38,080 nucleotides of DNA from a virus: the IMG/VR virus record IMGVR_UViG_3300045988_140278; one strand, 5' to 3'. The notes beneath the pieces were generated by a model. That model was not told where the DNA came from. It made no database searches and worked only from the letters and a program-made list of their open reading frames with translations. This document shows positions 1 through 38,080 of this stretch, one piece after another. The translations under genes and the position numbers were made by a program. Within the stretch, counting starts at the first letter, position 1, and every line of letters starts with the position of its first letter.

Positions 1-55
1 ACATTCATCGCGTAGGGGCCAGTAAACGATACAGACGATTGGGTTAGCGAATCCC
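1..55. repeat. Left copy of a perfect 55-bp inverted repeat; the partner is the last 55 nt of the window (38026-38080)
   Basis: The reverse complement of 1-55 is identical to 38026-38080. Identity stops exactly at the inner edge (56 versus 38025 do not match). It is truncated by the window edge on the outside, so the repeat may be longer. Confidence 0.97.
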
Positions 56-548
56 ACACGTCCTTCATTGGTTTCAGCACGTTGAAGAGCGGGACGAGGG
101 TACCGACGGTGATGCCGTTGATCGGGATGCGGTAGAGGAGCATGTCGTGGGTGGCGACGCCGTCGAGGATACTGCCGGTGTTGTGGGCCGGATCCGCCGG
201 GGTACCGGTGGTGGGGGTGCCCTTGAGGACCACGATTGAGCAGGTTTCCACGCCGGTGGTGGTGTTCTTCGTGTAGCGAAGCACCGCGAGATCGTTGCGT
301 TTCTGGCCTTGGGTGCCGGATTGCACGGTGGCGGTGGTGGTGCCGGTCAGGTGCACATGGCGGCCGTTCAATACGGCGTCGCCTGATTGGACGGCGATGG
401 TGTTCGCGTTGCTCATGGTGGCCTTGAGCTGATTACCGGTCGTGAGCGCGTAGTCGCCGGGGCCTACGAGACCGGCTTGGAATGCGCCGATGTCGTCGCT
501 GCCGATGTGTGGGGTGCCGGCGAAGCCGGTGATGAGTTCGACTGTCAT
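1..548 (-). CDS. Receptor-binding / tail-fibre protein, constant N-terminal part plus the start of the currently attached C-terminal cassette; partial, runs off the left edge
   Basis: ATG at 548-546 follows AGGAG (557-553). The frame stays open for 182 codons to position 1 (MTVELITGFAGTPHIGSDDIGAFQ...KPMKDVWDSLTQSSVSFTGPYAMN). It is absent from the ORF track because no stop lies inside the window. It is the last gene of the tail module. Confidence 0.8.
   Translation of the reverse strand, partial: MTVELITGFAGTPHIGSDDIGAFQAGLVGPGDYALTTGNQLKATMSNANTIAVQSGDAVLNGRHVHLTGTTTATVQSGTQGQKRNDLAVLRYTKNTTTGVETCSIVVLKGTPTTGTPADPAHNTGSILDGVATHDMLLYRIPINGITVGTLVPLFNVLKPMKDVWDSLTQSSVSFTGPYAMN
41..55 (-). 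other. Shufflon crossover site (GGGATTCGCTAACCC), the copy inside the expressed tail gene
   Basis: The same 15-mer occurs at 37740-37754 and 38026-38040 in the opposite orientation. Here it spans codons W165-D-S-L-T169 of the 548->1 ORF. Confidence 0.8.
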
Positions 549-563
549 GTGTTCTCCTGACGT

Positions 564-776
564 TTATGCGGTGCGTTTCCAGAGGCGGCCTCGGCCGATG
601 GTGTCGGGGAGGCGTGTCCATGTGCCGCCGATTGTGTTGGGGTCGAGGTTGGGGGTGGTTTCGATGATCTCGCCGATGGGGTGGGCGGCCGTGAACATGG
701 TGCGCGTGTTGGTGCGTTGCAGCAGGTTCGTGACCGCCCGTGCGAGGCCGTGGAGGGTGACGTATGTTTCCGCCAT
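564..776 (-). CDS. Small tail-module protein (70 aa) carrying a stand-alone copy of the fibre-tip motif also found at the C-terminus of the Tal-like protein
   Basis: ATG at 776. HPIGEIIETTPNLDPNTIGGTWTRLPDTIGRGRLWKRTA aligns with PIGYVVMNTTGANPASDFGGIWEQRPSLGAYVWERTK (end of 3100-4653). Confidence 0.6.
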   Translation of the reverse strand: MAETYVTLHGLARAVTNLLQRTNTRTMFTAAHPIGEIIETTPNLDPNTIGGTWTRLPDTIGRGRLWKRTA

Positions 777-788
777 GGCCGGGGTCCC

Positions 789-1586
789 TTAGGCGAACAG
801 GGCGTCGATTTCGGCGTCGCTGGCCGGGGTGAGGTCGGTTTTGCGCATGTAGCCGCTCAGGTCGATCATGCCTGTGAGCGCGTCCCATTTCATGACGGTG
901 GTGTCGCCGGTGGTGACGGCCACGGCGACGACGTTGGTGCCGGCGGGCAGGGTCTTGCCTGAACCGTCGACGAACTGGTCGTCGGTGGTGAACTGGTCGG
1001 TGATGTTCCACACGTCGCCCTTGGTGGCGGATGCGGGGGCGGGCAGGCTGGCGAATGCCGTGGATCCCTTGGCGCGGAATGCGGAGCCGAGCGAGTTCTG
1101 CAGTTCGGTCTTCGCGGCGTTGACCTTGGAGTCCACGTTGGCGGCGGTCTGGTAGCCCTTGCCGGTGACGATGGTGTTGACCTGGGCGGCGGTCTGGTAG
1201 CCCTTGCCGGTGACGATGGTGTTGACGTTGGCTGCGGTCTGGTAGCCGAGATTCTTGACGTCGTTGATGGCGCCGGCGCGCGCGTCGTTGGCGGCGGTGG
1301 TCACGTCCGCGGGGGTGGCGAGGCCGAGGCTGGCCGCGGTCTGGTTACCGCTGGCGATCTCCTTGCCGCCGATGGAAGGCTTGCCGGTCAGGTCCGCGTA
1401 TGCGCCGGAGAACGTGGAGTCTCCCGCGTTCTGGATCTTGGTGACGAGTTCGTCGGTGAGGTTGTTGTCGGAGAGCACCTTGTAGGTGTTGGGGCTGCCG
1501 GTCTTGAGTTCCTTGGCGACGAACAGGGTCTTGAGTTTGGCGAGGAATGTGGCGAGGTTGTTCAGGTTGATGAATTTCGTGGCCAT
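789..1586 (-). CDS. Tail fibre protein (265 aa) with 15-aa tandem repeats
   Basis: Fibre-like N-terminus MATKFINLNNLATFLAKLK...YKVLSDNNLTDELVTK. Repeats (N/K)GYQTAA(N/Q)VNTIVTG. C-terminal SDAEIDALFA motif. Sits in the tail module. Confidence 0.8.
   Translation of the reverse strand: MATKFINLNNLATFLAKLKTLFVAKELKTGSPNTYKVLSDNNLTDELVTKIQNAGDSTFSGAYADLTGKPSIGGKEIASGNQTAASLGLATPADVTTAANDARAGAINDVKNLGYQTAANVNTIVTGKGYQTAAQVNTIVTGKGYQTAANVDSKVNAAKTELQNSLGSAFRAKGSTAFASLPAPASATKGDVWNITDQFTTDDQFVDGSGKTLPAGTNVVAVAVTTGDTTVMKWDALTGMIDLSGYMRKTDLTPASDAEIDALFA
1146..1250. repeat. 45-bp tandem repeat (about 2.3 copies) inside the fibre gene
   Basis: Units at 1146-1190 and 1191-1235 differ only in the last ~8 nt. 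A third partial unit starts at 1236. They encode GKGYQTAAxVNTIVT. Confidence 0.9.
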
Positions 1587-1601
1587 GATGGTTTCCTTTC
1601 G

Positions 1602-1793
1602 TTACTTGCTGCTGGGGTTGAACAGGTTGTTGATGTCGTCGTCGGTGGCGGTCTCGATGTTTCCGGCAGCCGTTTCGAGCTCCTTGAGTTTCTCGGGGAG
1701 TCGTTTGCCGTCGACGTCCACATCCTTGGCTTTGACCATGGGGAACGTGCCGTTGTTCTTCGGCGCGAGCGTGTCGATCAGTTCGATTGCCAT
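1602..1793 (-). CDS. Small fibre-module protein (63 aa)
   Basis: ATG at 1793 with AGGAG 7 nt upstream. Normal amino-acid composition. Ends with TDDDINNLF, a motif shared with neighbouring genes. Confidence 0.7.
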   Translation of the reverse strand: MAIELIDTLAPKNNGTFPMVKAKDVDVDGKRLPEKLKELETAAGNIETATDDDINNLFNPSSK

Positions 1794-1805
1794 CAGGGTT
1801 CTCCT

Positions 1806-2564
1806 TTACTTCACTTCGACGGTGGTGTTGCCGAGACCCGCGTTCGTGGATTTCCAGACCGCGTAGCTGATGGTCGCGCCGCTCGCGTTCTTGTGGTCGA
1901 ACGTCTTCAACAACGCGAAGCCGCCTTCGAAGCCGCCGACGAAGAATCGGGGCGTGCCCCACGACGCGGGGAACGCGTAGTAGATGTGCTGCCCGGCCGC
2001 CGCGTTCAGGGTGAACGTTTTGCTGTACCATGCGGCGAGTTCGCCGGTCGCCTGGTTGATGATCTGGTCGGTCACTCCCGCCGCGTCGAGGCTGACGGCG
2101 ACCCACCAGTGGCGCTTGTCGCGGAAAGCGACGTCGGCGGTGCGGGTGGCGACGGCGTTTCGCGCGTCGGTGGCCTTGAGCGTGTACGTCTTGTCCGCTT
2201 TGAGGTTCACGCCGGAGAGTGTCGTGCCCTTGGATGCCGTGTCCTGCGCCTTGTCGTCCAGGGTGAGCGATTTCGGCGTCTTGGACAGGCTCCATGCGAC
2301 GGTCACGTCCGCGACCGTCGAACCGCGTTCCGCCTGCGATGGGGAAACGGTGAGCGAGTTGATGCCCATCGCCTTGTACAGGCTGATGGTGCCGTCCTCG
2401 GTGATGTCGAAATCGCCGCCGGGCTTGACGATGCCCGCCTTGTCGGCCGTGGCGATCGAGCCGCCTTCGCCCTTGAGTGCGAACTTGGCGTCGTTGGCCG
2501 CGTCCTGCTTTGCTTTGAACCGGGCGAGCCGGTCCAGGTCGATGACCTTGCTGGTGTTAGCCAT
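1806..2564 (-). CDS. Tail fibre / baseplate-associated structural protein (252 aa)
   Basis: ATG at 2564 with AAGGAGG 6 nt upstream. Beta-rich, structural-like composition. Lies between Tal and the fibre genes. Confidence 0.75.
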   Translation of the reverse strand: MANTSKVIDLDRLARFKAKQDAANDAKFALKGEGGSIATADKAGIVKPGGDFDITEDGTISLYKAMGINSLTVSPSQAERGSTVADVTVAWSLSKTPKSLTLDDKAQDTASKGTTLSGVNLKADKTYTLKATDARNAVATRTADVAFRDKRHWWVAVSLDAAGVTDQIINQATGELAAWYSKTFTLNAAAGQHIYYAFPASWGTPRFFVGGFEGGFALLKTFDHKNASGATISYAVWKSTNAGLGNTTVEVK

Positions 2565-2715
2565 CGTGTTCCTCCTTATCTGTGGTTGGTGTTGGGAACA
2601 GGTTGTCGATGTCCGCGTCGGTGGCGTAGACGATGCTCACGTCGCCGATGATCGCGTCCTCGAGGATGATTACCGGCCCCTCGTCGCACGAGCAGCCGTC
2701 CAGTGTGCGGATCAT
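2557..2715 (-). CDS. Small fibre-module protein (52 aa)
   Basis: ATG at 2715-2713 overlaps the TGA of the upstream gene (ATGA). MIRTLDGCSCDEGPVIILEDAIIGDVSIVYATDADIDNLF... Below the ORF-track size cut-off as an independent ORF. Confidence 0.5.
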   Translation of the reverse strand: MIRTLDGCSCDEGPVIILEDAIIGDVSIVYATDADIDNLFPTPTTDKEEHDG

Positions 2716-3098
2716 GAGAGCTCCTTTCTGCTGATGGCGCTGGCGACCACCCATTCGCCGTATACGAGGCGCGTCACTTCCCCCTGCGGGCTTTCCAGCA
2801 GCAGGTCCCACGCACCCGCGCATGGCATAAGCGTCGAGGAGCGTTCGTCTGTGACGCTCACGTCCACATGACCGTGCGAGTCCAGCGTCACGCAGTCGCT
2901 CAGATCCGCCAGCACCTTGCCATCCCTGCGCAATTGCAGCCGGGGATTCCAGCCGGTCAGATCCACCGGCACCGCGGCGCGAGAGCCGTCCGCTCGCAGG
3001 ATGTTGCGCACCCATAGCAGTCGTATCCGGTTGGTCACGCCGGCCACGAGCAGCAGCCTCGCCTCCAGCAGGCCGAGCCTGCCTAATGTCGCCGTCAT
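2712..3098 (-). CDS. Hypothetical tail protein (128 aa)
   Basis: The internal ATG at 3098 lies 1 nt after the Tal stop (TGAGATG). The ORF-track N-terminal extension to 3167 would overlap Tal and is Ser/Gly-rich. Confidence 0.65.
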   Translation of the reverse strand: MTATLGRLGLLEARLLLVAGVTNRIRLLWVRNILRADGSRAAVPVDLTGWNPRLQLRRDGKVLADLSDCVTLDSHGHVDVSVTDERSSTLMPCAGAWDLLLESPQGEVTRLVYGEWVVASAISRKELS

Positions 3099-3099
3099 C

Positions 3100-4653
3100 T
3101 CATTTCGTCCTTTCCCACACATATGCGCCCAGCGAAGGGCGCTGCTCCCAGATGCCGCCGAAGTCACTAGCCGGATTGGCTCCGGTGGTGTTCATCACCA
3201 CATAGCCAATCGGCATCACGGGTCCACCTCCGGCCGAGGTGGCGTGCGCGGTGATGACGCCATCATCGTTGACGGTGATGGTGCTGCCGTCCGGTTTGAC
3301 GCCGCCGATTGTGCCGTTGGTGGCGGCTGGAAGCGTGTAGTTCTCCAATCCGTCGAGTTTCTTTTTGTCCGCAGCGCTCATGAGTCCTGATCCGTTGACT
3401 GTGGCCTCCGCTGCCGTGAGGTGCACGGCCTGACCATTTCTGCTCGCGGATAAGGGAAGGGCCGCGGTTATAGCCGCCACGTTCGCCGCCGCTATGGCGT
3501 TGGCTTCGGTGGCTGTCTGCTGCGCCTTGCCGATCTCGGACGAGAAACCGGATGCGAGCGTGTACGCGTCGGTGGCGGTCTTCTCCACCCCGTCGACGCG
3601 GCTCGGAGTCACCACGGCCGAGAACGTGTTGTTCTTCATCGTGATGGTCGTGCCATCCGCGTAATACGTAGCACCGGAACCACCGGATTCCGCCGTGCCG
3701 CTGAGGCTTGTGGTGACGCCGTCCGCGGTGCCGCATTCGTAGTCGACGCTCATGATGCCGTTGTTGACCTTGACGATTTTCTTGGAGATCGGCACGGTAA
3801 TCGTGATGCCGAGCCGGTTGTCTCGGCCGGTGACGGTATCTCCCACATCCATCGAGAGGCTACGGTCGTTGAGAGTGACGCTCACGCCGCCCTGTGTCTG
3901 GAGCTCTTCGAGTTTCTCTTTGGTTTTCTCGTTGAGTTCGTCGGCTTGGGCATTGCTGTAGTCGTAGATGGCTGTGTATTCCGCGAGCCCTGTGAGCGTC
4001 TTGGATTGGCTGACCTTGCCGTTGGAGTCCGCGTACCAGTGGACGACCATGCGTTCATGCAGATCCCCTTGCCCCAAGCCGATGAGGTGGTTCACCGGCT
4101 GCGAGTCGAGCGACGCCTGGAAGACGAGCAGGTCGCTGTCGATGGTGTCGCCGTAATGATCGACTGGTTTGGCGATGGCGTGCACGTGGCCGTCAAGCCA
4201 TGTGAGTCGGAGTTTCGCGTTGTTTGCCGTGAGCATCTTGGTGACGCCCGTATACGCATCCGTGTATCGGTCGAACTGCCAGCCGCCGATGGTCACGGTG
4301 CTTGCATCGGCGGTGAACAAGCTATCGAGGCCGATGCGTTTGAACAACGTGTTGAGGATTGTCGCGGCGTTGCCGCTCACGGTGAGGTAGTCCTTACCCG
4401 CATCGGGCTGGAGGATTCGACGTGAGAGCATGCCATGCCAGGTGGGGCCTTCCACGCTGCCGTCCGTGTTACGGACGGTGACCATGCCGCCATACTCGGT
4501 GCCGTCCATCATGATGAGAGAGCCGGCCGCCGGTTGTGGCAGACAGGTGAGTTTGAAGTCGTTCTCATCGCTGCCGTAGGCCAGGTCGAGCTCGTAGTCG
4601 TCGAGGGATGCGATGGGCTTGCGAGCGCTGTCGGTGATTATGAGGTCAGCCAT
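3100..4653 (-). CDS. Tail-associated protein (Tal; prophage-tail / Gp37-like N-terminus), 517 aa
   Basis: ATG at 4653 with AGGAG 10 nt upstream. The N-terminus MADLIITDSARKPIASLDDYELDLAYGSDENDFKLT is typical of siphovirus Tal proteins. Located directly after Dit. Has the fibre-tip motif at its C-terminus. Confidence 0.75.
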   Translation of the reverse strand: MADLIITDSARKPIASLDDYELDLAYGSDENDFKLTCLPQPAAGSLIMMDGTEYGGMVTVRNTDGSVEGPTWHGMLSRRILQPDAGKDYLTVSGNAATILNTLFKRIGLDSLFTADASTVTIGGWQFDRYTDAYTGVTKMLTANNAKLRLTWLDGHVHAIAKPVDHYGDTIDSDLLVFQASLDSQPVNHLIGLGQGDLHERMVVHWYADSNGKVSQSKTLTGLAEYTAIYDYSNAQADELNEKTKEKLEELQTQGGVSVTLNDRSLSMDVGDTVTGRDNRLGITITVPISKKIVKVNNGIMSVDYECGTADGVTTSLSGTAESGGSGATYYADGTTITMKNNTFSAVVTPSRVDGVEKTATDAYTLASGFSSEIGKAQQTATEANAIAAANVAAITAALPLSASRNGQAVHLTAAEATVNGSGLMSAADKKKLDGLENYTLPAATNGTIGGVKPDGSTITVNDDGVITAHATSAGGGPVMPIGYVVMNTTGANPASDFGGIWEQRPSLGAYVWERTK

Positions 4654-5495
4654 GCTGGGGCGCTCCTTTCCATGATGATGGTCAGGTCCCAGCCGAATCC
4701 GTTCCATTGGACGTTGGTTTCACCGGCTGGTATCGGTTGGAAGATGTAGCGTCCGCCGTCTAGGCCGGTGCCTCGTGTGGCTTTGTCGAAGACGTTGGTA
4801 GTGCCGCCGTTGATGTCGGTCATCGTGATGGTTTTGTGGCCGGTTTGGCTGTCGATGGTGACGTATGCGCCGATTGGGATGGTCATGGTCAGTTCGTATC
4901 GGTTGCCGCCGATGGTGATTGACGGGTTCGTGCAGGGGCCGAAGATGACCATTTTGAACGGCATTGGGGCGCCGGTGGTGTTGATGGCGTTGGCGCCGCG
5001 CGTTGGCGCCTTGTAGTCGTAGGGGTAGTCGTAGGGGTAGTCAAGGTAGAGGCCGGATTGCAGTTCGTCGGGGAGGAAGTGCTGCGTGTCGGCTGGTTTG
5101 CGCCATACGCCGTCGAGGAGCGCTACGGTGAGCGCGTATTTCGCTGGGTTTGGAAGGTCTTGTGATGGTTCGATGCCGGTGATGAGTGCGGCCTGGGCCC
5201 AGCCGTCCACGGTGATGGTTCCGGCTTTGTTCCGGTTTCCCGTGGAGGCTAGGGCCCGTATGTCGGCGTCGAACAGGTTGCTTGCCGTGTCCAGCATCGT
5301 CAGATCCGCGCACTTCGCCTCCAGTTGCACGGTGGAGGCGTTGAGTGCTGCGGAGTCGATGCCGTGCGCGGCGAGTTCCACATCCCATGCGTGGGTGCGC
5401 AGGGATTCGATGCGGTTGACCATGATGCCGTCGGGTGCGATGAGGTCGACCACGCGGTGCTGGGTGGTGCCGCAGGTGTAGGTCATGGTTCTCAT
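4638..5495 (-). CDS. Distal tail protein (Dit), 285 aa
   Basis: ATG at 5495 overlaps the TMP stop (ATGA) and follows AAGGAGGG. It lies between TMP and Tal. The upstream part of the ORF-track entry (to 6101) is Arg/His-rich out-of-frame noise inside TMP. Confidence 0.75.
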   Translation of the reverse strand: MRTMTYTCGTTQHRVVDLIAPDGIMVNRIESLRTHAWDVELAAHGIDSAALNASTVQLEAKCADLTMLDTASNLFDADIRALASTGNRNKAGTITVDGWAQAALITGIEPSQDLPNPAKYALTVALLDGVWRKPADTQHFLPDELQSGLYLDYPYDYPYDYKAPTRGANAINTTGAPMPFKMVIFGPCTNPSITIGGNRYELTMTIPIGAYVTIDSQTGHKTITMTDINGGTTNVFDKATRGTGLDGGRYIFQPIPAGETNVQWNGFGWDLTIIMERSAPAWLTS

Positions 5496-8400
5496 CGGTT
5501 CCCTCCTTGGACTATGCCGAGCTTGCGCTTGCTTTCGCGGATGGTCATGGCCGGCGCGTATTTCGCGATGGTCGGGCCGAGGTCGGCGTGCAGTGACTGC
5601 AGGTCGGAGCGCAGGCCGCGTATCTCGGTGATGAGATCCGCGAGGCTGGCGCCGGATCCGGTGGCGAGCGCCGTTGTTCCGATGGCTGCGGCTGTCGTGT
5701 CGATCTGGCTGTTCGTGGTCATGGCGCCGCTGATGCCGGCCATCACGCCGCGGATGGATTTGGCTGCTTCTGGGCTTGCCTTGTCCATGCCTTCGACGAG
5801 GCCTTCGACGATGGCGCGGCCGCGGTGCGGCGTCCATCCGCTTCCCGAGAAGGGGCCTCGCTTGGCTGGCGAGTGCGGGATGAACGAGCTGATGGTATCC
5901 ATGACGCCTTTGATGGCGCTGCCGGCTTTGCTGATCATGCCGGTGATGCCGTCGATAAGGCCTTGGACGATGGCCTTGCCTGCGCTGAGAAGCAGAGTGC
6001 CTGCTCCGGCGAACACGCCTTTGATGGCGCTGATGACGCCTTGCAGTGCGCTGCCGATGCCGCTTGCCGCGTTGGAGAGGATGCTCTTGAACGCGTTCCA
6101 TGCGCCTTGCCAGTCGCCGTTGATCAGTGAGGTGACCATGCTGATGACGCCGGAGACTACGCCGACGACGGCCTGGATGACGCCGCTGATTCCACTGATC
6201 ACGCCTGACACGTATGGGAGCATCGCCTGCACCGCCGGCAGCAGCGAGCCAGTGATGAATCCGATGATCGCGGATACCACGGTTCCCACCACCGAGACGA
6301 TGCCCTGTATCACCGGCATGAGTTGCTGGAGCAGCGCGACTATGCCTGCCACGGCCTGTTGGATTACCGGGATCAGCTGCTGGATTACCGGGCCGATGGC
6401 GGCTGCCATCTGGCCGATGAAGTCCACGATCTGCTGGATGACGGGCATGAGGGCGGCGAGCACCTGTCCGGATATCTGCGTGATCATGCTGATGATCTGC
6501 GCGGCCAATGGCAGCAATGCCGCTATGGCGTCCGTCAATGGCGGCAGCAGGCTCGTCACGATCTGGCTGATTGCCGGCATGAGGCCGGTGAGTCCGTTGA
6601 TGAGCGGCTCGATGATCGTGGGGATCAGCGGCAGCATCGTCTGGATGATGGAGCCAACAACCGGTATCAACTGGCCGATGGCATCGGTGATGACCGGCAT
6701 GATCTGCTTGAGCATGCCCTGGATGCTTTTCACCAACGCGTCGAACGCAGGCTGTATGCTCGCGATCTCGGCCTTGAACCGGGTGAACAGGGCGGAGGCC
6801 TGTTCTCCGAACGCGTCACGCAGTTTCGGCGTGGTGGCGATGAGCGCGCCGATGGCGGCCACGGCGATGCCGATGGGTCCGCCCAATGCGGCCAGCGGTC
6901 CGCTCAATCCTCCCAGGACCCCGCCAAGCAGCGGAATCTTGGACAGCAGCGGCGCTATGCCTCCGGCCCCGAGCGCCACGAATGAGGCTATCAGCGGGGC
7001 GATGGCGTTCCGCACGGGTTTGAACATGTCACCCAATCCGTTGAACACGCTGCCGATGGCGTTGATCGCGTTCTGGAACGGTTTGGGCAGGAGCGTCACC
7101 AGATCGGAGAACAATGCGGGTATCGCCTTCACGACGCCCTTGGCGATCTGGCCCACTCGGGGCAGGATGTTCTTCAGCGCGGCGGCGATGCTTTCGGCGA
7201 GCTGCTGGCTCAACGCACCCATGTCCGCGTTGCTGTTGCCGAGGCCGGCGAGCCAGTTCTGCCATGCGGCCTTCATCGAGTCCACGGATCCCTCGATGGT
7301 GGTCGCTGCCTCCCTGGCGGTGGTGCCGCTGATGCCCATCTCCTTCTGGACTCGGCTGATGGCCTCGACCACGTCGGAGAATGAATCGATGCTCAGGTCG
7401 TTGCCGTCCTTGAGCACGCCGGGCAGCTTGTTCGCATCCGAGATGAGGCGTTCCATCTCGCTCTTGGTGCCGCCGTAGCCGAGCTTGAGATTGTCGAGCA
7501 TGGCGTAGTTGCCGCGGGCGAGCGACTGGTAGGTCTGCTGGATGCTGCCTATGTCGGTGCCCATCTTGTTGGCGTTGTCCGACATGTCGATGATGGCCTG
7601 GTTGCCCATCTCGGCGGCCTTGGCGGTGTCGCCGCCCAGCGAGCTCACGAGGCTTGCCGCAAAGCTCGTGACCTGGTTCATGTAGTCGTTCGCGCCGATG
7701 CCCGCGGTCTTGTACGCTTCGGACGCGTACTTCTGCACCGTGCCGCTGGCATCCTTGAACAGGGTGTCCACGCCACCGACCGCCTGCTCCCACGTGGCGT
7801 AGGCGGCCAGCGCCTGCTTGCCTGTGGCGAGCACGGTGGCTCCGATGGCGGTGATGCCCGCTCCCACTGCGGCGACCGCTCCGGTGGCGAGGCTCTTGAG
7901 GTGCGAGCCGGCGCTGGAGGCGAGGCTCTTGAATGCGTTGCCCGCGCTGGAGGCGAGGTTGCCGAGCGTGCTGCCGATTGCCCCGGCGGCGGTCTGTGCT
8001 CCGGCTGGGAGTTTGGACCATACGGCTCCGGCGGCGGTGGCGATGTTGCCGAAGTAGTTCTTGGCTACGTTGGCAACAGGCGCGAGTTTCTGTCCTACTT
8101 TTCCGGCGACGTTTCCGATGGCGGAGCCGATCTTGCCTCCGAATGAGCGGATGGGTGCGGTCCAGGTGGTGACCGCGTTTTTGATGACGGAGCCGGTTCT
8201 GCTTCCCCAGTCGCGGATTGGTTGTGTCCAGGCGTTGATTGCCGCGCCGATTGGTTTGGCGATGCTTGACACGGTTGTGGCGATGCTGTTGCCCCAGCCT
8301 TTGAGGGTTTGTTGGGCGGCGCTGATGGCTCCCTTGAGTCCGGTTTGGATTTTCGCGCCGACCTGTACGGCGAAGCCGCTGAGTTTAGCCACTGCCGTGC

Positions 8401-9091
8401 TGGCGAAGCCGCTGATCTTCGTGCCCAACGGTTTCCAGATGGCATCGACGCCGAGCAGGCTGCGCACGAGGAGACCGAATGCCTCGGATGTGTTTTCGAC
8501 TATGCCTTTTGCGCCAAGCAGTGCGGAATCGGAGGTTTTGAGCCCGGACGCGAACGATTTGAATACACCCGTCGTTTTGCTGGTCGTGGTGTTCAACTCG
8601 TTTTCTGTGGCATTAAGCGCCCTTTTCGCCTCCCTGACCCGTTCCGAGGCTTCCTGAGATTTCTCTAGTGCATTGGCTTGACGGAGCTGGGCTTGTTCGA
8701 CCTTGATGGCTGCGGCCTGGGCCTGGGTGCTGTCGGCACCGTATTTCGCGATGGCGGCGTTGAGTTTGTCCTGGGCCGCGGCGACGGCCACGGTGGACTG
8801 CTTGTAGTTGAGAAGGGCGGCGGAGGCTTTGGAGGTGGCTTGCGCCACGTCCTTCTTGAACGGCTTGAGCACGTCGTCGGCGAGCTGCTGGTCTGCGCTG
8901 CCTTTGAATCCGTTCTTGAAGGACGTGCCGAACCGGCTGCCTATCTTCTTGCCGGTTCCGAAGGCCTTGTCGAAGGTTTTCGACCCGGTTTTGCCGGCGT
9001 TCTTCATCTCCTTGTTCACGGCGTTTCTGAAGCCGTTCATCACGGGGAATATGGAGATGTGGCCGGTGCCGACCTCTGCGCCTCCCGCCAT
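5492..9091 (-). CDS. Tape measure protein, 1199 aa
   Basis: Longest ORF. Ala/Gly/Ile/Ser-rich helical repeats. AGGAGG upstream. Lies between the chaperone pair and Dit. Confidence 0.93.
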   Translation of the reverse strand: MAGGAEVGTGHISIFPVMNGFRNAVNKEMKNAGKTGSKTFDKAFGTGKKIGSRFGTSFKNGFKGSADQQLADDVLKPFKKDVAQATSKASAALLNYKQSTVAVAAAQDKLNAAIAKYGADSTQAQAAAIKVEQAQLRQANALEKSQEASERVREAKRALNATENELNTTTSKTTGVFKSFASGLKTSDSALLGAKGIVENTSEAFGLLVRSLLGVDAIWKPLGTKISGFASTAVAKLSGFAVQVGAKIQTGLKGAISAAQQTLKGWGNSIATTVSSIAKPIGAAINAWTQPIRDWGSRTGSVIKNAVTTWTAPIRSFGGKIGSAIGNVAGKVGQKLAPVANVAKNYFGNIATAAGAVWSKLPAGAQTAAGAIGSTLGNLASSAGNAFKSLASSAGSHLKSLATGAVAAVGAGITAIGATVLATGKQALAAYATWEQAVGGVDTLFKDASGTVQKYASEAYKTAGIGANDYMNQVTSFAASLVSSLGGDTAKAAEMGNQAIIDMSDNANKMGTDIGSIQQTYQSLARGNYAMLDNLKLGYGGTKSEMERLISDANKLPGVLKDGNDLSIDSFSDVVEAISRVQKEMGISGTTAREAATTIEGSVDSMKAAWQNWLAGLGNSNADMGALSQQLAESIAAALKNILPRVGQIAKGVVKAIPALFSDLVTLLPKPFQNAINAIGSVFNGLGDMFKPVRNAIAPLIASFVALGAGGIAPLLSKIPLLGGVLGGLSGPLAALGGPIGIAVAAIGALIATTPKLRDAFGEQASALFTRFKAEIASIQPAFDALVKSIQGMLKQIMPVITDAIGQLIPVVGSIIQTMLPLIPTIIEPLINGLTGLMPAISQIVTSLLPPLTDAIAALLPLAAQIISMITQISGQVLAALMPVIQQIVDFIGQMAAAIGPVIQQLIPVIQQAVAGIVALLQQLMPVIQGIVSVVGTVVSAIIGFITGSLLPAVQAMLPYVSGVISGISGVIQAVVGVVSGVISMVTSLINGDWQGAWNAFKSILSNAASGIGSALQGVISAIKGVFAGAGTLLLSAGKAIVQGLIDGITGMISKAGSAIKGVMDTISSFIPHSPAKRGPFSGSGWTPHRGRAIVEGLVEGMDKASPEAAKSIRGVMAGISGAMTTNSQIDTTAAAIGTTALATGSGASLADLITEIRGLRSDLQSLHADLGPTIAKYAPAMTIRESKRKLGIVQGGNR

Positions 9092-9113
9092 CGGAATTCC
9101 TCCTTGCTAGGTG

Positions 9114-9832
9114 TTACATGCTGAATAGGGCGCTCTCGTGGGGCTCGGCGTCGCGGATTTCCGTCGGCGCCGCCGCATCATCCGGATTCCCGCTGTCGTC
9201 ACTTGTGTCCACCAGTCCGTTGGCGCCGATGGCGTGCAGGATGGTGATGTCGGTGGCGGTCATGGGGAACGCGAGCCCCAGGGCGGAAGCTCCCGTGTAT
9301 GTTGACGGGTCGACGCTCATGGCTTCGTGGAGGCTTATCGCGTCCGCGTAGCGCAGTCGTCGGCCGAGGTCGCGTTCCAGGCTCCATCCGGCTTTGGCGA
9401 AGTCGGCGCGGATCTTCACTCCTTCTTTGGAGCTGAGGGTTCTGCAGAATCCTGCGATTTTCCCAATTCGACGCCTTGGGTCTTCATCAGGGTGGCCCCG
9501 TAGTCCTGAAGCAGGTTGAACGCGATCTGTGTCGGCCCGTCTTCGAGCTTCTTCGCCTGTTCCTCGCCGGCGAACTGGGTGAGGATGCGTTTGATCTGTT
9601 CGATGCTTTCGGAATCATCGGCTGCGGATGAGAGGGCCTCGAAATCGTGGATGCTGAGGAACATTGGCAGCTTGTAGATGACTCCGCCGGGGGCGAGCGC
9701 CCAGTATTCGTCGTTCTTGATGATGTGGCGGATCTTCATCCGCGAGGCGATGGCGTCGAGCGCGGATTGTTCGTCGTCGTCTGTCCAGTTTTCGAAGTCT
9801 TCGAGGGTTGGCGTCCATTCGGTTGCGGTCAT
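9114..9832 (-). CDS. Tail assembly chaperone, G-T type fusion made by a -1 programmed frameshift (predicted 239 aa)
   Basis: The -1 frame is open from the slippery site (9464-9458) through to the stop at 9114. It reads ...ELGK/IAGFCRTLSSKEGVKIRADFAKAGW... Confidence 0.65.
9416..9832 (-). CDS. Tail assembly chaperone (G-like), 138 aa
   Basis: Acidic protein immediately downstream of the major tail gene and upstream of TMP. ATG at 9832 with AGGAG upstream. Confidence 0.8.
   Translation of the reverse strand: MTATEWTPTLEDFENWTDDDEQSALDAIASRMKIRHIIKNDEYWALAPGGVIYKLPMFLSIHDFEALSSAADDSESIEQIKRILTQFAGEEQAKKLEDGPTQIAFNLLQDYGATLMKTQGVELGKSQDSAEPSAPKKE
9458..9464 (-). promoter_or_regulatory. Slippery heptamer G GGA AAA for -1 ribosomal frameshifting
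   Basis: In the zero frame it reads TTG GGA AAA TCG, an X XXY YYZ pattern. It lies 14 codons before the G stop. Confidence 0.6.
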
Positions 9833-9850
9833 GGTGTTCTCCTATCGGTT

Positions 9851-9890
9851 TCTCCCATCGGCGGGAGGTCCCTTGCATGCCGATGGGAGA
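9851..9890 (-). other. 12-bp perfect stem-loop between the major tail gene and the chaperone gene
   Basis: TCTCCCATCGGC (9851-9862) pairs with GCCGATGGGAGA (9879-9890) around a 16-nt loop. No T-tract follows, so it is not a canonical terminator. Confidence 0.45.
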
Positions 9891-9916
9891 AGAAGCTCAT
9901 GCGAGGGACGTTCGGT

Positions 9917-10528
9917 TTACTTGCCGGTCTCGGTGGCGGTGGTGGTCGGCATGTAGTAGGACTGCAGGTAGCGGCTGTTGCCGTTGTCGACGATGCTGTC
10001 CTTCTGCCAGGTGGTGGTCAGCGCGATGCCGGAGACTTCGCCTCGCGTGTCCTGCGCGGGTTCGCTGCCGGTGGTCTGCAGTACGCCGAGGCGGCGGCGG
10101 ATTGTGCCGGTCTTGTAGTGCGTTTCCTGGTAGGCGATCCACTTGGAATCCTGGATGGTGTCGCTCACGTGATAGACGCCGTCGGCATCGGGGGTGCCGA
10201 TGGTCATGCCGCGCACGGTTTCGTTGTCTTCGGCGACCGTGAACGCGAGGGTGAGGTTCGGGTCGGCGTTGAGCATGTAGCCGGGCTGGTGGAATTCGGT
10301 GGCGTCATCGGAGTCTCGCGCGTCATGCGGCGCGCCGTCGCTGGTGATGAGGCCGACCGCGTGCCCCTTGCTGAAGATGTCCTTGAGCGTGGTGATCGGG
10401 TCGGCCACGGTCTTCGCGATCATGGATGCGGTGAGCTTCGCGGTTGGATCGTATGGGGCGATGATGATCTTGGATGAGGTTACGTACTTGACCGCTGTCA
10501 GGTCGTTGCCCTGAGCGTCTGCTGTCAT
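9917..10528 (-). CDS. Major tail protein, 203 aa
   Basis: Position between the connector genes and the G/G-T chaperones. Thr/Asp-rich, beta-type composition. Confidence 0.8.
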   Translation of the reverse strand: MTADAQGNDLTAVKYVTSSKIIIAPYDPTAKLTASMIAKTVADPITTLKDIFSKGHAVGLITSDGAPHDARDSDDATEFHQPGYMLNADPNLTLAFTVAEDNETVRGMTIGTPDADGVYHVSDTIQDSKWIAYQETHYKTGTIRRRLGVLQTTGSEPAQDTRGEVSGIALTTTWQKDSIVDNGNSRYLQSYYMPTTTATETGK

Positions 10529-10558
10529 GATGGTTCCTTTCGGTGTTTGTTGGTTGGG

Positions 10559-10972
10559 TTATTGGATTTCTCCGATCACCGAATAGGCGATGATCAGGTA
10601 GTAGTGGGCGGTGGGTTCGTTCTCCGGCACCACGTAGGGGCCGTTGCATTGGGAGTGGTCGACCGCGATGACAGGAGAGTTCTCGGCGGATGCGATGGCA
10701 TCGTCCATGAGCAGAGCTTGGATTCGGCGGGCGAGGTCCTTGCATGGTTTGTCATGGGCGCGGGTCCATCCGTAGATGTTGACGCCGATGCTGCGATCGA
10801 ATTGCGCGAGCCCGTCTCCGGATCCGCTGTCGTCGCGGATGGTGACGAGCGGATAATCGCCGCGATAGGCTTCCGGTTTCCGGTTGTCGAATTGCAGGCC
10901 TTCCACGTCGTAGACCCGGTCTCGCAGATAATCGCACAGCCATTGCTCGATGTCCGGTGAGATCACGCTCAT
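10559..10972 (-). CDS. Tail-completion / tail-terminator-like protein, 137 aa
   Basis: ATG at 10972 overlaps the upstream stop (ATGA). Assigned from its position just before the major tail gene. The ORF-track extension to 11356 is out-of-frame noise. Confidence 0.65.
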   Translation of the reverse strand: MSVISPDIEQWLCDYLRDRVYDVEGLQFDNRKPEAYRGDYPLVTIRDDSGSGDGLAQFDRSIGVNIYGWTRAHDKPCKDLARRIQALLMDDAIASAENSPVIAVDHSQCNGPYVVPENEPTAHYYLIIAYSVIGEIQ

Positions 10973-11259
10973 GATTTCGCCTTCTTCAATGCCTTGACGA
11001 GGTTGCCGGTCTGTGATTCGATGAGCATTGTCTTCGCGTCGGTGCCGACCACCCTGTAGGTGGTGCGGTGCGCATGCTGCACGGCCTCCACTTGGAGCCC
11101 GTCTCGATAGGCTCCGGTATCCACCGGGGCGTTCGCCCTGGCGATGTTGAGGGCTTTCTCCGCCGCCCCTCTGGTCAGGGCCCGCACCCCGGCCGAGTTG
11201 AGCATCTCGTCGAAGAACGAGTTGTTGAAGTCGACCGTGGTCTGTCCTGCCGCCGGCAT
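10969..11259 (-). CDS. HK97 gp10-like head-tail joining protein, 96 aa
   Basis: The pattern ...NIARANAPVDTGAYRDGL... is typical of the gp10 family. Position fits. Confidence 0.7.
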   Translation of the reverse strand: MPAAGQTTVDFNNSFFDEMLNSAGVRALTRGAAEKALNIARANAPVDTGAYRDGLQVEAVQHAHRTTYRVVGTDAKTMLIESQTGNLVKALKKAKS

Positions 11260-11262
11260 GTG

Positions 11263-11658
11263 TCATCCCCTCCATTCGGTGAGTTGGATTTCGAGTGTGG
11301 GCTGCCAGCCGCTGAACGCGTTCACGTCGTTCGAGGGGAAGCCGCTGACCTCCCATAGGCGGCCGTCATCCGGCATGGCTCTGATGCGGTCGCCTATGCG
11401 CACATCGGCTTTGGGATTGTCGATGGTGAGCACGGCGGTGCTGGTGGTCTGCATATCCAGCGCGTCGGGAAGCCGCGTGCTGGTGGAGGATGCGAGAGCG
11501 CCGCGAAGTTCGATGATGTCGGGATGCTGCCAGTCCTCATCGGTTTGCTTCGGATTCATGGCGCGAGGTGTGCGTCTGGCTCGCAGGCGCTGGAAGTCGG
11601 TGGCTCCGGAGAGTGAGAATCCGTTTGAGCTTTTGGTGATGTAGTCGAGCGCGTTCAT
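11263..11658 (-). CDS. Head-closure / head-tail adaptor protein, 131 aa
   Basis: ATG at 11658 overlaps the upstream stop (ATGA). The ORF track starts 6 codons earlier at a GTG. Confidence 0.7.
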   Translation of the reverse strand: MNALDYITKSSNGFSLSGATDFQRLRARRTPRAMNPKQTDEDWQHPDIIELRGALASSTSTRLPDALDMQTTSTAVLTIDNPKADVRIGDRIRAMPDDGRLWEVSGFPSNDVNAFSGWQPTLEIQLTEWRG

Positions 11659-12209
11659 GCCGTCCGTGCTCCCCACGTGAGTCGGTATGGGTCGAGCTGG
11701 CGTTTTTCTGCTTCGAATAGTTGGAGTCCTATTGGGGCGCCGCCGTTGGTGATGTAGCTGATGCTGCTGCCGTTGGTGCTTTGCGAGGCTATCATCGGCG
11801 CCGGTGCCGTGGCGGCTCGTTTGGCCAGGGAGAGCATGAGCGCGTGTAGTTCCGGCACGTCTTCGGGTTCCCAGCCGTCGGTGAGTGTGACCCTTATGGC
11901 TCCGGGTCTATCCGGCAGCGTGCCGTGGCGGAGCACCACGGTGCCTTTCTCCGACCAGTCGATGTCATCGGCATGGTCGATGCCGTCGAATTCGAGGCCG
12001 CCAATGTCGGTGACGCGGATGCTGGGAAGTATGAGGGTGCCGCCGCCGTAGCCGTCGACGCGGATAGTGTGCGTCCAGCTTGGGGTGACGTGCCATCCGC
12101 ATTCGCGACGGATCGCGGCTTGTGCGGCACGGAGGAAGAAGAGCCCGTCCGTGGTGAACTCTCCGGGGTTCTCGATGATGTCCGGGGTGCCTTTGGGGGG
12201 TTCTGCCAT
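11655..12209 (-). CDS. Head-tail connector (gp6-like), 184 aa
   Basis: First gene after the capsid gene, which is the usual connector position. Confidence 0.7.
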   Translation of the reverse strand: MAEPPKGTPDIIENPGEFTTDGLFFLRAAQAAIRRECGWHVTPSWTHTIRVDGYGGGTLILPSIRVTDIGGLEFDGIDHADDIDWSEKGTVVLRHGTLPDRPGAIRVTLTDGWEPEDVPELHALMLSLAKRAATAPAPMIASQSTNGSSISYITNGGAPIGLQLFEAEKRQLDPYRLTWGARTA

Positions 12210-12235
12210 CTGGGCTCTCCTTCCTGTGATCGGGG

Positions 12236-13477
12236 TTACTTCGTGGCCGGGGTCGGCTTGCCGAGCGTGACCTTGACGAAGGCCTTCGGGTACTTCACCT
12301 GGAGGGTGAGGCGTTCCTTGAGGCGGATGGCGACCTTGTCATTGATGAAGTAGTCGGCATGCGCGTTGGTGGATTCGATGCGCAGGCCGCCCTTGCGCAG
12401 CACCTTGCCGCCGGCCTTGAAAGCGCCGACGAGCGCGGTGCCGGGTGCGATAGCTTCGGTGACCACGGTCTTGACGCCCCACAGCGGCGGATCCTGCATG
12501 ATGCCGCCCTGGCCGTACTGGCCGGTGAAGAAACCGCCACCGAAGTACTGGCCGTTCGCGTCCTTGGACAGGCGGATGGCCTCGTAGTCGGTCGGGTTGA
12601 TGACGATGCCGTCCGGCTGGAAGCCGGTGGCGGTGGCGATGAGCTTGCGGCACTTGAAGATGCGGTCCGCGTCGGAGTCTGCGCCCTGGCCGAGGGTCTG
12701 GATCTCTCGGTTGAACAGGCCGTCGATGTTGTTGTCCGCGCCGTCGCCGGAGAGCAGCTGGGTTTCCTCGAGCAGCTGGATGTTGTAGGCGGCGAAGTCG
12801 GTGATCTCGCCACGCAGCCAGTCGAGGTCGTCGAGCATGTTGTCGGAGATGGCGAACCAGCCGGCGACCTCCTTGAGGTCATCGGCCTTCCACTTCGGAT
12901 CCGGGAAGTGCAGCTGGGGCTTGAGGCCGCCTTCGGCGACCGTGCCCGCGGAGCCTTCGAGTTCGCCGAACACCGGGTATTTGACGGCGTTCGTGGAGGC
13001 TCCCATGGTGCCCTGGCTGAACAGGTCGGCCACCGCGAGCGGACGCTGGTACGGGAACACGGCCTGGGTGTCGGTCTGCACCGTATAAGGTGCGAACGCC
13101 CCGGTGGAGTCCCCCACGGTCTGGGTGTCCGTGTTGGCCTTGAATTCGACCGCGTAGCCGGCCTTGAGACGGGTGCCCACGTTCTTCGCATACGACTTGA
13201 CGAACAGGTCGCCGGCGCTTTTGGCCGGAGCGTCATCGTTTTGGCCACCGGAGTCATTGCCGGTGGGGGTCGATGCGGCGGCGAGCGCACCGATCTTGGC
13301 GATCATCTGCGCCTGGTCTTCGGCCTTGCCGATCTGCTGGTCGAGCTGGTCGACCTGGTCGAGCAGCTGCTTGATGGCGGTGGCGTCATCGTCGCTGATT
13401 TCCCCGGCCTTGAGTCCGGCCTGCTTCTCCTTGAGCTGCGCCATCAGCGCGGCTCGCTTTTCGATGAGAGTGGACAT
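12236..13477 (-). CDS. Major capsid protein, HK97 type, 413 aa
   Basis: ATG at 13477 with AGGAG upstream. Coiled-coil delta-like N-terminus (MSTLIEKRAALMAQLKEKQ...) followed by a typical HK97-family body. Follows the prohead protease. Confidence 0.9.
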   Translation of the reverse strand: MSTLIEKRAALMAQLKEKQAGLKAGEISDDDATAIKQLLDQVDQLDQQIGKAEDQAQMIAKIGALAAASTPTGNDSGGQNDDAPAKSAGDLFVKSYAKNVGTRLKAGYAVEFKANTDTQTVGDSTGAFAPYTVQTDTQAVFPYQRPLAVADLFSQGTMGASTNAVKYPVFGELEGSAGTVAEGGLKPQLHFPDPKWKADDLKEVAGWFAISDNMLDDLDWLRGEITDFAAYNIQLLEETQLLSGDGADNNIDGLFNREIQTLGQGADSDADRIFKCRKLIATATGFQPDGIVINPTDYEAIRLSKDANGQYFGGGFFTGQYGQGGIMQDPPLWGVKTVVTEAIAPGTALVGAFKAGGKVLRKGGLRIESTNAHADYFINDKVAIRLKERLTLQVKYPKAFVKVTLGKPTPATK

Positions 13478-13479
13478 GT

Positions 13480-14277
13480 CTACTCTCCTTTCTGCCCTTT
13501 GAGGGCGATTCGAATGGCGAGGTCGAGCGCTTCCGCTTCGGCTTTCCGGTTGGGCTCCTCGGACTTGGCCCCTTGGGGCTCCTCGTTCTTGGCCTTGTCC
13601 GGCTCCGATGCCTTCGCACCGTCGCTCTGGGTGTTTTCCTGCTCCTGGCTGGCCGTCGCCGATGCCAGAAAATCCTTCATTTGTTTGGAGGCCTGCGCGA
13701 GTTGTTCGCTGATGCTGGTGAGCATGTCCACGTTCGCGGCGCTGATCATGCGGCCGGCTTTGGTGAATTGTTCGCTGATGCTTTTGATGGCGACGACGCT
13801 GGTGTCCTGGTTCGCTCCGATGGGGACGAAGCTGGCCTCGTAGACGGTGAGTTTCCGGAGCTCGTTGGCTTTGGTGCCGTCGTCGAGGGTGACGGTGCCT
13901 TCGTCGTCCACGTCGAATGCGAAGGAGAGCTGCGAGATTCGTTTGGCTTTCACGAGCCGGTAGGTTTGCGCGGCCTTGGGCGAGTCCATGTCGAAGCTGC
14001 CGCGGATCCACCAGCCGTGGTCGTCTTCGCCCATGTCGGTGACGCCTCCGATGTTGTAGTCGGGGTCGTCCATGCGGTGCCCGTAGAGCACAGGCATGGT
14101 GTTGCCGCTTTCCTTCCAGTGGGTGATGCTGTCGAGGAACGCTCCGGGGGCTACCACGTCGCCGTAGCAGTCGGGTTGGCGGGTGAACGTGCTGGGATAG
14201 GCGATGAATTCGCCTTCCTGCAGGTCGTCGGTCTCGTTGTTGGTCTTGAACCGGCAATCAAGCTGTTTGGTCCGCAT
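13480..14277 (-). CDS. Prohead (HK97-family, S78-like) protease with acidic scaffold-like tail, 265 aa
   Basis: ATG at 14277 with AGGAG 7 nt upstream. ...GEFIAYPSTFTRQPDCYGDVVAPGAF...MPVLYGH... Lies between portal and capsid. Confidence 0.85.
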   Translation of the reverse strand: MRTKQLDCRFKTNNETDDLQEGEFIAYPSTFTRQPDCYGDVVAPGAFLDSITHWKESGNTMPVLYGHRMDDPDYNIGGVTDMGEDDHGWWIRGSFDMDSPKAAQTYRLVKAKRISQLSFAFDVDDEGTVTLDDGTKANELRKLTVYEASFVPIGANQDTSVVAIKSISEQFTKAGRMISAANVDMLTSISEQLAQASKQMKDFLASATASQEQENTQSDGAKASEPDKAKNEEPQGAKSEEPNRKAEAEALDLAIRIALKGQKGE

Positions 14278-15766
14278 GCTGTTGCTCCTTCGCGTATTCG
14301 TCATGGGCTTTGCGGGTTTCGTCCAGGGCGATGAGCCCGCTGTTGAATTGGTCGATATGCGCGGTGATGGTCAGGTCGGATTGGAGCTCGTTCTGCCATT
14401 TGAGCCAGCCGATGCTTTCCACGTCGATGCCGGCGCCGAGTTTGCTGCGCACGCTTTTGTCGAGCCTTGCCCTCCACATGGCGATGATGTGGTTCTTCGC
14501 GGTTTCGTCCGTATCGGATGAGGGCCGTATCGGGTCGCCGCCGTCCTGAGGGCTTGCCTGGCCTCCCTGGGTGACGTTGAGTGGCACCGTGAGGCTGTCG
14601 CCGCCTTCGATGCGGGGCAGGTTCTGTGTGGCTCGGGCTTCGTTGGGTGTGATCCACGGTGCTCCCACCGATGTGGAGAGCACGCTGGCCTGTTCCTCGA
14701 AGTCGCCGCTCAGTTTCGCGCGGATGTCGAATTCCACGTAGTCGAGCGGGTCGGCGCCGATCATCGTGGCGAGGAACGTGTTGAGCCGGTCCTCGATCAT
14801 GCGCATGGTCGGGCCCAAGGTCTCCGAATACAGCATTTTGCGGAATTCCTTGGTGTTGGAGAAGTTCGCGTTGTCGAGGATGCCGACCATGACCGGGCTG
14901 ACGTGGTAGATGCTGGCCACGGTCTGCAGGCTGAGCTTCGTGACTTCGCTGAATTCCTCCTCGCGCGCGTTGAAGCCGAGGCGTTTGAGTTCCATGCCGT
15001 CTTCGAGCAGCGGGGTGCTGCCGGCGCGGGCTCCCTTGTCGGTGAATTCCTTCCAGCCGCGGGCGAAGCGTTCGCGCGCGGTGTCGTCCCACGGCGGCGC
15101 GTCCTTCGGTCTGACGAGCACGGTGCCCACTCGGCCGCCGCGCTGCCATGTCTGCGTGCGGTAGCTCCAGGCTTGGATCTGCTCGTTGATGATGTCCTTC
15201 AAAGCCATGACCGGCGTGACCCCGTTGGTCGGGTCGGTGGGATTCCAGCCATGGAAGACGAGCATGTCCTCGGCAGGCACGTCGATCCATCCACGGCCGA
15301 GTCCCGTATCCACGCGGTAGGAGGCCGGGGCGAACACGCTGCCTTCCTGCTTGGCGGTCACCCATGATGGGGGTATCGGCCTGATCTGCCAGCCGCCGAA
15401 GCGTTCCATGTCCCGGTCGGGGGCTTGGGTGACGATCCAGTAGGCCACGTCGTGGAGTGCCAGATCCGCGGTCAATTGGCGGAGCAGCTCGAAGCCGGTC
15501 ATGTCTGGATTCGGCTGCTTGAGAAGGTTGATTAGTGGCGAATCCGTGATGCGCTGGCGGTCGGTATCGGAAATTCTGCGGAATTCCTTCAATCCGACCT
15601 GAGCGACGTTGTCGGCGAGGAAGCTGATGACCGTGCGCAGATGCGGCTGGGTCTTGTACAGTTCGGTCTCCGATTGGCCTTGGATGATGGTCATCGCGTC
15701 GGCCATGTCGAAGCTGATGTGGTAGGTGGGGCGGAATATGTCGGTGAGTTTCTGCCAGATGCTCAA
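14258..15766 (-). CDS. Portal protein, 502 aa
   Basis: TTG start at 15766 with GGAGG 8 nt upstream. Size, and position after TerL. Confidence 0.9.
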   Translation of the reverse strand: MSIWQKLTDIFRPTYHISFDMADAMTIIQGQSETELYKTQPHLRTVISFLADNVAQVGLKEFRRISDTDRQRITDSPLINLLKQPNPDMTGFELLRQLTADLALHDVAYWIVTQAPDRDMERFGGWQIRPIPPSWVTAKQEGSVFAPASYRVDTGLGRGWIDVPAEDMLVFHGWNPTDPTNGVTPVMALKDIINEQIQAWSYRTQTWQRGGRVGTVLVRPKDAPPWDDTARERFARGWKEFTDKGARAGSTPLLEDGMELKRLGFNAREEEFSEVTKLSLQTVASIYHVSPVMVGILDNANFSNTKEFRKMLYSETLGPTMRMIEDRLNTFLATMIGADPLDYVEFDIRAKLSGDFEEQASVLSTSVGAPWITPNEARATQNLPRIEGGDSLTVPLNVTQGGQASPQDGGDPIRPSSDTDETAKNHIIAMWRARLDKSVRSKLGAGIDVESIGWLKWQNELQSDLTITAHIDQFNSGLIALDETRKAHDEYAKEQQHADQTA

Positions 15767-15781
15767 GATTCAGCCTCCTTC

Positions 15782-17386
15782 CTAGAGAACGAGCAGTCCG
15801 TGTCCGGTTTCGGTGTCGTATGCGCTGCGCTGTTGTTTCACCGGTTCGGCGTTCATGGTTTCCAACGCGTAGAGCGCCTGGCTTTCGGCGATGAGCCCGC
15901 TGATGTGCATGGCCGATTTCTGCCGGTCCCACACTTCGACTTCGCCAAGCCGTCTGGTGATGGCCACGCTCACCTGCTGTTCGATGGCCGGTTGCGGCAG
16001 ATGCCGGAGTTTGCCTTCCTTCACGCGGTCCTTGAACCGGCCTGTGCATGCGCCCACCCTGAATCCCTCGATGAGATGTACGGTCCAGCCGGCTTCGGTG
16101 AGAGGATCGCAGAAGTCGACGGCCGGGCATCCCTTGGATTGGATGGCGATCTCGGTGATGTTCGGCCATGATTCACGCAGCATGCCCAGATACTTGGGTA
16201 CCCAGAGCATGCCGTCGCGCCGCATGATCAGTTCAACGTGTGGCAGACCGTCGGCCCGGTATCCGGCGGCTGCGATGTATGTGGTCTCACGGTCCGCCGA
16301 GGTATCCACGCTGAGCACCACACGGTTTTCGAACGGGATACTGGATTTCTTGTCGATGCCGCGCTTCCATTGCTTCGGATCGATGAACGGCGTAATGTCC
16401 GCGGTCACCCACTGGCAGAGCACCTCGGTGCGATATGCCGCTTCGGTCATGCCGTTGATGTCGGCGATCACGCTTCGGTAGGTCATCGGCCCATAGCCGA
16501 GGGAAGGATTCGCCTGACGTATGCCATCCAGGTCATCGAGCCCGCACCCATCCGGCGCGCTCCATTCGAAGTACCCGTAGGATGCGTCGTGCGCCTCCGT
16601 CCATTCTTCGACGGTCTGCTGGCCGGTTTCGACGCTCGCGTTCCACGAGTCGGAGAGCCGGCGTCCCTCGTCCACTACCCTGCGCAGCACGATGCTGCGG
16701 TAGTCGCCGGCGTTGCTGATGCCCCACAGTTGGCTGGACCAGATGGCCTTCGTGGTCTGGCTGACCGCGTTCCAGCCATCGTCCGTATGCTGCTCGCGAA
16801 GCTCATCGAACACAACGCGGCTGGCGGACTTCGAACGGATGTTCTTATCGGCTCGAACGATGTACTGCGCCTTGTTGCGGCAGATGATTGCCTCTTCGCC
16901 GTGGCTGTTGTTGACCCGCTGCACACGCTTCTGGAGGGCAGGCACCGCGAGCGCGGCTTCCTCGTCGGTTTGTGGCGTGGGGTTGCACCAGTTGAGTACG
17001 GCGGAGTATGGGGCTCTGGCGTTGTCGAGGGTCTGGGCTGCTCCGACGATGAGGAACTTCCATGATGGGGAGAGTTTGGGCCGGCGGCCGGAGTCGACGA
17101 ACAGCCACCATGCGCATAGGACGCTCATGACGGTGGTTTTTCCGTTCTGTCGTGCGACTTCGGCGACGACTCGGCGGAACCGGTAGGATCCGTCGGGGTT
17201 GGTTTCGAGTCCGTGGATGAGCAGCCATTTCTGCCATGGGTAGAGGTTCACGTGGAGGAATCGTTCGGCGAATTCGATGACCCCGTAGCCGTCGGATGTG
17301 GCCGGGGTGAGGGGCCGGAGCGGTGGCGTGTAGATTCTGGGGGTGGTGATGCCGTGGGCGTCGTCGTCGATCTCGCCGATGTCCAT
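15782..17386 (-). CDS. Terminase large subunit, 534 aa
   Basis: Walker A-like RQNGKTT. Start placed at the second ATG (17386), 6 nt after GGAGG. The ORF-track ATG at 17392 abuts the RBS. Confidence 0.93.
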   Translation of the reverse strand: MDIGEIDDDAHGITTPRIYTPPLRPLTPATSDGYGVIEFAERFLHVNLYPWQKWLLIHGLETNPDGSYRFRRVVAEVARQNGKTTVMSVLCAWWLFVDSGRRPKLSPSWKFLIVGAAQTLDNARAPYSAVLNWCNPTPQTDEEAALAVPALQKRVQRVNNSHGEEAIICRNKAQYIVRADKNIRSKSASRVVFDELREQHTDDGWNAVSQTTKAIWSSQLWGISNAGDYRSIVLRRVVDEGRRLSDSWNASVETGQQTVEEWTEAHDASYGYFEWSAPDGCGLDDLDGIRQANPSLGYGPMTYRSVIADINGMTEAAYRTEVLCQWVTADITPFIDPKQWKRGIDKKSSIPFENRVVLSVDTSADRETTYIAAAGYRADGLPHVELIMRRDGMLWVPKYLGMLRESWPNITEIAIQSKGCPAVDFCDPLTEAGWTVHLIEGFRVGACTGRFKDRVKEGKLRHLPQPAIEQQVSVAITRRLGEVEVWDRQKSAMHISGLIAESQALYALETMNAEPVKQQRSAYDTETGHGLLVL

Positions 17387-17396
17387 GCGCATCCTC

Positions 17397-18002
17397 CTAG
17401 GTCATCTTCGCCAGGTATTCCTCGAATTCGTCGGACACCTGCTTCGGCTTCGCATCCTGGATCGCGTTGGCGATGGAGCCGCGAGCGTCCGGCGTGGCTC
17501 CGAGCTCCCGTAGCACGTTCATCAAGTGCGGCATGAGGTAGAGGGCTTTGGTGACTTCGATGCCGGTGCCGTGGGTGACGGCGTAGTCGATCTGGCTGGC
17601 GATCATTCGGCCGGATTGAATCAGAGCGCTGTCTTCGGGCTTCAGCCGGTCATCGAGCGCTTTGACGGTGTCCTCATATGCTTTGAGCAGGCCCTTCTGC
17701 GCCTTGGTCGGCGCATCCATGAGCCGCAGGCGTTGTTCGCCAATCTTGAGGCATTGGTCGATGGCCTTAGCATCCTGTTGCAGGGCGAGCGGGTAGATCT
17801 GCCTGTAGATGCTGTCGAGGCGTTCGATCTCGATGCTGCGCGCGGCGTCCGGGTTCTTTCCGGATCGCGCGCTTTTGAGGGCGCGGGTGATTGCCGCCAT
17901 CGCGCTTGTGGTCGACCGGTAGCCCATCGTGGTTTTGATCTGGCCGATGGGTGTGGCGGCGAGGAACAGGTTGAGGGCCTTGGCGTCGGATTCGGCGGTC
18001 AA
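17397..18002 (-). CDS. Terminase small subunit (position-based), 201 aa
   Basis: Helical protein immediately upstream of TerL. TTG start with GGGAGG upstream. Confidence 0.65.
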   Translation of the reverse strand: MTAESDAKALNLFLAATPIGQIKTTMGYRSTTSAMAAITRALKSARSGKNPDAARSIEIERLDSIYRQIYPLALQQDAKAIDQCLKIGEQRLRLMDAPTKAQKGLLKAYEDTVKALDDRLKPEDSALIQSGRMIASQIDYAVTHGTGIEVTKALYLMPHLMNVLRELGATPDARGSIANAIQDAKPKQVSDEFEEYLAKMT

Positions 18003-18018
18003 GGTTCCTCACCTCCCT

Positions 18019-19312
18019 TCAGTTGTCCTTGGTGAAGTCGTGGGGTTTGCCGTCGAGTTCCGGCATGATGCCGGTGTATTCCTGGAAGCGCCGGCAGATC
18101 ACGTCGGCGTATTTCGGGTCGAGTTCGACGACGAGCGCTTTCATGCGCAGCCCGTGGGCGGCGATGAGCGTGGAGCCGCTGCCGGCGAACGGGTCATAGA
18201 CGATGCCGCCGGGTCTGCAGCTGTTCCTGAGCATGCTTTGGATGAGTTCAACGGGTTTCATCGTCGGATGCTCCCTGTTGGCTTTGGGCTTGGGGAATTG
18301 CAGGACGGTCGATTGTTTGTTGTCGCCGCGCCAGTTCGCGCTTCCTCGGCCGAGGCGCCCAGCCCCCCCCCCGCGTGAATCCGTAGCCGATGGGTTCGTA
18401 TTCGGTGAGCGGTTCGTCGGGCATGGTGCCGGCGGCTATCGGTTCGGTCTGCTGCTGGTAGTCGGAGTGGCCGAGCGTGAACTGGTCCTTGACCCAGATG
18501 AGGGTCTGCCGCCATCTGAGGCCGATGGATTCTACTGCCTGCTGGAATTGGACGCGCAGGCTGTCGGAGTGGGCCATGTAGAACGGGCAGCCGGGCTTGC
18601 AGATCCTGGCAGCGACTTGCATGGCCTGTTTGGTGATTTCGACGGCCTTGTTGGGGTCGTTGTCGTTCTCGATGGTGAGACGGTCCTTGGTGCCGCCCTG
18701 GTATGCGACGCCATATGGCGGGTCGGTCCAGATGCATGATGGCTGGCCGATCATGCCGGCCGCCTTCGTGACGAGTTGGTCGTCAGTGCTGGAGCCGACG
18801 ACGAGCAAGCTGTCACCGAGCTTCCAGATTTGGCCGGGCTTCGTATACGGCTTCTTCGGCACCGGAGGCACATCGTCGGGGTCTTTGAGCTCGCTGGGCG
18901 CGGGCTTCGCGGCGGCGATGATCTCGGCGATGTCGTCCGCGCTGTATCCGGTGCCCACCGTCGGCTGTTCGATGCTTTCCAGAAGTTCGGCAAGCGCGTC
19001 GGTGTCGTAGCCACCCAAGTCGGCGATGCGGTTGTCCGCGAGCACGATCTGCGCCGTCTGATCCGCGTCAAGGTCGACGATGACGGCTTCGATGGTCGTC
19101 CAGCCGAGGCTTTTGGCCGCCTGCCATGTGTGGTTTCCGGCAAGGATTTCGTTGGCGATGCCGGTCTTGGTGCCTTTGTTGACGACGATGGGCTTGTATT
19201 GGCCGCGCGCCTTGAGGCTTTCGGCGATTGCTGCCATGTTGCCGCGCCTCGGGTTGCGATGGTACGGGGTGAGATCGCCGATGGGCATGGTCTCGATTTT
19301 CAGATTCGCCAT
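18019..19312 (-). pseudogene. ParB-like N-terminal domain fused to a beta-class N6/N4 DNA methyltransferase; reading frame broken (+1 nt) at a G10 tract
   Basis: The N-terminal part has a ParB-like domain (...PIGDLTPYHRNPRR...) and TDPPYG (motif IV). The C-terminal part (ORF 18019-18261) has HPTMKPVELI and DPFAGSGST (motif I). The span is 1294 nt. With one G fewer it forms a continuous 430-aa ORF reading ...GYGFTRGGAGRLGRGSANWRGDNKQSTVLQFPKPKANREHPTMKPVELI... Confidence 0.85.
18363..18372 (-). repeat. Homopolymeric G10 (C10 on the plus strand) tract inside the methyltransferase gene
   Basis: Read directly from the sequence. The ORF-track translation TRGGGW confirms 10 G. Confidence 0.95.
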
Positions 19313-19417
19313 CATCGGCTCCTTTCCCGCGCGCACGCGCGATGGGGTGGTCAATATCGGAGGGAGAGGTCTTGCGGGCACGCGGGTAGTGTCCCGCCCG
19401 TGGCTGGTTTTGGGATT

Positions 19418-19681
19418 TTACCGCCCCTCCGGGGATTGGGCGAAGGCTTCGATGAATGCTTCGACGCCGTTGTTGATGAGTTGGACGATTTGTTTGTTGT
19501 TCGGCGGTGTCGCGACGAGTTTCACGTTTCCGATGCCGGGGATTGTGGGGTCGATGGCTGTGGGTTTGATCTCGATTGGCATGTCTAGTTCGACGCTGGC
19601 TAGGTCGGTGCTGAGGTTGCCGACTGTGACTCCGATGTGGAGTGTGAGTGGCACTGGCCTGATGATTTGTTCGCTGGGCAT
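19418..19681 (-). CDS. Hypothetical protein, 87 aa
   Basis: ATG with AGGAG 6 nt upstream. Normal composition. Confidence 0.7.
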   Translation of the reverse strand: MPSEQIIRPVPLTLHIGVTVGNLSTDLASVELDMPIEIKPTAIDPTIPGIGNVKLVATPPNNKQIVQLINNGVEAFIEAFAQSPEGR

Positions 19682-19690
19682 TGTTTGCTC

Positions 19691-20008
19691 CTATGCTGTT
19701 ATGATCCATTGTCTGCTGAGTGTGCCGATTGGTGTGGCTGGGTCTTTGTTGCCGCGCAGGTTGTTGCATTGCGTATGGCTTGGCCTGAAGCCGGCCGGGT
19801 CATGCTGGAGATCGGGGCGTTTGGTCACCGGGTAGAAGTGGTCGAGGTTGTACGAGTCATCGCTGCTGTTCTGCGGTGCGTCATAGTCGATGGGCATTCC
19901 ACACAGCCAGCAGACCGCATGCTCGGCCTTGCACTTCAGGAAGAACGCCTTGCGGTCCTTCTCGAACTGGCGTCCGCCCTTTCTGACCTTTCTGCTGGGA
20001 GCCGTCAT
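19691..20008 (-). CDS. HNH endonuclease (packaging-associated), 105 aa
   Basis: CWLCG...DHFYPV...HTQCNNLRGN motif. ATG at 20008 with GGGAGG 7 nt upstream. First gene after the terminator and close upstream of the terminase genes. Confidence 0.8.
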   Translation of the reverse strand: MTAPSRKVRKGGRQFEKDRKAFFLKCKAEHAVCWLCGMPIDYDAPQNSSDDSYNLDHFYPVTKRPDLQHDPAGFRPSHTQCNNLRGNKDPATPIGTLSRQWIITA

Positions 20009-20043
20009 TCTGTGGCCTCCCTTCGCGGGATCGGGCATAAGAA

Positions 20044-20070
20044 AACCCCGAAGCGCAAGCGCCCGGGGTT
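20044..20070 (-). terminator. Intrinsic terminator at the early/late boundary
   Basis: AACCCCG (20044-20050) pairs with CGGGGTT (20064-20070), with a GCGC-AA-GCGC sub-stem in the loop. On the minus strand it is followed by TTTTCTTAT. Confidence 0.65.
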
Positions 20071-20154
20071 TCAAAGTATCCAAGTGGTTACAAAAATAAC
20101 CAACGCTAGTAGTTCTAGCGGTGACAGTTTGCGTCTGTCAAGACCTTCGGCGTG

Positions 20155-20871
20155 TCACTTGTCTTTGTCACGTCGGGTGAAGGTCTGCCAGACATCCCAT
20201 ACGTTGTAGACCGGATTGCCGTTCTCATCCACGTTCACCGGTTCCAGAATCCCTCGTTTCGCCCACTTGGTTATCGTGTTCGGCTTGACCGCCACCCCAT
20301 AAGGATCCATCCACCGCGCGATGGCCGCCGCAGTGCCCTGAGCTCCACCGAGAGCCAGTCTCAGGACGCTGGCCTGCTGCACATCCTTGATCCGCCACTC
20401 GCCTCGGCAACGGTCACAGGCCTTGTACCCCGAGAACATCTCCAGCTCAGTGCACCACAGCTCATAGCCGCACTTCGGGCATGGACCGATCATCTTGCAC
20501 GCCGGCGGCGGGTTCAGCATCCGATCCATACGCTCGGCGGCGAGCGCGATTTGCTCGGTGATGGTGTCGGCGTCGTCGTGGGTGAGGAGGTTGGTTTCGT
20601 GGAGCATGATGCCTTTGAGGAGTGCTGGGACGGCCATGCCTCGGTGTGGGTGTAGGCCTGCGGCTCGGGTGAGTTTGCGTGTGAGTAGGTCGATGTCTTG
20701 CTTGAGTTGCCATGCGTCGATGTTGACGGGGATGGGTGCGATGCTGTGGGTGCCGTTGCCGGTGCTGCGTGCCATGATGTTGGCTTTTTTGGCGGCGATG
20801 AGGCTGAGTATGGGCCAGCCGTCTTTGAGGGTTTGCAGGTGGTTGTGGAGTTGTTGGGCTGGTGTGGGCAT
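20155..20871 (-). CDS. Zinc-ribbon plus C-terminal HTH-like protein, 238 aa; possible late-gene regulator (speculative)
   Basis: CPKCG...CDRC pair. The C-terminal segment ...NTITKWAKRGILEPV... resembles an excisionase/MerR-type HTH. Last gene before the terminator. Confidence 0.6.
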   Translation of the reverse strand: MPTPAQQLHNHLQTLKDGWPILSLIAAKKANIMARSTGNGTHSIAPIPVNIDAWQLKQDIDLLTRKLTRAAGLHPHRGMAVPALLKGIMLHETNLLTHDDADTITEQIALAAERMDRMLNPPPACKMIGPCPKCGYELWCTELEMFSGYKACDRCRGEWRIKDVQQASVLRLALGGAQGTAAAIARWMDPYGVAVKPNTITKWAKRGILEPVNVDENGNPVYNVWDVWQTFTRRDKDK

Positions 20872-20940
20872 GGTTCCTCCGGGTCCGGCAGTGTGGTTTC
20901 TGCTGCTGTTCGGTTGGCTTCATGCCCGTTGCCTATTGTC

Positions 20941-21087
20941 TCACGGGTTGGTGTTGGTTTTTGGCGGTGATGGTGGGTATTCGATGTAGTAGTTGGCGCC
21001 GTAGTTGTCGTAGATGAAGCTGGCTTCGCGGGCGAGCGCGGTTTTGATTTGTCGGTAGGTGAGGATTTTGCCGTGGCGTTCGGTCAT
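20941..21087 (-). CDS. Hypothetical small protein, 48 aa
   Basis: ATG at 21087 overlaps the upstream stop (ATGA). MTERHGKILTYRQIKTALAREASFIYDNYGANYYIEYPPSPPKTNTNP. Too short for the ORF track. Confidence 0.45.
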   Translation of the reverse strand: MTERHGKILTYRQIKTALAREASFIYDNYGANYYIEYPPSPPKTNTNP

Positions 21088-21371
21088 TTGGCTACGCCTC
21101 CGGTCACTGGGTCGATAAGTTCGCAGTCGATTGCGTCGATGTGGTCGCCGGTTTTGATTTCGACGCAGAAGCGTTTGATGTCGCCGGTGGTTTCGATTTT
21201 TTGGATGGTGGTTTGTTTGGGTTGGTCGTTGCCGGTGGCGATGGTGTAGCCGATGAGTCCGATGGCGGCGATGAGGGCTGGGGCGGCGATGAGTGCTATG
21301 AGGGCGAAGAGGAGGCCGGTGAATTCTTCGAGGGTCCAGTCTTTGAAGATGTGGTTGAGGAGCTTGTTCAT
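21084..21371 (-). CDS. Small membrane protein, 95 aa
   Basis: Internal ATG at 21371. Has a TM segment (LLFALIALIAAPALIAAIGLIGY). The upstream part of the ORF-track entry is Arg/His/Pro noise. Confidence 0.65.
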   Translation of the reverse strand: MNKLLNHIFKDWTLEEFTGLLFALIALIAAPALIAAIGLIGYTIATGNDQPKQTTIQKIETTGDIKRFCVEIKTGDHIDAIDCELIDPVTGGVAK

Positions 21372-21640
21372 TGGTTGTCCTTGGTGTTGGTGTGGTCGAG
21401 GTGGTCGAAGTGGTCGAGGATGGTTGCGGCGAGCAGTCCGATGGTGCAGAAGGCGAGGGTGAGTGCCACGTATGCGGCGGGTCCCCAGATGGGTAGGAGC
21501 ACGATCCACCAGCTCCAGTCGGTGATGTTGGCGAGGCGGAGTGCGGTGAAGACGACGCCGAGGAGGTTGATGGAGAGGATGGTTTTGCCGAATGTGGTGA
21601 GGGTGGCGCGTGCGTTGCGGGTGGTGTTGGTGCGTTTCAT
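21368..21640 (-). CDS. Small membrane protein, 90 aa
   Basis: ATG at 21640 overlaps the upstream stop (ATGA). Three hydrophobic segments. Confidence 0.65.
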   Translation of the reverse strand: MKRTNTTRNARATLTTFGKTILSINLLGVVFTALRLANITDWSWWIVLLPIWGPAAYVALTLAFCTIGLLAATILDHFDHLDHTNTKDNQ

Positions 21641-22260
21641 GCGGTGTGGTCCTTGATCTGTCGGCGGATGGTTCGGTATTCGGTGATGTCTCTGGTGAGG
21701 CAGTCGTGGACGCGGTGGGTGCCGTGCTGGTGGTGTTGGTAGGGGTTGTGGCCGAGTGATTGCCATAGGAGGCGCAGGCTGGTCAGGTCGAGGGCCCGGT
21801 AGTGGAGTTGGTTGACGAGGAAGCCGTGGTAGTCGTGTCGTTCGAGCAGGTGGTCGATGGCGGGTAGGTCGAAGTGCTGGACGTTGGTGCCTGCGGGGTG
21901 GAGGGTGAGGCCTTGGTTGGTGGTGAGCCGGTCGATGAAGTCGGCGAGGTGGCCGGCGGTTTCCTGTTCGCTGCTGCCTGCTTGTTCGCAGTCGGCGAGG
22001 AGGCCGTTGGCGGTGTGCATTTTCAGGGCGGGCAGCGCGATCTCGAGGAGCTGGCTGGAGTCGATGTGGATGAAGGTCTCGTAGCGGCCGTATTCGGTGT
22101 TCGTGTCGAGGCTGGTGCAGATGGCTCCGATTTCGAGTATCGAACAGGTGTTCGGGTCGAGGCAGGTGGTTTCCACGTCGAGCCAGAGGAGCGCGGCGGT
22201 GGGGTTCGGTGTGATGGGGTCGCCGCCGACGGTGATGGTGTGCGCGTCGCTTGTGTTCAT
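21637..22260 (-). CDS. DEDDh 3'-5' exonuclease (oligoribonuclease / DnaQ-like), 207 aa
   Basis: LWLDVETTCLD (ExoI), HFDLPAI (ExoII-like) and HRVHDCLTRDI (H-x4-D, ExoIII). Confidence 0.75.
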   Translation of the reverse strand: MNTSDAHTITVGGDPITPNPTAALLWLDVETTCLDPNTCSILEIGAICTSLDTNTEYGRYETFIHIDSSQLLEIALPALKMHTANGLLADCEQAGSSEQETAGHLADFIDRLTTNQGLTLHPAGTNVQHFDLPAIDHLLERHDYHGFLVNQLHYRALDLTSLRLLWQSLGHNPYQHHQHGTHRVHDCLTRDITEYRTIRRQIKDHTA

Positions 22261-22267
22261 GGGTTTC

Positions 22268-22540
22268 CTAGCCTTTCAGGACGGTGAGGGTTTTGATGTG
22301 GGGTTGGAGGATCGCGGTTTCGTGTTTGGGGCTGATGCTGAGGATCCGCATGCCTTTGAGGTTTTGCTCGGCGTCGTCGAGGGTGAACCGTGTGGCCTGG
22401 TAGCCGTCTCGTGGCGGGCTTGCTTTGAGTCGGCCGTCGATGATGGTGCCGGTCTGGGTCATGAGGATGCAGCGCGCTCCGTCGAGCTCCGTGGGTTTGG
22501 CGGTGCGCCAGTCGATGGCCTCCTGGACTTTGCCGTTCAT
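22268..22540 (-). CDS. Hypothetical protein, 90 aa
   Basis: ATG at 22540 overlaps the upstream stop (ATGA). The ORF-track N-terminal extension is Arg/Pro noise. Confidence 0.65.
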   Translation of the reverse strand: MNGKVQEAIDWRTAKPTELDGARCILMTQTGTIIDGRLKASPPRDGYQATRFTLDDAEQNLKGMRILSISPKHETAILQPHIKTLTVLKG

Positions 22541-23583
22541 GCGATGGCCTCGAGTCCGTCGACGTGGATGCCGAGTTCGGCGAGTTCGTCCGGTTCCCCG
22601 TAGCAGATCAGGGTCACGATGTCGGTGGGCGCCTTGCCCTGGCCGAGGAGTCTGGCCACGGCCGGAATCCATGCGCGACGGGCTTGGTCGTCGGGTTGGC
22701 GGCATTTGAGCGGCGTGCTGCTGTCCACGAGTTTGCGCGCCCTGCGTTCCAGCTCCGAAGCGGCCGGATCCGAAGCGTCGGTCATGCCGGTGCCGAGTTT
22801 GGCGCCGTTCAGGCCGATTTCCTTGCCGCGGCGCAGCCAGTTGCGGAACGCCGGCGCCGGGTCGGCCGGATACCTGCCGTTGGCGGCGAGCGCGTCGCGG
22901 AATTTGGCGAGCTCGTAGTCGAGGTCGAGTCCGAACGCGTCGGCGAACGCGATGTGCGACTGGTCGGGCTGGAAATCGACGAGCGTCTGGCGTGGATCCG
23001 TGGCCGGCGTCGTCTTCGGCTTGGTCTTCGGTTTTGGGTTGGTTTTCGGTTTTTTCGCGCGCGTACTCTCTCTTGACGGTTCTATTGACGGTTCCTTTGA
23101 CGGTTTGGGTGAAGCCTGTTTCACCCCTAAAGCGAAGTGGGTTTCACCCGTGGGGTGAAGTGGGTTTCGCCCGTGGGGTGAAGCCTGTTTCACCTGTGGG
23201 GTGAAGCCTGTTTCACCGGTGAAACTGGTTTCGGGGGTGAAGTCTGTTTCACCCCTGTTTTCCGCGTCCTGTCGCGGTTCTTCGGGTTTTTCGGTTTTGT
23301 TTTTCTTGGGGAAGAGCTTGTAGACGACGGGTCGGCGTCCTTTGGCGTATTTGCCGACGAGTTTCTGGTCGCCCTTGCGGATCAGTCCCTTTGCCTCGAG
23401 TTTTCTGAGGAGAAGTTGGATGCTGCGTTCGGATTTCTCGACCTCTTGGGCCATGGTGGCGACGCTTGGCCAGGCCATGCCGTCGTCGTTGGCGTAGTCG
23501 GCGAGGACGATGAGGAGGAGTTTGGCGGTGCTGTCGCCGTGGAGTTTTGTTTTCTTGGCGCGTGCGACGAGTTCGATGCTCAT
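22537..23583 (-). CDS. Replication initiator-like protein with N-terminal winged-HTH, 348 aa
   Basis: ATG at 23583 overlaps the upstream stop. ...LLLIVLADYANDDGMAWPSVATMAQEVEKSERSIQLLLRKLEAKGLI... is typical of phage replication/DnaD-like HTH proteins. The central linker is encoded by the iteron array. Confidence 0.7.
   Translation of the reverse strand: MSIELVARAKKTKLHGDSTAKLLLIVLADYANDDGMAWPSVATMAQEVEKSERSIQLLLRKLEAKGLIRKGDQKLVGKYAKGRRPVVYKLFPKKNKTEKPEEPRQDAENRGETDFTPETSFTGETGFTPQVKQASPHGRNPLHPTGETHFALGVKQASPKPSKEPSIEPSRESTRAKKPKTNPKPKTKPKTTPATDPRQTLVDFQPDQSHIAFADAFGLDLDYELAKFRDALAANGRYPADPAPAFRNWLRRGKEIGLNGAKLGTGMTDASDPAASELERRARKLVDSSTPLKCRQPDDQARRAWIPAVARLLGQGKAPTDIVTLICYGEPDELAELGIHVDGLEAIA
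23107..23255. repeat. Array of ~7 iterons (GGTGAAG-N3-GTTTCACC, each an inverted repeat; ~23-bp period); putative ori
   Basis: Units start near 23107, 23132, 23152, 23175, 23198, 23218 and 23233. Units 23175-23194 and 23198-23217 are identical. The array lies inside the initiator gene. Confidence 0.7.
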
Positions 23584-23873
23584 GATTCGCCTCCGATGAT
23601 GATCTGCTGGATGCCGCCGTGGTGGGACGGCTGCTCGTTGTCGTCGTTGTCGTGTCCTGGTTCCGGCGCATGGCCGGTGGGTTGTTTCCAGCCGCTGTCG
23701 CGGTCGATGTAGAGCATGGCCTGGTAGTCGCGGCTTCTCCATGCGCGCAATGGTTCCGCGTCCGGGCCAGGATAGTCGGGGTCGTCGCGGAATTCCTTGA
23801 GCCAGTCCATGTCCTGTTCGACCATGTGCCGGCTGTGCACGTGGCGGTTCATGTTCTCGACGTATCTGCTCAT
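23580..23873 (-). CDS. Hypothetical protein, 97 aa
   Basis: ATG start. Its stop overlaps the next start. Normal composition. Confidence 0.7.
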   Translation of the reverse strand: MSRYVENMNRHVHSRHMVEQDMDWLKEFRDDPDYPGPDAEPLRAWRSRDYQAMLYIDRDSGWKQPTGHAPEPGHDNDDNEQPSHHGGIQQIIIGGES

Positions 23874-23875
23874 GG

Positions 23876-24100
23876 TTATCTCCTTTTCAGTAGGTCGAGC
23901 GCGGTTTTGTGGCCTTCGTCGGTGAGCGCCCAGTTGTCGTAGAAGTCGGGTTGGATGAGCCCGCGTTCCTCCAATGCGGCGAAGGTGCGGCTGTTGTTGG
24001 AGGTGGCGGGCAGCATGGTGTGGTTGAAGAGCGCGATCAGCAGTTCCCTCATGGTGGGCGCGAGCCGGTCGAGACGGCCTCTGGCTTCCCTGCGGCTCAT
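23876..24100 (-). CDS. Hypothetical protein, 74 aa (possible winged helix)
   Basis: ATG at 24100 overlaps the upstream stop, with GGAGG upstream. Confidence 0.65.
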   Translation of the reverse strand: MSRREARGRLDRLAPTMRELLIALFNHTMLPATSNNSRTFAALEERGLIQPDFYDNWALTDEGHKTALDLLKRR

Positions 24101-24339
24101 GGCTGTTCCTCCGAATGCCGGTAGAGGCTGCGTGATGCGGCGGCGAGCGCCCTTCGGGTCTGGTTGAGGCCTGTGAGCGCCTGGGTGAGGTGTTCGAAGG
24201 TGTCTTCGGGGGCTCCTTGGTCGCGGATCGCGTTGACGATGCTGATGAGCGTGTCCGTGAGGGTGCTGGCGGTGTCGATGCGGCCTACGGCGAGCGCCTG
24301 TTGGCGTTTCATGCGTTGTGTTTCGTGTTGCGGGCTCAT
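24097..24339 (-). CDS. Hypothetical helical protein, 80 aa
   Basis: ATG at 24339 overlaps the ParB-like stop (ATGA). The remainder of ORF-track entry 24097-25206 is out-of-frame Arg/His/Pro noise. Confidence 0.6.
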   Translation of the reverse strand: MSPQHETQRMKRQQALAVGRIDTASTLTDTLISIVNAIRDQGAPEDTFEHLTQALTGLNQTRRALAAASRSLYRHSEEQP

Positions 24340-25793
24340 TGCTGGTCCTTCCGGGTGGTGAGGCTGCCGTCGAGTGCCTGTTGTTCGCGGCTGCTGGGTT
24401 GGTGGCCGAGCCATGCGAGCGCCTGGTAGTAGACGTTGACGGTTTTGAGGGTGCTGCCGTAGCCGGTGCCGTCCCATGTTTCGGGGGTGATGCGTGCTTC
24501 CTGGCGGGCGAGCATGACGAGGGTGAGTTGGCGGAGTTCCTGGCCGGGTTTGTCGGCCCGGCGGCGCAGCTCGTTGAGGTTGGCCGTGGTGTCGAGGTGG
24601 TAGATGCCTTCCTTCGGGTTCTTGTGCTCGTCGGGCAGGGGTTTGCCGCTGATCTGGTTGTAGGCGGTGATCATCTGGTCGCGTTGGTTGGCGTCGAGGC
24701 CGGTGGGTAGGTAGGTGCCGGTGCCGGTGCCGATGCCGATGGTTTCGAGTCTGGCGAGGGTTTGGATGGCGTCGCGCATCTGCTGGCCGGTCCAGTCGGT
24801 GCTGGTTTTGCGGATCCACTCGCGTCGGAGGCGGCTGCTGGTGGTCGTGTATTCGCGTAGTTTGGTCTTGCGTTCGCGTTCCTTGGCGGTGATGGCCTTG
24901 AGTCGTTCGACCTCCGCGGTGTTTTCCGTGGGATCCTTGGGGGTCGTGGGTTCGGCCCATCCGTAGCAGGAGTTTTCGGTGGTGAGGATGAGGCTGGCGG
25001 GGTTGCCGCCGTTGTTCAGGTATTCCTTCCATGATTCGGCGAATGGTTTCGACGTGGTGGGTGCGTGGGTGGCGCCGTAGCCGTCCATGTCGGTCCACAG
25101 GTTCTTGACCTTGATGGCGTGCAGGTGGTTGGCGGTGATGTATTCGTCGGCGGCCTGGCGCCATTGGTTCATGCGTTTGTGGTCGCGCGCGTTCTCGAGT
25201 TCCCACCGCCAGTCCGGGCTTTCGGCTTTCTCGGCGAGCTTCGCCTGCGTCTCGGGGTCGTCGTTGAATTCAGCGAGCGCGTCGAGCTGGCCGAGGGTGA
25301 GCTGGCTGAAGTCCTTGGCTTTGCCGCGGGTGGTCTGCGGGATGCCGGCGATCTTGATGCGGCGGCGCACGAAGCTGGCGCTGCGGCCGGTTTTGTCGGC
25401 GAGTTCGTCGATCGATGCGCCGAGGTCGAGGAGTCCTTGGTATCCGTCGGCTTCCTCGATGGGGGTCAGGTCGGCGCGTTGCGTGTTCTCGATGAGCATG
25501 ATCTCGCGTTCCTCCCTGTCGGTGAGGTCGCGGATGGTGCAGGGGATCATGCTCAGGCCGGCTTTGATGCAGGCCTGGTAGCGGCGGTGGCCGATGACGA
25601 TCCGGTAGAGGGGTTTGCCGTCCTTATCGTTGCCGGCCGGGGTGACGAGCAGCTGCTGCTGGAGTCCCTGGGCCTTGATGCTGGCGGCGAGTTCGGTCAC
25701 GTCGCCCACGCTCTTGCGCGGGTTGGCCGGGTTCGGCTTGAGCTGCGTGGCGGGGATGTCCACGATCAGCGGGCTTGTGGCGTTGGTTTCCAT
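24336..25793 (-). CDS. ParB/Srx-like N-terminal domain protein, 485 aa
   Basis: ...LKPNPANPRK...IVIGHRRYQA...ENTQRADLTPIEEA... are ParB-box motifs. The C-terminal ~300 aa are unassigned. Confidence 0.8.
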   Translation of the reverse strand: METNATSPLIVDIPATQLKPNPANPRKSVGDVTELAASIKAQGLQQQLLVTPAGNDKDGKPLYRIVIGHRRYQACIKAGLSMIPCTIRDLTDREEREIMLIENTQRADLTPIEEADGYQGLLDLGASIDELADKTGRSASFVRRRIKIAGIPQTTRGKAKDFSQLTLGQLDALAEFNDDPETQAKLAEKAESPDWRWELENARDHKRMNQWRQAADEYITANHLHAIKVKNLWTDMDGYGATHAPTTSKPFAESWKEYLNNGGNPASLILTTENSCYGWAEPTTPKDPTENTAEVERLKAITAKERERKTKLREYTTTSSRLRREWIRKTSTDWTGQQMRDAIQTLARLETIGIGTGTGTYLPTGLDANQRDQMITAYNQISGKPLPDEHKNPKEGIYHLDTTANLNELRRRADKPGQELRQLTLVMLARQEARITPETWDGTGYGSTLKTVNVYYQALAWLGHQPSSREQQALDGSLTTRKDQQ

Positions 25794-25802
25794 GGGGGCG
25801 GG

Positions 25803-25922
25803 TCACTGTTCCTTGAGGTCGTTGGACATGGTGGTGGGCATCGGGGTGCGGGGCAGGCGTTTGCGGCGTGCCCGTTGGCGTTGGTGTTCGAGCTGCTGGC
25901 GTCCGTGCTTACGCTTGGCCAT
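25803..25922 (-). CDS. Possible very basic 39-aa peptide
   Basis: ATG at 25922 with AGGAG 9 nt upstream. MAKRKHGRQQLEHQRQRARRKRLPRTPMPTTMSNDLKEQ. Could be a chance ORF in GC-rich DNA. Confidence 0.3.
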   Translation of the reverse strand: MAKRKHGRQQLEHQRQRARRKRLPRTPMPTTMSNDLKEQ

Positions 25923-26334
25923 GCTTGTCGTCTCCTTCGGTGGTTTCGGTGATGTGGAATTCGAGCCTGTGCAGGCCTTTGGGTGCGATGGTGGGGCTCA
26001 TCCGGTAGAAGGGGCCTTCCACGTGCCTCCAGTTGTCGTCCGGCCATAGGCCCGCTTTGGTGAAGCCGTCGATGATGGGTTTGCCTACGTTGTCGGCGTT
26101 GCTGGGGTCGGCGCGGCTTCGGCCGTTGGGCGGGTACTGCACGTACACGTCGAGCCGGCAATGCTCGAAGCTCACTCCGTCGTGCCGGTTTCTCCAGTCG
26201 GCAGCTTCGGCCCAGCCGAGGCGTTTGAGGGTCTGCATGAGCCGGTTGTGCGCGTACCAGTTGCCGTGCGAGCCGTTGTCGTTCTTCCACAATGGTTTGG
26301 GGATTTCGACGACGATCACATGCGTCGTATTCAT
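25909..26334 (-). CDS. rusA: RusA-like Holliday-junction resolvase, 141 aa
   Basis: ATG at 26334 overlaps the upstream stop. ...ADPSNADNVGKPIIDGFTKAGLWPDDNW... matches the RusA catalytic region pattern. Confidence 0.75.
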   Translation of the reverse strand: MNTTHVIVVEIPKPLWKNDNGSHGNWYAHNRLMQTLKRLGWAEAADWRNRHDGVSFEHCRLDVYVQYPPNGRSRADPSNADNVGKPIIDGFTKAGLWPDDNWRHVEGPFYRMSPTIAPKGLHRLEFHITETTEGDDKHGQA

Positions 26335-26951
26335 CGTGGCCTCTTCGCGGTTTTCGGATTGTCGCCCGGATATTGGGCGCAGACTATCCATTTACCTTCG
26401 TGCCGGTGGTCGGGCGCCACCTCCACACGGTAGGCGCCCTTGGGCGTGAAGGCCTTGATGCCGCCATGCAGGATCCGCTGCTTGAGGTTTAACGCGGCGC
26501 GACGCTCCATGTTCTCGCCGATGACGGCGATGCGTCCCTCGAATCTGCGCAGGGCTTTGGCGGGTTTCGACCATTTACTTTCCGGCCGTGCGGGCTTGAC
26601 GTGGATGTCGGCGGGCCAGTCCGCGATGAACCGGACCGAGCGCAGCAACGCCAGATCCTCGTCCTTTTCCACCGTCCGGGCTTCGGATTCCACTGGTTTC
26701 GTCTCAGTGGGATCCGACAGCAGTGAGGCCAGCGGCTCCGGCCGGGATTCGGCGGGCTTGTCGCCTTCGGTTCCGGCCCGCACCGGCTGGGTGATCACGC
26801 TCGGCGTGACGCCGGGGCGCTGCAGGCCGTGTTTCCTGCAGTACCGTCCCACGGCGAGCCGTTCGGACTGCTCCAGCTGGTCCCAGCCGTCGCGCAAAGC
26901 GATGGCATACAGTTGTTCGAGCTCCTGCTGCGTGTACTTCGGTTTGGTCAT
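26331..26951 (-). CDS. Hypothetical protein, 206 aa
   Basis: ATG at 26951 overlaps the SSB stop (TGATG). Normal composition. Confidence 0.7.
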   Translation of the reverse strand: MTKPKYTQQELEQLYAIALRDGWDQLEQSERLAVGRYCRKHGLQRPGVTPSVITQPVRAGTEGDKPAESRPEPLASLLSDPTETKPVESEARTVEKDEDLALLRSVRFIADWPADIHVKPARPESKWSKPAKALRRFEGRIAVIGENMERRAALNLKQRILHGGIKAFTPKGAYRVEVAPDHRHEGKWIVCAQYPGDNPKTAKRPR

Positions 26952-27418
26952 CACCACTCCCCGGTATCGAAATCGTCATCGTTCCCTACGGCTCCCGCAT
27001 AACCCTGCGCGGGAGTCGGCGCGGCCTGGTATCGTCCGCCGTTCCGGCCACCGTTTGTTTTCGTGATCTGCACGGTGGCGCGCTGCAGGCTGGCAGCGAT
27101 GTCGTCGATGACGTATCTCGTGGACCATCGCTCCGTGCCGTCCTGCGCGGTGAACCGGTCGGTCTTCGGCCTTGCCACCGCGATCACCTGGGAGCCTTTC
27201 GCCAGACTCGCGGCGATGTGTTCGGCCAGACCGCGCCATGCCTCGCAGTTCCAGCTCGTGGGCGTCAGATCGACCGGCTGGCCGGCCGTGTCCTTCTCCC
27301 AGCCGCTGGACAGGATGCGCAGGTTCACGACCGGCGTGGCCTGTGCGCCGACGGTTCTGAGCTCCGGGTCCGCGGCGAGTCTGCCGCGGATGATGACCAT
27401 GCTTGGATCCTTCGCCAT
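26951..27418 (-). CDS. ssb: Single-stranded DNA-binding protein, 155 aa
   Basis: OB-fold-type N-terminus (MVIIRGRLAADPELR...), a Gly-rich linker and an acidic C-terminal tip DDDFDTGEW. Confidence 0.85.
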   Translation of the reverse strand: MAKDPSMVIIRGRLAADPELRTVGAQATPVVNLRILSSGWEKDTAGQPVDLTPTSWNCEAWRGLAEHIAASLAKGSQVIAVARPKTDRFTAQDGTERWSTRYVIDDIAASLQRATVQITKTNGGRNGGRYQAAPTPAQGYAGAVGNDDDFDTGEW

Positions 27419-27658
27419 CTACTCCTCCTCTTCCTGTTCGTCGTCGGTGAGATATGGTTCGAGTTTCTGCACCGCCCACGGTGTGGCGAGCGCCGCGCCG
27501 CAGCCCACGTAGACGATCAGGGCGATGGTGTTGCCCACGGGGTGCATGCATCCGTCGTGCGTGAGCAGCCATGCCAGGGCGAGCAGCGTGACGGCGGCGA
27601 GCATGATGGCCTCGATTCGTGTGTATGGCCAGTCGGTTGTGGTCTTGTCCGTGTTCAT
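27419..27658 (-). CDS. Small membrane protein, 79 aa
   Basis: Two hydrophobic segments and an acidic tail. Confidence 0.65.
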   Translation of the reverse strand: MNTDKTTTDWPYTRIEAIMLAAVTLLALAWLLTHDGCMHPVGNTIALIVYVGCGAALATPWAVQKLEPYLTDDEQEEEE

Positions 27659-27661
27659 GGG

Positions 27662-27904
27662 TTATTCCTCCATGCCGCGGATCCAGCGATCCATAGCGGC
27701 TTTCGTGACCCTGCGTCGGCCTGGCTTGCCGAAGCGGTTCGGCGGGCGGAATGTGTCGAGGTCACCGTTGTTGATCGCCAGGCGTACCCCCTCGTAGTCG
27801 AGTGAGTACACCTGAGCGGCTTGGGCGGGCGACCATGCCTGCCGCTCTCCCAGTGGCACACGGCTCGTGTCCTTCAATGCTTCGGCGTTCTTCGGTTCGC
27901 TCAT
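27662..27904 (-). CDS. Excisionase-family / MerR-like HTH protein, 80 aa
   Basis: ...WSPAQAAQVYSLDYEGVRLAINNGDL...AAMDRWI... pattern. AGGAG 6 nt upstream. Confidence 0.6.
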   Translation of the reverse strand: MSEPKNAEALKDTSRVPLGERQAWSPAQAAQVYSLDYEGVRLAINNGDLDTFRPPNRFGKPGRRRVTKAAMDRWIRGMEE

Positions 27905-27914
27905 GTCGGTCTCC

Positions 27915-28172
27915 TTAGAAGCTCTTGATCTTGGCCGTGAGGCGTTGGAGAATCTGGCGCGGGGTGCCGGTGACGAACACGTGTTCGCCGCCCCAGCCCG
28001 CGTCGAGGCTGAACAGGTGGCCCTGGTTGTCGAGCATGAGCTGGGTGACGCCGATCTCGAACTTGCCGGGCGCGGTGCTGAACACGATGCCGTATGGCGT
28101 GGCGTCCGTGAACTCGTATCTGCCGGAGTCCTCCATGAGCCCGGCCAGCGCTTCCTTGGTTGTCTCGTTCAT
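27915..28172 (-). CDS. Hypothetical protein, 85 aa
   Basis: ATG at 28172 overlaps the upstream stop (ATGA). Confidence 0.7.
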   Translation of the reverse strand: MNETTKEALAGLMEDSGRYEFTDATPYGIVFSTAPGKFEIGVTQLMLDNQGHLFSLDAGWGGEHVFVTGTPRQILQRLTAKIKSF

Positions 28173-28549
28173 AACACCGTTCCCTTCGATTCAAGGGAAA
28201 CCATGAAATTGAATTCGAGGAACAGAACCAGGGCCATCACGATCCAGAACAGGATCGGATGATCGTCCGAGAAAAAACGCAGCAGCCAGGCCACGCCTGC
28301 CGGTATCGCCAAAAACACCATGGCGCAGGCGAAAGCCGCCGCCGTTCCCGTCTGGGGGTTCGAGCAGTCGCGACCCCGCAGCGTCGTGTACGAGGTCACG
28401 AACCGCAACGCTTTCGATGCGTTCGATGTGAGGGCGGAATACAATGGCGACAAGTCATACGAGCTGGGCGACATGCCCAAGGGATCATCCACGAGCTTCG
28501 ACTTCGTTGAATCAGCGATCTGGGGTGGGGTGCAAACGGATATAACCAT
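28169..28549 (-). CDS. Hypothetical membrane protein, 126 aa (two C-terminal TM segments)
   Basis: Coupled at both ends (TGATG at 28549, ATGA at 28172), with GGGAG 8 nt upstream. A plus-strand ORF (28320-28619) shares third-codon positions with it, so the coding strand is not fully certain. Confidence 0.5.
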   Translation of the reverse strand: MVISVCTPPQIADSTKSKLVDDPLGMSPSSYDLSPLYSALTSNASKALRFVTSYTTLRGRDCSNPQTGTAAAFACAMVFLAIPAGVAWLLRFFSDDHPILFWIVMALVLFLEFNFMVSLESKGTVL

Positions 28550-28818
28550 CAGCTGGCTCCCTTCGCCTGATGCGACGAAGCGTGAACATCTCCGGATGGC
28601 GATGCCGGCCCGTCTATAGACAGCAGGTGCTGCAGTGCGGCCGCGTCCGTCAGCACGACTTTCGTGACATGGACCAGCGCGGTGCCGTTGTCCAGGTATT
28701 CGACCTGCAGTGGATGTTCTTCGAACCGGGCGACCTCACCGGGCTTCATTCCGAAGACCGCGGCCAATCGAGACCTAAGACTTTCAGGCAATGACGAGTA
28801 GGAAACGTTGACGCACAT
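28549..28818 (-). CDS. Hypothetical protein, 89 aa
   Basis: ATG at 28818 overlaps the Cro-like stop (TGATG). Confidence 0.65.
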   Translation of the reverse strand: MCVNVSYSSLPESLRSRLAAVFGMKPGEVARFEEHPLQVEYLDNGTALVHVTKVVLTDAAALQHLLSIDGPASPSGDVHASSHQAKGAS

Positions 28819-29042
28819 CACGCCACCAACTTCTGCGAGCGCGGCACCATCGGGACTCCATTGGTTAGCTGGAATCCGGACACGATTCTTATGATTTCCA
28901 CTGCCGATGGCGTCTTGCCGTTGGTCAACTCCTTGTACCGCTCCTCCGTCAATCCACAGGCGGCAACAAATGCCGGATGACTGAGTTTGCGCTCCTCTTC
29001 CAACGAGGCGAGGAACTTAGGGGATATGACCAGCCCGTCCAT
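28818..29042 (-). CDS. Cro-like XRE-family HTH regulator, 74 aa
   Basis: First gene of the leftward early operon. AAGGAG 6 nt upstream. ...FVAACGLTEERYKELTNGK... HTH. Confidence 0.75.
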   Translation of the reverse strand: MDGLVISPKFLASLEEERKLSHPAFVAACGLTEERYKELTNGKTPSAVEIIRIVSGFQLTNGVPMVPRSQKLVA

Positions 29043-29163
29043 GTCTCACTCCTTAATCAAAGTGTTTAATTTCTTAAACGAACTGTACCACAACTTGAAC
29101 GGTTGTCAAACCGTATTTGATACGGTATGTTTAATAAATGAGACACATGGTTAGGAGGTAAAC
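29043..29163. promoter_or_regulatory. Genetic switch: back-to-back promoters with palindromic operators
   Basis: AT-rich 121 bp. Leftward promoter: -35 TTGACA (29109-29104), 16-nt spacer, -10 TACAGT (29087-29082). Rightward promoter: -35 TTGTCA (29103-29108), 17-nt spacer, -10 TATGTT (29126-29131). Palindromes GTTTAAtttcTTAAAC (29064-29079) and ACCGTATttgATACGGT (29110-29126), plus an extra GTTTAA half-site (29129-29134). Confidence 0.6.
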
Positions 29164-29523
29164 ATGAGTGCATTCACGAAATGGATTGAGGAGATCTCCG
29201 GCGGCAATATGAGCAACCGAGAGCTCGCCAAAAAGGTCGGCATGACCGTCGCCACATTTCATCGCAAATGGACGGAAGACGCCTTTGTCTCGGATGATGC
29301 GATCACAATCGCACGAGCCTTCGGCCGTTCGCCAATCGAAGCTCTCGTAATCCTTGGCTCACTGACCGAGGAAGAGGCCAGCAAAGCCGCAAGGGGCTAC
29401 TCGCTATCCGAGTACACGACCTTGGAGCTCAGCCAGGAACTCTTGCGGAGAATTCAAGCAAGCGCCGAAGTCCCTGATTATCTCGACAAACCGGTCGATG
29501 AGGCCGCAAAGAAAATTCTGTAG
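29164..29523 (+). CDS. CI-like repressor (HTH), 119 aa
   Basis: AGGAGG 6 nt upstream. NRELAKKVGMTVATFHRKW HTH. Divergent from the Cro-like gene. Confidence 0.75.
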   Translation: MSAFTKWIEEISGGNMSNRELAKKVGMTVATFHRKWTEDAFVSDDAITIARAFGRSPIEALVILGSLTEEEASKAARGYSLSEYTTLELSQELLRRIQASAEVPDYLDKPVDEAAKKIL

Positions 29524-29628
29524 AATCTACGTCAATTGGGCGCAGGGCCATCTCCCCGCTCGGCAATCCATCTAGAATATGTGCCTCAAAAATCGTTAGA
29601 ATATAAATCACCCCGGTCGCTCGTGCGA

Positions 29629-30830
29629 GCGCCCCGGATTCAACTTGTAAGTGCAACGGCTGGTTTCGGGTCGGCTTGTTTTGATTGTAGCTTGGCCATC
29701 TCCTCGTCCCATACCTCGTTGGGCGTTTTGTATCCGAGGAGTTTCATGGGGGTGTCGTTGATCTCCCCGACGATCGCGTCGAGCTCGTCCTGCGTGAGAT
29801 CCTCGAAACTGGTTCCCTTGGGCAGATAGCGGCGGATCCTGCCGTTCCTGTTCTCGTTGCTGCCGCGCTGCCAGGAGCTGTACGGGTCGGCGAAGTACGT
29901 GAGCATGCCCAGCGCCTCGTCCACCAGCACGTGCAGGGACGCCTCCGTGCCGTTGTCCCACGTGCGGTCGACGCGCGCGGCCGGCGGCATGCCCTTGAAT
30001 ATCTCGTACTCGGCCCTGGCCGTGGCGGACGCGCTCTTGTCGTCGACGAGCCGGGCGAACAGCCTGCGGCTCCTGCGCTCCACCTGCGTGTTCATGCAGC
30101 GCCTCGACGGCGCGGCGCCGACCACCGTGTCCGACTCGAAATGGCCGAACCCCTTCCTGGATCCGACCGCCTCGGGCCGGTCCGCGATGGGCACGCGCAT
30201 CGGGATGCGCGGCCCTTTCGCCTTCCTGCCCTTTTTCCTCGTCCGGCGTTTCCTGCCGCGCGCCAGATACTGGCGCAGGTCCAGCGCCCGCTGCGGCTTG
30301 GCGTAGATCCACTGGTAAAGGCACTCGTGGCTGATCCGCATCGACGGGTCGCCGGCGCACTGGGCCTTCAACCGTCCCTCGATCAGTTCCGGGCTCCACC
30401 CCCTGCGCAGCGCGTCCAGCACCCAGGCGCGCAACGGGCCCGAGTCCATGCGACGCGGCTTGCGGGATCCGCGCCGGCGCAGGTCCGCCTTCCTCTGCGC
30501 GGCCAGCGCCGAATAGAACGGACCCGAGGTCCACGGCCCGGTCTTCAGCCGTTTCGGCCGGTAGGGGCGGTACGACCCGTTCTCGTTGGACGCGAACCAC
30601 AGGCCGCGCCTCAGCTCGCGGCTCACCGTGGACTTGTCCCGGCCGATCCTCTCCGCGGTCCGCCGAATGCTCAGATGCTGTTCGCAATGCAGCTTCTCGA
30701 TCAGGATCCTCTCCTCGGACGACAGGTGCGAATACTGTTGACCCATGAGTGCGACACCTTCTTAAGTTAGAAACTTCGAACACTTCCAACCCTAGACAAG
30801 GTGTTGCACTTCTATTTAGAACCCGGGCGC
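29629..30830 (-). mobile_element. IS30-family insertion sequence (~1.2 kb)
   Basis: Single DDE transposase flanked by imperfect terminal inverted repeats. Left: GCGCCCCGGATTCAACTTGTAAGTGCAAC (29629-29657). Right, reverse complement: GCGCCCGGGTTCTAAATAGAAGTGCAAC (30830-30803). Exact ends and the target duplication are not resolved. Confidence 0.75.
29640..30746 (-). CDS. IS30-family DDE transposase, 368 aa
   Basis: N-terminal HTH (...SIRRTAERIGRDKSTVSRELRRG...). GHFESDTV...TWDNGTE...SWQRGSNENRNGRIRRYLPKGT is characteristic of IS30 transposases. Confidence 0.9.
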   Translation of the reverse strand: MGQQYSHLSSEERILIEKLHCEQHLSIRRTAERIGRDKSTVSRELRRGLWFASNENGSYRPYRPKRLKTGPWTSGPFYSALAAQRKADLRRRGSRKPRRMDSGPLRAWVLDALRRGWSPELIEGRLKAQCAGDPSMRISHECLYQWIYAKPQRALDLRQYLARGRKRRTRKKGRKAKGPRIPMRVPIADRPEAVGSRKGFGHFESDTVVGAAPSRRCMNTQVERRSRRLFARLVDDKSASATARAEYEIFKGMPPAARVDRTWDNGTEASLHVLVDEALGMLTYFADPYSSWQRGSNENRNGRIRRYLPKGTSFEDLTQDELDAIVGEINDTPMKLLGYKTPNEVWDEEMAKLQSKQADPKPAVALTS

Positions 30831-30854
30831 CGGGGCTTGATTATGTTGTTTGGC

Positions 30855-32711
30855 CTATCGTATGAGTGCGGTAGCTGTTCGTAATCCGCCTTGGGTTCCG
30901 ATTTCGATTTTCGACATGGCTCCGTTATCTGTAATCAGGTCGAGGCATGCCGCATTGTCCGTCAGGTCCAGTGTCCCGATCTGCTTTCGGCCGATTTTGA
31001 CCTGCACGCCCAGCATGCCGTCGACAACAGTCTTCCGCAGGAGCGCCCATAGCAGCGTGCCGTCTTCGTATTGATCCAGCGTCTCGCTGGCATTGTCGTT
31101 CAGTTTGATCGGAGTGCGTTTGGGGCCGGTGATGTCTTTCTTGTGGGGCATTTTGTTTGCGGTTCCCCATGTGGACATGTTTGTCTCCGCGTCTTCTCCT
31201 GCGGCTCTTGCCTTCTGAGATGTCAGAGCCCCCTGCTGAGTCTGAGATGCCATTGGGGATTTGTTTTGCGTCATCAGGCGGGATTCGGCGAGCGCCGTCT
31301 TGTATTCCTCCGAAGGGGTCTCAGCCTCCGGCATTTCCACGCGGACGTCGAGTTTAACGGCTGCGGTTTTCCCTGATTTGGTGTGGGCGAGCGCGACGCC
31401 GCCGATCTTGGGGACTTGGTGGTAGTGGCGTGAGGTGTTGGTGGGCGTCATCCATCCGATTTGTTCGCCGTCGAGGGTGACGAGGATGGTGGGTTCTCCC
31501 ATGTGGGTGCCTTTCGGGTTTTCTCCTCGTTGGAGTTCGACCCAGAACCATGCGCCGGCTCCGTACTCATTGAGTTTGTCCTGGTGTTCTTCTTCGCCTA
31601 CGATTTCGACGCCGCCTTTGGAGGGTATGACGATTCCATAGGGTTTTTCATTGCGCAGTTCGATTCCGGCGTTGGCCATGTGGCGGCTGCGGAATACCGT
31701 CTGGGTTTTCTGCCGCTTCTGGCGCAAGGTGATCTGCTCGTCATCGTCACTGACTTGTTGGGGTGCCGTGATGGCTTTGAGTCTCTTGTAGCATTCCAGG
31801 GTGTCTTTGGCATCGGCGAGCGCTCGGTGTTCCTCGGTTTTGTTGATGCCGGTGCGTCGCATGACGTCTTGGAGGGTGTGGCTGGTGGCAGTCGGGTATT
31901 TCTCCCGACTGAGATCCGCAGTGTCGAAGGTCTCGTTGCCGAGGTTGGGAAGTCCGGCGTCTTGGAATGCCTGGTTGAGGAATCCGATGTCGAATTGGAT
32001 GTTGTGGCCGAGTATGGGCAGGTCGCCGATTCGGCGGCGTAGCTCGTGTATGACATCGACGATTCTCGGTTGTTCTTTGAGCATGTCATCGTCGACACCG
32101 GTCAAATTGGTTATTTCAGGCGGTATCAGAATGCCGGGATTGATAAGTTGTGAGTATTCGCCAATCGATTCGTCGTTTTTGACGTACACGATTCCGATAT
32201 CGATAATGCCGCATGTCTTCGGACTGAAGCCAGTGGTCTCGAGATCGAGAACGATGTAATCGGCATCAGGGTGGTCACCGCTTTCGTTACGGATGTGGTC
32301 GTCTGAGCTTTTCTCGGCATGGAAACCTGCGGCACCGGCCACGAACGGTTCCTCAGGAAGGTCAACAGCCGAGGCAGTGGAGTCTAGAATCGTTCGCGCA
32401 TCAGCTTGCCCTGTGATGCCAGCTATGCTTCCCTCGGTCTTTTCGGTCGCGGTTTTGGCTTGCTTTCTCTTGAATTCTTCCGGGTCTTTGATCATGTCAC
32501 CTATGATCCAGAGCACCAATCCCACGAAAGCCAGTGCCACCGCCACGATTATCCCGAATATGAGCCCCAAAAGGTTTACCTTGAATCCGGCAACCACGAA
32601 CAACAACGCGAACAGCCAGGCTATGGCGGCGAGCGCTCGGAACGCAATCATGCCAATGATTCTTGGTAGGGACGTTTTCTTCTTCGCCGTATGCTGTCCG
32701 TTTGGCATCAT
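30855..32711 (-). CDS. Membrane-anchored DEDDh (DnaQ-like) exonuclease with a duplicated C-terminal domain, 618 aa; candidate superinfection-exclusion / defence moron
   Basis: Two N-terminal TM helices (IIGMIAFRALAAIAWLFALLFVVAGF and LLGLIFGIIVAVALAFVGLVLWIIG). ExoI VLDLETTG, ExoII GHNIQFDIGFL, ExoIII HRALADA. Two related ~90-aa C-terminal modules. Visibly lower GC than the structural genes. Located between repressor and integrase. No convincing RBS at the annotated start. Confidence 0.8.
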   Translation of the reverse strand: MMPNGQHTAKKKTSLPRIIGMIAFRALAAIAWLFALLFVVAGFKVNLLGLIFGIIVAVALAFVGLVLWIIGDMIKDPEEFKRKQAKTATEKTEGSIAGITGQADARTILDSTASAVDLPEEPFVAGAAGFHAEKSSDDHIRNESGDHPDADYIVLDLETTGFSPKTCGIIDIGIVYVKNDESIGEYSQLINPGILIPPEITNLTGVDDDMLKEQPRIVDVIHELRRRIGDLPILGHNIQFDIGFLNQAFQDAGLPNLGNETFDTADLSREKYPTATSHTLQDVMRRTGINKTEEHRALADAKDTLECYKRLKAITAPQQVSDDDEQITLRQKRQKTQTVFRSRHMANAGIELRNEKPYGIVIPSKGGVEIVGEEEHQDKLNEYGAGAWFWVELQRGENPKGTHMGEPTILVTLDGEQIGWMTPTNTSRHYHQVPKIGGVALAHTKSGKTAAVKLDVRVEMPEAETPSEEYKTALAESRLMTQNKSPMASQTQQGALTSQKARAAGEDAETNMSTWGTANKMPHKKDITGPKRTPIKLNDNASETLDQYEDGTLLWALLRKTVVDGMLGVQVKIGRKQIGTLDLTDNAACLDLITDNGAMSKIEIGTQGGLRTATALIR

Positions 32712-32796
32712 GCCCCAATCTATCGTTTTGCAGCCGTCTCATTGCGGCCCTACGTAGATTTTACAGATGGTTGCGGTCGTGTCGATTGTTTCTGAT

Positions 32797-32825
32797 TTGA
32801 CATACTTGCATAATTGAGGTATATT
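32797..32825 (+). promoter_or_regulatory. Near-consensus sigma-70-type promoter
   Basis: TTGACA (32797-32802), exactly 17 nt, TATATT (32820-32825). About 40 nt upstream of a GAAAGGAGG RBS and the ATG at 32865. Confidence 0.65.
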
Positions 32826-32864
32826 AGTTATGTCAGCAAAACAGAACAGTGAAAGGAGGTGAAC

Positions 32865-33014
32865 ATGGACGAGGTCTGGAAAGCGATCGAAGCCATCGGC
32901 TCCCTGCTTGTCGGGATTGCGGCCGTCATCGCCGCGCTCAAGTCCAACGGCAGCGAGCCATCGCCCAAGCCGAAGCCAAAACCGCCACGCAGGCGGCGCA
33001 GGCCACGCAGGTAG
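32865..33014 (+). CDS. 49-aa peptide: one TM helix plus a poly-basic tail
   Basis: MDEVWKAIEAIGSLLVGIAAVIAALKSNGSEPSPKPKPKPPRRRRRPRR. Strong RBS (GAAAGGAGG, 5 nt spacing). Too short for the ORF track. Confidence 0.55.
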   Translation: MDEVWKAIEAIGSLLVGIAAVIAALKSNGSEPSPKPKPKPPRRRRRPRR

Positions 33015-33090
33015 AGCAAGAGCCGTAGATTCCGAATAACCCTACTATCCGGAGCTACGGCTCCTTTCCCAGACTAATCCATGAATCATC

Positions 33091-33237
33091 ATGAACGCAA
33101 AAAGCGCATACAGGTTCGTCTCGCTGGCATGCGGCGCGATGTGCCTCATCCTCGCCATCGGCGGACGGACCATCGCCGCCGGGATCTTCGGAGCCGCCGC
33201 CGGCGTCTTCGGATACCTCGCGGGAGGAGAACGATGA
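33091..33237 (+). CDS. 48-aa hydrophobic peptide
   Basis: MNAKSAYRFVSLACGAMCLILAIGGRTIAAGIFGAAAGVFGYLAGGER. High GC3 in this frame, unlike the Arg/His-rich ORF-track frame. Its TGA overlaps the next ATG (ATGA). No clear RBS. Confidence 0.4.
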   Translation: MNAKSAYRFVSLACGAMCLILAIGGRTIAAGIFGAAAGVFGYLAGGER

Positions 33238-33440
33238 CCGAACGTTTCCTGAGCCTCAAGGAGGTCGGCGAGCGCCTCGGCGTGAAGAATCCAGCCGCGA
33301 AGGGCTACAACCTGCCGAAGCCGGACGCGCTGATTGGCACGACGCGCGGCTGGCTGCCGGAGACCATCGACCGGTGGAACGCGGCCCGTCCCGGTCGTGG
33401 GGTCGGTGGCGGCAGGCCGCGCAAACATCCCGTTGAATAG
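33234..33440 (+). CDS. AlpA/excisionase-family HTH protein, 68 aa
   Basis: GGGAGGAG upstream of the ATG at 33234. MTERFLSLKEVGERLGVKNPAAKGYNLPKPDALIGTTRGWLPETIDRWNAARPG. The ORF-track N-terminal extension from 33081 is Arg/His noise. Confidence 0.65.
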   Translation: MTERFLSLKEVGERLGVKNPAAKGYNLPKPDALIGTTRGWLPETIDRWNAARPGRGVGGGRPRKHPVE

Positions 33441-33443
33441 GCG

Positions 33444-33494
33444 AAAGCCCCCCGACACTCATTGTGAGCGCCGGGGGCTTTCGTTTGTTTCGTT
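33444..33494. terminator. Bidirectional intrinsic terminator between the plus-strand operon and the integrase gene
   Basis: AAAGCCCCC (33444-33452) pairs with GGGGGCTTT (33473-33481), followed by CGTTTGTTTCGTTT. An A-run precedes it, serving the opposite strand. Confidence 0.7.
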
Positions 33495-34771
33495 TATGAG
33501 GCTTCCTCAATGACCTCGGCTTCGATGATGTCGGCGTCGTCGTGGAGGTCGGGTATGGCCTGACCGAGGAGTTTGGCGAGGCTGGCTTCGTCTCTGTGGG
33601 TGTAGTGGTTGGTCATCGTGATGCTGGTGTGGCCCATGATGGCGGTGCGTGCGTCGTCGGGCATGTTGGCGCGGGCCGTCATGCTGGCGGTCCAGTGGCG
33701 TGCGCTGTGGATGGTGACCGGTGGAAGGCCCGCGGCCTTCAGAGCCTTGTTCCAGTTGTAGCGTTCGGTGCTGCTGCGTATCGGGTTGCCGCGCGAGTTG
33801 GTGAATATGAGCTGGCGCGGGCCGATGCCGAGTCGTTTGACGCGCGCCCACAATCGCTGCCACAGGCTCGTGGATATGGGCACGAACCGGTGCGCGGCGC
33901 GGGTCTTGGGCGTGGTGAGCCACAGGATGCCGTACAGGTGCTCGGCTTTGAGCCAGGCGGGTATGACGGCTTGTTCCGGCCTGCCGTATTGCTGGATCTG
34001 CTGCTGTACGTTGATGCCGGGCACGCCGTCGCGTTGTTCGAGCTCGTAGGGCATGAGCGCGTAGCGTTCGCCTTCCCTCATGCCGGCCGCGAACGCGAGT
34101 TCGAACAGCAGCATCCAGGATTCATCGACGTCCACGGTCAGGGCCGGTCCGCGTCGTTTCGCTCCCCGGTTGGGCACGGCCTCGATCAGCTGCTTCGGCT
34201 GGTCTGGCGAGAGGATCCTGGTCTCGGTGGGCTCCACCCTTGGCGGCTTGACCCTGCGGCACGGATCCACGGGGATGAGCTCCTCGAGCTCGGCCTGGTC
34301 GAGCATCATCTTCAGGCTCACGAAATGGTCCTTGAGCGTGGAGGGCGCGAGCCGTTTGGAAAGCACGCGCATGCATTGGCGGATATGGTCAGGGGTCAGC
34401 TCGGTGAGGCGGATACAGCCGATGACCTCCATGCACGCATGGATCCTGCCGGCGCGGGTGCGGTACGTGGTGGGCTTGACGTTGAGCCGGTATTCCTCCA
34501 GCCACCGCTCCGCGTAATCCTTCAGGTACGGGCTCTTGGCGCCGGGCAGCAGGCCGGTGCGTTCCATCTCGGCGACCTTCGCGTCGAACCGTTCGCGGGC
34601 ATCGGCCTTCGTCCGGCCGGTCGCCGCTATGAACCGCCGCTTGCCGGTCGCGGGGTCCCGGCTGATCTCGCGGCGGAACTCCCATCGTCCATCCGCGCGG
34701 TGGATGATGCTGCCCGCGCCCTTCGTGCGCCGCGACCGTCCGCCCGTCTTCCGTGAGGTCTTCGCCGTCAT
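33494..34771 (-). CDS. int: Tyrosine integrase, 425 aa
   Basis: Arm-binding-type N-terminus (GSIIHRADGRWEFRREI...), SAM-like core, and a catalytic region ...MREGERYAL...IHSARHWTAS...MGHTSITMTNHYTH. ATG at 34771 with AGGAGA upstream. Confidence 0.9.
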   Translation of the reverse strand: MTAKTSRKTGGRSRRTKGAGSIIHRADGRWEFRREISRDPATGKRRFIAATGRTKADARERFDAKVAEMERTGLLPGAKSPYLKDYAERWLEEYRLNVKPTTYRTRAGRIHACMEVIGCIRLTELTPDHIRQCMRVLSKRLAPSTLKDHFVSLKMMLDQAELEELIPVDPCRRVKPPRVEPTETRILSPDQPKQLIEAVPNRGAKRRGPALTVDVDESWMLLFELAFAAGMREGERYALMPYELEQRDGVPGINVQQQIQQYGRPEQAVIPAWLKAEHLYGILWLTTPKTRAAHRFVPISTSLWQRLWARVKRLGIGPRQLIFTNSRGNPIRSSTERYNWNKALKAAGLPPVTIHSARHWTASMTARANMPDDARTAIMGHTSITMTNHYTHRDEASLAKLLGQAIPDLHDDADIIEAEVIEEAS

Positions 34772-34859
34772 GGTGTTCTCCTTGTGTCCGAGAGCACTCA
34801 ATGAGCGTCCACGCACATGGCGAGAACCGTTGCGGCGAGTGTCCTCCGGTGTTTCCGAA

Positions 34860-35115
34860 GTGCACTCTATTTACACTCTATCGCCGCGTAAAACGGCGGA
34901 ATACGTGCGTAAAACGGCGGTTTTCCGTAAATCGAAAAACGGCGTGATTCCAACGTTCCGACACTCCGGACCCCTTGGAATCACGCCGTTTTGCAGGGTC
35001 TAAAGACCCTACTTGGAAACATTGAACCTGAATGTGTTCGTATTTTTCGTTTCCCTGTGTTTTCAAGGGTTTCAGCGTCTCGCCTTTTGTGCGTACACAC
35101 TATTGACACTCTATT
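34860..35115. other. Putative attP (un-recombined): arm-type repeats flanking an 18-bp inverted repeat
   Basis: (A/G)CAC(T/A)CTAT occurs at 34862, 34873, 35095 and 35106, as pairs 11 bp apart. GTAAAACGGCGG occurs at 34888 and 34909. The perfect 18-bp inverted repeat AAAACGGCGTGATTCCAA (34936-34953) pairs with 34975-34992. Non-coding and lower GC. Lies between int and the lysis cassette. Confidence 0.55.
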
Positions 35116-35145
35116 TTCTTGTGTTGATTCAATTGTATACAAGAA

Positions 35146-35209
35146 AACGCCCCGCCCGGCAAGCAGAGCGGCTCATGTAGAGCCGTCTGCGATGCCTGAG
35201 CGGGGCGTT
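35146..35209 (-). terminator. Structured terminator after the lysis cassette
   Basis: AACGCCCCGC (35146-35155) pairs with GCGGGGCGTT (35200-35209) around a nested hairpin. On the minus strand it is followed by TTTTCTTGT. Confidence 0.5.
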
Positions 35210-35215
35210 CGGTTT

Positions 35216-35317
35216 TCAGGGCATGCCTTGGTCGTCGGCGAGCGCCGCATACAGTTCGAGTGCGAGTACGGCTGCGATCAGGCCCGCGCATTCGACGAGC
35301 CATTGGATGCGGTTCAT
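35216..35317 (-). CDS. 33-aa hydrophobic peptide coupled to the endolysin gene
   Basis: ATG at 35317 overlaps the lysin stop (ATGA). MNRIQWLVECAGLIAAVLALELYAALADDQGMP. Confidence 0.4.
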   Translation of the reverse strand: MNRIQWLVECAGLIAAVLALELYAALADDQGMP

Positions 35318-36027
35318 ACGCCGAGCTGTTCCATGGTCTTGCGCACGAGCGCGTCGATCTGGTCGAAGCGGCTCCACCATGGGGCGCCGTTGTTGCCGTG
35401 GATCAATGGCACGCCTGCCTGCTGGAGCAGGTTGGCCTGGTCGGGGTGTGTGAGCGCGGTGCGCCCCTTGCCGGGCTCGCAGTACCAGATGACTCCCGTG
35501 GAGTCGTTGCGGATCATCATTGCCGCCATGATATCTACCTCCTGTGTTCCGGTGTTGCCGGATAGCTTCTGTTGGACGAGTTGGACGAAGGCTCCCCAGT
35601 TGTAGCCGAAGCGCGTGAAGTACGGGATGGGGTCCGTATGGTCGGATCCGCCGTAGGTCTGGCTGAACCATTGGTGCGGGTGCATGCGGTCGACGCCCCA
35701 CCAGTGCGCGCGGAGGCGCTGGGCTATCACGTCGGCTGCGATGTCGATGCCGCGCCAGAAGTCCGACGCGTTGGTGGCCTCGCAGATCTCGATGCCCTCG
35801 CACGTGCCGTTGCCGTTGCCGACCTGCCAGCACAGCCGGTCGTAGGGCACGCAATGAATCGCCTCGGTCCAGTCGGACGTGAGGTGCACCGCGTAGTCGT
35901 AGCCTCGCGACCACAGGTCCCGGTGGTTGCGGGCCGTGGCGCCGGGATTCGCCGTGCTGTGGACGGCGAACAGGGACGGATTGAGGTAGCCGTGCCCTGC
36001 GTTGACGATCTCCTCCTTGATCTGCAC
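35314..36027 (-). CDS. Endolysin, N-acetylmuramoyl-L-alanine amidase (Amidase_2/PGRP-like) with C-terminal binding domain, 237 aa
   Basis: ...AVHSTANPGATARNHRDLW...AVHLTSDW...CWQVGNGNGTCEGIEICE... GTG start at 36027. Follows the holin. Confidence 0.85.
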   Translation of the reverse strand: MQIKEEIVNAGHGYLNPSLFAVHSTANPGATARNHRDLWSRGYDYAVHLTSDWTEAIHCVPYDRLCWQVGNGNGTCEGIEICEATNASDFWRGIDIAADVIAQRLRAHWWGVDRMHPHQWFSQTYGGSDHTDPIPYFTRFGYNWGAFVQLVQQKLSGNTGTQEVDIMAAMMIRNDSTGVIWYCEPGKGRTALTHPDQANLLQQAGVPLIHGNNGAPWWSRFDQIDALVRKTMEQLGV

Positions 36028-36033
36028 TATTAG

Positions 36034-36423
36034 TCACTCCGTGGTGGTCTTGGCGTCCGGGTCGGAGATCATCTCGCTCATGGGCACGACCTCGCCCGGC
36101 ATATCCACCGCATTGCCAGTGGACTGGGCGAGCTTGACGGCGTTGACGACCTGCTGGCCCTGCACGGCCGCGGAGGTCACGTTGTTGTTGCGCCACCACG
36201 CGTACACGGATGCGATGACGGCGATGACGCCGGTGATCGCCGTGCTCACCTGGTCCGAGGTGAACGGCAGCTGGCTGATGCCAGCGATGGACAGGCCGGT
36301 CTGGACGACGCTGAACAGCTGGACGAGCAGCAGCACGATGGATTTCGTGCGCTCCACGGTCAGACCTGGAATCGTGGTGGTGTTGGCGGCCTTGTGGTCG
36401 GCCACGCCTTTGGTGTTTGCCAT
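36034..36423 (-). CDS. Holin, 129 aa
   Basis: Two TM segments (SIVLLLVQLFSVVQTGLSIAGI and AITGVIAVIASVYAWW) and a charged C-terminus. Immediately upstream of the amidase. Confidence 0.8.
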   Translation of the reverse strand: MANTKGVADHKAANTTTIPGLTVERTKSIVLLLVQLFSVVQTGLSIAGISQLPFTSDQVSTAITGVIAVIASVYAWWRNNNVTSAAVQGQQVVNAVKLAQSTGNAVDMPGEVVPMSEMISDPDAKTTTE

Positions 36424-36435
36424 TGGTGTTCCTTT

Positions 36436-36792
36436 CTATTGGTGGTGGTTTCCTCCGCGCCGGAGGTCGTTGACCTCGTGGCGCAGTTCGATGAGGTTCT
36501 GCTCGGTAGTGGTGATGCGACGATTGACGGTCGCGAACTCGCCGTTCATGTCGTCACGCAGACCGTCGACCGCGCCGCGCAATGATTCGATGGCGTCCAA
36601 TGTGCGCAGGGCCTTGTCGTCGAGGTCGTCGCGCAACGGCATCTCATGGTTGTTCGTTATCTCGCCGCGCGTCGCCCGATCCCTCTCGTCCCCTCTGTGG
36701 TTGATCCAGATGGCGGTGACGATCTGGGCGGCGAGCACCAGGGCGCTCACCACGATGTACGCCCATGCGGGCAATCCCTCGGGCAGGTTCAT
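36436..36792 (-). CDS. N-terminal TM plus coiled-coil protein, 118 aa (lysis-cassette associated)
   Basis: ATG with AGGAG 6 nt upstream. AWAYIVVSALVLAAQIVTAIWI TM segment. Confidence 0.7.
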   Translation of the reverse strand: MNLPEGLPAWAYIVVSALVLAAQIVTAIWINHRGDERDRATRGEITNNHEMPLRDDLDDKALRTLDAIESLRGAVDGLRDDMNGEFATVNRRITTTEQNLIELRHEVNDLRRGGNHHQ

Positions 36793-36812
36793 GCACGGCT
36801 CCTACGGTATGG

Positions 36813-36862
36813 AAAACCCACACGCAGATCCGCATGGAACGGCCATGCTGCGTGTGGGTTTT
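36813..36862. terminator. 15-bp perfect-stem hairpin with T-tracts on both strands, between the lysis cassette and the recombinase gene
   Basis: AAAACCCACACGCAG (36813-36827) pairs with CTGCGTGTGGGTTTT (36848-36862) around a 20-nt loop. Confidence 0.55.
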
Positions 36863-36873
36863 GGAGGTATGAA

Positions 36874-37737
36874 ATGTTGCTGAATGAGTATTGGGACGAG
36901 TCGTATTGGCCGTCATGTGGCAGGCTGCGCGAATGCACGCGCGTCGGATATGCGAGTGCATGGCGACGTCACATACGACCCGAATTGGGTGACATGGACC
37001 TGGCTGACCTGACAGGGCCGCGTATCCAATCGTGGCTGGACTCGATCACGTCGGCCGGAGCGGCGCGTAAGGCGTGGGCCGTATTGCGGCAGATGCTGCG
37101 TTCGGCGGTGCGGCTCGGATTACTGGATGCGGACGTGACCGGCAGGGTCACGCCACCGAAACCGAGCGGTTATGAACCGGAGGTTTTGGATATCCGCCAG
37201 ATACGCCAGTTGCTGCAGGGTTTCCACGGGCATGAGCTCGAGGCATGGCTGATCTGCAGCGTATGCCTCGGATTGCGCACCGAAGAAGCCCTCGGATTGG
37301 AATGGCAGGATCTGAACCTCAACACCGGCAAGGTCAGGGTCCAGCGCGGCCTGCAATGGGTGGACGGGCACGAGGTAATCGTAGATCCAAAAACCGAGTT
37401 GAGCCGTCGCACCATCGTGCTGCCGCGATTCGCGGTACTTCGACTCCGTGAAATCAGGCCACGAGACGGTGGCCGACTCATCGGCTCGTTGAATCCCGGC
37501 CAGGTCGCTCGTCGCTACGCCACATGGTGCAGATCGCAGAACCTGCCGTATGTGCCGAGACGGAACCTGCGCCATAGCTGGGCGTCCACCGCGTTAGGCG
37601 CCGGCGTAGATGTGGCGGTGGTCAGTCGAGCACTCGGCCACTCCAGCATCGCTACAACAGCCCGCTACTACCTGCGCCCAGACAGTGAAGTACTCCGCGA
37701 AGCGCAACGCACATGGGAGCACGCCCTCATACGTTGA
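36874..37737 (+). CDS. Small tyrosine recombinase (shufflon invertase, Rin/Rci-like role), 287 aa
   Basis: GGAGG 6 nt upstream of the ATG at 36874. No arm-binding N-domain. ...CLGLRTEEALGL..., NLRHSWASTAL, LGHSSIATTARYY (R...H-x-x-R...Y). Its stop lies 2 nt before a crossover site. The ORF-track start at 36646 is an upstream extension. Confidence 0.85.
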   Translation: MLLNEYWDESYWPSCGRLRECTRVGYASAWRRHIRPELGDMDLADLTGPRIQSWLDSITSAGAARKAWAVLRQMLRSAVRLGLLDADVTGRVTPPKPSGYEPEVLDIRQIRQLLQGFHGHELEAWLICSVCLGLRTEEALGLEWQDLNLNTGKVRVQRGLQWVDGHEVIVDPKTELSRRTIVLPRFAVLRLREIRPRDGGRLIGSLNPGQVARRYATWCRSQNLPYVPRRNLRHSWASTALGAGVDVAVVSRALGHSSIATTARYYLRPDSEVLREAQRTWEHALIR

Positions 37738-37739
37738 TA

Positions 37740-37754
37740 GGGATTCGCTAACCC
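37740..37754 (+). other. Shufflon crossover site, copy 2
   Basis: GGGATTCGCTAACCC. With its 4 preceding nt, GATAGGGATTCGCTAACCC is shared with copy 3. Confidence 0.8.
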
Positions 37755-38026
37755 CGCTGCATCTCTACACTGGCAGTGGCGTCTATAAGGATGCCGGTAG
37801 CGGCGGCTACGCGACCCTGTGGACGTTCGGCCAGTTCAAAACCCAGTTCGGCCGCGACTGGAACAATGACGTGGTCGTTGCCGCCATCAACGGTGACTGG
37901 GACGCGAACGGCCGTCAGGTCACCTCTGTGCGTGTCAGCCCGTCCGGAAACCGCATCGATGTCATGTTCGACGGTAAAAACACGGCACCTATCCGCGTCA
38001 ACTGGGCCGTCATGTGGCGCGGATAG
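37741..38026 (+). other. Promoterless alternative C-terminal cassette for the receptor-binding protein (DSLT + 90 aa)
   Basis: It is in phase with the site, as in the expressed gene: DSLTPLHLYTGSGVYKDAGSGGYATLWTFGQFKTQFGRDWNNDVVVAAINGDWDANGRQVTSVRVSPSGNRIDVMFDGKNTAPIRVNWAVMWRG, stop at 38024-38026. No RBS or start at the site. The upstream part of ORF-track entry 37610-38026 overlaps the recombinase gene out of frame. Confidence 0.75.
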
Positions 38027-38080
38027 GGATTCGCTAACCCAATCGTCTGTATCGTTTACTGGCCCCTACGCGATGAATGT
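38026..38080 (+). repeat. Crossover site copy 3 (38026-38040) plus the first 40 nt of a further cassette; right copy of the 55-bp terminal inverted repeat
   Basis: Exact reverse complement of 1-55. Reads DSLTQSSVSFTGPYAMN in the cassette phase. Confidence 0.95.

Follow-up and report, generated by a model that had tools for sequence, protein, structure and literature searches.

In host-adapted pathogens, phasevarions are governed by Type III mod, Type I hsd or Type IIG genes (among the last cj0031, with its poly-G tract), in which a simple-sequence repeat within a DNA methyltransferase ORF turns the gene ON or OFF by frameshift. These genes are chromosomal restriction-modification parts, are expressed in the cell, and re-programme host gene expression. 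Phage contingency loci have, to our knowledge, been shown experimentally only in virulent coliphages. In phage T2, a run of about 9 A in the glucosyltransferase gene agt reversibly switches DNA glucosylation and so hedges the population, because one defence attacks modified DNA and another attacks unmodified DNA (Gomez, Barrick and Waters 2025, bioRxiv 10.1101/2025.10.21.683753). The same work mentions that a methylase gene of Bordetella phage BPP-1 contains a poly-G tract that has yet to be studied.

Poly-G switches have also been described in Bifidobacterium. Sortase-dependent pilus genes of B. breve UCC2003 are controlled by replication slippage in intragenic tracts of 10–12 G, which join or split two ORFs (Penno et al. 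2022, PMC9187656). Maximum-depth sequencing of single-colony cultures revealed mixed lengths in the G11/G12 tracts (about 37% and 60%), and the authors warn that tract lengths in databases are only nominal; they mention 'other relevant G-tracts' in passing, with no methylase or prophage among them. For the orphan methylases of actinophages, an arms race between phage methylation and restriction has been argued (PMC9957025). All three of these, the phase-variable methylases, the poly-G switches of Bifidobacterium and the contingency loci of phages, make the kind of mechanism considered below a known one.

The locus studied here lies in a 38,080-nucleotide stretch of viral DNA (IMG/VR record IMGVR_UViG_3300045988_140278; hereafter the window), where a run of ten G residues interrupts a ParB-fused methylase gene. 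We argue that this tract is probably a slippage-driven contingency locus of a temperate Bifidobacterium longum phage. It resembles the B. breve pilus switches in host genus, in an intragenic G tract that joins or splits two ORFs, and in tract lengths that vary among strains in databases, but those are chromosomal genes for surface structures, whereas this one encodes a phage DNA-modification enzyme in a packaging operon. Like the phasevarion genes, it has a simple-sequence repeat in a DNA methyltransferase ORF with ON and OFF frames; unlike them, it encodes a probably late-expressed orphan enzyme, ParB-fused and of the beta class, and is carried by a temperate phage. With T2 agt it shares a homopolymer in a phage DNA-modifying gene that would hedge between modified and unmodified DNA. 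However, the T2 case concerns a virulent coliphage and an A-run and was shown experimentally, whereas our evidence is comparative and concerns a G-run in the methyltransferase gene of a temperate actinobacterial phage. The features of the gene are as follows.

18363..18372, minus strand: homopolymeric G10 tract, the candidate slippage site, part of Arg-Gly-Gly-Gly codons
18355..18362, minus strand: 8-nt patch CTGGGCGC directly 3' of the tract, which sets the in-frame tract lengths (here G9/G12)
18248..19312, minus strand: upstream ORF as encoded with G10, 354 aa, with ParB N-terminal domain, linker and motif IV (TDPPYG)
18019..18261, minus strand: downstream 80-aa ORF, starting at the Met of HPTMKP (motif X), with motif I (FAGSGST) and motifs II–III
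18019..19312, minus strand: whole ParB-fused beta-class DNA methyltransferase gene, a single 430/431-aa ORF at G9/G12

Read as the reverse complement, the surroundings of the tract on the coding strand are ...ggattcacgcGGGGGGGGGGctgggcgcc..., in the order ...TACGGATTCACGC-G10-CTGGGCGCCTCGGCCGAGG..., which bears out the ten G residues that an earlier, sequence-only reading had placed at 18372–18363. The tract is held in a glycine-rich loop (GG.GRLGRG) that joins the catalytic half of the methylase to its AdoMet-binding half. As encoded, the upstream ORF (355 aa if the alternative ATG at 19315 is used) ends after motifs IV–VIII, with a 37-codon out-of-frame tail behind the Gly run and a TGA stop at 18250–18248, while motifs X and I–III fall in the separate 80-aa ORF, the AdoMet-binding part, one frame off. 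The sequence-only reading had credited this small ORF with both HPTMKP and FAGSGST. FAGSGST does lie inside it, but HPT lies upstream of its ATG, so the first residue of the ORF is the motif's Met.

Editing the tract in silico showed how its length fixes the frame. G9 gives a 430-aa ORF reading ...GFTRGGAGRLGRGSANWRGDNKQ...HPTMKPVELI..., and G12 gives one of 431 aa, in agreement with the earlier claim that either length would restore a continuous ORF. At G7, G10 and G13 translation stops 37 codons past the Gly run, the distance previously given for G10, and at G8 and G11 it stops in the third frame. The repeat therefore sits within an ORF that is ON at G9/G12 and OFF otherwise.

Profile searches show that the two halves belong together. 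The fused G9 protein matches N6_N4_Mtase (PF01555) over residues 193–405, straight across the tract (79.4 bits, cutoff 26.7, 4.8e-22), so that one PF01555 domain needs both ORF halves and the fused ORF has the usual methylase layout, as had been proposed. It also matches ParB_N (PF02195) over residues 6–94 (40.6 bits, cutoff 26.3, 2.8e-10); ORF calls and Pfam alike place the ParB-like domain and TDPPYG in the upstream ORF, as the first reading had it. PHROG 498, 'DNA methyltransferase', matches the fused protein at 3e-113, and the architecture (ParB-like plus N6_N4 methylase) and family are those of the actinophage orphan methylases. In P0125, an intact database version, TDPPYG occupies residues 197–202, HPTMKP 349–354 and FAGSGST 376–382; motif IV is thus N-terminal to motif X and motif I (FxGxG), the beta permutation. 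Sequence matches in the PDB (TTHA0409, M.BceJIV, CcrM, N4CMT, M1.HpyAVI/'DpnA', MboIIA) cover residues 344–425 only, exactly the part lost through G10. The window accordingly holds the OFF form of a beta-class methylase family member.

An AlphaFold model, built on a 15-sequence alignment, extends these matches to the predicted fold. It aligns with TTHA0409, M.BceJIV, CcrM and M1.HpyAVI over the whole beta-class fold (250–300 columns), and Foldseek pairs its N-terminus with the N-domains of the CTP-binding ParB and Noc proteins (E about 1e-7). Residues 269–338, tract loop included, are modelled at pLDDT 25–41, which points to a probably flexible loop. Some in-frame variants have gained or lost one Gly (429, 431 and 437 aa); together with the low-confidence loop model, they suggest that the loop tolerates changes in length. 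DPPY presumably favours N6-adenine, by analogy with CcrM and M.BceJIV, and we regard the enzyme as probably a DPPY-type orphan N6-adenine methyltransferase.

The sequence-only reading had suggested comparing tract lengths among related phages, and this comparison is informative. Near-identical alleles from independent B. longum, B. breve and B. imperatoris isolates and from gut metagenomes carry tracts of G7 to G14, in all three frames, and members of 90%-identity clusters differ essentially at the tract alone. A protein search with the fused query returned intact 430-aa relatives at 99%, 94% and 79% identity along with truncated forms, and DNA loci (30 in all) confirm tract lengths of 7–12. 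Length polymorphism with both ON and OFF states is thus present among near-identical alleles, which fall into two main types.

Window-type allele, ON: G9 in P0125 (= WP_222860535.1), P0127, P0132, P0134 and P0158; G12 in P0130 (11 contigs)
Window-type allele, OFF: G10 in P0121 (= window), P0123, P0124, P0129, P0133, P0157 and others; G11 in P0122 (22 contigs); also G13, G14 and G7
L001-type allele, ON: G10 and G7
L001-type allele, OFF: G8, G9 (27 contigs), G11 and G12

Several intact relatives (L001, L004, L005/L006, L009, L014) carry G10, the very length that is out of frame in the window. They are in frame because their tract is followed by CGGCCGT (7 nt) rather than CTGGGCGC (8 nt). Through this 1-nt difference just 3' of the tract, the ON register varies among allele types: window-type alleles are in frame at 3n, L001-type alleles at 3n+1 (G7/G10/G13), and B. 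biavatii at 3n+2. The proposal that G9 means ON therefore holds for the window's own allele type and fails for its nearest intact relatives.

Among the cluster members listed, which are 15 of 213 and not a random sample, window-type contigs number 25 ON and 53 OFF, and L001-type contigs 49 ON and 48 OFF. We considered these ratios as evidence of selection and rejected them: they lie near 1:2 and 1:1, as expected from neutral drift alone, and hence do not show selection for switching. Loci found blind to frame, by DNA pattern scan and among GTDB species representatives, comprise 4 ON and 6 OFF. The census draws mainly on Logan, ENA and NCBI cluster members, with 3 loci each from pattern scans of IMG/VR and JGI metagenomes.

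A homopolymer miscall, in which the true sequence is G9 and the gene intact, had earlier been rated equally possible. Illumina problems at G tracts are documented, and in B. breve a RefSeq call of G11 differed from the real G11/G12 mixture (PMC9187656), and technical error could accordingly account for part of the spread among assemblies; an assembled length is at best the commonest length in the sample. G9 versions of the same allele do exist. Yet the window's combination of G10 and CTGGGCGC recurs across independent assemblies, projects and sources (L002, L007, L108 and 17 similar places), and its exact G10 product, P0121, is found on 5 contigs from NCBI, ENA and Logan. Moreover, assembled lengths run from 7 to 14 and include differences of 3 or more bases, for which single-base miscalls offer no explanation. 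These data do not bear out the parity once given to a miscall at this locus, and we consider such an artefact quite unlikely. The locus is likely OFF at present in the phage that the window represents.

Next to the tract, the coding sequence has been conserved. Over the 108 codons 3' of it (LGRGS to HDFT), dN/dS is 0.08–0.18 in all comparisons, including the OFF–OFF pairs window–L003, window–L016 and L003–L016. Pairwise dS reaches 0.9–1.3; in the sole deep pair measured, the window versus the P0003/L005 lineage, it is about 0.9. Judged by these substitution patterns, the codons 3' of the tract are under purifying selection, even between OFF alleles, and the remaining ORF has been kept intact despite frequent OFF states.

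This conservation bears on the idea of a plain pseudogene, in which a frameshift has inactivated the methylase, decay is under way and the tract is incidental. The window's gene is indeed out of frame, and OFF versions are very common: the 80-aa ORF, called as a separate gene, is indexed in 1690 sample blocks. One allele group (L007/P0013) has a 203-nt foreign replacement of the region corresponding to window 18387–18549 inside the gene, so the gene can be lost, and such truly dead alleles imply that the methylase gene is dispensable. On the other hand, strong purifying selection on the 3' part is seen even when OFF alleles are compared with each other, no compared lineage apart from the L007-type group has a second lesion, and ON forms of the same allele coexist with OFF forms. 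The tract has also been kept against codon bias across lineages with substantial synonymous divergence. The outcome named earlier for a pseudogene, G10 in all relatives with decay downstream, is not what we see, and we regard simple inactivation as rather improbable.

Codon usage makes the tract itself an anomaly. Nowhere else in the window does any base occur 7 or more times in a row, and chance would place about 0.07 C-runs of at least 10 on a single strand over 38 kb. GGG accounts for 7% of Gly codons in the phage, and GGGGGG encodes none of the 36 Gly-Gly pairs in 15 other genes; from codon usage, CGG-GGG-GGG has a prior of about 1e-3. Related loci totalling 179 kb contain 29 G/C runs of 8 or more, every one of them inside the methylase gene rather than in its flanks. 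Of the phase-variable reading first put forward, then, the general proposal is strongly supported by the G7–G14 ON and OFF alleles, the purifying selection, the codon anomaly and the specificity for this gene; its G9-ON rule is not general.

A tract of this kind might instead serve constitutive recoding, with G10 still yielding a useful amount of full-length enzyme through RNA-polymerase slippage or +1 frameshifting on GGG-GGG. Long homopolymers generally promote transcriptional slippage, and tRNA-Gly can re-pair perfectly after a slip within the G run. However, a programmed signal would need one conserved out-of-frame length, and every register is found; a search 3' of the tract also revealed no RNA structure that would stimulate frameshifting (z = 0.37 versus shuffles). 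We think recoding very unlikely.

The loop tract is not confined to the alleles above. Phages of B. animalis have it as G10, ON (L103–L106), or G9, OFF (L098), and those of B. pseudolongum as G9, OFF, in four samples (L099–L102); it is OFF as well in a phage of B. biavatii DSM 23969 (G10) and in B. miconis 82T10 (G7). Unlike these, the actinophage orphan methylases among distant IMG/VR relatives have only 2–3 consecutive G in the loop, as scored in the 9 of 80 whose loop was identifiable; a 99%-identical locus with G12 at the loop (L018) lies outside that IMG/VR scoring. By this sequence comparison, the loop homopolymer is a feature of Bifidobacteriaceae phage lineages. Relatives at 50–57% identity come from Microbacterium, Mycobacteroides and Leucobacter. 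In homologues without the loop tract, G tracts occur at three further positions, with intact and split versions.

Alloscardovia MAG L017: G8 at FTKGGQVW, OFF
P0018 group: tract at AFGGGQADC, just before DPPY; G9 ON (L019), G8 OFF (L025)
P0011 group and L020: tract at NSCRRGGVV, before motif I; frameshifted members P0237, P0240 and P0245

The P0018 group includes many fragments of 202–236 aa, in a cluster of 557 members. All four tract positions lie after the ParB domain; we rejected this as evidence, since chance alone would give it with a probability of about 0.18.

The genome around the gene is that of a temperate siphovirus-like phage, with nearly all transcription on the minus strand. The relevant neighbours are listed below; exonuclease genes were also identified in the window.

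33494–34816: tyrosine integrase
35314–36027: amidase
24336–25793: separate ParB
19691–20083: HNH
17397..18002, minus strand: small terminase, starting 17 nt past the methylase stop (PF23931 on neighbours)
15782–17392: TerL (large terminase)
14258–15766: portal

The methylase belongs to a packaging operon in the order HNH–methylase–terminase–portal. A scan of 17.3–21.2 kb found no promoter-like sites and four terminator-like matches, no more than shuffled sequences give, with no coding-strand match between the HNH and terminase genes. Named cluster members (e.g. WP_207390583.1, WP_222860535.1) are from Bifidobacterium longum, and on this basis we place the host in that species. When the locus was compared by BLAST with 50,697 GenBank phage records, the only matches were patches of 66–71% identity in Mycobacterium, Arthrobacter and Gordonia phages; with no close relative among them, no annotated phage could serve for comparison. 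We did not assign the locus to the phasevarions, because its late-operon position between HNH and terminase speaks against the lysogen expressing it.

Slipped-strand mispairing during DNA replication would, on the interpretation that we favour, add or remove G residues. In the window-type allele, G9 or G12 would give the full 430/431-aa enzyme, whereas G7, G8, G10, G11, G13 or G14 would leave the ParB domain still made but remove motifs X and I–III, and such OFF forms presumably fail to bind AdoMet. Since the gene lies within the packaging operon, progeny DNA is probably methylated ahead of packaging when the genome is ON and left unmethylated when it is OFF. The benefit would most likely be bet-hedging, as methylated DNA would escape classical restriction-modification and unmethylated DNA would escape methylation-dependent restriction; this view follows the arms-race reasoning on actinophage orphan methylases (PMC9957025) and the experimental T2 agt case. 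We infer slippage as the cause, and likewise how fast the gene switches, that the enzyme is active, when it is expressed and what advantage it brings. The length heterogeneity of the B. breve pilus tracts (PMC9187656) makes slippage well supported for the genus. In the B. breve methylome, 12 orphan methylases lack a detectable motif and a large share of them lie in mobile regions (PMC5829577), which fits late or silent expression and inactivity equally well.

One further element lies where the OFF frames end.

18248..18276, minus strand: possible restart signal, comprising AGGGAG (18276–18271), ATG 18261 and both OFF-frame stops

A Shine-Dalgarno-like A[AG]GGAG sits 9 nt ahead of ATG 18261, and the two OFF-frame stops fall at the ATG (an ATGA overlap, 18260–18258) or 11 nt past it (TGA 18250–18248, arising from a rare GTT codon followed by GAA). 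These features use rare codons (AGG, 9% of Arg codons; GTT, 4% of Val codons), are kept in every loop-tract lineage, and are absent from Alloscardovia L017 and from L019/L025, whose tracts lie elsewhere. Conceivably the 80-aa piece is translated on its own by restart at this ATG, either completing a two-chain methylase or keeping ribosomes on the message for the terminase genes. However, constraints on the protein already fix the Met and Lys of HPTMKP, so that neither the ATG nor the ATGA overlap needs a separate explanation; what remains of the signal is carried by about four codons, in lineages that are related. We know of no split beta-class amino-methyltransferase. As a sequence pattern the putative restart signal is suggestive, and we consider it unlikely that restart or a split enzyme explains the locus.

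The switch and the restart site could be parts of a wider pattern, which we offer tentatively as a possibility that falls short of probable. Poly-G tracts would have evolved repeatedly in Bifidobacteriaceae phage methylases, at no fewer than four positions, each beyond the ParB domain; virions with and without methylation would come from one and the same lysogen lineage, as a hedge between restriction-modification and methylation-dependent restriction; and the restart site evolved in loop-tract lineages would keep the terminase genes translated, or give a two-chain enzyme, when the gene is OFF.

Bifidobacteria are notoriously hard to transform or infect owing to their restriction systems. If the contingency reading is correct, a temperate phage from a gut commensal would here provide a comparatively well-supported contingency locus, taking the concept beyond virulent coliphages and tying it to the chromosomal poly-G switches of Bifidobacterium. 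We found no earlier description of a phase-variable bifidophage methylase in the literature searched, which lay outside subscription journals. The points of interest are the recurrence of tracts at four sites and the very high prevalence in gut samples, the prophage being very common in the human gut to judge from the sample blocks that hold the split form alone. Methylome studies that report no motif for orphan methylases of this kind may have sampled OFF states. In pipeline annotation the two halves are labelled 'ParB/RepB/Spo0J family partition protein' and 'DNA methyltransferase', a split that hides the methylase gene.

The bases just 3' of the G10 tract vary among alleles that are otherwise 99% identical. 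When window positions 18355-18362 were compared with L001 (3951-3957), L013 and L016, all homologous loci from public data, the flank read variously as CTGGGCGC, CGGCCGT or TCGCCGT. Because these bases differ, the tract lengths that are in frame shift from one allele to another. Judged from these sequences, the patch adjoining the G repeat is small and hypervariable. Further downstream lies the start of the 80-aa ORF, the piece that carries motif I:

Window 18248-18276, minus strand: Shine-Dalgarno-like AGGGAG and the OFF-frame stops

The AGGGAG lies 9 nt upstream of the ATG. One OFF-frame stop falls at this ATG, in an ATGA overlap, and the other comes 11 nt further on (GTT-GAA). Near this start, every loop-tract lineage, that is, every one whose tract lies in the glycine-rich loop, keeps the rare codons AGG and GTT.

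Homologous ParB-methylases contain G8-G9 tracts at three further positions (in L017, L019, L025 and L020; proteins P0237, P0240 and P0245):

L017, 3477-3484: G tract
L019 and L025, at 2050: G tract
L020, 2601-2608: G tract

The corresponding protein contexts are FTKGGQVW; AFGGGQADC, directly ahead of DPPY; and NSCRRGGVV, directly ahead of motif I. For each of these three positions, both intact and frameshifted versions are present in public data.

Other alleles carry larger changes. In the L007-type group, 203 nt of unrelated sequence substitutes for 166 nt of the methylase gene, and the replaced segment stops 14 nt short of the G tract:

L007, 3761-3963: foreign replacement, in place of window 18387-18549 (proteins P0013, P0148, P0149 and P0150)

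Read on the reverse strand, the L007 insert resembles a piece of another small ORF (...MCEARRAEYVRLLDEEGMNFTQAAQA). Methylase copies with this replacement (L007, P0013, P0148, P0149 and P0150) are truly inactivated. Two other public variants, P0143 and P0145, lack 36 residues in frame within the ParB domain (window about 19115-19222). The limits of the deletion, AAIA|ESLKARGQ...HTWQAA|KSLGW, are flanked by short similar sequences, and both variants also have an OFF tract, G10. The phage has two ParB domains, the methylase-fused one and a free-standing protein in the early/replication region:

Window 24336-25793, minus strand: second ParB, 485 aa, ParB_N and HTH_ParB

In the public annotations of cluster members, the RefSeq name 'DNA methyltransferase' goes to the 80-aa piece, and OFF fragments of the N-terminal part are called 'ParB/RepB/Spo0J family partition protein'. 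With separate names for its two halves, the split methylase gene is thus systematically misdescribed in B. longum genomes.

The lysis amidase and the integrase gene, which comes immediately after it, share one strand (window 33494-36027), and the low-coordinate end cuts through a run of tail genes; no overlap was found between the two window ends. This arrangement, with the integrase beside the amidase and tail genes running off the end, suggests that the window is an excised or permuted phage genome, not a prophage flanked by host DNA. Upstream of the methylase is a gap:

Window 19313-19417: non-coding, 105 nt, ahead of the methylase start and lying between HNH and the methylase-terminase genes

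It contains a GC-rich hairpin (19381-19402), flagged on the plus strand by the terminator scan. In phages with HNH-dependent packaging, cos sites are often found between HNH and terminase-side genes.

Between 28001 and 30000 the GC content falls to 0.57. Elsewhere in the window AT skew is constantly negative and GC skew constantly positive; both are lost here. This stretch may be a lysogeny-control region or a moron.

Window 29640-30746: HTH_38 protein

Follow-up and report, generated by a model that had tools for sequence, protein, structure and literature searches.

A membrane-anchored DEDDh exonuclease with HIRAN-derived modules, a candidate barrier to incoming DNA carried by a Bifidobacterium prophage

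Introduction

A Bifidobacterium prophage carries a gene whose product, judged from its sequence, predicted structure and genomic position, is a good candidate for breaking down foreign DNA as it arrives at the membrane. The gene is complete and lies on the minus strand at 30855..32711 of the window, by which we mean the whole 38,080-nucleotide stretch of viral DNA analysed here (IMG/VR record IMGVR_UViG_3300045988_140278). In the ORF list it runs from an ATG start to a stop codon at 30855-30857 and encodes a protein of 618 aa, which begins with a two-helix membrane hairpin, continues through a disordered linker into a DnaQ/PolC-type DEDDh exonuclease and ends in two HIRAN-like modules. An earlier note on this DNA had described the same three parts, i.e., transmembrane (TM) helices, exonuclease and two C-terminal modules, and its reading of the architecture was correct. 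The strings it quoted were located at residues 156-161 (DLETTG), 235-241 (GHNIQFD) and 295-301 (HRALADA) in the exonuclease, and at 374-394 (EEHQDKL...VELQ), 409-421 (ILVTLDGEQIGWM), 541-560 (ASETLDQ...LLRK) and 569-581 (VQVKIGRKQIGTL) in the modules.

An identical protein (P0001) is present on other contigs, and full-length homologues share 30-63% identity with it. The TM-exonuclease-module architecture is undescribed: literature searches on HIRAN/exonuclease/prophage defence, on DEDDh with transmembrane, and on HIRAN with transmembrane and anti-phage found no description of a TM-exonuclease-HIRAN protein.

Results

Membrane hairpin and tether

The hairpin comprises residues 18-71 (32499..32660, minus strand) and is predicted from hydropathy, AlphaFold2 helices and the distribution of K/R residues. 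Hydropathy reaches 1.6-2.9 over residues 15-76 (Kyte-Doolittle, 19-residue windows) and the AlphaFold2 model places helices at 15-44 and 48-75, which bears out the two N-terminal TM helices claimed previously. Uncharged runs cover residues 26-43 and 45-71. Five K/R residues precede the TM helices, a single K lies between them and a K/R-rich stretch follows; relatives show a similar pattern, with a K/R-rich N-tail and post-TM2 segment separated by a short neutral or acidic loop. From this predicted topology we infer that the anchor is N-in/C-in and that the remainder of the protein faces the cytoplasm.

The hairpin evolves independently of the other domains: it is 67% identical to that of P0007, versus 39-42% elsewhere in the protein. 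It is followed by a low-confidence tether, residues 72-150 (32262..32498, minus strand), which is probably disordered (pLDDT <50 for 83-146), poorly conserved and variable in length. The anchor is not universal among relatives, being absent from the P0005, P0009/P0126, L012 and L043 homologues, therefore tethering is not essential to the core activity of the family.

Exonuclease domain

Residues 151-320 (31752..32261, minus strand) form a DnaQ/PolC-type DEDDh 3'-5' exonuclease domain, identified by Pfam, PADLOC, NCBIfam and Foldseek. Pfam RNase_T (PF00929) spans residues 153-307 (E=4.5e-29; 102.5 bits against a gathering cut-off of 24), the PADLOC DEDDh profile matches at E=2.8e-35, and the NCBIfam PolC, DinG and DEDD exonuclease models match at ~1e-39, over the exonuclease domain only. 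The domain also matches phrog_192 (E=2.6e-45). Every catalytic residue is in place, i.e., the Exo I D-x-E, the Exo II D and the Exo III H-x4-D, and D156, E158, D241, H295 and D300 are invariant in an alignment of eight family members; the complete DnaQ-type core reported earlier was thus borne out. In the AlphaFold2 model the domain has an RNase H-like exonuclease fold with pLDDT ~80-96, and its best Foldseek match in the PDB is the DnaQ domain of Cas2-DnaQ (8h2f; E=8e-15, TMt 0.88, rmsd 1.8 A), alongside S. aureus DinG and Pol III epsilon.

DEDDh enzymes are able to act on RNA too. Here the profiles and structures that match best belong to DNA exonucleases (PolC, DinG, Pol III epsilon, 8h2f), which points to a putative active nuclease of the DNA type. 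A helical connector, residues 321-349 (31665..31751, minus strand; AlphaFold2 helix 322-346), leads from this domain to the modules. The separate exonuclease that had been noticed elsewhere in the phage, at 21637-22260, does match RNase_T, though weakly (E=2.7e-6).

Two C-terminal modules

Module 1 comprises residues 350-466 (31314..31664, minus strand), supported by AlphaFold2, hhalign and a Foldseek search of BFVD; its motifs are GEExHQ..L..YG..W.W and G.PT...LDGE.IG. Among the closer full-length relatives (P0003, P0004, P0006) module 1 is the most conserved stretch of the protein, at 78-85% identity compared with 61-75% for the exonuclease domain. An inter-module linker, residues 467-519 (31155..31313, minus strand), begins as a helix and continues as a disordered stretch (pLDDT <50 for 483-515). 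Module 2, residues 520-618 (30858..31154, minus strand), was identified by hhalign as a degenerate copy from which, in this protein, the GEExHQ motif has disappeared; module 2 of P0008 retains HQDKL..Y.DGAWVW.

The tandem duplication is real, and it is family profiles that show it. Module 1 and module 2 profiles aligned at 98.3% (hhalign, E=2e-14, 89 columns), module 2 aligned with the broad module profile at 99.4% (E=3e-21), and a module-1 HMM matched two stretches in full-length relatives. From the 618-aa sequence alone, self-BLASTP gave nothing and a Smith-Waterman comparison was not significant (score 31, z=1.1, reached by 273/2000 shuffles). The duplication proposed in the earlier note therefore stands at the level of the family and not of the single sequence, and the modules are ~100-117 aa long rather than ~90 aa.

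Relation of the modules to HIRAN

At profile level the module is homologous to canonical HIRAN domains. The broad module profile aligned with canonical HIRAN, represented by the Pfam-positive HIRAN regions of partner proteins, at 98.1% (hhalign, E=1.2e-13, 102 columns), while reversed and shuffled controls gave 0.2% or less. The narrow module-1 profile reached 70% (E=4e-5), and module 2 alone only 3%. The exonuclease dominated Foldseek searches of the full-length model, therefore the module was modelled alone: module 1 gave pLDDT 88.5 and pTM 0.81 with the topology b-a-b-b-b-a-b-b. In BFVD this model matched gp33 of phage E6 (E=2.8e-5, TMq 0.75) and a predicted phage HIRAN protein (E=4e-4, TMq 0.61). 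In the PDB, solved HLTF HIRAN chains were top-ranked but not significant (E ~0.2, TM 0.32-0.38), and a PDB sequence-profile search with module 1 returned chance-level matches only (E>=0.12). Pfam at E<=10 found no family, HIRAN (PF08797) included, for module 1, module 2 or the modules of two relatives.

Profile alignment sets the module consensus G-K-x-x-G-x-P-T-I opposite the HIRAN consensus E-P-x-N-x-h-D-x-N-A-V, and the 3'-OH pocket motif N-x-x-D-x-N-A (the D94/N90-type residues of HLTF) was not found in the module in this alignment. Because the N..D..NA pocket motif is replaced by G(K)..G.PT, end binding by the modules is an analogy only. The earlier suggestion of HIRAN-type domains thus holds as profile homology and in the resemblance to predicted phage HIRAN models; it fails on the Pfam model, the pocket motif and the significance of the PDB matches.

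Classification of the modules as bona fide HIRAN domains was considered and rejected on the Pfam model and the pocket motif. It may also be observed that a module binding 3' ends and a 3'-5' exonuclease would be rivals for one terminus.

Module family and phage E6 gp33

A word-indexed homologue search with the module profile returned one fragment and missed the known family, and an exhaustive HMM search was used instead. This recovered 193 cluster representatives among 1.84 billion proteins. Members are often membrane-anchored, in the arrangements TM-HIRAN-module, module-TM-Excalibur and TM-exo-module; the first two are anchored independently of the protein studied here, with the module on the predicted cytoplasmic side. 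A tblastn search with the module region, P0194 and P0163 found no match in 50,697 GenBank phage records.

One member is gp33 of Propionibacterium freudenreichii phage E6 (AOT24562.1, 'DNA binding domain protein'), which pairs a TM hairpin with a C-terminal copy of the module (HMM E=1e-11). Unlike the 618-aa protein, it contains a canonical HIRAN domain (Pfam E=2e-10) and no exonuclease domain. Its gene is leftward-transcribed cargo on the repressor strand of a temperate actinophage immunity region, and is absent from the related phage B22.

Genomic context

In the window, the gene is flanked by an integrase (33494-34816, minus strand) and a 119-aa HTH repressor-like gene (29164-29523, plus strand). 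An IS30-type element (29634-30826) separates the gene from the repressor here, an insertion that is missing from the same prophage found elsewhere (L023/L024, 99.7-99.9% identical). Upstream, a consensus scan found a promoter-like site, TCGACA-16-TAAAAT (32758..32785, minus strand), a consensus match only at 10/12 positions, which ends 46 nt before the ATG. Downstream, a GC-rich palindrome at 30822..30834 (no strand assigned), a hairpin of the CCCGGCGCCGGG type and a possible terminator, starts 21 nt past the stop codon, with the IS30 element a few bases further on. No tRNA was found at the prophage end, and the sole result of a megablast search with 18 kb of the window was a match in the holin, at 85%, to Bifidobacterium phage Bbif-1.

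As had been noticed, the gene is AT-richer than its surroundings, with a GC content of 0.553 against 0.617 for the window. Its GC3 is 0.66, compared with 0.78-0.88 for the phage core genes and integrase, and the adjoining genes for repressor-like and cro-like proteins are just as AT-rich (GC3 0.64 and 0.72). The atypical composition speaks for the function proposed below, but low GC is common to the immunity genes and is therefore not specific evidence of foreign origin.

Wherever an integrase was found in a prophage or island locus (the window, L001-L006, L009, L012/L029 and L023/L024), it was a tyrosine integrase at a distance of 1.6-4.1 kb from the gene or its homologue, and homologues adjoin repressor or ImmA genes in L005, L007, L012 and L043. 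Prophages with 63-95% identical integrases hold other cargo in this slot, including PD-Lambda-1 (E=3e-103), AbiD (E=3e-37) with a Panacea antitoxin, DUF3800 with an RNA ligase/kinase, a TM-HIRAN protein and a soluble exonuclease-module homologue. ShosA (E=1e-58; ShosTA) lies beside the L005 homologue and RhuM/PDC-S05 beside that of L009. The slot is thus a variable, integrase- or repressor-proximal defence hotspot, and what had been called a moron slot holds validated defence genes in related prophages.

In L012 the homologue belongs to a rep-ImmA-exo operon, its start overlapping the stop of ImmA by 4 nt, and in L043 the homologue lies 48 nt downstream of the repressor in the same orientation. 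Together with the promoter-like site, these placements make lysogenic expression plausible. In the B. thermophilum/boum/apri/thermacidophilum group, a soluble version with the exonuclease and one module is encoded on the chromosome in a syntenic position next to the dcw cluster, between MATE/Dtd and FtsQ-MurC-MurG, with no integrase nearby; this fits a housekeeping DNA-processing ancestry.

Discussion

Proposed function

Taken together, the domain content, predicted topology and gene neighbourhood suggest, with roughly even chances of being right, that the 618-aa protein is a lysogen-expressed, cytoplasm-facing nuclease that attacks incoming linear DNA, carried as accessory cargo of a temperate Bifidobacterium phage for superinfection exclusion or anti-phage defence. 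We infer a DNA rather than RNA substrate, end binding by the modules and an anti-phage phenotype. The two-helix hairpin would fix the protein to the cytoplasmic membrane so that its N- and C-termini both lie inside the cell, and the flexible tether of ~75 residues would let the DEDDh 3'-5' exonuclease sweep the inner membrane face, while the two HIRAN-derived, putatively beta-barrel modules would capture or position DNA termini or junctions. Linear DNA crossing the membrane, e.g., a superinfecting phage genome with free ends, would have its 3' ends or cohesive overhangs trimmed, and the trimmed DNA, unable to circularise, would then be lost. The resident prophage would be safe because it is integrated, and after induction its ends would be made only during packaging. 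The Bifidobacterium prophage paper (PMC6109161) does not give the polarity of the cos overhangs, therefore 3' cohesive ends are a presumed target.

Alternative explanations

The chromosomal gene raises the question of whether the protein is a host-type DNA-processing or repair exonuclease, acting in end processing during recombination, in excision/integration or in replication, either for the phage's own benefit or as a neutral passenger, and with no role in exclusion. The synteny of the soluble, one-module orthologue in several Bifidobacterium species would suit such a role, as would the work of canonical HIRAN in replication-fork repair (HLTF; 4s0n, 4xzg) and the frequency with which phages carry DnaQ-like exonucleases of the phrog_192 type. 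However, the replication module, to which the gene does not belong, is already supplied with a DEDD-like exonuclease, SSB and ParB-like genes of its own, and the gene is absent from the slot in most prophages with near-identical integrases, where defence genes are found instead. Two relatives are placed with repressor or ImmA genes, and a membrane anchor is hard to square with replication or repair, so that we consider this explanation unlikely.

The hotspot itself is equally the context of abortive infection, with the Abi and toxin-antitoxin neighbours AbiD, ShosTA and Panacea. As a toxic effector, the nuclease would be held inactive by the HIRAN-like modules until they sensed free DNA ends or replication intermediates of an infecting phage, whereupon host and phage DNA would be degraded indiscriminately, and the cell would die and the clone be protected. 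Module 1 is more conserved than the nuclease domain, as expected of a regulatory or sensing domain, and HIRAN proteins of Actinobacteria, which form pairs with HipA-type toxins, have been suggested to serve as antitoxin or sensor partners (PMC11706625). We nevertheless think this quite unlikely, as no conserved partner antitoxin or immunity gene adjoins the gene in the loci examined, a lone 3'-5' exonuclease is a poor killer of a circular chromosome, and membrane tethering suits local action better than global degradation.

The same anatomy that favours defence against phages would also serve a barrier to other DNA, in which single-stranded DNA from natural transformation or conjugation is degraded at the membrane, guarding the prophage-bearing genome from plasmids, ICEs and homologous replacement that deletes the prophage. 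A 3'-5' ssDNA exonuclease stationed near the membrane would be well suited to ssDNA that comes in through a membrane channel, and DNA uptake in Gram-positive transformation runs 3' to 5'. However, we know of no established natural competence in bifidobacteria, and the alternative cargos nearby are anti-phage systems, which makes this role improbable. A reversed, N-out/C-out topology, which would make the protein an exported or surface enzyme whose exonuclease and modules meet extracellular DNA, or phage DNA still outside the membrane, is barely credible: some module-bearing proteins do carry an extracellular Excalibur domain, but in these the module is N-terminal to the TM segment with Excalibur on the opposite side. 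The 618-aa protein lacks a signal peptide and its tails are predicted from the K/R distribution to be cytoplasmic, and DEDDh enzymes are cytoplasmic and Mg2+-dependent.

Significance

To our knowledge, interactions between bifidobacteria and their phages have been characterised in very few cases, and the immunity encoded by prophages shapes strain persistence in the gut. If incoming DNA is indeed degraded at the membrane, this would be a mechanistically new form of superinfection exclusion in which anchor, nuclease and end-recognition modules share a single polypeptide. It would also assign a role to a HIRAN-derived domain family of ~190 protein clusters that had no annotation before, and explain the recurrence of membrane-anchored HIRAN proteins in actinobacterial phage lysogeny modules, including that of the cultivable P. 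freudenreichii phage E6. A membrane-proximal exonuclease could furthermore reduce the efficiency of DNA uptake, which matters for the engineering and transformation of bifidobacteria.

A broader and more tentative proposal, which we regard as possible though somewhat doubtful, is that proteins with the HIRAN-derived module form a class of their own, so far unrecognised: membrane-anchored DNA-end sensors and effectors that actinobacterial temperate phages carry in their lysogeny modules, among them TM-exo-module and TM-HIRAN-module proteins and E6 gp33. In Bifidobacterium this would be a one-polypeptide 'injection-site nuclease', poised at the inner membrane face, that seizes the leading end of an injected phage genome and trims it ahead of circularisation, amounting to a new superinfection-exclusion mechanism and a new single-gene defence.

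Comparison with known systems

In its predicted model the module has the same order of six strands and two helices as HIRAN (PF08797; HLTF, PDB 4s0n/4xzg/6kcs), often occurs in tandem with canonical HIRAN inside one protein, and has in common with it the opening motif V-(V/I)-G-E-x-x-(Y/H)-Q and the strand (V/I)-G-(Y/x)-L. It differs in its own conserved W-x-W and Y-G motifs and in the replacement of E-P-x-N-x-x-D-x-N-A by G-(K)-x-x-G-x-P-T.

The exonuclease shares its fold and all catalytic residues with other DnaQ/PolC-type DEDDh enzymes (Pol III epsilon, the PolC exonuclease, the S. aureus DinG exonuclease and Cas2-DEDDh). These are without a membrane anchor or HIRAN-like modules, and the 618-aa protein, for its part, has no polymerase, helicase, GIY-YIG or Cas2 partner domain. 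The PADLOC candidate PDC-S48, a single-gene DEDDh defence candidate, matches the exonuclease domain at E=2e-28, but only over profile positions 5-174 of 411 and 9-195 of 512, the rest being without a counterpart, and no PADLOC match was found for the TM or module parts. Membership of PDC-S48 was rejected on the grounds that the match is restricted to the exonuclease domain; PDC-S48 had no mention in the literature searched. That PADLOC matches only this domain supports the earlier judgement that the protein is not a named system.

Actinobacterial DEDD diDNases adjoin HIRAN/HipA genes on mobile elements (prophages, islands) near defence genes (PMC11706625). Those enzymes are NrnC-like, dinucleotide-specific and encoded by separate genes, whereas the 618-aa protein has a DnaQ/PolC-like DEDDh domain fused to HIRAN-like modules and a TM anchor.

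With the lactococcal Sie2009, Ltp of S. thermophilus, P22 SieA, T4 Imm and Zorya, all membrane-located, prophage- or host-encoded and acting on DNA entry, the likeness is a functional analogy only, and like the membrane superinfection-exclusion proteins of temperate phages the 618-aa protein is encoded near lysogeny genes. Classical Sie proteins, which are small, lack a catalytic domain, and Zorya is a multi-gene motor-plus-nuclease system. By comparison, the protein described here appears to hold an anchor, a nuclease and putative DNA-binding modules in one polypeptide.

Gene structure and prophage context

The exonuclease gene (30855-32711, minus strand) is an open reading frame with an ATG start, and the peptide strings that an earlier note had quoted from its 618-aa product were all found where that note had placed them. 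An identical protein (P0001) is encoded by other metagenomic contigs. In a window of 61.7% G+C, the GC3 of the gene is 0.66, as against 0.78-0.88 for the integrase, IS and phage core genes; the repressor-like and cro-like genes have similarly low GC3. A predicted promoter-like site (TCGACA-16-TAAAAT) lies upstream, its end 46 nt from the ATG, and a GC-rich hairpin lies downstream of the stop codon. The sole match of the window to a sequenced phage was the holin of Bifidobacterium phage Bbif-1 (85%); the module region also occurs, at 99% identity, in Bifidobacterium imperatoris Tam1G.

Read along the minus strand, the integrase (33494-34816, minus) is followed by two small ORFs on the opposite strand, i.e., a xis-like ORF and a 51-aa TM peptide, then by the exonuclease gene, an IS30-type transposase gene (29640-30746, minus; HTH_38; GC3 0.88), a 119-aa HTH repressor-like gene (29164-29523, opposite strand to the exonuclease gene), a 74-aa cro-like gene and the early genes. 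The IS30-type element (29634-30826) separates the exonuclease and repressor-like genes; it starts 28 nt past the exonuclease stop codon and the ORF is therefore intact. Two further contigs (L023 and L024; 99.7-99.9% identical) carry this prophage without the IS, and on them ~130 nt lie between the end of the exonuclease gene and the convergent repressor gene. The two alignment blocks flanking the element overlap by 5 nt, which may represent a target-site duplication.

The 51-aa ORF (32859-33014), a 49-aa gene call in L023 and L024, encodes one hydrophobic helix with a Pro/Lys/Arg-rich tail and is not conserved beside exonuclease homologues elsewhere. Upstream of it, within 32797-33014 (plus strand), is a near-consensus promoter-like site (TTGACA-17-TATATT, 11/12), divergent from that of the exonuclease gene. 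Prophage homology to L023 extends as far as ~35032, the probable end of the prophage; the matching point on L023 is the 3' end of a YchF-like gene. The remainder (~35032-38080) holds a second tyrosine integrase (36646-37737, plus; Pfam E=3.9e-14) along with an ORF of 327 aa that matches no Pfam family, and may be a second element integrated in tandem.

Exonuclease domain and membrane anchor

Residues 151-320 form a DEDDh exonuclease domain (Pfam RNase_T E=4.5e-29; PADLOC DEDDh 2.8e-35; phrog_192 2.6e-45), with the exonuclease portions of PolC, DinG and DEDD-GIY-YIG proteins as top NCBIfam matches, and D156, E158, D241, H295 and D300 are invariant in the family alignment. The closest structure in Foldseek was 8h2f (E=8e-15, TMt 0.88), a DnaQ domain from the Cas2 fusion of S. 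thermophilus, and Pol III epsilon and the DinG exonuclease of S. aureus were also close; given these neighbours, the predicted substrate is more likely to be DNA than RNA. The earlier note had also read a second exonuclease at 21637-22260 (minus). This 207-aa ORF of the replication module, which resembles phage core genes (GC3 0.86), does carry a DEDD exonuclease signature, although a weak one (RNase_T E=2.7e-6; Rv2179c-like E=2e-3).

The N-terminus comprises two strongly hydrophobic helices (residues ~18-71, Kyte-Doolittle up to 2.9), modelled by AF2 as helices 15-44 and 48-75. A lone lysine lies between them, with five K/R in the preceding tail and a K/R-rich segment after, a pattern also found in the hairpin-bearing relatives. 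Positively charged residues flanking membrane helices tend to remain inside, and from this rule we infer that the N and C termini are both cytoplasmic. Residues ~83-146 have pLDDT <50 and are poorly conserved, which marks them as a putative flexible tether. Identity to the homologue P0007 is 67% over the hairpin (residues 1-76), 42% over the exonuclease and 39% over module 1, whereas three closer homologues (P0003, P0004 and P0006) show the opposite, with 28-35% over the TM region and 61-85% elsewhere. These opposing patterns indicate that the anchor has been exchanged, or is evolving, independently of the rest of the protein.

The C-terminal modules

The tandem duplication described in the earlier note was not significant from the protein itself: self-BLASTP gave no match, and a Smith-Waterman score of 31 (z=1.1) was reached by 273 of 2000 shuffles. 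Profiles built on eight relatives, full-length or nearly so (30-63% identity), did establish it; one of the eight, from B. tibiigranuli, carries no annotation beyond '3'-5' exonuclease'. Module 1 (residues 350-466) matched module 2 (520-618) with 98.3% probability (E=2e-14, 89 columns), and a broad module profile matched module 2 at 99.4% (E=3e-21). The GEExHQ motif is gone from module 2 of this protein; module 2 of the homologue P0008 retains HQDKLNSYPDGAWVW...VTLDGEFIAEL. Module 1 is the best-conserved part in comparisons with P0003, P0004 and P0006 (78-85% identity; the nuclease domain has 61-75% and module 2 has 35-78%).

The module had no Pfam match up to E=10 and no relative in a PDB sequence search. 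When 1.84 billion cluster representatives were searched exhaustively with an HMM, 193 proteins contained it (E<=1e-3), and a Pfam scan covering 119 of these identified canonical HIRAN in 54, RNase_T exonuclease in 32, and Excalibur, DUF2510 or BRCT in a few. Proteins of ~270-310 aa have a hydrophobic helix at the start, canonical HIRAN at ~85-165 and the module directly after (~165-275); further architectures are module-TM-Excalibur, TM-exo-module, TMx2-module and soluble exo-module. Scored simply by hydropathy, 57 of 151 module-bearing proteins have a TM-like segment.

A profile of 132 modules matched a profile of 42 canonical HIRAN regions, taken from module-bearing proteins that also hold canonical HIRAN, with 98.1% probability (E=1.2e-13, 102 columns); reversed and column-shuffled controls gave <=0.2%. 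Module 1 alone gave a confident model (pLDDT 88.5, pTM 0.81) with the topology b-a-b-b-b-a-b-b. HLTF HIRAN chains ranked top in the PDB, not significantly (E~0.2, TM 0.32-0.38), and among predicted viral structures the model matched a 'DNA binding domain protein' of P. freudenreichii phage E6 (E=2.8e-5, TMq 0.75) as well as one annotated 'HIRAN domain containing protein' (E=4e-4, TMq 0.61). Profile homology and these viral matches together argue that the module is a divergent HIRAN derivative. The HIRAN guess of the earlier note thus stands as homology but not as 3'-end binding, which, judging from the profile alignment, cannot be transferred: HIRAN has an 'EP.N..D.NA' segment, which forms the 3'-OH pocket of HLTF (4s0n), while the module has 'GK..G.PTI' there instead.

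In phage E6, gp33 (532 aa; L038 5102-6700, minus, equal to KX620753 24101-25699) combines a TM hairpin, canonical HIRAN (Pfam E=2e-10) and the module (E=1e-11). Its gene, on the same strand as the repressor within the immunity region, is absent from the related phage B22; it is accompanied by an HTH gene in an apparent duplicated immunity cassette. Phage E6 is a cultivable system in which module function could be addressed.

Genomic neighbourhoods of the relatives

Integrases 63-95% identical to that of the window occur on 11 viral contigs, none of which carries the 618-aa gene. Six with enough flank were examined, and in the five that were annotated (all but L045) the slot contains PD-Lambda-1 (E=3e-103) with an ImmA-like gene (L044); AbiD (E=3e-37) with a protein bearing a Panacea antitoxin domain (L048); DUF3800 together with a phosphoesterase and a kinase/RNA-ligase protein (L039); a TM and canonical-HIRAN protein adjoining ImmA and repressor (L046); and a soluble exo-module homologue that is co-oriented with the repressor and lies 48 nt downstream of it (L043). 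This slot is a hotspot for defence genes. The L046 protein (3134-4021, minus; 295 aa; integrase 68% identical to the window's) has an N-terminal TM helix, canonical HIRAN (Pfam E=3e-8) and weak PADLOC matches to PDC-M03B, and lacks both the exonuclease domain and the module.

At every locus with enough flank, the distance between the two-module gene and a tyrosine integrase is 1.6-4.1 kb. On L005 and L006 the order is integrase, ShosA (PADLOC E=1e-58), PRTase and exonuclease, convergent with an HTH_3 repressor followed by early genes; on L007 the exonuclease adjoins a 166-aa ORF, an M78 ImmA-like gene and an HTH_3 repressor; L009 has RhuM (PDC-S05), exonuclease, a second RNase_T gene, PBECR4 and integrase. 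In B. tibiigranuli (L001-L004) the exonuclease belongs, with an integrase and two unknown genes, to a small island that has host genes alongside. In B. biavatii (L012 and L029) the order is repressor, ImmA, a 511-aa exonuclease with two modules and no TM, and integrase, the ImmA and exonuclease ORFs overlapping by 4 nt.

The soluble one-module version is syntenic in B. thermophilum, B. boum, B. apri and B. thermacidophilum, between MATE/Dtd and FtsQ-MurC-MurG and without a nearby integrase. It has the look of a host gene inherited vertically, and is possibly the ancestral form. It encodes 363-410 aa at about 7250-8360 in each of L015, L016, L018, L019 and L020; in B. thermophilum JCM 1207 (L016) a frameshift or a genuine split leaves two ORFs, one for the exonuclease (255 aa) and one for the module (112 aa). 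B. biavatii has a second exonuclease gene, soluble and with one module (L012 12087-13310, plus; 407 aa), located some 2 kb past the integrase belonging to the prophage with the two-module version, so host-type and phage-type copies are side by side.

Discussion

We consider it an even chance that the protein is a prophage-encoded barrier trimming the ends of linear DNA that enters through the membrane. This reading is the best fit to several features combined: a predicted DNA-type 3'-5' exonuclease with intact catalytic residues, strongly constrained HIRAN-derived modules, a recurrent and predicted cytoplasm-facing anchor across the module family, a variable integrase/repressor-proximal slot otherwise home to validated defence genes, and repressor-operon placement in two relatives. 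Incoming ends would be trimmed at the membrane, and we infer that the resident prophage would be spared, being integrated and making its own ends only inside capsids.

The main weaknesses of the barrier reading are the loss of the canonical HIRAN end-binding pocket from the module, the missing anchor in some relatives and the existence of a soluble chromosomal version. Among the alternatives, the company of defence genes in the slot would also suit an abortive-infection effector, and the chromosomal version would suit a DNA-processing enzyme of host type that serves the phage carrying it. A barrier against plasmids or transformation would share the predicted anchor and DNA substrate, and an extracellular nuclease is an alternative that the predicted cytoplasmic termini do not favour.

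The literature searched contains no description of a TM-DEDDh-HIRAN-like protein or of the module; its nearest theme is NrnC-like DEDD diDNases associated with separate HIRAN/HipA genes in actinobacterial mobile elements (PMC11706625). PADLOC, PHROGs, NCBIfam and Pfam recognise the exonuclease domain alone, and the candidate system PDC-S48 matches the protein over that domain only. Nuclease-based prophage defences and HIRAN-nuclease combinations are already known kinds; the TM-DEDDh-HIRAN-like architecture and the domain subfamily of the module are new.

What the first reader, a model, noticed from the sequence alone, without database searches (positions are those of the whole stretch)
36874..38080. 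Tyrosine-recombinase shufflon that swaps the C-terminus of the tail receptor-binding protein
GGGATTCGCTAACCC occurs three times: on the plus strand at 37740-37754 and 38026-38040, and inverted at 41-55. The inverted copy lies in frame (W165-D-S-L-T169) in the last tail gene (548->1). Each plus-strand copy is immediately preceded by a stop (TGA then TAG at 37735-37740; TAG at 38024-38026). Each is followed by an open frame with no RBS or start codon that is in exactly the same phase relative to the site. Site-specific inversion would therefore fuse residues 1-169 of the tail protein either to the current tail (QSSVSFTGPYAMN...) or to a different 90-aa domain (PLHLYTGSGVYKDAGSGGYATLW...NWAVMWRG), giving a 259-aa isoform. 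A 287-aa tyrosine recombinase lacking an arm-binding domain ends 2 nt before the first site. This is the logic of the R64 Rci/pilV shufflon. Mu Gin and P1 Cin use the same logic with serine invertases. To my recollection a comparable Rin shufflon has been described in Bifidobacterium prophages, so the class is probably not new. The site sequence, cassette set and architecture in this genome still define a host-range switch worth documenting.
Basis: partly seen in the sequence, partly recalled or inferred. Interest (0 to 1): 0.85.

Follow-up and report, generated by a model that had tools for sequence, protein, structure and literature searches.

The report
Known Rin shufflon in Bifidobacterium phage

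Summary
GGGATTCGCTAACCC lies at 41-55(-), 37740-54(+) and 38026-40(+), in frame as W165-D-S-L-T in the tail gene, with a 287-aa armless tyrosine recombinase ending 2 nt before the first site. Two of the three copies are not independent: window 1-55 is the exact reverse complement of 38026-38080. This 55-nt terminal inverted duplication starts exactly at the site and is most likely an assembly footprint.

Public assemblies carrying the identical recombinase show complete modules with up to four cassettes (P, Y, H, Q) in several inversion states. Two genomes are 100.000% identical over about 20 kb of flanks and differ only inside the module. One metagenome contig has exactly the P>Q> state at the window's right end, and others have the Rc-Q state at its left end. 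The predicted 259-aa Rc-P isoform is identical to an annotated gene in an isolate genome. One conserved N-terminus is joined at the same residue to at least 16 unrelated C-termini. The Q domain model matches the TP901-1 and p2 receptor-binding head domains.

This matches the Rin shufflon of Bifidobacterium prophages (Mavrich et al. 2018) in architecture, host and lengths, and in 10 of 11 site bases. Verdict: interpretation supported, already known, low interest.

The parts
56..548 (-). Rc: constant N-terminal part (codons 1-164) of the receptor-binding tail protein gene; start ATG 548-546 with AGGAG upstream
   Evidence: Translation. At least 90% identical N-terminus in 120 of 120 top homologs, joined to at least 16 different C-termini. 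PHROG 9994 and others, no named function.
41..55 (-). Crossover site (rix-like) inside the RBP gene, read as W165-D-S-L-T169
   Evidence: The junction between the conserved and variable parts lies at this motif in 114 of 115 homologs.
1..40 (-). First 13 codons of cassette Q (QSSVSFTGPYAMN), currently fused to Rc; cut by the contig end
   Evidence: The full 100-aa Q cassette is seen in L005 and P0001.
36874..37737 (+). rin: 287-aa armless tyrosine recombinase (invertase)
   Evidence: Pfam PF00589 and PF14659. Closest solved structures are XerA and XerD. R135, K173, R233, H256 and Y265 are conserved in 11 homologs. It is separate from the 440-aa integrase at 33494-34816.
37740..37754 (+). Crossover site 1, 2 nt after the rin stop codon
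   Evidence: the same position in every related locus.
37755..38026 (+). Silent cassette P (PLHLY...NWAVMWRG, 90 codons plus TAG)
   Evidence: Found fused to Rc in L007, L023, L043, L054, L048 and P0036.
38026..38040 (+). Crossover site 2 (its first G is the last base of the P stop codon)
38041..38080 (+). Start of cassette Q in silent position after P; the same 40 nt as 1-40 reverse-complemented
   Evidence: The P-site-Q junction is present in the independent contig L058.
1..55 (.). Left arm of the 55-nt terminal inverted duplication (partner 38026-38080); an assembly footprint of two inversion states
   Evidence: The left end matches the L005 state and the right end the L058 state.

Best explanation
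**What it is.** The window is an almost complete, circularly closed genome (about 38.9 kb) of a temperate Bifidobacterium longum siphophage. It carries a Rin-type shufflon between its tail genes and its lysis genes.

**The parts.**
- The RBP gene has a constant part, Rc (169 codons), that ends in a short asymmetric site, (GGGA)TTCGCTAACCC.
- The same site precedes each of several promoterless cassettes of 85-107 codons (P, Y, H and Q in this lineage).
- Each cassette encodes an alternative receptor-binding head domain.

**How it works.** The adjacent armless tyrosine recombinase Rin recombines the site in Rc with any inverted copy. This flips the DNA between them and puts a different cassette in frame behind Rc. 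Flips between other inverted pairs reorder the silent cassettes. One phage can therefore make RBPs with different receptor specificity.

**Why the contig ends here.** The sample held at least two states, Rc-Q and P>Q>...Rc-Y. The assembler stopped at both ends in the first 55 nt shared by the two junctions, which left a false inverted terminal repeat and dropped about 850 nt of interior.

**Shown:** the sites, the frames, the cassettes, the alternative junctions in nature, recent inversion in clonal genomes, and the RBP-head fold of Q.

**Inferred:** that Rin is the catalyst, where within the site the strands are cut, that switching changes host range, and that the two junctions arose by switching within one population.
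For: **Sites and frames.**

**The published system (PMC6109161).** It describes an Rc of 168 residues, Rv cassettes of 95-100 residues, an armless tyrosine invertase next to the cassettes, an 11-bp rix site TTCCCTAACCC, B. breve and B. longum prophage hosts, and inversion variants seen in reads.

**Complete modules with the identical Rin protein.**
- P>Y>H<Q< in L005 and L026.
- Q>Y>H<P< in L043 and L054.
- Q>H>Y<P< in L023.
- P>Y>H< in L003, Y>H<P< in L007, H>Y< in L004, and Y>H< in many loci.

**Recent inversion.**
- L003 and L007 have 0 mismatches over 10,882 + 9,122 nt of flanks, and their shufflon segments are 100% identical but rearranged.
- L004 and L009 carry a 606-nt segment inverted at 100% identity.

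**The window's two ends.**
- L058 is rin|P>Q>H>Y<|Rc, 99.7% identical to both window ends. It differs from L005 by one inversion bounded by two sites.
- The window matches the CP043002.1 prophage (L003) at 99.96% and 99.87%, and it is contiguous across the prophage end.

**Protein evidence.**
- At least 16 unrelated C-terminal families are joined to Rc at W165DSLT.
- The predicted Rc-P protein is identical to the L007 gene.
- The Q domain model has pLDDT around 90. It superposes on the TP901-1 RBP head (2f0c, rmsd 2.1 A over 105 columns; 4ios, TM 0.81) and the p2 RBP head (2bse, TM 0.76).

**Host and context.**
- Host names are B. longum and B. breve.
- A separate 440-aa integrase, Dit, a minor tail protein, holin and endolysin confirm the phage context.
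Against: - There are no reads for this sample, so in-sample switching is inferred from the contig ends only. Two co-resident lineages in different states would give the same contig.
- Rin catalysis has never been shown biochemically, here or in the literature I could read.
- The His-II position of the tyrosine-recombinase signature is not His in this family. It is R, K or Q at position 230.
- The site differs at one base from the published 11-mer.
- The Y cassette is frameshifted in 16 of 21 loci, so part of the repertoire may be decaying.
- The fold of the P cassette could not be modelled (pLDDT 33).
- That 55 is a common de Bruijn k-mer size is my own knowledge. The assembler used for this contig is unknown.
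Confidence: 0.92

Rival explanations
1. The two contig-end junctions (Rc-site-Q and P-site-Q) come from two co-resident phage or prophage lineages fixed in different arrangements, not from switching within one population in this sample. The module is still a Rin shufflon, but the window itself gives no evidence of current activity.
For: Different arrangements are fixed in different public assemblies. Metagenomes often hold several B. longum strains. No reads are available.
Against: Clonal genomes with 0 mismatches in 20 kb of flanks differ only in the module, so switching is fast compared with point mutation. Mixed states within single cultures are reported for the published Rin phages.
Confidence: 0.2
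2. The 55-nt terminal inverted repeat is a real physical end of a linear phage genome, and the three sites are part of terminal repeats rather than recombination sites.
For: Tools that flag inverted terminal repeats would read a 55-nt exact one as a sign of a complete linear genome.
Against: The repeat starts exactly at the recombination site. Contigs L005, L058, L003 and others run straight through both 'ends' and join them via 0.6-1.2 kb of cassettes. The repeat lies inside a coding frame.
Confidence: 0.02
3. The arrangement differences arise from general homologous recombination or modular exchange between phages, and the adjacent recombinase is a second integrase or Xer-like resolvase unrelated to them.
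For: Rin is annotated 'integrase' in the two closest phage records and hits only Xer and integron-integrase models below their cut-offs. Phage tail genes are mosaic.
Against: Every breakpoint falls in the same 11-15 nt site, which is too short for RecA-type recombination. Segments are inverted with no loss or gain of bases. The recombinase-site-cassette layout is conserved down to 52-60% Rin identity, with co-varying sites: TTCCGTAACCC in PMBT6 and ctl617. A separate full-length integrase is present.
Confidence: 0.04
4. The module is a fossil: it once switched but is now inactive and decaying.
For: The Y cassette is out of frame in most loci through a poly-A length change. Cassette number has dropped to two in many prophages.
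Against: The Rin protein is conserved at 100% across many assemblies, and its exact sequence is on record in 4816 assembly blocks. P, Q and H are intact in every locus examined. Identical genomes occur in different states.
Confidence: 0.04

Closest known systems
Rin shufflon of dnaJ2-integrated Bifidobacterium breve and B. longum prophages Bb423phi1, Bl157phi1 and Bl30698phi1 (Mavrich et al. 2018, PMC6109161)
   Same: - The order rin, Rv cassettes, Rc, tail genes.
- An armless tyrosine invertase distinct from the phage integrase.
- A constant N-terminus of 168 residues there and 169 here, with variable C-termini of about 90-107 residues.
- A short asymmetric site in frame in Rc and before each cassette.
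- A TP901-1-like head fold, the same host genus and species, and inversion variants among close relatives.
   Different: - The site core here is TTCGCTAACCC, against the printed TTCCCTAACCC (10 of 11). Every Bifidobacterium locus I retrieved with Rc at 90% or more, including a 5-cassette B. breve locus (L057), has the G version. I could not fetch the published strains to see whether this is real variation.
- The window lacks the published dnaJ2 att core and sits on a backbone with another integration module.
- The cassette set P/Y/H/Q could not be compared with the published Rv1-5.
Rin shufflon reported in Eggerthella lenta clade 1 prophages (PMC8778435), and the unremarked homologous modules in Bifidobacterium phage PMBT6 (MK932884) and Siphoviridae sp. 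ctl617 (OY725605)
   Same: The same layout. The Rin homologs of PMBT6 and ctl617 are 52-58% identical to the window's. Repeated sites precede the cassettes, and Rc homologs are 45-48% identical.
   Different: A different site core (TTCCGTAACCC, read as S-V-T instead of S-L-T), different cassettes and different hosts. In the PMBT6 record all three full sites face the same way.
R64/IncI1 plasmid shufflon (Rci tyrosine recombinase, sfx sites, PilV adhesin C-termini); from established knowledge
   Same: A tyrosine recombinase without an arm-binding domain. Multiple short asymmetric sites. Multiple inversions select one of several C-terminal segments behind a constant N-terminus of a surface recognition protein.
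   Different: The target is a type IV pilus adhesin of a conjugative plasmid, not a phage RBP. The sfx sites are 19 bp and unrelated in sequence. No detectable specific relationship of Rin to Rci was tested or found. This is an analog, not the same family.
Serine-invertase tail-fibre switches: Gin (Mu), Cin (P1), Min (p15B); from established knowledge
   Same: A phage-encoded site-specific inversion that exchanges the C-terminal part of the host-recognition tail protein. Min also has multiple segments.
   Different: Those systems use serine recombinases with an enhancer and Fis. Here the enzyme is a tyrosine recombinase (Pfam PF00589).

Membership tests
Rin shufflon (Mavrich et al. 2018) | Tyrosine recombinase with core-binding and catalytic domains but no arm-binding domain, next to the cassette array and distinct from the phage integrase | tested here: met
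   287 aa with PF14659 and PF00589 only. Aligns over its full length with XerA and XerD. A separate 440-aa integrase lies at 33494-34816.
Rin shufflon (Mavrich et al. 2018) | Constant RBP N-terminal gene (Rc, about 168 codons) ending in an in-frame crossover site | tested here: met
   169 codons up to the end of the site-encoded WDSLT. The junction position is fixed in 114 of 115 homologs.
Rin shufflon (Mavrich et al. 2018) | Short asymmetric repeat before every variable cassette, rare elsewhere in the genome | tested here: met
   3 of 3 copies in the window are at cassette starts, against 0.36 expected by chance. 103 sites in 50 unique contexts share an invariant TTCGCTAACCC.
Rin shufflon (Mavrich et al. 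2018) | Site sequence identical to the published rix TTCCCTAACCC | tested here: not met
   The window and all close relatives have TTCGCTAACCC, a 10 of 11 match. TTCCCTAACC was seen only in a Collinsella MAG fragment (L017). The published strains could not be retrieved to check.
Rin shufflon (Mavrich et al. 2018) | Several mutually dissimilar promoterless Rv cassettes of about 90-100 codons with an RBP head (TP901-1-like) fold | tested here: met
   P, Y, H and Q are unrelated in sequence. The Q model matches the TP901-1 and p2 heads. The fold of P was not obtained.
Rin shufflon (Mavrich et al. 2018) | Inversions bounded by the sites among closely related genomes | tested here: met
   L003 vs L007, L004 vs L009 and L005 vs L058. 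Arrangement table.
Rin shufflon (Mavrich et al. 2018) | Sequence homology of Rin and Rc to the proteins of Bb423phi1, Bl157phi1 and Bl30698phi1 | not testable with these tools
   CP021556, AP010890 and CP011965 could not be fetched. Indirect evidence: a B. breve 5-cassette locus (L057) has Rin 94% and Rc 98% identical to the window's.
Rin shufflon (Mavrich et al. 2018) | Residence on a dnaJ2-integrating prophage (a property of the described phages, not of the switch) | tested here: not met
   The published att core is absent from the window at up to 3 mismatches. Relatives L004, L006 and L008-L012 do sit beside dnaJ.
R64-type Rci/sfx shufflon | Rci recombinase acting on 19-bp sfx sites to vary the PilV pilus adhesin on a conjugative plasmid | tested here: not met
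   The target is a phage tail protein between Dit/minor tail genes and the lysis genes. The site is an 11-15 nt sequence of a different kind. Only superfamily-level similarity (PF00589) was found.
Gin/Cin/Min/Hin serine invertase switches | Serine recombinase (resolvase/invertase domain) | tested here: not met
   Pfam and NCBIfam give only tyrosine-recombinase families.

The most novel reading that the evidence does not exclude
The switch may have a second layer. Cassette Y, which lies in the interior missing from this window, carries a poly-A tract found as A6, A7, A8 or A9. Only A8 is in frame. The length varies between segments whose other 554 nt are 100% identical. In one assembled state (L058) the out-of-frame Y sits in the expression site, predicting an RBP without a head domain. 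If the tract slips at a useful rate, the phage would combine inversion (which head) with slipped-strand on/off control of one head. That combination is not described for the Rin system. Homopolymer sequencing error, or simple decay of one cassette, is the more likely reading.
Probability: 0.12. Interest if true: 0.5.

Novelty: already known. Interest (0 to 1): 0.22.

Why it matters
For biology, this adds little beyond the 2018 description. It confirms that Rin-type RBP switching is common in B. longum and B. breve phages. It also shows a wider repertoire than first reported: at least 16 head families behind one Rc. And it shows that clonal genomes differ only in the state of the switch.

The practical value is technical.
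- A contig with an exact inverted terminal repeat of k-mer length can be a circular phage genome broken inside an invertible module. Such a repeat should not be taken as a sign of a complete linear genome.
- Gene callers label Rin as 'integrase' and the silent cassettes as small hypothetical genes.

The public assemblies also offer a large natural data set for one open question: how an armless tyrosine invertase favours inversion over deletion. Cassette numbers of 2 to 7 suggest that deletions do occur.

Tried and rejected
- **blastn against phage records.** Searching the module against 50,697 phage records found nothing. Only the protein-level search found relatives.
- **PDB sequence search.** The full Rc-Q protein gave no meaningful hit. 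The fold had to be reached through a model.
- **AlphaFold model of Rc-P.** It failed (pLDDT 33 from six near-identical sequences) and was not used. The N-terminal Rc part of the Rc-Q model is also poor (pLDDT below 50), so I make no claim about the Rc fold.
- **EndoU_bacteria hit for cassette P.** It is weak (E 8.6e-4, 20.1 bits against a cut-off of 25.3) and was rejected as sub-threshold and out of context.
- **Species-representative genomes.** The search returned only relatives in B. imperatoris, B. saguini, B. pullorum and a Collinsella MAG, not the host. The host came from protein names and one paper.
- **Published Rin prophages.** Attempts to reach them through protein look-ups returned other strains. 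The paper's supplement does not print the site.
- **Integration site.** Searches for the published dnaJ2 att core and for tRNA genes in the window were negative, so the integration site of this backbone remains unidentified.
- **The 15-mer as an imperfect palindrome.** I considered GGGATT/TAACCC arms. Only 4 of 6 arm positions pair, so no firm half-site model can be drawn from sequence alone.
Full report
**1. The observation**

The 15-mer GGGATTCGCTAACCC occurs exactly three times, at 41-55(-), 37740-37754(+) and 38026-38040(+). Its 11-nt core TTCGCTAACCC, allowing one mismatch, gives the same three hits. Shuffled sequence expects 0.36, and none of 100 shuffles reached three.

The minus-strand ORF starting at 548 reads MTVEL...KDVW165DSLT169QSSVSFTGPYAMN and runs off the contig. 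ORF 36874-37737 encodes a 287-aa protein that stops 2 nt before the first plus-strand site.

Three points need correcting.

- Window 1-55 is the exact reverse complement of 38026-38080. The match ends precisely at the outer edge of the site, because base 56 and base 38025 do not pair. The 'third cassette' is therefore the same 40 nt as the present tail end, and the window holds only one truly silent cassette.
- The TGA and TAG at 37735-37740 are both in the recombinase frame. In the cassette frame the ORF stays open back to GTG 37685 / ATG 37610, inside rin. This is why gene callers annotate a 113-aa 'gene' there.
- On the contig as drawn, the inverted sites are 37.7 kb apart. The short invertible arc is the piece missing between the two contig ends.

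**2. What it is**

*Gene context.* The context is that of a temperate siphophage.
- Upstream of the RBP gene on the minus strand lie a tape measure protein (1199 aa), Dit, a minor tail protein and several small tail genes.
- On the other side of the recombinase lie holin and endolysin.
- A separate 440-aa integrase lies at 33494-34816.
- The 287-aa protein has only the SAM-like core-binding and catalytic domains of tyrosine recombinases.
- Its nearest solved relatives are XerA and XerD. It reaches no curated NCBIfam cut-off.
- R135, K173, R233, H256 and Y265 are conserved in eleven homologs. The His-II position (230) is R, K or Q, not His.

*Complete modules elsewhere.* The exact 287-aa protein is on record in 4816 blocks of public assemblies, including complete chromosomes. 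One of these, CP197406, is B. longum subsp. longum HOM1190. Homologs of the tail protein are named B. longum, B. breve or B. bifidum.

In these fully assembled loci the module is complete. I name each cassette by its first residues: P (PLHLY), Y (PIRSG), H (PTVLW) and Q (QSSVS). I write rin on the left and Rc on the right. The arrangements found are:
- P>Y>H<Q< in L005 and L026
- Q>Y>H<P< in L043 and L054
- Q>H>Y<P< in L023
- P>Y>H< in L003 and L033
- Y>H<P< in L007
- Q>Y>H< in L029 and L047
- Y>H<Q< in L052 and L053
- Y>H< in many loci
- H>Y< in L004

All four cassettes are thus found fused to Rc somewhere.

It differs at three residues from P0036, a cluster of 103 member sequences.

*Inversion is recent.*
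- L003 and L007 come from two isolate assemblies. They have zero mismatches over 10,882 and 9,122 nt of flanking DNA and differ only in the order and orientation of segments bounded by the sites.
- L004 and L009 differ by a 606-nt segment inverted at 100% identity.

The switch therefore turns over faster than point mutations accumulate.

*Breadth of the repertoire.* Among the top 120 homologs of Rc, the N-terminus is at least 90% identical, and W165DSLT sits at the same position in 114 of 115. Downstream of it there are at least 16 unrelated C-terminal families, giving proteins of 254-290 aa.

*The site.* A logo built from 50 unique site contexts gives G82 G98 G82 A72, then an invariant TTCGCTAACCC, then A or C.

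*Fold of the variable domain.* An AlphaFold model of Rc-Q is confident only for the variable domain (residues 170-269, pLDDT around 90). That domain superposes on receptor-binding head domains of lactococcal phages:
- TP901-1 ORF49: 2f0c, rmsd 2.1 A over 105 columns; 4ios, TM 0.81.
- p2 RBP head: 2bse, TM 0.76.

The crossover site falls at the end of a predicted helix (154-168), just before this domain. This fits a neck-to-head joint, but the helix lies in the low-confidence part of the model.

**3. Why the contig ends as it does**

The window matches the CP043002.1 prophage (L003) at 99.96% over 41-9161 and 99.87% over 35009-38040. It continues past the prophage end at 35009 into the integrase gene. 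It is therefore the excised, circular form of the phage, broken only inside the shufflon.

- The left end (Rc-site-Q) is the junction of the L005 state.
- The right end (P-site-Q) cannot coexist with it unless Q is duplicated, and no assembled locus has two Q copies.
- One inversion of the L005 order, between its second and fourth sites, predicts rin|P>Q>H>Y<|Rc.
- A search of metagenome contigs for the P-site-Q junction found exactly that state in ODUP01005606.1 (L058). L058 is 99.7% identical to both window ends, and its central 920 nt are inverted relative to L005.

The 55-nt terminal inverted repeat is thus the stretch (site plus the first 40 nt of Q) shared by two junctions present in the sample. 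That 55 is a common assembler k-mer size is my own knowledge, and the assembler used here is unknown. About 850 nt of interior are missing, which gives a circle of about 38,890 nt. At least one other IMG/VR contig has its shufflon split over both ends in the same way (L027/L028).

**4. Mechanism**

*Shown.*
- A constant gene segment ends in a short asymmetric site.
- The same site stands in the same phase before each cassette.
- Cassettes lie in both orientations.
- Natural variants are related by inversions whose breakpoints fall within the site.
- A conserved tyrosine recombinase is always adjacent, down to 52-60% identity. Its site co-varies: TTCCGTAACCC in PMBT6 and ctl617.

*Inferred.*
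- Rin catalyses the exchange.
- The invariant core holds the overlap region.
- Asymmetry of the core sets orientation, so inverted pairs invert.
- Different heads bind different receptors.

Cassette numbers from 2 to 7 suggest that deletions between direct sites occur occasionally. For example, L003 equals the L005 order without Q.

**5. Comparison with what is known**

Mavrich et al. [quoted passage not shown] They report:
- rin, Rv cassettes and Rc in the same order;
- a 168-residue constant part and 95-100-residue variable parts;
- an armless tyrosine invertase distinct from the integrase;
- an 11-bp rix site;
- HHpred similarity of the heads to the TP901-1 RBP;
- inversion variants in prophage and virion reads.

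A later paper reports a Rin shufflon in Eggerthella lenta prophages (PMC8778435). Only three papers in the library mention the term.

The differences here are small.
- The core is TTCGCTAACCC rather than the printed TTCCCTAACCC. Every Bifidobacterium locus I could read has the G version, including a five-cassette B. breve locus (L057).
- This backbone lacks the published dnaJ2 att core.

I could not retrieve the published strains, so direct protein identity to their Rin and Rc is untested.

The R64 Rci/PilV shufflon is a functional analog with a tyrosine recombinase but a different target and different sites. Gin, Cin and Min are analogs that use serine invertases.

**6. Verdict**

The system is already known, in the same host species, and its components are abundant in public data. 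Interest is low.

The most novel reading left open is a second, slipped-strand layer in cassette Y, whose poly-A tract ranges from A6 to A9 and varies between otherwise identical segments. That cassette lies outside this window, and sequencing error or decay is the more likely explanation.

Noticed in passing
window 23107-23256: Five or six tandem 23-nt units GGGTGAAGCCTGTTTCACCCnT, each with an internal inverted repeat (GGGTGAA...TTTCACCC). This looks like an iteron or operator array (families D2/D4).
   Followed up: no
window 1118-1252: Three in-frame 45-nt tandem repeats inside the 265-aa tail gene 789-1586(-). The corresponding gene in related prophages has a weak collagen-repeat hit.
   Followed up: no
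window 34936-35009: Homology to the integrated prophage in CP043002.1 (L003) stops at 35009, next to a perfect 18-nt inverted repeat (34936-34953 / 34975-34992) and the 440-aa integrase gene (33494-34816, minus strand). This is probably the attP region. The window runs across it, so the contig is the excised, circular form.
   Followed up: partly
whole window; L004, L006, L008-L012: The published dnaJ2 attachment core is absent from the window, yet many prophages with the identical Rin protein sit right beside dnaJ. The Rin module therefore travels on mosaic backbones with different integration and lysis modules: the window matches L004 and L009 only over 41-611 and 36134-37755.
   Followed up: partly
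L003-L012, L023, L026, L029, L033, L040-L043, L047, L052-L054, L058 (Y cassette, just after its site): A poly-A tract in cassette Y occurs as A6 (2 loci), A7 (13), A8 (5) and A9 (1), and only A8 is in frame. The length varies within groups whose other 554 nt are 100% identical. In L058 the out-of-frame Y is in the expression site, giving Rc plus 46 aa.
   Followed up: partly
L002 (Bifidobacterium phage PMBT6, MK932884) 5335-6374; L001 (Siphoviridae sp. ctl617, OY725605) 2955-5292: Both deposited phage genomes carry a homologous Rin module with site core TTCCGTAACCC. PMBT6 has 3 full sites and ctl617 has 7. Both are annotated only as 'integrase' plus hypothetical proteins.
   Followed up: partly
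Rin residue 230 (window 37561-37563): The position equivalent to the conserved His-II of tyrosine recombinases (H-x-x-R) is R, K or Q in eleven Rin homologs. R135, K173, R233, H256 and Y265 are conserved.
   Followed up: partly
L027/L028 (IMGVR_UViG_2791355245_000007, 36,007 nt): Another viral contig whose shufflon is split over both contig ends, like the window. Assembly breaks at this module seem to recur.
   Followed up: no
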